NCBI GenBank assembly: GCA_035289505.1 | Contig: DATDWV010000062.1 | Span: 1 to 24,563 of the forward strand | From: Patescibacteria group bacterium | Lineage (GTDB): Bacteria > Patescibacteriota > Patescibacteriia > Buchananbacterales > UBA6539 | Reading direction: 5' to 3' | DNA: 24,563 nt | Shown: positions 1-24,563 of the stretch, one piece after another | How the letters are laid out: the number at the start of each line of letters is the position of its first letter | Position numbering within the stretch: position 1 is the stretch's first letter | Notes under the pieces: model-generated | Told to the model about the DNA's origin: nothing | The model's input: the letters and a program-made list of their open reading frames with translations, nothing else | Databases searched by the model: none | Translations under genes and position numbers: made by a program

Positions 1-1197
1 TTATTATCCAAAAAGTTTGAAGTCTCTGGTTTTGATATCAGTCAGGAAAAAATTAATCAGTTAAAACAAGGAATAGACCAGACCGGCGAAATAGAAAATT
101 TAGGTCAATATAAAATTAATTATTCCGATAATCCGGAAATCATCAGTCAAGCTAATTTTATCATTGCTTGCATTCCTACTCCGGTTGATGAAAATAAAAA
201 ACCGGACTTGAGTTTATTGGAAAAAGCTTCGGAAATAATCGGCCAAAATTTAAAACCCGGTGCTGTGGTTGTTTATGAAAGCACGGTTTATCCGGGCTGC
301 ACTGAAGAAATTTGTCTGCCGATTTTGGAAAAAAGCTCTGGCCTAAAATACGGCGTTGATTTTAAGTTAGGTTATTCACCGGAACGAGTCAACCCTGGGG
401 ATAAAATTCACACCATCGATAAAATTTTTAAAATTATTGCGGCCAGCGACGATGGAGCATTAAATCGTTTAAAAGAAGTCTATGGCCAAATTACTCAAGT
501 TTATCCGGTTTCCTCGATTAAAGTCGCGGAAGCCGCCAAAGTTATTGAAAATATTCAGCGTGATTTAAACATCGCCTTAGCCAATGAATTGGCTTTAATT
601 TTTGACCGCTTGGGTATCAATACCAAAGAGGTGATTGAGGCGGCGGGCACGAAATGGAATTTTCATAAATATTATCCGGGCTTGGTCGGCGGCCATTGCA
701 TCGGCGTGGATCCTTATTATCTAACCAGCAAAGCCGAGTCGGTCGGCTATAATCCAAAAATTATTTTAGCCGGACGCGGGGTCAATGAATCAATGACTGG
801 TTTTGTCGCCTCTAAATTAAAAGGCCGAAAAAAAGTTTTAATTATGGGTTTAACCTTTAAAGAAAACGTACCGGATATAAGAAACAGCAAAGCCAAAGAT
901 TTAGCTTTAACTCTAAAAGAGCAAGGCAGTATTATTTACGGCCATGATCCGTTTTTAAAAATTAAAGAAATTTCCGTTGATCATTTTAAAGTAGAATTGA
1001 TTAATGACTGGCCGCCCAAACAAAATTTTGACGCGATTGTTATGTTTAGTCCGCATCAAATTTTTAAAAATAATCAAAATTATTCATTGGAAAGTTTAAA
1101 AAAAATTTCTGAGCCAAACTCGATTTTATTTGATCTTAAAAGTTTTTACGACAAAACTCAAGCGGAGGGCTTAGGTTTTAAATATTTAACATTATAA
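1..1197 (+). CDS. Nucleotide-sugar dehydrogenase, UDP-N-acetylhexosamine 6-dehydrogenase type (WbpO/TviB-like); 5'-truncated by the window edge
   Basis: Frame 1 is open from base 1 (LLSKKFEVSGFDISQEK...IACIPTPVDENKKPDL), so the TTG at 208 in the ORF track is internal. Family motifs: YESTVYPG, GYSPER.NPGD, EAAKVIENIQRDLNIA, catalytic-Cys motif PGLVGGHCIGVDPYYL, GLTFKEN.PDIRNSK. Confidence 0.92.
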   Translation, partial: LLSKKFEVSGFDISQEKINQLKQGIDQTGEIENLGQYKINYSDNPEIISQANFIIACIPTPVDENKKPDLSLLEKASEIIGQNLKPGAVVVYESTVYPGCTEEICLPILEKSSGLKYGVDFKLGYSPERVNPGDKIHTIDKIFKIIAASDDGALNRLKEVYGQITQVYPVSSIKVAEAAKVIENIQRDLNIALANELALIFDRLGINTKEVIEAAGTKWNFHKYYPGLVGGHCIGVDPYYLTSKAESVGYNPKIILAGRGVNESMTGFVASKLKGRKKVLIMGLTFKENVPDIRNSKAKDLALTLKEQGSIIYGHDPFLKIKEISVDHFKVELINDWPPKQNFDAIVMFSPHQIFKNNQNYSLESLKKISEPNSILFDLKSFYDKTQAEGLGFKYLTL

Positions 1198-2342
1198 TGC
1201 GCGTTTTAATTTTTTCTTTAGCTTATTTGCCGTTTATCGGCGGCGCCGAATTGGCGGTGAAAGAAATTACCGATCGGATTTCTGGAATTTCCGCCAAAGG
1301 CGGACCAGCCTCTGGCTGGGAATTTGATTTAATCACCGTTAATTTAGACGGCAAACAAAAATCCCAAGAAAAAATTGGCAATGCTACGATTTATCGTTTA
1401 GGTCAAGGGAAATTGGTTAAATATTTTTTTCCTTGGATTGCGGCGAAAAAAGCCCAAGAATTACAACAACAAAAAAATTATCAGGCAATTTGGGCGATTA
1501 TGGCTAATCAAGCGGGTTTGGCCGCTTTATTTTTTAAACAAAAAAATCCCAAAATTAAATACATTTTGACTTTGCAGGAAGGGGACTCGTTAAAAAGAAT
1601 CTGGAGCCGGACGATTTTAATTCGTCCGCTTTACAGAAAGATTTATCAAAAAGCTGACGCGATTACCGCTATTAGCCATTTTTTGGCCAAGCGAGCGAAA
1701 AAATTCGGTTATCGAGGTAAAATTTCCATTGTCCCAAACGGCGTTGATTTAGAAAACTTTAAAAAGACTTTATCGGACACGGAGAAAGTTGAATTAAAAA
1801 AAGATTTAAACATCGGGGAACATCAAAAAGTTGTCGTGACGGTTTCCCGTTTGGTTCATAAAAACGGCGTTGATACGATTATTAAATCAATTAAAGATTT
1901 GCCGGTGAAACTTTTGATTTTAGGCGAAGGCAAACTAAAAATAAAATTTCAGGCCTTGGTCCAAGAAATCGGCGTTCGCGATAATGTTGTTTTTTTGGGG
2001 TATGTTAAACAAAAAGACATTCCAAAATATTTGGCCATTGCCGATGTCTTTGTCCGCTGTTCGCGCTCCGAAGGATTAGGTTCGGCTTTTTTGGAAGCGA
2101 TGGTGGCGGGCGTGCCGGTGATTGGCACTAAAGTCGGCGGTATTCCCGAATTTTTAAAAGACGGGGAAACCGGTTTATTCTGCGAAGTCAACAATCCCAG
2201 GGATTTGGCGGCAAAAATTAAATTAATTTTAAATGAGGAAAAATTACGGCAAAATTTAATCAAAAACGCCGCTTCTTTTGTCAATGAACGTTATGATTGG
2301 TCAAATATCAGCCGGCAAGCAAAAGAAATTTTTGAATTATGA
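1197..2342 (+). CDS. Glycosyltransferase family 4 (GT-B)
   Basis: N-terminal YLPFIGGAELAV; C-terminal E-x7-E motif SEGLGSAFLEAMVAGVPVIGTKVGGIPE; TAATG overlap with the upstream gene. Confidence 0.92.
   Translation: MRVLIFSLAYLPFIGGAELAVKEITDRISGISAKGGPASGWEFDLITVNLDGKQKSQEKIGNATIYRLGQGKLVKYFFPWIAAKKAQELQQQKNYQAIWAIMANQAGLAALFFKQKNPKIKYILTLQEGDSLKRIWSRTILIRPLYRKIYQKADAITAISHFLAKRAKKFGYRGKISIVPNGVDLENFKKTLSDTEKVELKKDLNIGEHQKVVVTVSRLVHKNGVDTIIKSIKDLPVKLLILGEGKLKIKFQALVQEIGVRDNVVFLGYVKQKDIPKYLAIADVFVRCSRSEGLGSAFLEAMVAGVPVIGTKVGGIPEFLKDGETGLFCEVNNPRDLAAKIKLILNEEKLRQNLIKNAASFVNERYDWSNISRQAKEIFEL
1290..1319. repeat. GC-rich tandem double hairpin (TCCGCC-AAA-GGCGGA + CCAGCC-TCT-GGCTGG) lying in frame in the GT4 gene and encoding SAKGGPASGW
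   Basis: Two abutting perfect 6-bp stems with 3-nt loops; 21 of 30 bases are G/C in an AT-rich gene; exactly 10 codons, starting on a codon boundary. Confidence 0.85.
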
Positions 2343-3481
2343 AAATTATTATTGCCGCGGAAATTTTTCCGCCAGACATTGGCGGCCCGGCGACTTACAG
2401 CCAAAACTTAACTACAGAATTACTTAAACGCGGCTTTGAAATTAAGTTAATTTGCTATAGCGATAAAAAATATTCTGACGATCCAGGATATATTTATCGG
2501 ATTGTTCGCCGTCGTTTAAAGCCAATACATTATTTCAATTATTATAGAAAATTAAAAAAATTGGCCCGTGATTGTGACGTTATTTATGCCATGGGGCCGG
2601 TCAGTTCGGGTAAACCGGCGCTTCAAGTGGCTAAAGAATTAAACAAGAAACTAGTTGTTAAGGTTGTTGGCGATTACGCTTGGGAGCGGGCCAGAAATTC
2701 CGGCAAGACTGATTTGCTTATTGATGATTTTCAGAAGAAAAATTTTTCCGGTAAAATTGGTGTGTTACAAAAAATCGAACGGCAAGTTTGCCAATCAGCT
2801 GACAAAGTCATTACGCCCAGTCAGTATCTGAAAAAAATCGTTATGGGTTGGGGAGTGGACGAAAATAAAGTTGAGGTTATTTATAATTCTTTTAACAAAG
2901 ATTTTCCCTCTGGCTCAATGATCCAGCCAACTGGTAAATTTAAGTTTATCATTTCGGTTGGTCGGCTGGTGAGCTGGAAAGGCTTTTCGCTCCTGATTAA
3001 GCTTATACCTGATTTAAAAAAGATTGACCCTTCTTTTAAATTAATAATTTTAGGTTCCGGTCCGCAAGAAGAAAAATTATTAGAAGAAGCGAGGAGTCTT
3101 AATTTATTAAGCTCTGAAGATGTAGTTATAATGAAGTCCGACTGGTTGGGCGTTATTAGTTATTTACGCCAAGCGTATATATTTGTCTTAAATACCGGCT
3201 ACGAAGGTTTGTCGCACACGATTTTAGAGGCTATGGCCACCGGCGTGCCAGTCGTTACCACTAATGTTGGTGGTAACCCGGAATTAATTAAAGACGGCGA
3301 AAATGGCTTGTTGGTTGAATATAATAATAAAGAACAACTCAAAGAAGCGATTTTAAAATTGTACCAAAACGAAGATTTAAGGAAAAAATTTATTGAAAAT
3401 TCAAAAAAAGTTTTAGAAAAATTTAGTTTTGCCAATATGATTAATCAAACCATTAATCTTTTTAATCAATTATCTAAATAA
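2339..3481 (+). CDS. Glycosyltransferase family 4 (GT-B)
   Basis: EIFPPDIGGPATY N-terminus; SVGRLVSWKG; YEGLSHTILEAMATGVPVVTTNVGGNPE; ATGA overlap with the upstream gene. Confidence 0.92.
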   Translation: MKIIIAAEIFPPDIGGPATYSQNLTTELLKRGFEIKLICYSDKKYSDDPGYIYRIVRRRLKPIHYFNYYRKLKKLARDCDVIYAMGPVSSGKPALQVAKELNKKLVVKVVGDYAWERARNSGKTDLLIDDFQKKNFSGKIGVLQKIERQVCQSADKVITPSQYLKKIVMGWGVDENKVEVIYNSFNKDFPSGSMIQPTGKFKFIISVGRLVSWKGFSLLIKLIPDLKKIDPSFKLIILGSGPQEEKLLEEARSLNLLSSEDVVIMKSDWLGVISYLRQAYIFVLNTGYEGLSHTILEAMATGVPVVTTNVGGNPELIKDGENGLLVEYNNKEQLKEAILKLYQNEDLRKKFIENSKKVLEKFSFANMINQTINLFNQLSK

Positions 3482-3484
3482 ATT

Positions 3485-4462
3485 ATGAAAGTATTAATCA
3501 CCGGTATTACGGGCTTTGCCGGCAGTCATTTGGCAGATTATTTGCTGGCTAATCATCCAGAAGTTGAAATTTACGGTATTAAACGCTGGCGCAGCAAAAC
3601 CGAAAATATTGAGCATTTAAAAGAAAAAGTCAAATATTCCGATTGTGACATCAAAGACGCTCATAATGTTTTTGAAGTCATTGACACGATTCGGCCGGAT
3701 AAAATTTTTCATTTAGCGGCCCAAAGTTACGTGCCGGCGTCTTGGGAAGCGCCGGTTGAAACCTTGACTTTAAACATTGCCGGCCAAACAAATATTTTGG
3801 AAGCGGTCAAAAAAATCAGAGCCAAGGAAAAAAATTACGATCCGATAATTTTAATTGCCGGCTCTTCCGAAGAATACGGTTTAGTTCATCCCAATGAAGT
3901 GCCGATTAAAGAAACAAATCCCTTGCGGCCGCTTTCGCCTTATGGGGTCAGCAAAGTCTGCCAAGATCTTTTGGGCTTTCAATATTGGCATTCATATAAA
4001 ATTCGCTCAATTCGCAGCCGGGCGTTTAACCACAGCGGGCCGCGGCGCGGCGAAGTTTTTGTGGATAGCAATTTTGCCCAGCAAATCGCGAAAATTGAAA
4101 AAGGCAAACAAGAGCCAAAAATTATGGTCGGTAATTTGGAAGCTAAGCGAGATTTTAGTGATGTGCGTGATATTGTCCGGGCTTATTGGCTGGCCACTGA
4201 TAAATGCCAGCCTGATGAAGCTTACAATATTTCTTCTGGAAAAAGTTATAGTATCAAAGAAGTTTTGGATAAACTTTTGTCATTGTCAACCGTCAAAGAT
4301 ATTAGAGTTGAATCTGATCCAACTCGAATGCGACCGTCTGATGTGCCGATTTTAACCGGTGATAGTTCAAAATTTAGACAGGAAACCGGCTGGCAGCCAA
4401 AAATTGATTATTTAAATCAAACTTTAAAAGACATGCTTGATTATTGGCGGGAGATTGTTTAA
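3485..4462 (+). CDS. GDP-mannose 4,6-dehydratase family extended SDR (Gmd/Rmd-like)
   Basis: TGITGFAGSHL Rossmann motif; FHLAAQSYVPASW; GSSEEYG; YGVSK (YxxxK); FNHSGPRRGEVFV; VGNLEAKRDFSDVRDIV. Confidence 0.85.
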   Translation: MKVLITGITGFAGSHLADYLLANHPEVEIYGIKRWRSKTENIEHLKEKVKYSDCDIKDAHNVFEVIDTIRPDKIFHLAAQSYVPASWEAPVETLTLNIAGQTNILEAVKKIRAKEKNYDPIILIAGSSEEYGLVHPNEVPIKETNPLRPLSPYGVSKVCQDLLGFQYWHSYKIRSIRSRAFNHSGPRRGEVFVDSNFAQQIAKIEKGKQEPKIMVGNLEAKRDFSDVRDIVRAYWLATDKCQPDEAYNISSGKSYSIKEVLDKLLSLSTVKDIRVESDPTRMRPSDVPILTGDSSKFRQETGWQPKIDYLNQTLKDMLDYWREIV

Positions 4463-4468
4463 TTTTTT

Positions 4469-5605
4469 ATGGAAAAAAAATTGAAAGTTTTAATGATTTC
4501 AATTGATCGTGGCCTTTTAGGTAATTCGCCTTTAGGCGATGTGATTGAGCGACACAAGCGTTATGGTGAATTTTGCGAAAGTTTAGATATTATTGTTTGC
4601 GCCAAAAAAGGATTTAGCGAAAATCAAATTTCGGAGAAAGTTAAGGCAACACCTACCAATTCGTCATCTAAAATTAAATATGTCTTTGACGCCATTAAAA
4701 TTGGCAAGCGACTTTTTGGCCAAAAAACATATGATTTAATTGTCACTCAAGATCCGTTTTTGACCGGTTTGGCCGGCTATTTTTTGAAAAAGAGATTTAA
4801 AGCTAAATTATTGGTTCATTTTCACGGTGATTTTTGGCGAAATCCTTATTGGTTAAAAGAAAATAAATTCAATCGGTTATTTTTGTCGATCTCTCAATTT
4901 GTCGTTAAAAAGTCTGATGCGATTCGGGTGATGAGCCAAGGTCAGAAAGATAAAATGGTCAAAGCCGGAATTAGTGAAAATAAAATTAGAGTTATTTCAA
5001 CGCCGATTGATATTAATAAATTTCAGAATCAAGAATTAAGAATTAAGAATCCATCATCTAAAGAAAAAATAATTCTCCATGTTGGCCGCGATGATGATGT
5101 AAAAGACTATGACACTTTAACTAAAGCCGTTAGATTAGTTAGGAAAGAATTGCCGGGCGTGATATTTTGGCAGATTGGTTCAAAAAAGAAAATTATGGAG
5201 GCGGCTGATAAAATGAATTTGAAAGTTGATTTTCATCTAAGACTTGAAGGTTGGATGGATAGTAATTCGATAATAGAAAGGTATAAATTCTCAGACGTGG
5301 TTGTTTTATCTTCCACTTCCGAAAGTTTCGGCAAAGTTTTGGTGGAGGCTAATGCCTGCGACAAACCGGTGGTATCAACGACGACTACAGGCGCCAAAGA
5401 AATTATCCAAGACGGCTACAACGGTTTTTTAGTGCCAATTGGCGATGCCCAAGCTTTAGCCGAAAAAATTTTGTATTTATTAAATAATCCTGAAAAGGCC
5501 AAAGAGATGGGGGAGAATGGCAGAAAATTAGTTAAGGAAAGATTCAGCGATAACACCGAAAAAATCATTAATTTTTGGCAGGAGATTTGCGCAAATAGAA
5601 TATGA
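4469..5605 (+). CDS. Glycosyltransferase family 4 (GT-B)
   Basis: SESFGKVLVEANACDKPVVST...GAKEIIQDGYNGFLVPIGD; HVGR acceptor/donor-side motif. Confidence 0.92.
   Translation: MEKKLKVLMISIDRGLLGNSPLGDVIERHKRYGEFCESLDIIVCAKKGFSENQISEKVKATPTNSSSKIKYVFDAIKIGKRLFGQKTYDLIVTQDPFLTGLAGYFLKKRFKAKLLVHFHGDFWRNPYWLKENKFNRLFLSISQFVVKKSDAIRVMSQGQKDKMVKAGISENKIRVISTPIDINKFQNQELRIKNPSSKEKIILHVGRDDDVKDYDTLTKAVRLVRKELPGVIFWQIGSKKKIMEAADKMNLKVDFHLRLEGWMDSNSIIERYKFSDVVVLSSTSESFGKVLVEANACDKPVVSTTTTGAKEIIQDGYNGFLVPIGDAQALAEKILYLLNNPEKAKEMGENGRKLVKERFSDNTEKIINFWQEICANRI
5025..5052. repeat. Tandem heptamer repeat (AGAATCA AGAATTA AGAATTA AGAATCC) within the GT4 CDS
   Basis: Four adjacent 7-bp units read directly from the sequence; they encode QNQELRIKNP in the apparent linker between the two GT-B domains. 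Confidence 0.75.
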
Positions 5606-7908
5606 GTAAAATTTTTGTCAACATTGCCACTTATAACGAAAAAGAAAATATTGAGCGGTTAATCGTCGCAATTTTTGCTTTAAAAATTAATGATTTGTCG
5701 GTTTTAGTCATTGACGATAATTCGCCTGATGACACCGCCCAAATTGTTGAACAATTGAAAAATCGTTTTTCCAATCTAATGTTAATTGAAAGAGAAAGCA
5801 AACTAGGTTATGGTAGTGCCCAGATTGCTGGGTTTAAAACCGCTTTGGCGTCGGGCGCCGAGGTAATAATTACTATGGATGCTGATCATTCGCATAACCC
5901 AACCATCATTCCGAATTTAATTACCGCTATTAAGGATGGCAACGATGTCGCGATTGGTTCAAGAAAAATTCCCGGTGGTAAAATTGTGGGCTGGCATTGG
6001 TGGCGGCATTTTGCCAGCACCGGGGCAATGCTGACTTCGCAAATATTTTTAGGCATTGCGACTAATGATTTAACGAGCGGCTTTCGCGCTTACCGCCGCC
6101 AAGTTTTAGAAAAAATTGATTTAGAAAAAATCAAAAGCAACGGTTATTCATTTTTGGAGGAACTAATTTATTTAATTGAAAAAATAGGTTTTAAAATTAA
6201 AGAAGTTCCGATTACTTTTACCGATCGCTTATTTGGCAAGTCGAAACTTTCTAAAAGGGAAATTTTAAATTTCTTTTTAAATATTTTTAAAATTAAATTC
6301 AGTGAATTAAAAAAAATCAGGTTTAATTTAGAAAATTTTGTTTATGGGTTGCTGATTTTGTCTTTTTTTATCGGCCTTCGGCACGCTTTTCCGATGCTCA
6401 AAGTAATAAGTGATGAAATGTATTTTGTCGGCGGCGTTTTGCGGGCAATGGAAAATTTCACGATTTTCCCCGGAGCCGGCGATGTGCCCTATGGACTTTT
6501 GACTTACTATCTAAATTATATTTTAATTGCTAAATTTTTAATCCTGTCTTTACCGTTTTTTCAATTTAACTTAGAATCATTAAAATCAAATTTAATTCAA
6601 TCGCCAGAAATTATCTACTTAATCCCCAGAGTTTTAAGCGCGATTTTGGCGATTTTTTATTTGATTATTTTTGCCAAAATTTTTAAAAAAGAATTTAGTG
6701 ACTGGAAAATAAGAATTTATCTTGTCTTAATCCTTTTTACCAACATGCTCACAGTTTTGGTTTTGCGCACCGGCAAAATGTGGGTTTTAAGCATGCTTTT
6801 GACTTTATTATCTTTTTATTATCTTTATCGCGCTTTAAACTATCGTGATCAGCCGGAGTCGTCAGTTTTATCCAGAAGCATTACTTTAAGCATCATTTTT
6901 TCTTTTTTGGCGGTGACTAATTTTATTTTCAACGCGATTTTTTTGATTAATATTCCCATTCTTTTAATATTTTTTTGGTCCAATCAGGGGTTAAGGAAAA
7001 AAATAATCTTTTCAACAATTTTCGGCGTTTTAATTTTTGTTTTAATTACTTTAACGAATTTAGCTGGGATTAAAGAGCTGTTAGTCAATCAATTCACGTA
7101 TTATCGGCCTTTAGGGGAAAACGAAATTTCCGCTCAAAATTTGTCGGTTTTCGCTTCTTTTATAATGTATTTGAAGCGCTTAGTCTTATTTTTTCCGGTT
7201 ATTTTATTAACTTTACTTTTAGCGATTAGCCAAAAAATAAAAAATCAAAAGTTATTGATGATTGCCAGCGCTTATTTTTTGGTCTATTTTTTAATGATTA
7301 GTTTTATCGGCACTTGGTCAGCCCAAATTTATTCTTATATTCATTATTCATTTCCCTTTGCCTTTTTTTTGGTTTTAATAATCAGTAGCCTTGACTTAAA
7401 ATTCAGCAAAATTTTTTATTTCTTGGGATTAATCTCATTAGTTTATTTTATATTTAGCTTATATTATCTTTCTCTTCCGACTACTTACAATGAAGCCGCC
7501 AATTGGATTTTAAAAAATTTAAATCAAAAAGAAACGATTATTATTAATGAAATCAGAAACCTTGATTTGCCGAAAAATAAATCTTCTTATCTTTTAACCG
7601 CGGAAAATTATTGCGCGAGCATTTGCCAAAATGTCATTGCCAATGATTTAAATAAAGAATTTTTGCCTTTAGTGATTGACAAATACAGCAAAGCCGATTG
7701 GCCCAAAGAGGTGGACCAAAAAACCAAAGAAAATTTTGTCATCACGGATAAATTATTGACTGCCTCTGATTTTGAGCTTGAAGCCTCTCTGACCAATCCA
7801 ATTGAAATCGGTTTTAGTGCTGACGGAAAAATGGCGAATTATTTTGATTTTGATTTTTTCAAAATTAAAAATTTTGGTCCCAATATTTATATTTATCGGA
7901 CACTTTGA
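5602..7908 (+). CDS. Fusion of a GT2 polyprenol-phosphate glycosyltransferase (DPM1/Ppm1-like) and a multi-pass GT-C-like membrane domain
   Basis: N-terminal ~235 aa: ATYNEKENI, VIDDNSPD, DxD motif ITMDADHSH (5878-5886), DLTSGFRAYRR, GYSFLEE, EVPITFTDRLFGKSKL. This is followed by many hydrophobic segments, with an acidic DE pair (ISDEMYF, 6412-6417) after the first TM, and a soluble C-terminal tail. Confidence 0.8.
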   Translation: MSKIFVNIATYNEKENIERLIVAIFALKINDLSVLVIDDNSPDDTAQIVEQLKNRFSNLMLIERESKLGYGSAQIAGFKTALASGAEVIITMDADHSHNPTIIPNLITAIKDGNDVAIGSRKIPGGKIVGWHWWRHFASTGAMLTSQIFLGIATNDLTSGFRAYRRQVLEKIDLEKIKSNGYSFLEELIYLIEKIGFKIKEVPITFTDRLFGKSKLSKREILNFFLNIFKIKFSELKKIRFNLENFVYGLLILSFFIGLRHAFPMLKVISDEMYFVGGVLRAMENFTIFPGAGDVPYGLLTYYLNYILIAKFLILSLPFFQFNLESLKSNLIQSPEIIYLIPRVLSAILAIFYLIIFAKIFKKEFSDWKIRIYLVLILFTNMLTVLVLRTGKMWVLSMLLTLLSFYYLYRALNYRDQPESSVLSRSITLSIIFSFLAVTNFIFNAIFLINIPILLIFFWSNQGLRKKIIFSTIFGVLIFVLITLTNLAGIKELLVNQFTYYRPLGENEISAQNLSVFASFIMYLKRLVLFFPVILLTLLLAISQKIKNQKLLMIASAYFLVYFLMISFIGTWSAQIYSYIHYSFPFAFFLVLIISSLDLKFSKIFYFLGLISLVYFIFSLYYLSLPTTYNEAANWILKNLNQKETIIINEIRNLDLPKNKSSYLLTAENYCASICQNVIANDLNKEFLPLVIDKYSKADWPKEVDQKTKENFVITDKLLTASDFELEASLTNPIEIGFSADGKMANYFDFDFFKIKNFGPNIYIYRTL

Positions 7909-7910
7909 TT

Positions 7911-8945
7911 ATGCATCTATTGATCATTACCAGAAAAATTGACGCGGCTGATCCAAGGGTCGGTTTTTTCACCGATTGGCTGAAAAGATTTGCTCAAAAT
8001 TTAGATCGGCTATCGGTTATTACTTGGCAGACAAGTGAAACTTCTGATTTAGCGGAAAATATTAAAGTCTACTCTTTGCCCAAAAATAAATTTTTAAAAA
8101 TTATTATTTTACAAAAAATTTTGTGGCGGCTGTTGTCAAAAGTTGACGGGGTCTTTTGCCACATGAATCCGGAGTATACGATTTTAGCCGCGCCCTTAGC
8201 AAAAATTTTCAGAAAAAAAATTGTTTCTTGGTATACTCACGGCGCGGTGAGCTGGCGTTTAAAAATCATGGAAAAATTCACCAATCAGATTTTAACTGCC
8301 TCAAAAGAAAGTTTTCGCCTGCCTTCAAAAAAATTGATTGTGGTCGGCCATGGCATTAACACCGAAAAGTTTAATTTTTCCGAATCAAAAAAACAAAGCG
8401 GAATTTTTCAAATCTTGTCGGTTGGGCGGATATCGCCGACTAAAGACTATGAATCAATGATAAAAGCCATGGATATTTTGGCACAGCAGGGGATAATTGA
8501 CGTTAAATTAAATATCATTGGCACGGTTGGCTTAGCCGAGCAGCAGACCTATCTTAATAGTTTGAAGGAAATGGTGGTAAAAATGAATTTAACTAACCAA
8601 GTTGAATTTTTAGGCGCGGTTAAACACAATGAAATCCCCAATTATTTAAGAACCAGCGATATTTTCATTAATTTAAGCGGTACCGGCAGTCTGGATAAAG
8701 CCATCTTGGAAGCTATGGCTTGCGGCTGCTTGGTTTTAACCAGCAACATCGCTTTTAAAAATTTGATTCCAAACTCATTTTTTATTGTCCAAAACCAGCC
8801 AAAAAATTTAGCGGAAAAAATTAAATGGGTAAAACAATTGTCATCTGCCGATCGCCAAGAAATTAGTCATCAATTAAGAAAAATCGTCGTTAGTCAGCAT
8901 AATTTGGATAATTTGATAAAAAAAATAATGAGCCAATTTGTTTAA
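7911..8945 (+). CDS. Glycosyltransferase family 4 (GT-B)
   Basis: SVGRISPTKDYE; GSLDKAILEAMACG. The ATG at 7911 is preferred over the TTG at 7905 in the ORF track. Confidence 0.88.
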   Translation: MHLLIITRKIDAADPRVGFFTDWLKRFAQNLDRLSVITWQTSETSDLAENIKVYSLPKNKFLKIIILQKILWRLLSKVDGVFCHMNPEYTILAAPLAKIFRKKIVSWYTHGAVSWRLKIMEKFTNQILTASKESFRLPSKKLIVVGHGINTEKFNFSESKKQSGIFQILSVGRISPTKDYESMIKAMDILAQQGIIDVKLNIIGTVGLAEQQTYLNSLKEMVVKMNLTNQVEFLGAVKHNEIPNYLRTSDIFINLSGTGSLDKAILEAMACGCLVLTSNIAFKNLIPNSFFIVQNQPKNLAEKIKWVKQLSSADRQEISHQLRKIVVSQHNLDNLIKKIMSQFV

Positions 8946-8948
8946 TTA

Positions 8949-9857
8949 ATGAGTTTTAATAATTTTAGAGCAGAATTTTATAATTTTAAAAAAGCCGCCT
9001 TTGAATATCACCGGCCTTGGCCATATTTTTATTTGCGTTATTTTGTCGCGAGAAAAATTTTTAATTTAAAAAAAGAATTTAAAAATAATTTAGAATCAAA
9101 CAATTTATCGATTCATCTGTTGACTTGTCATCGCGATTTAAATTTATTAGTTTGGTCTTTGGCGAGTTTTTTTATCAATGCCAAAATTAGTGGTGAACTT
9201 TTTATTCATAATGACGGCACGCTCAGTCAAAAGGATTGTCAAATTATTAAAAAATTTTTTCCGCAAATAATTATCGTCACGTCAAAGGAATGCGAAAAAA
9301 AAATAGAAGAAAAGGCTTCGGATTTTTCCGAATCAAAAAATTTAAGAAAAAATTTTTTACTGCTTAAAAAATTAGTTGATCCTTATTTTTTTTCTTCAAA
9401 AGATAAAATTTTAATTATTGACAGCGATTTAATTTGGTTTCAAAGGCCAGAGGATTTAATCAGTCAAATTAAACAGGATAATCCCGATTCTCTAATGATG
9501 CACAGCGTTCAAGGCGGCGGCTGTCCGGTTTATTTTTCCAATGGTGAAAAGCTAGCAAAAGATTTGTCATTTTATAATTCCGGAATTGTTTTTTACCAAA
9601 AAGAAAATTTTGATTTAGCGCGGTTAAAAAATTATTTGTCTAAAATTGATCAAAAAGTTCATGCTAACAAGCATTTTATTGAGCAAGCCGGTTATGCTTA
9701 TTGTTTAAACAAATTAAAGCCTTTGCCCGAAGATTTTTATCAAATTAAAGGCAGTTTGAATAATCAAACCAAAGTCAAGCATTACACCAGCCCGCGCCGA
9801 TTTTTATTTTATCTTGAAGGCATTAATTATCTGAAAGATAAAATTTTAAAATCATGA
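8949..9857 (+). CDS. Putative GT-A-fold glycosyltransferase (GT8-like motifs), family unassigned
   Basis: DxD motif in LIIDSDLIWF, then NSGIVF, FIEQAG and KHY, in an order resembling GT8 (DxD...NSG...DQ...H); lies among glycosyltransferase genes. Confidence 0.55.
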   Translation: MSFNNFRAEFYNFKKAAFEYHRPWPYFYLRYFVARKIFNLKKEFKNNLESNNLSIHLLTCHRDLNLLVWSLASFFINAKISGELFIHNDGTLSQKDCQIIKKFFPQIIIVTSKECEKKIEEKASDFSESKNLRKNFLLLKKLVDPYFFSSKDKILIIDSDLIWFQRPEDLISQIKQDNPDSLMMHSVQGGGCPVYFSNGEKLAKDLSFYNSGIVFYQKENFDLARLKNYLSKIDQKVHANKHFIEQAGYAYCLNKLKPLPEDFYQIKGSLNNQTKVKHYTSPRRFLFYLEGINYLKDKILKS

Positions 9858-10909
9858 AAGTTTGTTATTTCGGTTTTTACAGTCAAAATTACAGCCGCAA
9901 TAAAATTTTAATCAGCGGCTTAAAGAAAAACCAGGTGGAAGTGTTTGAGTGTCAAAGCGGCCTTTCGGGCATAGCCAAATATTTTGATTTAATAAAAAAA
10001 CACCGCCAGATAAAAAATCAATATGACGCGATGGTTGTTGGTTTTCCCGGCCAGCAGGCGATGTTTTTAGCCAAAATTTTATGTCGAAAACCCATTATCT
10101 TTGACGCTTTTTTGTCATTTTACGATTCAATGGTCTTTGATCGCAAGACTTGCTCGCCAAAAAGCTTAAAAGCAAAATATTATTGGTGGCTTGATTATTT
10201 TTCTTGTCGACTGGCGCATAAAATTTTATTAGATACCAATGAACACATCAATTATTTCGCTGAAACTTTTAAAATTAAAAAAGAAAAATTTAGTCGGATT
10301 TTTATCGGCGCGGATGACGCGATTTTTAAACCTATCGCTGGCATCAAAAAAATTGAACCATTTTTAATCCATTGGCACGGCACTTATATTCCTTTGCAGG
10401 GAGTGGAATATATTATCGGCGCGGCTGATATTTTACGAAAGGAAAATATTAAATTTAGACTTATTGGTAGCGGTCAACTTTTTAAGCAAATTCAAAAACA
10501 AGTAATTGACTTAGGCTTAAATGACGTGGTAGAATTAATTGAATTTTTGCCGGCGGAAAAGCTTCCTCAATTGATTGAAGTGGCGGATATTTGTCTGGGA
10601 ATTTTTGGCGCGACGCCAAAGGCCAGGCGGGTGATTCCCAACAAAGTGTATGAATGTTTAGCCATGGCAAAACCGGTTGTTACCGCCGATAGTCCGGCCA
10701 GCCGTGAAGTTTTAATTGATTATCAGCATGTTTTATTTTGTCGGTTGGCTGACGCGAAAAGTTTGGCGGAAAAAATTTTAGAAATAAAAAATAATTTTGA
10801 CTTAAGAAAAAAACTTGGACAAAATGGTTACGAATTTTATCAACAGAATTTTTGTCCGGCAATTTTAGGCCAAGAATTAAAAACAATAATTTTGCAAATT
10901 AATCATTAA
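9854..10909 (+). CDS. Glycosyltransferase family 4 (GT-B)
   Basis: WHGTYIPLQGVEYI; GIFGATPKARRVIPNKVYECLAMAKPVVTADS; ATGA overlap with the upstream gene. Confidence 0.88.
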   Translation: MKVCYFGFYSQNYSRNKILISGLKKNQVEVFECQSGLSGIAKYFDLIKKHRQIKNQYDAMVVGFPGQQAMFLAKILCRKPIIFDAFLSFYDSMVFDRKTCSPKSLKAKYYWWLDYFSCRLAHKILLDTNEHINYFAETFKIKKEKFSRIFIGADDAIFKPIAGIKKIEPFLIHWHGTYIPLQGVEYIIGAADILRKENIKFRLIGSGQLFKQIQKQVIDLGLNDVVELIEFLPAEKLPQLIEVADICLGIFGATPKARRVIPNKVYECLAMAKPVVTADSPASREVLIDYQHVLFCRLADAKSLAEKILEIKNNFDLRKKLGQNGYEFYQQNFCPAILGQELKTIILQINH

Positions 10910-10913
10910 TTTT

Positions 10914-11906
10914 ATGGATAAAATCTTAGTCACTGGCGGCGCGGGGTTTATCGGTTCGCATGTCACCGATGAATTGATCAAATTAGGCGTTGGAGTCGTG
11001 GTTTTAGACGATTTAAGCGGCGGTTTTAGAGAAAACATAAATCCTCAAGCAAAATTTATTGAAGGCAGCATTAATGATCAGAGTTTAATTGACAAAATAT
11101 TTAAGGAAGAAAAATTTGATTATGTTTTTCATTTAGCCGCTTACGCCGCCGAAGGCTTAAGTCAATTTATCAAACATTTCAATTATGAAAACAATTTGAT
11201 TGGCACGGTTAATTTGATTAACGCTTCAGTCAATAATAACGTGAAATGTTTTGTTTTTACTTCTTCCATTGCCGTTTATGGCGCCGGCCAATTGCCAATG
11301 GCCGAAATAATGAAGCTGGAACCCGAAGATTCATACGGTATCGCCAAATACGCGGTTGAACTTGACTTAAAGGCCAGCCATAAATTGTTTGGTTTGAATT
11401 ACATTATTTTTCGGCCGCATAATGTTTTTGGCGAAAAACAAAATATCGGCGATAAATACCGCAATGTCGTTGGGATATTTATGAATCAAATAATGCAGAA
11501 TCAGCCGATTACGATTTTTGGCGACGGTGAGCAAAAGCGCGCTTTTAGCTATATCGGTGATATCGCGCCAGTGATTGCCCAATCAATTTATAATCAAAAA
11601 GTCTATAATCAAATTTTTAACATTGGCGGCGATGAAATTATCACGGTTAATCAATTGACGGATTTAGTTTTTTCGGCCATGGGTCGGAAAACTGATATTA
11701 ATTATCTGCCGGCGCGGCAAGAAGTAAAATTCGCTTATTCGGATCACGCCAAAGTCAAAGAATTGTTGGGCTATGAAAATAAAATTAAAATTGTCGAGGG
11801 TTTAAAGAAAATGGCCAATTGGGCAAAAGAAGTCGGAGCAAAAAAAAGCAAGGATTTTTCTCAAATTGAGATTACCAAAAATTTGCCGTCAAGCTGGCAG
11901 AAATAA
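10914..11906 (+). CDS. NAD-dependent nucleotide-sugar epimerase/dehydratase (extended SDR, UDP-glucose 4-epimerase-like)
   Basis: TGGAGFIGSH; DDLSGG; HLAAYAAEG; TSSIAVYG; YGIAK (YxxxK); RPHNVFG; IFGDGEQKRAFSYI. Confidence 0.9.
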   Translation: MDKILVTGGAGFIGSHVTDELIKLGVGVVVLDDLSGGFRENINPQAKFIEGSINDQSLIDKIFKEEKFDYVFHLAAYAAEGLSQFIKHFNYENNLIGTVNLINASVNNNVKCFVFTSSIAVYGAGQLPMAEIMKLEPEDSYGIAKYAVELDLKASHKLFGLNYIIFRPHNVFGEKQNIGDKYRNVVGIFMNQIMQNQPITIFGDGEQKRAFSYIGDIAPVIAQSIYNQKVYNQIFNIGGDEIITVNQLTDLVFSAMGRKTDINYLPARQEVKFAYSDHAKVKELLGYENKIKIVEGLKKMANWAKEVGAKKSKDFSQIEITKNLPSSWQK

Positions 11907-11909
11907 TTT

Positions 11910-13076
11910 ATGAAGATTTCGTATTTTGCCAATATCCGTTTGCCCACCGAAAAAGCCCATGGCCGCCAAATTATGAAAATGGCGGAAAGTTTGGCTCAGG
12001 CCGGCGATGAATTGGAGTTAATCATTCCCAGTCGGCAAAATCCGAATTTTCAAAACACTAATCCTTTTCGCTATTATCAAATTAAAGAAACTTTTAAAAT
12101 TAAAAAAATAAATTGTTTTGACCCGGTTTTTCTTTTTGGTTTTCCCGCTGGTTTATATATCAAATTTCAAACTATTTTTTTTATTTTAAGTTTGACGGTT
12201 TATTTACTAATTAATCGAAGCAGACAAGATACCTTTTTTTACACCCGCGACGAGGCTTTATTACCCTTACTTTCAATTTTTTCCAAAAAAATCGTCTGGG
12301 AAGCGCATGCTTTGCCGAAAAAAATAAAATTTTTAAAGCCTTTTTTAAAGCGGGCGGCAAAATTTATCGTTTTAACCCAAAGTATTAAAAAAAATTTAAT
12401 CAGCTTGGGTTTAGCGGAAGAAAAAATTTTAGTTTCGCCTGATGCGGTTGATTTGGAAATTTTTGGCATTAGTCTAGACAAATCTCAAGCCAGAGAACAA
12501 TGGCAATTACCCCAAGATAAAATTATTTTAGGCTATACCGGCACGATTAAAACCAAGGGCATGGATAAAGGTTTAATTGATATTTTTCAGGCTTTAAAAA
12601 TTTTAAGCCAAAAAAGAAATGACTTAATTTTTATCGCCCTGGGCGGATTAGAAAGTGAAATCAGCGAATATCAAAAATTAGCGGAAAATTTTGGCGTGGC
12701 GGATTTTGTGAAATTACTTTCGCCGGTTGAGCAGAATAAATTAGCGGTTTTTCAGCAAGCCTGCGATATTTTACTGATGCCTTTTCCAAAAACCACGCAT
12801 TTTTCTTTTTACATGTCGCCTTTAAAAATGTTTGAATATTTGTCTTCGGGCCGGCCGATTATTGCCACTAATTTGCCAAGTATCAAAGAAATATTGGATA
12901 ATACTAATGCGATTTTGATTAAACCTGGTGATTTTCAAGATTTAGCAGAAAAAATTGAATTATTATTAAATAACCCCTCATTAGCCAATGATTTGGCACA
13001 AAAGGCAAAAACCATTTCATTGAATTACAGTTGGCAGAAAAGAGGAGAAAAAATTTATCAATTCTTATGTGGTTAG
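11910..13076 (+). CDS. Glycosyltransferase family 4 (GT-B)
   Basis: RLPTEKAHGRQIMKM; GYTGT; SPLKMFEYLSSGRPIIATNLPSIKE. Confidence 0.88.
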   Translation: MKISYFANIRLPTEKAHGRQIMKMAESLAQAGDELELIIPSRQNPNFQNTNPFRYYQIKETFKIKKINCFDPVFLFGFPAGLYIKFQTIFFILSLTVYLLINRSRQDTFFYTRDEALLPLLSIFSKKIVWEAHALPKKIKFLKPFLKRAAKFIVLTQSIKKNLISLGLAEEKILVSPDAVDLEIFGISLDKSQAREQWQLPQDKIILGYTGTIKTKGMDKGLIDIFQALKILSQKRNDLIFIALGGLESEISEYQKLAENFGVADFVKLLSPVEQNKLAVFQQACDILLMPFPKTTHFSFYMSPLKMFEYLSSGRPIIATNLPSIKEILDNTNAILIKPGDFQDLAEKIELLLNNPSLANDLAQKAKTISLNYSWQKRGEKIYQFLCG

Positions 13077-15934
13077 AAAAATTATTTTTAAAAATTAAAT
13101 TTCGGCTGGTTCAGCGCCATCGCTTGATTTTAATTATCATTTTATTTTTGATTTTAATTTTTTTCGCCGGCGTACCGCTGCTTTCATCAGAGTTAGGCAG
13201 TGCGGAGAAACGCGCTCAATGGCTTCGATCTTATCCCGTTTTAACTAAAATCATTCCTTTATATTGGGAAATAAGAAAAATTACTGATATTGTTTATTTG
13301 CCTTATTTTTTCAAAAAAGATCAAGTGCCGACCTATGAACTAATTATTCCATCTGATTCCAGAAAGAAAATGGACGACAGCCTGCCTAAAGGTTTTTCCA
13401 ATGTTATTTATACTAACAAAACATGGGCGCCGGCTGAATTTAAGTTTAACGGCAAAACTTATAATATTGAGGTTAGATATCGCGGACAAAATGCTGTTCA
13501 TTGGAATGCGCCAAAAAAATCATATCTGATAAAATTTGACAAAGACGATTTATTTAACGGTGCGAGGGAATTAAGTTTTATTATTGCTGATGATCGGTTT
13601 TTTGTCTTAGAAGAACTAAATAATTATCGGGCTGACAAATTAAGCCTTTTGCGCCCCAAAAGTGGTTATGCCAATTTGAAAATTAACGGCAAAAATAACG
13701 GTTTATATTTCACCATTGAAGGCTGGGCTGAAGAGATGCTGGCCAAATGGGAAGTTCCTGATCAGACCAATTTTTATGAGTTAGCCGAGCAAAATACAGA
13801 TAGTTTGGTAGCGGCTGATTATACCATTTGGGATAATCTTGACCGATGGGACCAGCTGGTGCGAGATCAGCGTTTTAATTACGGTCATTTTACGGAAATT
13901 TTTAAACTCCTTAGTTTGCTGAATCATGCGACGGACGAGGAATTTTACCAATCAATTTTTAGTTTAATTGATAAAGATAATTTTTATGCCTGGCAAATTC
14001 ATCAGGAATTGATTCACTCCAACCATCAAAATAATGACGTTAAATTATTATTTGACAATACGTCGGGAAAATTCTTTTTTGTCCCTTGGGACGTAGGTAA
14101 TACAAATCCTAGCAGTGAAATTGAGCTGTATAGCCGTTTGGCCAAGAGAATATTCACTAATCCGGTTTATTGGCATGAAAAAGATAAAATATTATATGAC
14201 TATGCCAATAACAAGGATAATTTAAAGGATGATTTGGATTTTTATGATAAAACCTATAATTTGATTAAGCCGTCGCTTTATAAAGATCGGATGAAAATTT
14301 ATACCAATCGTTGGGCCGATTCATTGATCATTAGCCGCCGCCAGGCTCTGATTGATGCTTTTGATAAAATCAAAGATCGCTACAAAAATAATTTAGCCTT
14401 TATTGACGTAGGAATAATTGATGATAACGCTAAAAAATTTGGCTTGAACAGCATCTTGGCTTTTATTGACGTTAATACCAAAAGTTACAGCGCTTTATGG
14501 TTAAAGGCCGTGGAAGCAGAGCTGGCTAACGGTCAAGCTCTGTCAGATTATAAGTTGTATTACGATGCTAATTCTAACCAAGAGCTTGATAATAATGATA
14601 AATTAGTAAAAGATTACAAAGATATTATTCTTTACACTCATAGAACCTTTGATTCAACGACGGAGGGCGGAAAATTGGAGTTAACCAAATATCGGTTTTA
14701 TCTAGTTAGCGATAAAATCAGCAGTGAAGATTTTTCTGACCAATTAAATGATTTCAAGGTCAATTTACAAAATGGTATTACCGGTGACGACATTAAAAAA
14801 AAGGAAATTAACATCAAAATAATCAACCAAGCGGTTTTTAAATATTTTGATAATATTTCTGATCTTAGCGGATTTGAGCGAGAAAATCCTTTTTTCGTGG
14901 TTGATCGACAGGCTAAAAGAATAGTTTTACCGCCCGGGACATATCAATTCAACAAAAATGTAATAGTACCAAAAGGTTTTACTTTAGATATAAACCCGGG
15001 CGTCACCATTTTAATGGCGCCAAGCGTATCAATTGTTAGCTACAGCAAGGTAATTGCCCAAGGTACGGCGGCCGCACCAATTAATATTTTTCCTCAAATT
15101 CCAAACCAGCCGTGGGGAACCTTTGGTGTTTTAAATACCGGCAACCAATTGAATATTTTTGAAAATTTTAATGTTGTTGGCGGCTCAGAAGCCTATGTTA
15201 ATGGCGTCTATATGTCGGGAATGGTTTCGGTCTATCATTCTGACATCAGCGTTAGAAATTCTCAATTTTCTAACGCCGCGGCTGACGATGGAATAAACGT
15301 CAAGTATGGCAAAGCTGCATTAACCAATAATCGGTTTATGAATAATTCAGCTGATGCTATTGATTACGATTTTATTAAGCAGGGACAGATTATCAGCAGT
15401 CAATTTATTAATAATGGCAATGATGGCGTTGATTTAAGCGGCTCGACTGTTTTGATCGCCAATAATCATTTTCAAAACTCCGGTGACAAATGCGTCAGCG
15501 TTGGCGAGAAGAGTTTAGAGACGGTAATTTACAACAATATTTTGGATGGTTGTAAAATTGGAGTAGAAATCAAAGATTTGTCTGACATATTGATTATCAA
15601 TAATGTGATAATTAATAATGAGATTGGGCTTAATGCCTATCAGAAAAAACCGGTCTTCGGCGGCGGTAAGGCCAAAATTTACAATAGTATCATTTGGGAT
15701 AATCAAAACGACGTTCAGACCGACCCACAGTCAGTTATTGCTATATTCAATAGTAATATCAACCGTGATGATTTGGATAATAATAATTTTAATACTCATC
15801 CTGAATTTGTTAATTTATCGGCCGGGGATTATCGGGTAGATTTGCCCCAGTACAAAAACGGCGGAGACAAGGGTGTTTTGGAGAAATATTTGGACCTGAA
15901 GCTTGATCAAGCGCCAGTTGGTTTAATAAAATAG
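13067..15934 (+). CDS. CotH-family kinase-like protein with an N-terminal membrane anchor and a C-terminal right-handed parallel beta-helix
   Basis: ATG 13067 is preferred over TTG 13031. Basic N-terminus plus LILIIILFLILIFFAGVPLL anchor. CotH motifs: VRYRG...KKSYLIKF, INGKNNGLYFTIE, FDNTSGKFFFVPWD. Beta-helix repeats (DDGINVK, ADAIDYD, NDGVDLSG, GDKCVSVGE, IIINNVIINNEIG) from ~14921. Confidence 0.82.
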   Translation: MWLEKLFLKIKFRLVQRHRLILIIILFLILIFFAGVPLLSSELGSAEKRAQWLRSYPVLTKIIPLYWEIRKITDIVYLPYFFKKDQVPTYELIIPSDSRKKMDDSLPKGFSNVIYTNKTWAPAEFKFNGKTYNIEVRYRGQNAVHWNAPKKSYLIKFDKDDLFNGARELSFIIADDRFFVLEELNNYRADKLSLLRPKSGYANLKINGKNNGLYFTIEGWAEEMLAKWEVPDQTNFYELAEQNTDSLVAADYTIWDNLDRWDQLVRDQRFNYGHFTEIFKLLSLLNHATDEEFYQSIFSLIDKDNFYAWQIHQELIHSNHQNNDVKLLFDNTSGKFFFVPWDVGNTNPSSEIELYSRLAKRIFTNPVYWHEKDKILYDYANNKDNLKDDLDFYDKTYNLIKPSLYKDRMKIYTNRWADSLIISRRQALIDAFDKIKDRYKNNLAFIDVGIIDDNAKKFGLNSILAFIDVNTKSYSALWLKAVEAELANGQALSDYKLYYDANSNQELDNNDKLVKDYKDIILYTHRTFDSTTEGGKLELTKYRFYLVSDKISSEDFSDQLNDFKVNLQNGITGDDIKKKEINIKIINQAVFKYFDNISDLSGFERENPFFVVDRQAKRIVLPPGTYQFNKNVIVPKGFTLDINPGVTILMAPSVSIVSYSKVIAQGTAAAPINIFPQIPNQPWGTFGVLNTGNQLNIFENFNVVGGSEAYVNGVYMSGMVSVYHSDISVRNSQFSNAAADDGINVKYGKAALTNNRFMNNSADAIDYDFIKQGQIISSQFINNGNDGVDLSGSTVLIANNHFQNSGDKCVSVGEKSLETVIYNNILDGCKIGVEIKDLSDILIINNVIINNEIGLNAYQKKPVFGGGKAKIYNSIIWDNQNDVQTDPQSVIAIFNSNINRDDLDNNNFNTHPEFVNLSAGDYRVDLPQYKNGGDKGVLEKYLDLKLDQAPVGLIK

Positions 15935-15937
15935 AAT

Positions 15938-17674
15938 ATGAATTTTAAGCGGTTTATAAAAAAAATAGATTATAAACTTTTTATTTATTCGGTGATATTT
16001 TTTATCGTATTGACTGTGGGGCTTTTATTCGTTTATCAGAATCGATTGACTTTGGTAAATAATAAAATTATTTACAATAAATACACAAGAGCTTTTTTGC
16101 CCGCTTATCATTTTATTAATCAGTTGATTTATAAATTACCTAATGTAGTATATTTGCCCCTGATGCGCAGTCATGTCGGCATTCCAGAATATAAAATTAT
16201 TATCGATCAAAAAAATTTAGAATTTTTAAATGACAACTTGCCTAAGCCGATATTTGTTGACGGGGTGCCGACTGGTTATGAAGAATTAGCCGATAAGTAC
16301 AAGCAGTCAGTTCCGGCCAAATTTGTTTACGAGGGAGAGGAGTATAATGTTCGCGTTGGTTACCGAGGGGATCATGAAAATCATTGGGCTTATGATGAAA
16401 AATCTTGGGAAGTAGAATTTGACAAAGACAAATTATTTAATGGAATTAAGGTGCTAAAACTAATTATTCCTTCAGGGAGAGATTATTTTTCTGAATATTT
16501 AAACAGCTATCGAGCTAAAAAATTTGGCTTAAAAATAACTGAGGCGAGTTTTGCTAAATTATCAGTCAACGATATCAGATACGGTGTGTATTATCAGTTT
16601 GAAGACTGGTCTAAGGAATTTTTAGAAAAAAATGAGCTACCCTCAGACGCTAATTTGTACGTGACCGATGACGCCGTGATTAATTTAGATGATTTAAATT
16701 CCGCGTATAACGATTCAGTATTTTGGAAAAAGAAAGCCGAAGATGCAACGTTTAATTTTGATAATTATAGCGAGATCAATTTTTTAATTAAAGCGATGGA
16801 CCAACCAAATTTTTCAGAAATTGTGCCTGACATTATTGATTTAGACAGCCTTTACTCTTGGCATACGCTTTCTATGTTAGCTGGCAGCCAGCATCAAACC
16901 GGTCGGGGGAATTCTCGTTTATACTTTAATAATACGAGCGGTAAGTTTGAGTTTATTCCCTGGGATATTAAGATAAATAATCTCACGGGTAGCCAAATAA
17001 TCGATAATCTTTTATTGACCAAAATTTTTAGCGATCCCGCTCGCCAGCTTGAACTCAATCAATTCCTTTGGCAGTATGTAAAAAATCCAGATAACCTGGC
17101 TGATGATTTAGCGGCCTATGATGAAAAATATAATCAATTAAAACCGGCTTTTTATCTTGATTGGAGAAAATTCCATAATAATTTTCGGTTTGACTCAGAG
17201 GTTAGAATTATTCGGAAGTTATACGAGGATAACTTTAATCATTTAGCGAATTTATTCAATCAAGACGCCTCAAAAGTTGAAGTCTTTTTTAATCCAAATA
17301 AATTGTTGTTGACCATTGATATAATGGTTGATAATTTTAGCGGTTTAAACGTGATCGGGATAATTTTGCCTCCAAAAACGCAAGGTCAGATTGAACTTTT
17401 TTATGATTCAGATCAAAATGGCGTTTTGTCAACTGCCGACAATGCATTAGCCGGGAAATTTGCTACTGCCGGAAATACTCAGGAGTTATCGGATTTTAGC
17501 CAATCCATTTATAGTCAAAGACAATACGATCCAGACGGCAAAATTAGCCGTTTGGTTCCTACGCGCCATTCTTTTTTTATTAAGTTTAATCGGCAACAAG
17601 CGGCAGACTTTGATCTTAATAAGTTAAAAGTTCAATTAAATAATGCAATCACCGGAAAATCATTAAATTATTAG
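15938..17674 (+). CDS. CotH-family kinase-like protein with an N-terminal membrane anchor (paralog of the upstream gene, no beta-helix)
   Basis: MNFKRFIKK plus LFIYSVIFFIVLTVGLLFV anchor. Motifs: VGYRG...EKSWEVEF, VNDIRYGVYYQFE, RLYFNNTSGKFEFIPWD. Confidence 0.82.
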   Translation: MNFKRFIKKIDYKLFIYSVIFFIVLTVGLLFVYQNRLTLVNNKIIYNKYTRAFLPAYHFINQLIYKLPNVVYLPLMRSHVGIPEYKIIIDQKNLEFLNDNLPKPIFVDGVPTGYEELADKYKQSVPAKFVYEGEEYNVRVGYRGDHENHWAYDEKSWEVEFDKDKLFNGIKVLKLIIPSGRDYFSEYLNSYRAKKFGLKITEASFAKLSVNDIRYGVYYQFEDWSKEFLEKNELPSDANLYVTDDAVINLDDLNSAYNDSVFWKKKAEDATFNFDNYSEINFLIKAMDQPNFSEIVPDIIDLDSLYSWHTLSMLAGSQHQTGRGNSRLYFNNTSGKFEFIPWDIKINNLTGSQIIDNLLLTKIFSDPARQLELNQFLWQYVKNPDNLADDLAAYDEKYNQLKPAFYLDWRKFHNNFRFDSEVRIIRKLYEDNFNHLANLFNQDASKVEVFFNPNKLLLTIDIMVDNFSGLNVIGIILPPKTQGQIELFYDSDQNGVLSTADNALAGKFATAGNTQELSDFSQSIYSQRQYDPDGKISRLVPTRHSFFIKFNRQQAADFDLNKLKVQLNNAITGKSLNY

Positions 17675-17721
17675 AGGGATTACTCGGTTTCATTTTCAGC
17701 TTATTATCTTTTTTATAAGAC

Positions 17722-17750
17722 TTTACAATTATTCCGTTAAATGGTAATCT
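17722..17750 (+). promoter_or_regulatory. Candidate sigma70-type promoter for the VTC-DUF4956-deacetylase-GNAT block
   Basis: TTTACA (17722-17727), 17-bp spacer, TAATCT (17745-17750) preceded by TG-n (extended -10), in the first of only two long intergenic gaps in the window. Confidence 0.4.
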
Positions 17751-17799
17751 ATATCCATTAAAATCCGGCTATTGATTTTATTATCAATTTTAATTATTA

Positions 17800-17843
17800 A
17801 TATTAATCTATTAATTTAGATTAAGCCCAGTTTAGATTAATAT
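17800..17843. repeat. Three copies of TAGATTAA (one inverted, two direct) immediately upstream of and overlapping the VTC start codon
   Basis: ATATTAATCTA (17800-17810) is the reverse complement of TAGATTAATAT (17833-17843). Its inner 8 nt also pair with TAGATTAA at 17817-17824. TTTAGATTAA is directly repeated at 17815 and 17831. Confidence 0.7.
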
Positions 17844-18594
17844 GGCAAAACCAGCATTACATTTTCAAAGATTTGAATTTAAATACTATTTACCAAAAAA
17901 TACCGCTAATAAATTAATTCCGGCTTTATTAAGCCATATGAGCTGGGATCCTTATATTAAAAATTCCAGTTATGATTTTTATCAGGTTAATAGTTTATAT
18001 TTTGATAGCCCGAATTATGGTTGTTTTTGGGACAAAGAAAGCGGTTTAGCCGATCGGAAAAAATTAAGACTGCGTTTTTATAACCAATTGTCCGATAGCG
18101 AAAGTCCGATTTTTTTGGAAGTTAAAAGGAAAAAAGACGCATTGGTTATTAAAGACCGAATTCCGTTGGAATTAAAAGATGCGGCCAACGGCGTTTTAGA
18201 TAGTAAATTGTCCAGTTTGGCAAAGCAGAATGAAAGCAATGATTTTTTAAAAGAATTGATTTGGTTTAAAAAGAGTAATTCTTTAAGACCAAAACTTTTC
18301 GTCACTTATAAACGCCAGGCTTTAATCGGCAAATTGGATAAGAAATTTCGGGTCACTTTTGATTATGACGTTAAAACCCAACTAATTAGTAGCTTGGTTC
18401 ATCCATTAAATAAATTAAAAGAAGTTTATCCCGAAGGCGTGGTTTTGGAATTAAAATATAATAACATTTTGCCCTTTTGGTTTCAAGAAATTATTCAGAA
18501 ATATCAATTGCAACGTTTAGCTTATTCAAAATATTGTAATTCATTACGCCGGGTTTTGCCCCAGCTTGATGATCATAATTATTCAGTAATTTAA
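17842..18594 (+). CDS. VTC-domain (polyphosphate polymerase domain, CYTH/triphosphate-tunnel fold) protein
   Basis: RFEFKY (ExK), SLYFDS, KLRLRFY, FLEVKRK, YKRQA, RVTFD, VLELKY and YSKY: the motif series of the Vtc4-like catalytic domain, without SPX or TM domains. Confidence 0.9.
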   Translation: MAKPALHFQRFEFKYYLPKNTANKLIPALLSHMSWDPYIKNSSYDFYQVNSLYFDSPNYGCFWDKESGLADRKKLRLRFYNQLSDSESPIFLEVKRKKDALVIKDRIPLELKDAANGVLDSKLSSLAKQNESNDFLKELIWFKKSNSLRPKLFVTYKRQALIGKLDKKFRVTFDYDVKTQLISSLVHPLNKLKEVYPEGVVLELKYNNILPFWFQEIIQKYQLQRLAYSKYCNSLRRVLPQLDDHNYSVI

Positions 18595-18603
18595 TAAAAT
18601 TTT

Positions 18604-19290
18604 ATGTTTGAAACATTATTCCAAGTGACTCCGAATACTGGGTCATTAAGTTTAATTCACATTCTCATTACTTTAGTTTTGTCTTTAATCCTTTCTTTAA
18701 TTATCGCTTGGATTTATAAAACCACTCACCGCGGCATTTCTTATTCCCAATCTTTTGTTTTTACCTTGGTCTTAATTGGGGTTTTAATTTCAGTGATTAT
18801 GATGATTATTGGCAATAGCTTAGCCATTGCTTTTGGCGCCTTTGGCGCTTTTTCTTTAATTCGTTTTCGCACCGCAATTAAAGACGCCAAAGATATCGCT
18901 TTTATTTTGTTAGTCGTGGCTATGGGTTTATCCGTTGGCACGAGAAATTATTTAATCGCCGTTTTAACCACAATTTTTTGCGCCTCGGTAATTTATATTT
19001 TAACTAAGATTAATTTTGGTTCAATTAGAAAATACGACTATTTATTGAGTTTTTTGGCGGATTCGCAAAAATTTAATGTGGAAAATCTGCGTTCAGTTTT
19101 TGCCGAATTTTTGAAATATGACAATTTATTGAATGTTTCTGCCAAAGAAAACGGCCGGATTTTAAATTACACTTTTAACATTAAATTTATTAAAGCGGCG
19201 GAAATTGAAAAATTTATTAATAAGTTAAATCAATTAGAAGGAATTTCCGACATTGATGTCATCAGCGCCAAAAATGACATTGAATATTAA
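18604..19290 (+). CDS. DUF4956 family membrane protein
   Basis: Several TM helices with GNSLAIAFGAFGAFSLIRFRTAIKDAKD and MGLSVG, followed by a soluble C-terminal domain with an ACT-like alternating pattern; adjacent to the VTC gene. Confidence 0.88.
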   Translation: MFETLFQVTPNTGSLSLIHILITLVLSLILSLIIAWIYKTTHRGISYSQSFVFTLVLIGVLISVIMMIIGNSLAIAFGAFGAFSLIRFRTAIKDAKDIAFILLVVAMGLSVGTRNYLIAVLTTIFCASVIYILTKINFGSIRKYDYLLSFLADSQKFNVENLRSVFAEFLKYDNLLNVSAKENGRILNYTFNIKFIKAAEIEKFINKLNQLEGISDIDVISAKNDIEY

Positions 19291-20072
19291 TGGGCTTTAT
19301 TAAAAATTTTATTTATTTCTTAATTATTATTCTGGACAGGATATGGCCCAAGAAAGCCATTCCTGTTTTGTTATATCATTCAATTAGTGATGATGGTAGC
19401 CGTTTATCGGTTAATAAGAAAAATTTTGAAAAACAGTTGAATTTTTTAAGTAAAAATGGTTACCAGTCGATGGGGCCAGATGAACTTTATCAATGCTTGA
19501 ACCAGGGCCAGGTGCCAAATAAAAAAATTATTATTACCTTTGATGATGGTTATCAGGATAATTACACGCAAGCTCTTCCAATATTAAAAAAGTATAATTT
19601 TTCGGCAATAATTTTTATCGCGACAAAATTTATTGGTCAAAAAGCCAGTTTTGCGACTGATAAAATTAATCAGGATAAAAAAATTTTAGACTTTAACGAA
19701 ATCAAAGATTTAGCCGAAGAGGGGATAATTATTAGCAATCACTTTCATTCTCATTTGCCCTTGACTGGATTAAATAAAGAACAAATTACTAATGAATATC
19801 ACACCGCTCAGAATATTTTAAAAAATTTTAATCATCGGAATATTCATCCGGAAATTGTCGCCTATCCGAAAAATCGCGTCAACCAAGAGATTATAAATTG
19901 TTTAAAGAACCTTAACGTCTTACTTGGCTTCAGCGGCAGCAATAAAGCGATTAATAAAAGTGACTTTCGTTTAAATTTAAGCCGCATTGAAATTTATCAA
20001 TCAGATTCCATCTTAAAATTTTCCGCCAAATTAACGGCTTATTATTCTCTTTTCAAAATTAAAAAATTATGA
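19290..20072 (+). CDS. Polysaccharide deacetylase (CE4/NodB domain, IcaB/PgaB-like)
   Basis: LLYHSI, ITFDDGY (motif 1), NHFHSH (metal-binding His pair), AYP, LSRIEI; TAATG overlap with DUF4956. Confidence 0.88.
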   Translation: MGFIKNFIYFLIIILDRIWPKKAIPVLLYHSISDDGSRLSVNKKNFEKQLNFLSKNGYQSMGPDELYQCLNQGQVPNKKIIITFDDGYQDNYTQALPILKKYNFSAIIFIATKFIGQKASFATDKINQDKKILDFNEIKDLAEEGIIISNHFHSHLPLTGLNKEQITNEYHTAQNILKNFNHRNIHPEIVAYPKNRVNQEIINCLKNLNVLLGFSGSNKAINKSDFRLNLSRIEIYQSDSILKFSAKLTAYYSLFKIKKL

Positions 20073-20812
20073 TTTTTGAAAAGCGGGTGCTTTGGTTTAA
20101 AACGATCAGATATGCTTTAGAACCCTGGCCCGATCTAGAAAAATTAAAAAAAAATTACGCGGCAATTTATTTGGTTAGTTATGAAAAAAAAGATTTGCCC
20201 GGTTTTTCTGTTAAAATTAAGGAAACGCCGATTATTTATCTCAACAGAAAAATTGAGGAGGTTTTCAATAGTTTTAATGAAACCACCAGAAATGAAATCA
20301 GGCGAACTTTTGACGATAAAATTCCCGGCTTAAAAATTATTGCTGACGATCAGAATTTAGACGCTAATTATCAATTAAGTAAAAAGTTTGAATACCAGCA
20401 GGGGAGAGTGCCGGAAAAAATTTCAATGTATCGCGGCTGCCGCTTATTTTCCGCTTATTTAGACGGGGAGATAATTTCCAGCATCATTTGTTACGATAAT
20501 AATCAAATTTTGCGCGCCAAAGCGATTTGTTCTAAAAGATTAACTGTTGAAGACAGGGAGACTTACAAAATTATTTCTTATGCCACGCGCCGCTTGATTT
20601 ATGAAGCTTGCCAGTGGGGGATTAAAAATAATTATCAATGTTTTGATTTAGGCTCAGTTAATTTTGCCAAGGAAAATTTAGCCCAGTTTAAATTAAGTTT
20701 TACCAAGGATTTAGTTACAGAATACACGTATACTTATAAAAGCCAATGGTTTGAACTTTTGGCCAGTGGGGTTTTTATAAAAAAAATACTAAAAAAGCTG
20801 CTTAAGCTTTAG
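20069..20812 (+). CDS. FemAB/GNAT-like acyl- or aminoacyl-transferase domain protein
   Basis: IYLNRKIEEVFNSFNETTRNEIRR, YEACQWGIKNNYQCFDLGSV and LAQFKLSF resemble the FemAB-type/BioF2-like GNAT pattern; ATGA overlap with the upstream gene. Confidence 0.6.
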   Translation: MIFEKRVLWFKTIRYALEPWPDLEKLKKNYAAIYLVSYEKKDLPGFSVKIKETPIIYLNRKIEEVFNSFNETTRNEIRRTFDDKIPGLKIIADDQNLDANYQLSKKFEYQQGRVPEKISMYRGCRLFSAYLDGEIISSIICYDNNQILRAKAICSKRLTVEDRETYKIISYATRRLIYEACQWGIKNNYQCFDLGSVNFAKENLAQFKLSFTKDLVTEYTYTYKSQWFELLASGVFIKKILKKLLKL

Positions 20813-20845
20813 CTATCATTTTTTTTCGTGGATTATTTAGAATAA

Positions 20846-20876
20846 CTTAATTTTTGCTAAATTAAGCTATTTTTTT
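20846..20876 (+). terminator. Possible weak intrinsic terminator
   Basis: CTTAATTT-ttgct-AAATTAAG 8-bp stem (20846-20866), followed 3 nt later by T7 (20870-20876). The stem is AT-rich, so weak. Confidence 0.3.
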
Positions 20877-20882
20877 ATTCAC

Positions 20883-20922
20883 TTTGATATCTATTGACAC
20901 CTAGTGATACTTAAAGATATAA
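20883..20922 (+). repeat. Four imperfect direct repeats with a 10-bp period over the promoter
   Basis: tttGAtAtct / attGAcAcct / agtGAtActt / aaaGAtAtaa at 20883, 20893, 20903 and 20913. Confidence 0.6.
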
Positions 20923-20923
20923 T
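20894..20923 (+). promoter_or_regulatory. Consensus sigma70 promoter upstream of the HTH gene
   Basis: Exact TTGACA (20894-20899) and exact TATAAT (20918-20923) with an 18-bp spacer. A second TATAAT lies at 20962-20967. Confidence 0.75.
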
Positions 20924-20978
20924 ATTAATATTGAAATTTCTTAATTAATTCTCTATTTTACTATAATTAAAGGTCAAT

Positions 20979-21227
20979 ATGGATCAAGAAATTAAGCCAA
21001 ATAGCGTTTATACCACGACTGAAGCTCAGGAGTTGCTTAAGGTCAGCGGCAGTACGATGAAACGGATGCTTAAAAAAGGCTTGCTCCGGGCCAATAAAGT
21101 CGGTCATCAATACCGGATTTTAGGCAAAGAGATTTTACGGCTAGTTTCGCCGGAAGTTGAGCAAAAGGCGGTAAAATCTTATCTGAAGCTGAAAGAAAAA
21201 ATCGTTGATAAAATTAATCAGTGGTAA
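20979..21227 (+). CDS. Small MerR-superfamily/excisionase-like helix-turn-helix DNA-binding protein (HTH_17 type)
   Basis: YTTTEAQELLKVSGSTMKRMLKKGLLRANKVGHQYRI matches the 'lT..EaA..L.vs..T..r.i..G.l.a.kvG..wRI' pattern; C-terminal amphipathic helix. Confidence 0.85.
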   Translation: MDQEIKPNSVYTTTEAQELLKVSGSTMKRMLKKGLLRANKVGHQYRILGKEILRLVSPEVEQKAVKSYLKLKEKIVDKINQW

Positions 21228-21239
21228 GGCGTTAAATTT

Positions 21240-23027
21240 ATGAATTTTGCCAACAATCGACTTTTTAAAATTGTCTACCTTGCCCAAAAAGCATTTTTTG
21301 AATATAAATGGCAAATTGTTTTATTAACTGTTTTAGGTTTAATTGGGGCGAGTCTTGAAGGCATCGGTGTTAACGCTTTGATTCCTTTATTTTCTTTTGC
21401 CATAGAAGACGGTCAGACCAGCAATAATTTAATTTCTCAATTAACAAAAGGTTTTTTTGATTTTTTTAATTTAAATTTTAACGTCAGCTTTTTATTATTT
21501 TTTATCATCACTCTTTTTATTTTAAAAGCTTTAATTAATTTATTAATCGCTTTTATCAAAATCAATATTACTTCTGATTATGAAGCAAAAACTAGAAGTC
21601 GGCTTTTTACTAAAATTTTAAATTCTTCTTGGCCCCACCTGCTTAAACAAAAATCGGGTCATTTGGAGACAATCTTAATGCTTGATGTGCCGGCCAGTTC
21701 AAGCCTTTTAGAGCAAATCAGCGGCGCGATAATTGTTTTTGGCAGTTTATTAATTTATATTATTGTTGCTTTAAATATTTCTTTGCCCATTACTTTAATT
21801 ACGATTATTTTGGGTGCGATTTTATTTTTGACAATTAAGCCAGTCATTTATAAAACAAAAAAGGTCGCTTATGAGCGAACCCAAGCTAATAAAGAAATTG
21901 GCCATCATATTAGTGAAAATTTGAGCGGCATTAAAGCTGTTAAAGTTTTGGCAGCTGAGATGGGGATTATTACTAGAGCCAATGATTATTTTGAGAAATT
22001 AAAAAAATTATGGGTGAGAAGTCTGATGTTAAAGACTTTAAGTGCCGTTTTTATTGAGCCTTTAAGCTTAATTTTTATTTGTTTGGTTTTTATCTTTAAT
22101 TATAGCTCGCCGAATTTTAACTTGGCGGTTCTAATCGCTATTGTTTATTTAATTCACCGGATTTTTATTTATTTTCAGCAATTGCAGCGGAATTTACAGA
22201 CAATTTTAGATTTATTCCCTCACTTGCAAAGTATCATCAAATATGAGGGACAAGCGATAGATAATTTTGAGCGAAACGGCGGGGATAAAAAGTTTGCATT
22301 TAACCAAAATCTAAAATTTGAAAATGTTAATTTTGCTTATTTTGAAAATAAACCAATTTTAAATAATCTTAATTTGAAAATTAATAAAGGTGAAATGATT
22401 GGTTTGATCGGCCCGTCGGGCTCCGGTAAAACCACTTTAGTTGATTTAATTTTGCGGCTTTTTCAGCCAAGTGCCGGAAAAATTTATTTAGACGGAATTG
22501 ATATTTCCGAAATTAATTTAAAAGAATGGCGCGATCATGTCGGCTATGTTTCCCAAGAATTATTTTTAATTAATGACACCGTGGCTAATAATATCAGATT
22601 TTATAACAAAATTTTAATCGATCAAGATATCGCTGAAGCGGCAAAAATGGCTAATATTTATGAATTTATTCAGACTTTGCCGAATAAATTTGAAACCATA
22701 ATCGGCGAACGAGGAATTTTAATTTCCGCCGGTCAAAGACAGCGCATTGTTATTGCCCGAATTTTAGCCCGAAAACCGCAGCTATTGATTTTAGACGAAG
22801 CGACTTCGGCGCTGGATAATAAATCTGAAGCCAAAATTCAAAAAGTCATTGAAAATCTGAAAGGTAAAATCACGGTTTTGATTATTGCCCATCGTTTATC
22901 CACAATTACGGACGCGGATAAATTATTGGTTTTGGATAATGGTGGAATTATTGAGCAAGGCACGCCAGCTGATCTTTTGAAAGATAAAAACACTTATTTT
23001 TATAAGGTTTATAATATTACCGCTTAG
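21240..23027 (+). CDS. ABC exporter with fused TMD-NBD (MsbA/PglK-like; candidate lipid-linked glycan flippase)
   Basis: N-terminal TM helices; Walker A GPSGSGKT; Q-loop VSQE; signature ISAGQRQR; Walker B LILDEATSALD; IAHRLS. The flippase role is inferred from context. Confidence 0.88.
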   Translation: MNFANNRLFKIVYLAQKAFFEYKWQIVLLTVLGLIGASLEGIGVNALIPLFSFAIEDGQTSNNLISQLTKGFFDFFNLNFNVSFLLFFIITLFILKALINLLIAFIKINITSDYEAKTRSRLFTKILNSSWPHLLKQKSGHLETILMLDVPASSSLLEQISGAIIVFGSLLIYIIVALNISLPITLITIILGAILFLTIKPVIYKTKKVAYERTQANKEIGHHISENLSGIKAVKVLAAEMGIITRANDYFEKLKKLWVRSLMLKTLSAVFIEPLSLIFICLVFIFNYSSPNFNLAVLIAIVYLIHRIFIYFQQLQRNLQTILDLFPHLQSIIKYEGQAIDNFERNGGDKKFAFNQNLKFENVNFAYFENKPILNNLNLKINKGEMIGLIGPSGSGKTTLVDLILRLFQPSAGKIYLDGIDISEINLKEWRDHVGYVSQELFLINDTVANNIRFYNKILIDQDIAEAAKMANIYEFIQTLPNKFETIIGERGILISAGQRQRIVIARILARKPQLLILDEATSALDNKSEAKIQKVIENLKGKITVLIIAHRLSTITDADKLLVLDNGGIIEQGTPADLLKDKNTYFYKVYNITA

Positions 23028-23048
23028 AAAATAATTATAAAATATATT

Positions 23049-24032
23049 ATGTCAATTTTAGACCACAAAGCAATTTTAGTCACCGGCGGAACCGGTTCTT
23101 TCGGGAAAAATTTTATTAGATATCTTTTGGCAAATACCGCTGCCAAAAAAGTTATCGTTTTCAGCCGTGATGAATTAAAGCAGTCACAAATGGCTCATGA
23201 ATTTAATGATGAAAGACTGCGCTTTTTTATCGGCGACGTCCGGGATTTGCCACGATTGCAGCGGGCTTTTGCCGGTGTGGATATTGTCGTTCACGCCGCG
23301 GCCTTAAAACACGTGCCAATTCTGGAATATAATCCTTACGAAGCCGTTAAAACTAATATTTTAGGCAGCCAAAATGTGATTGAGGCGGGGATTGACCAAA
23401 AAGTCCAAAAAATCCTTTTGGTCTCAACGGATAAAGCGGTTCAGCCGATTAATCTGTACGGTTCAACCAAGCTTTGCGCGGAAAAATTGTTTATTGCCGG
23501 CAATTCGTACGCGGCCGGCCAGACTAAATTTAGCGCTGTTCGTTACGGCAATGTTTTAGGCAGTCGCGGCAGTATTGTTGAATCATTGTTAAACCATAAC
23601 GGCCAAGATGAAGTAAAAATTACCGACGAAAATATGACTCGCTTTTGGATTACTCTGCCGCAGAGTTTTTCGTTAGTGATGTTTGCCTTAGAACAAATGG
23701 CTGGTGGAGAAATTTTTGTGCCTAAAATTCCGTCAATGAAATTAGTTGATTTGTTTGACGCGGTGGTGCCGGAATACAAAAGAAAAGTCATTGGTATTCG
23801 GCCGGGTGAAAAAATGCATGAAACTTTATTAACCGAAGATGAATCACGGCACGCTTATGAATTAGAAAAATATTATGTAGTTTTGCCCGAGTTTGAATTA
23901 GGACGAATTTTGGAGGAGAAATATAAAAAATTGGGAAAAACTTTGCCGCTTAGATTCCGCTATAGCAGTGACACTAATGCTGAATGGCTTACTAAAAATC
24001 AGCTTAATTTATTGATTAATAATAAAAAGTGA
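23049..24032 (+). CDS. pseB: UDP-N-acetylglucosamine 4,6-dehydratase (inverting), PseB/FlaA1 family
   Basis: TGGTGSFG, FSRDELKQ, HAAALKHVP..EYNP.EAVKTNILG, STDKAV.PINLYGSTK, RYGNVLGSRGS, TRFWITL, GIRPGEKMHE. Confidence 0.88.
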   Translation: MSILDHKAILVTGGTGSFGKNFIRYLLANTAAKKVIVFSRDELKQSQMAHEFNDERLRFFIGDVRDLPRLQRAFAGVDIVVHAAALKHVPILEYNPYEAVKTNILGSQNVIEAGIDQKVQKILLVSTDKAVQPINLYGSTKLCAEKLFIAGNSYAAGQTKFSAVRYGNVLGSRGSIVESLLNHNGQDEVKITDENMTRFWITLPQSFSLVMFALEQMAGGEIFVPKIPSMKLVDLFDAVVPEYKRKVIGIRPGEKMHETLLTEDESRHAYELEKYYVVLPEFELGRILEEKYKKLGKTLPLRFRYSSDTNAEWLTKNQLNLLINNKK

Positions 24033-24034
24033 TT

Positions 24035-24532
24035 ATGGCTTATCGTTTTTGTTCAATTTGTGGCGGCCGATTAAAAAATCGAAAAGACGGCAACTTATCT
24101 TGCCAAAAATGTGACTTTGTGAATTATCGAAATCCCCGACCAACCGCCACGGGAATAGTTTTATGCAAAAATAAATTGCTTTTGACTAAACGGGCGGGCA
24201 ATCCGTTTAAAGGCTGGTGGGATTTTCCCGGCGGGTTTATTGACCGGGGGGAAAAGGCCGAAAAAACTTTAGTCCGCGAGCTAAAAGAAGAAACCGGTTT
24301 AAAAATTAAAATTAAAAAATTTTTTGGCACTTACAGCGGGACTTATCCCTCAAAACTGGATCCGTTTTTCGTCTTAACGGTTGTGTTTATCGCCGATAGT
24401 AACCAAGAAAAACTGGAAGCCAATGACGACGTTTCAGCGAGTCAATGGTTTGCTAAAAAACATCTGCCTAAAAAAATTGCTTTTGATTCCAATCAGAAGA
24501 TTATTAAAGATTTTTTAAAAATATGGAAATAA
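24035..24532 (+). CDS. NUDIX hydrolase with an N-terminal zinc ribbon
   Basis: CSICGG...CQKC zinc ribbon; complete Nudix box GFIDRGEKAEKTLVRELKEETGL (Gx5Ex7REUxEExGU). ATG 24035 is preferred over GTG 24029. Confidence 0.9.
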   Translation: MAYRFCSICGGRLKNRKDGNLSCQKCDFVNYRNPRPTATGIVLCKNKLLLTKRAGNPFKGWWDFPGGFIDRGEKAEKTLVRELKEETGLKIKIKKFFGTYSGTYPSKLDPFFVLTVVFIADSNQEKLEANDDVSASQWFAKKHLPKKIAFDSNQKIIKDFLKIWK

Positions 24533-24563
24533 AAGATTTTAGTTATTATTTTGATTTAAGCGA
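24523..24563 (+). CDS. Possible start of the next gene (MEIKDFSYYFDLS...), 3'-truncated by the window edge
   Basis: ATG preceded by T and overlapping the NUDIX stop by 10 nt (the same geometry as 13067/13076). The frame is open to the window end, but only 13 codons are visible. Confidence 0.35.
   Translation, partial: MEIKDFSYYFDLS

What the first reader, a model, noticed from the sequence alone, without database searches (positions are those of the whole stretch)
1290..1319. GC-rich double-hairpin element inserted in frame in a glycosyltransferase gene
Seen: TCCGCC-AAA-GGCGGA immediately followed by CCAGCC-TCT-GGCTGG. These are two 15-mers of identical architecture (xCyGCC-NNN-GGCy'Gx') with fully complementary stems despite differing arm sequences, 70% GC, exactly 10 codons (SAKGGPASGW). 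Deleting them gives EITDRISGI-EFDLIT, which reads as a compact normal GT4 helix-to-strand junction. Established precedent: REP elements and Rickettsia palindromic elements, which sit in frame within genes. Inference: this is a miniature mobile or amplifiable palindromic repeat tolerated in protein loops. I recall similar SAKGG/SASGG-type peptide insertions in unrelated CPR proteins, which would indicate a poorly characterised genome-wide repeat family with an unknown mobiliser (e.g. HUH/RAYT-type).
Basis: partly seen in the sequence, partly recalled or inferred. Interest (0 to 1): 0.72.

Follow-up and report, generated by a model that had tools for sequence, protein, structure and literature searches.

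The report
Tiny in-frame double-hairpin mobile repeat
A 30-base GC-rich double hairpin sits precisely in frame in a sugar-transferase gene of an ultra-small (Patescibacteria) bacterium; it is one copy of a widely dispersed family of miniature palindromic repeats that are gained and lost quickly and are read through as floppy 10-residue loops in essential proteins.

Summary
Window 1290-1304 and 1305-1319 are two perfect 6-3-6 hairpins (70% GC), in phase 0 of an intact GT4 gene (1197-2342), read as SAKGGPASGW.

Most of 115 orthologs lack exactly these 10 residues (empty site ATT|GAT, no target duplication). AlphaFold puts them in a low-confidence loop between helix 1 and strand 2.

It is a repeat family, an inverted doublet of a 15-nt unit (YCNGCC-N3-GGCNGR):
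- The same genome has copies in TrmD, IMPDH and LeuRS, and in a tRNA-Glu fragment.
- 27 of 41 related genomes have copies (up to 20), with zero control hits.
- Four metagenomes hold it in hundreds of contexts.

Turnover is fast. The IMPDH, LeuRS and TrmD copies are absent from the congener, which carries a second element nested inside the GT copy.

Junctions are TT|GA-like. Genic copies are strongly biased to phase 0.

The mobiliser is unknown. A RAYT-like Y1 gene exists, but the REPtron flank test failed.

The kind is known (Rickettsia palindromic elements, intragenic REPs, cyanobacterial SDRs). This scan has already found similar in-frame hairpin repeats on other Patescibacteria DNA.

The parts
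1290..1304 (+). Hairpin unit 1 (stem TCCGCC/GGCGGA, loop AAA); codons S-A-K-G-G
   Evidence: Sequence read directly; pattern match with 0 expected by chance; folds as a hairpin as RNA and as DNA.
1305..1319 (+). Hairpin unit 2 (stem CCAGCC/GGCTGG, loop TCT); codons P-A-S-G-W. It is the inverted partner of unit 1: purine-rich loop first, pyrimidine-rich loop second, a layout kept under reverse complement
   Evidence: The same layout is seen in the copies listed.
1288..1321 (+). Insertion junctions: TT just 5' of the element and GA just 3'. The empty orthologous site reads ATT|GAT. No target-site duplication
   Evidence: Filled versus empty DNA at the GT site. Flank logo over 116 copies: position -2 is T in 102, -1 is T in 89 or C in 19, and T is nearly excluded at +1 and +2. 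Metagenome contigs diverge at 1286/1288 and at 1319-1322. The clean 30-nt LeuRS indel also has no duplication.
1197..2342 (+). Host gene: intact GT4-family glycosyltransferase, 381 aa. The insert is residues 32-41, between helix 16-28 and strand 42-48
   Evidence: ORF; Pfam; 3,785 homologs, typical ortholog length 372 aa; AlphaFold2 mean pLDDT 90.6 with pLDDT below 50 at residues 31-37.

Best explanation
The 30 bases are one copy of a dispersed family of miniature, gene-less palindromic DNA repeats. Each copy is an inverted doublet of a 15-nt GC-rich hairpin unit (YCNGCC-N3-GGCNGR).

Shown:
- The element is a precise insertion without target duplication at a TT|GA junction, in the codons of a surface loop of a GT4 gene.
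- Family members sit in unrelated housekeeping genes, in tRNA-fragment T-loops and in intergenic DNA of this genome, of most relatives and of other phyla.
- Copies differ between congeneric genomes, and copies nest inside one another.
- Genic copies are strongly enriched in the phase that encodes Ser/Pro-Ala-x-Gly-Gly twice.

Inferred:
- The element is, or recently was, non-autonomous mobile DNA that is copied into T-rich, T-loop-like TT|GA sites. It probably moves as single-stranded DNA folded into its two hairpins, through an enzyme supplied in trans.
- A Y1/HUH RAYT-like transposase is only a weak candidate, about 25-30%.
- Filled alleles may also spread between lineages by homologous recombination.
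- Selection then removes most genic insertions. It keeps those in loops and in phase 0, where the ribosome reads the element through as a small flexible 10-residue loop. This outcome is largely the same in either orientation because the unit is a codon-symmetric palindrome.
- In this gene the insert is most likely near-neutral.
For: - **Precise insertion.** Alignments of orthologs show the insert is absent from most. DNA of filled and empty sites shows no duplication.
- **Loop location.** The model places the insert in a low-confidence loop.
- **Family within the genome.** Searches list the copies; Pfam names the hosts as TrmD, IMPDH and LeuRS; one copy lies in the T-loop of a partial tRNA-Glu duplicate.
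- **Relatives.** 27 of 41 genomes carry doublets, up to 20 copies, with 0 hits for the reversed control pattern.
- **Cross-phylum spread.** The hits include contigs of 160-650 kb labelled Omnitrophota, Planctomycetales and Verrucomicrobia.
- **Metagenomes.** Summed contig depth is about 12,000-21,000 over 1288-1311 against about 5-25 in most flanking bins, and the loose ends are unrelated to one another.
- **Turnover.** The IMPDH and LeuRS copies are in G000 only; they are absent from congener G001 and from outgroups G006 and G021. The TrmD copy is absent from G001. A nested second element lies inside the GT copy of G001/P0004.
- **Patchy on gene trees.** On the GT tree the insert needs 7 changes, at least 4 of them forced by well-supported branches. 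On the TrmD tree, one clade of insert-bearing alleles is rejected (AU p = 1e-4).
- **Decay.** Decayed copies exist in G025 TrmD and in P0100 and P0119.
- **Stem covariation.** Positions 3 and 13 are Watson-Crick paired in 19 of 22 units in G000, where the pattern left them free.
- **Phase bias.** 35 of 51 confidently genic copies are in phase 0. All clearly genic G021 copies are in phase 0. In G000, 10 of 13 genic units are in phase 0.
- **Named hosts elsewhere.** DnaJ (four tested), MiaA, HisRS, CCA-adding enzyme, TsaD and PolA.
Against: - No transposition event, excision product or empty/filled polymorphism was seen. The reads available were contigs only.
- No mobiliser is identified. The Y1 gene of G000 and 18 of 19 Y1 gene neighbourhoods examined lack these hairpins. 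Seven genomes have the element without a detectable Y1 gene.
- The same site is filled in orthologs that are only 51-63% identical, with 29-30 of 30 bases the same. This could reflect an old insert under structural constraint rather than repeated insertion.
- Insert-bearing TrmD alleles share a derived flank, and the window and P0004 are 88-97% identical around the insert. Both point to allele spread by recombination rather than fresh transposition at those sites.
- Translation of the insert is inferred from the intact frame, not observed.
- Copies in orthologous genes are not independent, so the phase and orientation p-values overstate the case.
Confidence: 0.78

Rival explanations
1. An old, vertically inherited insert kept for a nucleic-acid-level function. 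The double hairpin would be a conserved RNA or DNA signal, for example a translation pause, an RNase site or a protein-binding site, acquired once in each host gene and later lost from many lineages.
For: The 30 nt are 29-30/30 identical in GT orthologs whose proteins are 51-63% identical and whose flanking synonymous sites have diverged. One change (CCA to CCG) keeps a G.U pair. Stems covary. The window's copy is shared with its sister P0004/G001.
Against: The same element lies in unrelated genes, in intergenic DNA and in tRNA fragments. The IMPDH and LeuRS copies are absent from the congener and from outgroups, so they are recent gains. There are nested copies, decayed copies and hundreds of contexts per metagenome. 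No Rfam family matches the element on the contigs searched.
Confidence: 0.1
2. A recombination-driven 'molecular drive', like DNA uptake sequences. The hairpin would be favoured by the DNA-uptake or recombination machinery of these naturally DNA-scavenging bacteria, so alleles that carry it spread between lineages by homologous replacement rather than by transposition.
For: Insert-bearing TrmD alleles of non-sister genomes share the insert together with a derived flank (DS..YFDYGI), while the rest of the gene follows taxonomy. DNA identity between the window and P0004 is raised around the insert. Frame-biased occurrence inside genes is also known for uptake sequences (general knowledge, not tested here).
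Against: Homologous replacement cannot place the same 30 nt into unrelated genes of one genome, into one another, or into other phyla. Classical uptake sequences arise by point mutation, not as exact 30-nt indels.
Confidence: 0.08
3. The element is not translated. It would be excised from the transcript, or bypassed by the ribosome, as are the GC-rich hairpin 'byp' inserts of a yeast mitochondrion or the phage T4 gene 60 gap (recalled from memory).
For: It is a GC-rich hairpin insert in an AT-rich gene, and copies also occur in loops of tRNA-like sequences.
Against: The strong phase-0 bias and the benign Ser/Ala/Gly coding would be unnecessary if the insert were skipped. There is no stop codon after the upstream codon, and no matching take-off and landing codons (ATT before, GAA after). 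Cutting out the 30 nt does not restore a complete tRNA.
Confidence: 0.04
4. A chance palindrome or an assembly artefact.
For: None beyond the short length.
Against: 0 expected in shuffles. Independent assemblies from different studies carry it at the same codon. There were 0 reversed-pattern control hits in 41 genomes.
Confidence: 0.01

Closest known systems
Rickettsia palindromic elements (RPE; Ogata et al. 2000, as summarised in PMC10969869)
   Same: Palindromic repeats inserted in frame into many unrelated housekeeping genes, read through as extra peptide segments judged compatible with the fold, with no transposase of their own.
   Different: RPEs are about 100-150 bp, belong to one alphaproteobacterial genus and carry a CGTC end tag (PMC3733652). 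This element is 30 nt, has no such tag, and occurs across Patescibacteria and other phyla.
REP / REPIN elements with RAYT transposases (PMC3116915; intragenic REPs in PMC3733652)
   Same: A short palindromic unit occurring mostly as an inverted doublet that can fold either as two small hairpins ('clover') or as one long hairpin. Copies insert into or next to one another. REPs and REP dimers inside ORFs have been reported. CGTC-type REPs likewise lack a dedicated transposase.
   Different: REPINs are mainly extragenic, have a spacer between the two REPs, carry a GTAG tag, and cluster beside their RAYT gene. Here the units abut with no spacer, there is no tag, about 44% of the copies with distinct flanks are genic (51 of 116), and the Y1 genes are not flanked by the element.
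Small dispersed repeats (SDR) of heterocyst-forming cyanobacteria (Elhai et al. 2008, Genome Res 18:1484; title seen as reference 43 of PMC3116915; content recalled from memory because the paper is not held)
   Same: Very small (21-27 nt) dispersed repeats with a hairpin supported by compensatory changes, nested insertions, embedding in short tandem repeats, and no identified mobiliser.
   Different: A different sequence and host range (as I recall, confined to one cyanobacterial group). Systematic in-frame occupation of essential genes is not their hallmark. I could not compare sequences.
Mitochondrial GC clusters and double-hairpin elements of fungi (Paquin et al. 2000, recalled from memory; the term is used in papers listed)
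   Same: GC-rich two-hairpin mini-elements scattered in an AT-rich small genome, sometimes inside genes.
   Different: They are organellar and unrelated in sequence. The mechanism is equally unknown.
IS200/IS605-derived miniature elements (PATEs) moved by Y1 HUH transposases
   Same: Hairpin-defined ends, insertion next to a short specific target without duplication, seamless presence/absence, and a Y1 gene present in the genome.
   Different: No left or right end asymmetry or guide sequence is recognisable in 30 nt. There is no linkage to the Y1 genes, and no biochemical evidence.

Membership tests
REPIN / REP-RAYT system | Short palindromic unit repeated many times in the genome | tested here: met
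   22 perfect units and 5 doublets in 746 kb; up to 20 doublets in relatives.
REPIN / REP-RAYT system | Units organised as inverted doublets able to form one long or two short hairpins | tested here: met
   Adjacent units have the purine-rich loop first and the pyrimidine-rich loop second, a layout kept under reverse complement. Some copies are perfect 30-nt palindromes. Both the two-hairpin fold and a long-hairpin centroid are predicted.
REPIN / REP-RAYT system | GTAG (or CGTC) tetranucleotide tag at one end | tested here: not met
   The element begins TCCGCC and ends GGCTGG. The flanks are TT and GA. There is no GTAG or CGTC.
REPIN / REP-RAYT system | Predominantly extragenic location | tested here: not met
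   4 of 5 doublets in G000 are in ORFs. 51 of 116 copies elsewhere are confidently genic.
REPIN / REP-RAYT system | The RAYT gene is immediately flanked by its REP/REPIN cluster (REPtron) | tested here: not met
   There is no YCNGCC hairpin within about 1 kb of the G000 Y1 gene, nor of 17 of 18 Y1 genes in five relatives; the one exception has a lone unit 330 nt upstream.
REPIN / REP-RAYT system | Co-occurrence of element and RAYT across genomes | tested here: inconclusive
   20 genomes have both, 7 the element only, 4 the Y1 gene only, 10 neither. Odds ratio 7.1, Fisher p = 0.008, Spearman 0.50, not corrected for relatedness.
Rickettsia palindromic elements | In-frame insertion in unrelated protein genes, leaving the ORF intact | tested here: met
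   GT4, TrmD, IMPDH and LeuRS here; DnaJ, MiaA, HisRS, CCA-adding enzyme, TsaD and PolA elsewhere.
Rickettsia palindromic elements | Element of about 100-150 bp encoding a conserved peptide of 30-50 aa; sequence homology to RPE-1 to RPE-10 | tested here: not met
   The element is 30 nt and encodes 10 aa. Homology to RPE sequences was not compared.
MITE (classical) | Terminal inverted repeats plus a target-site duplication | tested here: not met
   The whole element is an inverted repeat, but filled versus empty sites show no duplication.
IS200/IS605-type single-strand transposition (works-like claim) | Insertion beside a short specific target, no duplication, seamless empty site | tested here: met
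   TT|GA-like junction in 116 copies; clean 30-nt indels.
IS200/IS605-type single-strand transposition (works-like claim) | Binding and cleavage of the hairpin by a Y1 HUH transposase | not testable with these tools
   This needs biochemistry. The candidate gene is the 192-aa ORF at L017 1444-2022.
GT4 glycosyltransferase (host gene) | GT-B fold with Glyco_transf_4 N-domain and Glycos_transf_1 C-domain | tested here: met
   Pfam hits; confident model with alternating strand and helix elements.

The most novel reading that the evidence does not exclude
This 30-nt doublet would be among the smallest mobile DNA units known. It would be actively moving across bacterial phyla through an unrecognised trans-acting enzyme that targets T-loop-like TT|GA sites (tRNA T-loops, Gly-Phe-Asp-Phe codons), and it would systematically remodel surface loops of essential proteins (DnaJ, TrmD, aminoacyl-tRNA synthetases, TsaD) in ultra-small bacteria.
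Probability: 0.35. Interest if true: 0.85.

Novelty: new variant of a known kind. Interest (0 to 1): 0.62.

Why it matters
If these elements are truly mobile, they push down the size limit of transposable DNA. They would also give a concrete source for the many unexplained short insertions in Patescibacteria (CPR) proteins.

They matter in practice too. They break metagenome assemblies: contigs end at the element. They can mislead alignments and phylogenies of marker genes, and they inflate apparent protein novelty.

The TT|GA, T-loop-like target and the fast turnover between congeners make the mobiliser question directly testable. The insert in this particular gene is probably near-neutral.

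Tried and rejected
- **tRNA insertion idea.** Many intergenic copies have T-loop or D-loop-like flanks, but cutting out the 30 nt never gave ARAGORN a tRNA spanning the cut. The flanks turned out to be partial duplicates of a neighbouring intact tRNA.
- **Rfam** at gathering thresholds on six element-bearing contigs found only a tRNA.
- **REPtron test** was negative: the Y1 genes are not flanked by the element.
- **Expression.** No RNA holder was listed for this stretch.
- **Population polymorphism.** Only contigs were available. No contig joined across an empty site and no deletion form was listed, so nothing can be said either way.
- **Local recombination tract** between the window and P0004: identity is raised (88-97%) around the insert, but the N-terminus is also the most conserved part of the gene, so I do not rely on it.
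- **Viral vector.** Only one of 2.9 million viral contigs holds the window's stem pair.
- **Literature.** Searches combining candidate phyla radiation or Patescibacteria with palindromic, in-frame, REP or RAYT gave nothing relevant.
- **Failed step.** A first regular-expression attempt to find TrmD N-termini was too strict and was replaced by BLAST plus MAFFT.

Full report
**1. The observation**

The window reads TCCGCC-AAA-GGCGGA at 1290-1304 and CCAGCC-TCT-GGCTGG at 1305-1319. These are two perfect 6-bp stems with 3-nt loops, 21 of 30 bases G or C, in a window that averages about 35% GC.

The element starts exactly 31 codons into the 381-aa ORF 1197-2342 and reads SAKGGPASGW. The ORF is a GT4-type glycosyltransferase. 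Folded as RNA or DNA in a 71-nt context, the two hairpins form as drawn. An alternative long hairpin appears as the RNA centroid.

**2. It is a precise insertion in a loop**

The protein has 3,785 database homologs, annotated mostly as Candidatus Buchananbacteria or Patescibacteria. The typical ortholog is 372 aa. In an alignment of 115 orthologs, about 103 read ...TDRI-SGI-DFD... with nothing at the site.

At the DNA level the empty site is ATT|GAT TTT and the filled site is ATT|30 nt|GAA TTT, with no duplicated target. An AlphaFold2 model (mean pLDDT 90.6) puts residues 32-41 between helix 16-28 and strand 42-48, with pLDDT below 50 at residues 31-37.

**3. It is a repeat family**

- **This genome.** The window is contig C62 of a 746-kb, 122-contig genome. 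Four of the five lie in long ORFs, all in the same phase: the GT4 gene, TrmD (SAKGGSASGG), IMPDH (PAKGGSASGG) and LeuRS (PAPGGSAFGG, opposite orientation). The fifth lies in the T-loop of a partial second copy of the 3' end of tRNA-Glu, 21 nt downstream of the intact gene.
- **Why orientation matters little.** The unit NCC-GCC-NNN-GGC-GGN is a palindrome in codon register. Both orientations therefore encode Ser/Pro-Ala-x-Gly-Gly. The purine-loop-then-pyrimidine-loop layout survives reverse complementation, so the 30-mer is an inverted doublet of one unit.
- **Relatives.** 27 of 41 related genomes carry such doublets, up to 20 copies, with zero hits for the reversed control pattern. Loop and stem flavours appear lineage-specific.
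- **Other phyla.** The hits span many Patescibacteria classes and also contigs of 160-650 kb labelled Omnitrophota, Planctomycetales and Verrucomicrobia.
- **Metagenomes.** In four soil and groundwater metagenomes, summed contig depth jumps from about 5-25 in most flanking bins to about 12,000-21,000 exactly over the element. The loose ends are unrelated to one another and begin at 1286/1288 and at 1319-1322.
- **Stem covariation.** Positions left free by the pattern are nearly always complementary: 19 of 22 units in G000.

**4. Turnover**

Congener G001 has proteins 82-84% identical to G000's at the three sites below.
- It lacks the TrmD, IMPDH and LeuRS copies. Outgroups G006 and G021 also lack the IMPDH and LeuRS copies, so parsimony makes those gains in the G000 lineage.
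- G001 shares the GT copy but carries a second 30-nt doublet nested inside hairpin 2, read in another phase as QPKADAPLAQ.
- At a RadA-like (DNA repair) site, G001 has a doublet where G000 has a single 16-nt hairpin.

Other GT orthologs carry a 93-nt palindrome nested in hairpin 1 (P0022) or a 39-nt hairpin next to the element (P0063).

On a GT tree built without the site columns, the insert sits at 10 tips and needs 7 changes, at least 4 of them forced by well-supported branches. The window's protein is sister to P0004.

On a TrmD tree built without the N-terminus, the four insert-bearing alleles are not one clade (AU p = 1e-4). G000 is sister to the empty G001. Decayed copies exist in G025 TrmD and in P0100 and P0119.

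**5. Target and selection**

Over 116 copies with distinct flanks:
- position -2 is T in 102;
- position -1 is T in 89 or C in 19;
- position +1 is G, C or A, and position +2 is A or G;
- T is almost excluded at +1 and +2.

T-loop sequences (GGTT|CGA, GGTTC|GA) and Gly-Phe|Asp-Phe codons fit this junction. The DnaJ G/F region is hit repeatedly, as are MiaA, HisRS, CCA-adding enzyme, TsaD and PolA.

Of 51 confidently genic copies, 35 are in phase 0, and 32 of those share one orientation. All clearly genic copies in G021 are in phase 0. These copies include orthologous sites, so the p-values overstate independence.

**6. Mechanism**

What is shown: precise, duplication-free insertion at TT|GA-like sites; dispersal to unrelated sites and phyla; nesting; rapid gain and loss; and a coding-phase filter.

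What is inferred: movement as folded single-stranded DNA through a trans-acting enzyme. G000 has one RAYT/IS200-like Y1 gene. Presence of the element and of Y1 genes co-varies across 41 genomes (odds ratio 7.1, uncorrected for relatedness). But 18 of 19 Y1 gene neighbourhoods lack the hairpins, and seven genomes have the element without a detectable Y1 gene. The defining REPtron feature is therefore not met, and I give the Y1 candidate about 25-30%.

The shared derived flank in insert-bearing TrmD alleles suggests that filled alleles also move by homologous recombination.

**7. Comparison with what is known, and novelty**

In-frame palindromic repeats are known from Rickettsia (PMC10969869). 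REPs and REP dimers inside ORFs, and REPs without a dedicated transposase, are known from several phyla (PMC3733652). REPINs share the inverted-doublet geometry and the two alternative folds (PMC3116915). Cyanobacterial SDRs share the very small size and the nesting (Elhai 2008, recalled from memory, paper not held).

My searches found no paper that describes this for Patescibacteria. Earlier agents of this scan have repeatedly reported in-frame GC-rich hairpin mini-repeats on other Patescibacteria DNA, some also with cross-phylum spread.

I therefore rate this a new variant of a known kind. It is real, well supported and biologically interesting, but its mover is unidentified.

Noticed in passing
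G000 genome-wide, e.g. L005 (C48) 140-300, L007 (C108) 2700-2800, L006 (C22) 750-850: A second, larger repeat family of 74-145 nt. The outer arms gtcattgcgag.../...ctcgcaatgac enclose two or three inner hairpins (TCCCGC-N4-GCGGGA, a gaagcaatc...gattgcttc stem, TCCGCC-N4-GGCGGA), giving a cloverleaf-like nested palindrome. There are 86 arm sites and 31 paired elements (0.4% of the genome), 7 of them inside ORFs of 150 aa or more, including LeuRS. One inner hairpin shares its stem with the 15-nt unit.
   Followed up: partly
L001 (C115) 85-243 minus strand; also L091, L154, L141, L147, L095, L076: In several phyla the doublet sits in the T-loop or D-loop of a short partial duplicate of a tRNA end, lying 20-70 nt from the intact tRNA gene. 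I do not know why such duplicates accompany the element. They may be harmless remnants that tolerate a preferred target, or the insertion process may itself duplicate flanks.
   Followed up: partly
G000 C60 about 5060-5130; G001 loci L204, L207, L208: Hairpin cores flanked by short direct repeats of the caaatcccaaat type, read as KSQ(IL)...KSQN. Three G001 copies share them (one intergenic, one in a 327-aa ORF resembling an rRNA methyltransferase by eye, one in a RadA-like ORF). At the RadA site, G000 and G001 carry different cores between similar flanks.
   Followed up: partly
L008 (C42) 9405-9433 and L009 (C86) 3106-3134: Two identical intergenic copies of a 29-nt variant (CCAGCC-GGA-GGCTGG overlapping by one base with GTCGCC-TCT-GGCGAC), with similar flanks (taat|...|aagt.aatcaa).
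   Followed up: no
L017 about 960-1040 (G000 C3, FolC-like ORF 19-1401): The FolC-like protein contains a stretch (…TRSTGSPLGKFEVTLNKAERSRSTLSGTEG…) that overlaps an inverted repeat at 986-1020. It is possibly another in-frame palindromic insert.
   Followed up: no
L013 (P0022 gene) and L014 (P0063 gene), N-terminal 200 nt: Other palindromic modules use the same GT site: a 93-nt palindrome nested after TCCGCC of hairpin 1, and a 39-nt hairpin inserted just upstream of the doublet.
   Followed up: no
L043, L047, L066, L075, L097, L119, L142, L149, L155 (Candidatus Moanabacter MAG): At least ten copies with identical flanks (ggtttaaggttc|...|caggtttcgggt) in a 53-55% GC Verrucomicrobia MAG. There the doublet is part of a larger repeat.
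   Followed up: no
window 2369-2385: CCGCC-AGACATT-GGCGG in the next GT4 gene encodes the FPPDIGGP motif that I recall as common at this point in GT4 enzymes. It looks like a chance palindrome in a conserved motif, not a family member.
   Followed up: no

Follow-up and report, generated by a model that had tools for sequence, protein, structure and literature searches.

A CotH–CotH–VTC–DUF4956 module in a surface-glycan locus of a Patescibacteria bacterium and its possible link to polyphosphate

The stretch of DNA analysed here (24,563 nt, referred to as the window) carries a Patescibacteria (CPR) copy of a conserved CotH/VTC/DUF4956 envelope module, in which two CotH paralogs, a VTC-domain protein and a DUF4956 membrane protein are encoded one after the other. 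The CotH–CotH–VTC–DUF4956 set is a real module; gene sets of its kind are known yet uncharacterised, and the version described here is new. We put at roughly one in three the probability that VTC and DUF4956 supply polyphosphate (polyP) to exported CotH-fold enzymes, which would phospho-modify the glycan or a glycoprotein of the locus.

Gene order, neighbours and recurrence of the module

All four module genes lie on the + strand between position 13031 or 13067, depending on the CotH1 start, and position 19290, inside a surface-glycan locus (Table 1). Intergenic gaps amount to 3 nt between CotH1 and CotH2, 167 nt between CotH2 and VTC and 9 nt between VTC and DUF4956; the 167-nt spacer may hold an internal promoter or a leader. 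Scanning the module, this spacer included, for promoters and terminators gave background-level scores, with the exception of a consensus promoter at 20894-20923 ahead of the HTH gene, and the operon boundaries are therefore drawn from the gaps alone.

Table 1 Features of the module and its immediate neighbours in the window
Feature	Position	Strand	Evidence or remark
GT4 glycosyltransferase	11910..13076	+	Pfam Glycos_transf_1 E 4e-20; overlaps CotH1 ATG start by 10 nt
CotH1, 967 aa from TTG 13031, alternative ATG 13067	13031..15934	+	Pfam CotH aa 148-364, E 2.4e-13
CotH1 N-terminal signal-anchor (predicted), aa 32-50	13124..13180	+	Hydropathy; net charge +8 ahead
CotH1 catalytic-loop region, His332 to PWD Asp354	14024..14092	+	MAFFT against B. 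cereus CotH fragment and 30 relatives
CotH1 beta-helix, NosD/pectate-lyase-like, aa 719-892	15185..15706	+	PF13229 E 1.3e-9, PF05048 E 4.7e-6
CotH2, 578 aa	15938..17674	+	Pfam CotH E 1.8e-19; AF2 pLDDT 85.5
CotH2 N-terminal signal-anchor (predicted), aa 14-32	15977..16033	+	Hydropathy; net charge +4 ahead; modelled helix aa 12-34
CotH2 catalytic loop: His319, Asn325, Asp343 (PWD)	16892..16966	+	Subfamily alignments
CotH2 C-terminal beta-sandwich, aa 446-569, weakly CBM-like	17273..17644	+	AF2; Foldseek CBM29/CBM32, E about 1e-2
AT-rich CotH2–VTC spacer, 167 nt	17675..17841	+	25 nt in closest relative
Soluble VTC-domain protein, 250 aa	17842..18594	+	Pfam VTC E 1.2e-46, 159.7 bits
DUF4956 membrane protein, 228 aa	18604..19290	+	Pfam DUF4956 E 1.4e-13; AF2 pLDDT 89
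DUF4956 RFRTAIK motif (R87, F88, R89, K93)	18862..18882	+	Predicted cytoplasmic end of TM3 (AF2 helices)
CE4 polysaccharide deacetylase, PgaB/IcaB-like	19290..20072	+	Pfam Polysacc_deac_1 E 1e-22; NCBIfam PgaB/IcaB partial matches
247-aa protein, last gene of module-containing run	20069..20812	+	Without Pfam or NCBIfam match
HTH_17 regulator, MsbA/PglK/HepA-like ABC exporter, PseB-like dehydratase	20979..24032	+	Pfam, NCBIfam

The 5′ flank is made up of GT4/GT1/GT2 genes and sugar-nucleotide enzymes, and the 3′ flank holds a CE4 deacetylase, an HTH gene, an ABC exporter, a PseB-like gene and a NUDIX gene (Pfam); the flanks are thus as the original prediction had described them, with glycosyltransferase genes on one side and a deacetylase/ABC exporter/pseB block on the other. 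The CE4 deacetylase has a hydrophobic N-terminus, shares 1 nt with the DUF4956 stop and is kept in the relative L035, where a 247-aa gene without Pfam match also lies at the equivalent position. GT4 homologues adjoin the module in the relatives L022, L024 and L027 (BLAST), and the HTH–ABC–PseB block is also found 3′ of the module in L027, L035 and L036. Across relatives, the module and the HTH–ABC–PseB block are constant and the upstream sugar genes variable. Methyltransferase genes flank the module in relatives. The module sits in the conserved assembly/export core of variable CPR glycan loci.

Counts in 301 genomes of the phylum placed VTC in 18 genomes, DUF4956 in 15 (15/15 also with VTC) and CotH in 12 (12/12 also with VTC and DUF4956); Fisher tests, which ignore kinship, gave p values of about 1e-22 and 5e-19, and the carriers span 12 families. 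CotH, VTC and DUF4956 lie within 2.9–5.5 kb in 11 genomes, 10 of them besides the source genome, and within the phylum the partnership of the three families is close to obligate. Among 14 control genomes, VTC, DUF4956 and CotH occurred together in the same three, and B. subtilis, also in this set, yielded a CotH match and neither VTC nor DUF4956. Beyond the phylum, where we searched plasmids by tblastn, the triad is present on Bacillota plasmids, in one case within a non-Pel EPS locus, and the arrangement recurs on independent metagenome contigs. The co-occurrence stated in the original prediction, and set there as a test against chance, is correct and far above chance, and the proposed partnership of VTC and DUF4956 fits both their 15/15 co-occurrence and their 9-nt spacing. 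The source assembly is a MAG broken into 122 contigs, with 83% completeness and 5% contamination, which would favour chance juxtaposition or an annotation artefact that brought unrelated genes side by side on a single contig. We consider this explanation to have a negligible probability, as the co-occurrence and synteny data refute it: the 10 other genomes of the phylum, the metagenome contigs and the Bacillota plasmids share the arrangement, and every Pfam match in the module exceeds its curated cut-off.

The original prediction knew of no demonstrated mechanism for this gene set; the set has been in print since 2019/2020 as a group of Pel accessory genes. CotH, polyphosphate-polymerase (VTC) and DUF4956 genes accompany Gram-positive pel operons (Whitfield et al. 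2020, PMC7112168), and the triad of S. intermedius corresponds to SIR_1594/1593/1592 (PMC12345266). As in the Gram-positive pel triad, members of these three families stand side by side on one strand in the window, close to genes for polysaccharide biosynthesis and for a CE4 deacetylase, with CotH predicted to be secreted, VTC cytoplasmic and DUF4956 multi-TM with an ACT-like tail. Unlike the pel triad, the module lies in a GT4/GT2-rich ABC-exporter glycan locus without pel genes, lacks the DUF4832 hydrolase gene and encodes two tandem CotH paralogs, the first fused to a beta-helix and the second carrying a beta-sandwich in place of FN3. Contiguity with pelDEA(DA)FG was not found, the neighbours being of the glycosyltransferase and ABC-exporter type, and PelG had no match in the source genome, which is 83% complete; we therefore rejected the assignment as a Pel locus. 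The triad is not confined to Pel loci, and its non-Pel setting here contradicts the statement of Pel-restricted synteny in PMC12345266.

Features of the CotH, VTC and DUF4956 proteins

Both CotH paralogs score above the Pfam CotH (PF08757) cut-off of 23.8 bits (50.7 bits for CotH1, 70.9 bits for CotH2), with profile positions 1-220 of 322 covered. The AF2 model, which was obtained for CotH2 only, has the atypical protein-kinase-like CotH fold and finds B. cereus CotH (5jd9) as its best Foldseek match (target-normalised TM 0.79, E 5e-18). The phosphate-binding RG and KKS motifs are conserved, as is the metal-binding Asp. The catalytic Asp (B. subtilis D228) is absent in both paralogs, and a His is found there, give or take one residue: His332 of CotH1 falls in the canonical catalytic Asp column, and His319 of CotH2 replaces B. 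subtilis Asp228, Asp343 being the equivalent of Asp251. The same column holds His in 27/31 aligned Patescibacteria sequences. Metal-binding residues are present as D343 and N325 in CotH2 and as D354 in CotH1, in which the Asn column is occupied by Asp.

We rejected a canonical Asp-type CotH kinase on account of the His in the catalytic Asp column of both paralogs, and the label 'kinase' is, with this Asp absent, itself inferred. Of the two CotH-like kinases that had been predicted, the family (Pfam) and the fold (CotH2 model) stand, and His takes the place of the catalytic Asp. In B. subtilis CotH, D228Q and D251A are both kinase-dead (PMC7821199); because D228Q abolishes activity and the Asp is replaced in both paralogs, these could be pseudo-enzymes. 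Across the subfamily, H319 and D343 of CotH2 are invariant and N325 is near-invariant, a pattern that argues for a selected active site rather than decay. The exchange of Asp for His across a CotH-fold clade bears on what such 'kinases' really do. It also sets the present proteins apart from streptococcal CotH, in which the catalytic residues are reportedly kept.

The original prediction of a basic N-terminus, a single anchor and a domain outside the cytoplasm is upheld by hydropathy and net positive charge. Topology calls, which rest on hydropathy and the positive-inside rule, identified an N-terminal anchor with positive charge ahead in 14/14 module-linked CotH-like proteins of the phylum, and the CotH domains are thus predicted to lie outside the cytoplasm in type-II anchored form. 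A streptococcal CotH homologue has been reported from a secretome. The combination of a CotH domain with a C-terminal right-handed beta-helix, as in CotH1, recurs in Patescibacteria homologues; extracytoplasmic proteins that bind or process carbohydrates typically have this beta-helix fold.

B. subtilis CotH works in the mother-cell cytoplasm. The proteins encoded in the window share with the Bacillus CotH spore-coat Ser/Thr kinase (PDB 5JD9/5JDA) the fold, the Pfam family, the RG/KKS motifs, the PWD Asp and, in CotH2, the metal-binding Asn. Unlike Bacillus CotH, which is soluble in the mother cell, they are predicted to be exported and membrane-anchored, carry His for Asp228 and extra carbohydrate-type C-terminal domains, belong to a glycan locus and are always accompanied by VTC and DUF4956, partners unmatched in the B. 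subtilis control genome.

The VTC protein is a single domain without hydrophobic segment, SPX domain or fused C-terminal TM domain. A profile of 12 VTC relatives matches Vtc4 chains (E 1.4e-19), and K14, R76, R78, K95, Y156, R158, E203, S229 and K230 align with Vtc4 K200, R264, R266, K281, Y359, R361, E426, S457 and K458; across the 12 sequences, all of these positions are invariant except K14, which is nearly so. These positions correspond to the published list of Vtc4 catalytic residues, in which K458 sets active Vtc4 apart from inactive Vtc2/3 with Ile/Leu (bioRxiv 10.1101/2023.01.27.525886). Judged from its sequence, the protein is a candidate Vtc4-like triphosphate-tunnel polyphosphate polymerase that is predicted to be cytoplasmic and retains the full set of Vtc4 active-site residues. 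Neither PPK1 nor PPK2 was found in the source genome (83% complete), which leaves VTC as the sole candidate polyP synthase seen in this genome. The literature searched yielded no report in which a bacterial VTC-domain protein was assayed. In common with the yeast VTC complex (Vtc4/Vtc3 or Vtc2/Vtc1; PDB 3G3Q, 7YTJ, 8I6V), the module has a Vtc4-type tunnel domain with all triphosphate- and Mn-binding residues conserved and, by analogy, may couple a cytoplasmic polymerase to a membrane partner. It differs from the yeast complex in the absence of SPX and of a fused 3-TM domain, in place of which it has a separate 5-TM MgtC-like partner of a different family, and in the putative direction of transport, which would lead outwards from the cell and not into a vacuole.

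The AF2 model of DUF4956 comprises five helices (17-41, 49-69, 73-89, 95-112, 116-135), followed by a beta-alpha-beta-beta-alpha-beta domain. Foldseek matched the latter to ACT and MgtC C-terminal domains (2LQJ 0.57, 7QA5 0.53) and returned no PDB match for the transmembrane part. At the sequence level, the MgtC matches remain below cut-off (Pfam MgtC, 15.7 vs 31.4 bits, E 0.02; NCBIfam PRK09977, 21.3 bits vs a cut-off of 214, E 1.7e-4). The model predicts a 5-TM MgtC-like architecture with a cytoplasmic ACT-like domain, a likeness to the MgtC/SapB family from which DUF4956 departs by scores below the family cut-offs, by its own RFRTAIKD signature and by its VTC, CotH and HlyD/TolC partners. 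RFRTAIK (RFRxxxK) is the most conserved element of DUF4956, invariant or nearly so in alignments of 14 and 53 sequences. Both the assignment of VTC as a VTC-domain protein without TM segment and that of DUF4956 as a small multi-TM protein had been made beforehand; they hold by Pfam match, by the lack of a hydrophobic segment together with retention of all Vtc4 catalytic residues in the one case, and by the five modelled helices in the other.

At 50% identity, the DUF4956 family splits into over 5,600 clusters; the random representatives looked up lay mostly on contigs of 1-3 kb without gene context. The best 150 representatives are all about 225-235 aa long, with no VTC–DUF4956 fusion among them, and the family has no relationship to the 3-TM VTC membrane domain. 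On two Bacteroidota plasmids, an HlyD adaptor or a TolC channel directly follows DUF4956, which fits a role in export at the inner membrane. We found no VTC within 8 kb of these HlyD/TolC-linked DUF4956 genes, so that the cargo need not be polyP.

A possible polyphosphate supply for exported CotH-fold enzymes

According to the reading to which we assign a probability of about one in three, VTC would make polyphosphate from ATP at the membrane and an oligomer of DUF4956 would carry the chain across, like the transmembrane ring of yeast VTC. Exported CotH-fold enzymes would then draw on this phosphoanhydride supply and phosphorylate or otherwise phospho-modify the glycan or glycoprotein of the locus after the glycan has been flipped by the ABC exporter, and the His that replaces the catalytic Asp might serve as base or phospho-acceptor. 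In favour of this reading stand the co-occurrence and adjacency of the three families within and beyond the phylum, the conserved Vtc4 residues, the lack of PPK matches, the predicted export of CotH, the HlyD/TolC neighbours of DUF4956, the constancy of the module in otherwise variable loci and the contrast with B. subtilis. We know of no kinase of protein-kinase-like fold that uses polyphosphate, and of no pore or transport activity of DUF4956 or MgtC-family proteins. If true, this mechanism would (i) answer how bacteria carry out phosphoryl transfer on the outer face of the membrane without ATP, (ii) represent the first bacterial route that couples polyphosphate synthesis to export and (iii) explain what bacterial VTC-domain proteins and DUF4956 do, both of them large and uncharacterised families. 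A more far-reaching version is decidedly doubtful in our estimate: in a PPK-less ultra-small cell, a VTC–DUF4956 synthase-translocase would thread polyP out and power His-active-site CotH-fold glycan phosphotransferases, possibly via phospho-His, as an ATP-independent energy line.

Deletions in S. intermedius bear on a mechanism of this kind. Loss of the CotH gene and loss of the DUF4956 gene shift aggregation and Pel levels in opposite directions, and no phenotype or change in aggregation is reported for the VTC deletion (PMC12345266), which speaks against a plain linear pathway as far as this phenotype is concerned. The same observations speak for an explanation that we regard as somewhat unlikely, in which polyP stays inside the cell and the glycan is modified or regulated: VTC would make or hydrolyse cytoplasmic polyP or triphosphate, DUF4956 would serve as an ACT-domain sensor or regulator that ties phosphate, Mg2+ or energy status to glycan output, and the His-variant CotH proteins would be scaffolds or non-kinase enzymes outside. 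That polyP may remain in the cytoplasm is suggested in the S. intermedius preprint, and the replacement of the catalytic Asp in both paralogs agrees with such a role, as does the likeness of both the TM region and the ACT-like C-terminus of DUF4956 to those of MgtC. MgtC itself regulates ATP synthase and phosphate homeostasis and is not known as a transporter. However, retention of polyP inside the cell explains neither why the exported CotH proteins never occur without VTC and DUF4956 in the 301 genomes of the phylum nor why DUF4956 lies beside HlyD/TolC export parts in diderms, and the conserved His, Asn and metal-binding Asp look like a site under selection. PolyP could also itself be the product, an alternative already raised in the original prediction, with VTC and DUF4956 extruding a surface or extracellular polyanion that the CotH and beta-helix proteins bind, trim or attach to the glycan layer. 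The intact VTC active site, the coupling of synthesis to translocation in yeast VTC and the HlyD/TolC linkage of DUF4956 in diderms are consistent with this, and one contig shows a weak match to Porin_O_P (phosphate-selective porin) beside CotH–VTC–DUF4956. We nevertheless consider it unlikely, as the conserved His/Asn/Asp site of a kinase fold exceeds the needs of a binding role and no known polyP-binding domain (e.g. CHAD) was seen in the module by Pfam; like the donor role of polyP, it is argued from sequence.

An explanation that dispenses with polyP outside the cell, and that we judge very improbable, takes the CotH proteins as ordinary ATP-dependent Ser/Thr protein kinases that act on surface or host proteins with ATP from lysed cells or a host, the link to VTC and DUF4956 being regulatory or historical. 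It draws on the structural match of CotH2 to 5jd9, on the conserved RG and KKS motifs and metal-binding Asp, and on the preference of the Pel authors for a re-purposed Ser kinase. Yet the catalytic Asp is a His, the beta-helix, the CBM-like modules and the glycan locus point to carbohydrate rather than protein substrates, and the strict dependence on VTC and DUF4956 is left unexplained. To our knowledge, there is no steady ATP supply outside the membrane.

Kinase-fold phosphorylation of a sugar in pathways of surface or secreted glycans is known from the eukaryotic Fam20B and POMK and from the kinase-methyltransferase WbdD of E. coli O9a. These enzymes use ATP in an ATP-containing compartment, whereas the catalytic domains of CotH1 and CotH2 are predicted to face an ATP-free compartment, and the comparison is one at the superfamily level. 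Given the methyltransferase genes next to the module in relatives, phospho-methyl capping of the WbdD type may serve as an analogy.

Gene layout of the module and its locus

Two CotH-like genes, a VTC gene and a DUF4956 gene had been predicted at 13067-19290, and Pfam matches bear out all four. The window comprises the entire 24.5-kb contig of a 0.75-Mb genome that is 83% complete; other genomes of the phylum measure 0.6–1.3 Mb. Its proteins have their nearest homologues under the names Patescibacteria, Buchananbacteria, Kuenenbacteria and Komeilibacteria, which identifies the host as a member of the CPR/Patescibacteria. The predicted flanks were likewise found, with glycosyltransferases upstream and a deacetylase, an ABC exporter and a PseB-like gene downstream. 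The 5′ side further holds UDP-glucose dehydrogenase, GDP-mannose dehydratase and epimerase genes; its glycosyltransferases are seven GT4/GT1 genes and a GT2 gene fused to ~10 TM helices. The product of the latter (768 aa) has a polyprenyl-phosphate-sugar-synthase-like GT2 domain with NCBIfam matches to dolichyl-P hexose transferase, ArnC and PgfS, and may represent a GT2/GT-C-type fusion. On the 3′ side, a PgaB/IcaB-like CE4 deacetylase is followed by a 247-aa protein without family match, which has a counterpart at the equal position in L035, the 64%-identical relative. Beyond it lie an HTH_17 gene and genes for an ABC exporter resembling MsbA/PglK/HepA, a PseB-like dehydratase and a protein of the NUDIX family.

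Features of the window and of related loci; every gene of interest in the window lies on the + strand
Feature	Sequence	Position	Strand	Assignment
GT2-TM protein	window	5602-7908	+	GT2 domain, ~10 TM helices
CotH1, alternative start	window	13031	+	TTG
Motif 5′ of CotH1 ATG	window	13041-13047		AGAGGAG
CotH1	window	13031/13067-15934	+	Pfam CotH and Beta_helix/NosD
CotH2	window	15938-17674	+	Pfam CotH
CotH2/VTC spacer	window	17675-17841		AT-rich
VTC	window	17842-18594	+	Pfam VTC, E 1.2e-46
DUF4956	window	18604-19290	+	Pfam DUF4956
Deacetylase	window	19290-20072	+	CE4
247-aa protein	window	20069-20812	+	no family match
Promoter	window	20894-20923		sigma-70 consensus
CotH2/VTC spacer	L035	11743 to 11769
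Genes 5′ of beta-helix CotH	L016	5045-8138; 8146-9963
Gene 5′ of beta-helix CotH	L035	6435-7115
DUF4956, TolC-family gene	L037	7905-9988		Hymenobacter volaticus plasmid
DUF4956, HlyD-family adaptor gene	L038	7902-9592		Chondrinema litorale plasmid

Intergenic spacing is tight from the last GT4 gene onwards (GT4/CotH1, −10 nt; CotH1/CotH2, 3 nt; VTC/DUF4956, 9 nt; DUF4956/CE4, −1 nt; CE4/next gene, −4 nt), so that the CE4 reading frame overlaps both of its neighbours. The sole loose gap, 167 nt before VTC, measures only 25 nt in L035. An internal promoter or a leader of VTC-DUF4956-CE4 may lie within it; a promoter and terminator scan of this spacer gave no significant match. In the 166-nt gap upstream of the HTH_17 gene lies a sigma-70 promoter that agrees with the consensus at 12/12 positions (TTGACA, 18 nt, TATAAT) and, as judged from sequence, marks a putative separate HTH-ABC-PseB-NUDIX transcription unit. 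The start of CotH1 is ambiguous: the TTG lacks an obvious Shine-Dalgarno sequence, and the AGAGGAG motif lies 19 nt upstream of the candidate ATG at 13067. The basic N-terminus and anchor are retained with either start.

Distribution and genomic contexts of the three families

Of the 301 genomes searched in the phylum, 18 have VTC and 15 have DUF4956, the latter always together with VTC; the three cases with VTC alone are fragments at contig edges or a match that is weak and partial. CotH occurs in 12 genomes, every one of which also carries VTC and DUF4956. The co-occurrence suggested at the outset is therefore borne out by 15/15 DUF4956 and 12/12 CotH genomes, with Fisher p values of ~1e-22 and 5e-19 from a test that ignores phylogeny. 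Carriers are spread over 12 families; the three genes lie within 2.9–5.5 kb of each other in 11 genomes, and one genome (G287) shows the CotH-CotH-VTC-DUF4956 order of the window. In 14 control genomes, all three families are present in B. thetaiotaomicron, C. glutamicum and M. acetivorans; B. subtilis has a CotH match and neither VTC nor DUF4956.

The closest relatives share the order GT, CotH(beta-helix), [CotH], VTC, DUF4956, [CE4], HTH_17, ABC, PseB, and the HTH-ABC(-PseB) block is conserved 3′ of the module in three related loci (L027, L035 and L036). Since this order is kept while the upstream sugar genes vary, the module belongs to what is conserved in an otherwise variable glycan locus. 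Some Patescibacteria contigs place it amid TagF-like glycerophosphotransferases, NeuB, CMP-sugar synthetase and Wzy_C, others amid GT4s, epimerases, aminotransferases and methyltransferases. Immediately 5′ of the beta-helix CotH in L016 and L035 are genes for TagF-like glycerophosphotransferases and SAM methyltransferases, which hints at phosphate-containing or methyl-capped glycans made by these loci. Beyond the phylum, CotH-VTC-DUF4956 occurs on a plasmid of Pseudobutyrivibrio xylanivorans, within a locus of EPS type that has GT61, GT2, GT4 and acyl- and pyruvyl-transferases, and on a Planococcus plasmid VTC-DUF4956-CotH adjoins HEAT-repeat and GT genes.

The triad itself is already published. 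In Gram-positive bacteria, genes for CotH, a polyphosphate polymerase, DUF4956 and DUF4832 directly adjoin pel operons as accessory genes (Whitfield et al., bioRxiv 768473; PMC7112168), and VTC, CotH, HEAT-repeat, GT and deacetylase genes are present in C. perfringens NELoc-2. For S. intermedius, the CotH-FN3 protein was predicted to be secreted, the VTC-like protein to be cytoplasmic and the third protein to be of 4-TM/ACT type; deletion of CotH or DUF4956 lowered aggregation and shifted Pel levels in opposite directions, and no effect was reported for the VTC deletion (PMC12345266). The same study states that triad synteny was not found outside Pel loci, which is contradicted by the window, whose 83%-complete genome gave no PelG match, and by the other non-Pel contexts. 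A Pel locus was accordingly ruled out as the identity of the window locus. We regard the window copy as a variant of this published module, set apart by a host from the Patescibacteria, a locus that is not Pel, the duplication of CotH, the fusion to a beta-helix and the active-site His.

Predicted properties of the encoded proteins

An outward orientation had been proposed for both CotH paralogs, and each indeed carries, near its N-terminus, a single strongly hydrophobic segment with net positive charge in front of it. Both features recur in 14/14 module-linked CotH-like proteins collected from the phylum, and by the positive-inside rule we infer type-II anchors that leave the catalytic domain outside. 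At its C-terminus, CotH1 has a beta-helix and the CotH2 model a weakly CBM-like beta-sandwich; either would fit an extracytoplasmic, carbohydrate-directed role. An extracytoplasmic location is also probable for the CE4 deacetylase, whose N-terminus is hydrophobic.

The CotH2 AF2 model superposes on B. cereus CotH with a target-normalised TM of 0.79, and the subfamily retains the RG/KKS motifs, the Asn and the PWD Asp (D251 equivalent). An invariant His occupies the column of the catalytic Asp (D228), a residue whose exchange in D228Q CotH yields a kinase-dead protein (PMC7821199). This His is present in 27/31 aligned Patescibacteria sequences; Asp is retained in the CotHs of the Bacillota triads and in two shorter ones from Patescibacteria. 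In CotH1 the Asn column deviates too, holding Asp. Taken together, the invariant His, Asn and Asp resemble an active site maintained by selection.

As predicted, VTC appears to lack a TM domain, no hydrophobic segment being detected in its sequence. A profile of 12 relatives matches yeast Vtc4 (E 1.4e-19). Nine Vtc4 residues (K200, R264, R266, K281, Y359, R361, E426, S457 and K458) bind triphosphate/Mn2+ and are needed for polyP synthesis (bioRxiv 10.1101/2023.01.27.525886); all nine align to conserved positions in the window protein, where K14 (K200 equivalent) hardly varies across the relatives and the remaining eight do not vary at all. The K458 equivalent is kept, whereas catalytically inactive Vtc2/3 have Ile or Leu. 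Unlike yeast Vtc4, the window protein has neither an SPX nor a TM domain. Searches of its 83%-complete genome for PPK1 (PF02503) and PPK2 (PF03976) gave no match, which leaves VTC as the only candidate polyphosphate-forming enzyme seen there.

The DUF4956 AF2 model (pLDDT 89) comprises five helices and a C-terminal beta-alpha-beta-beta-alpha-beta domain. The latter fold-matches ACT domains, among them the ones in MgtC of M. tuberculosis and P. aeruginosa, and the sequence gives weak MgtC matches; the TM part resembles no structure in the PDB. The Lys/Arg distribution suggests that the N-terminus lies outside, and the ACT-like domain and the RFRTAIK motif, invariant in family alignments, inside, the latter at the end of TM3. 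Clustered at 50% identity, the family comprises 5,652 groups; the best 150 of these are all stand-alone proteins of ~230 aa. On two Bacteroidota plasmids (L037 and L038), DUF4956 directly precedes a TolC or HlyD adaptor gene, and HMM searches ≤8 kb around these copies found neither VTC nor CotH. DUF4956 may serve an export system as its inner-membrane component, and what this system carries need not be polyP.

A possible polyphosphate route and its alternatives

The original prediction stands in its description of the module and is supported in part in its interpretation. In our best reading, to which we assign a probability of roughly one third, (i) VTC would polymerise phosphate from ATP at the membrane, (ii) a DUF4956 oligomer would pass the chain outward, (iii) the ABC exporter would flip the glycan and (iv) the anchored His-type CotH-fold enzymes would use polyP to phospho-modify this glycan or a glycoprotein. 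It is supported because the three families are near-obligate genetic partners in the phylum, the Vtc4 active site is intact, every module-linked CotH is predicted to be exported, no PPK1/PPK2 was found, DUF4956 is linked to HlyD/TolC, and the B. subtilis control has CotH with neither partner. Our literature search found no paper proposing polyP as donor for exported CotH. If true, the polyP line would be striking biology.

The same reading is weakened because DUF4956 is MgtC-like rather than VTC-pore-like, the CotH paralogs lack the catalytic Asp, and the S. intermedius VTC deletion had no reported effect; moreover, we know of no polyP-using kinase of the CotH-type fold. As a first alternative, a cytoplasmic or regulatory role of VTC and DUF4956 with non-kinase CotH proteins is rather unlikely. 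PolyP itself as the exported surface product would draw on the same intact VTC site; we consider it improbable. That the CotH proteins are ordinary ATP-dependent protein kinases, as the retained fold and motifs would allow, is more doubtful still given the His in the catalytic column and their predicted export. Juxtaposition by chance is practically negligible against the co-occurrence counts.

A JGI contig (3300072015) has the order PPDK_N, unknown, Porin_O_P, CotH (921 aa), small ORF, VTC, DUF4956. Next to the triad, a porin of phosphate or pyrophosphate type would be consistent with the export of anions through an outer membrane; the Pfam match to Porin_O_P (phosphate-selective porin) is weak.
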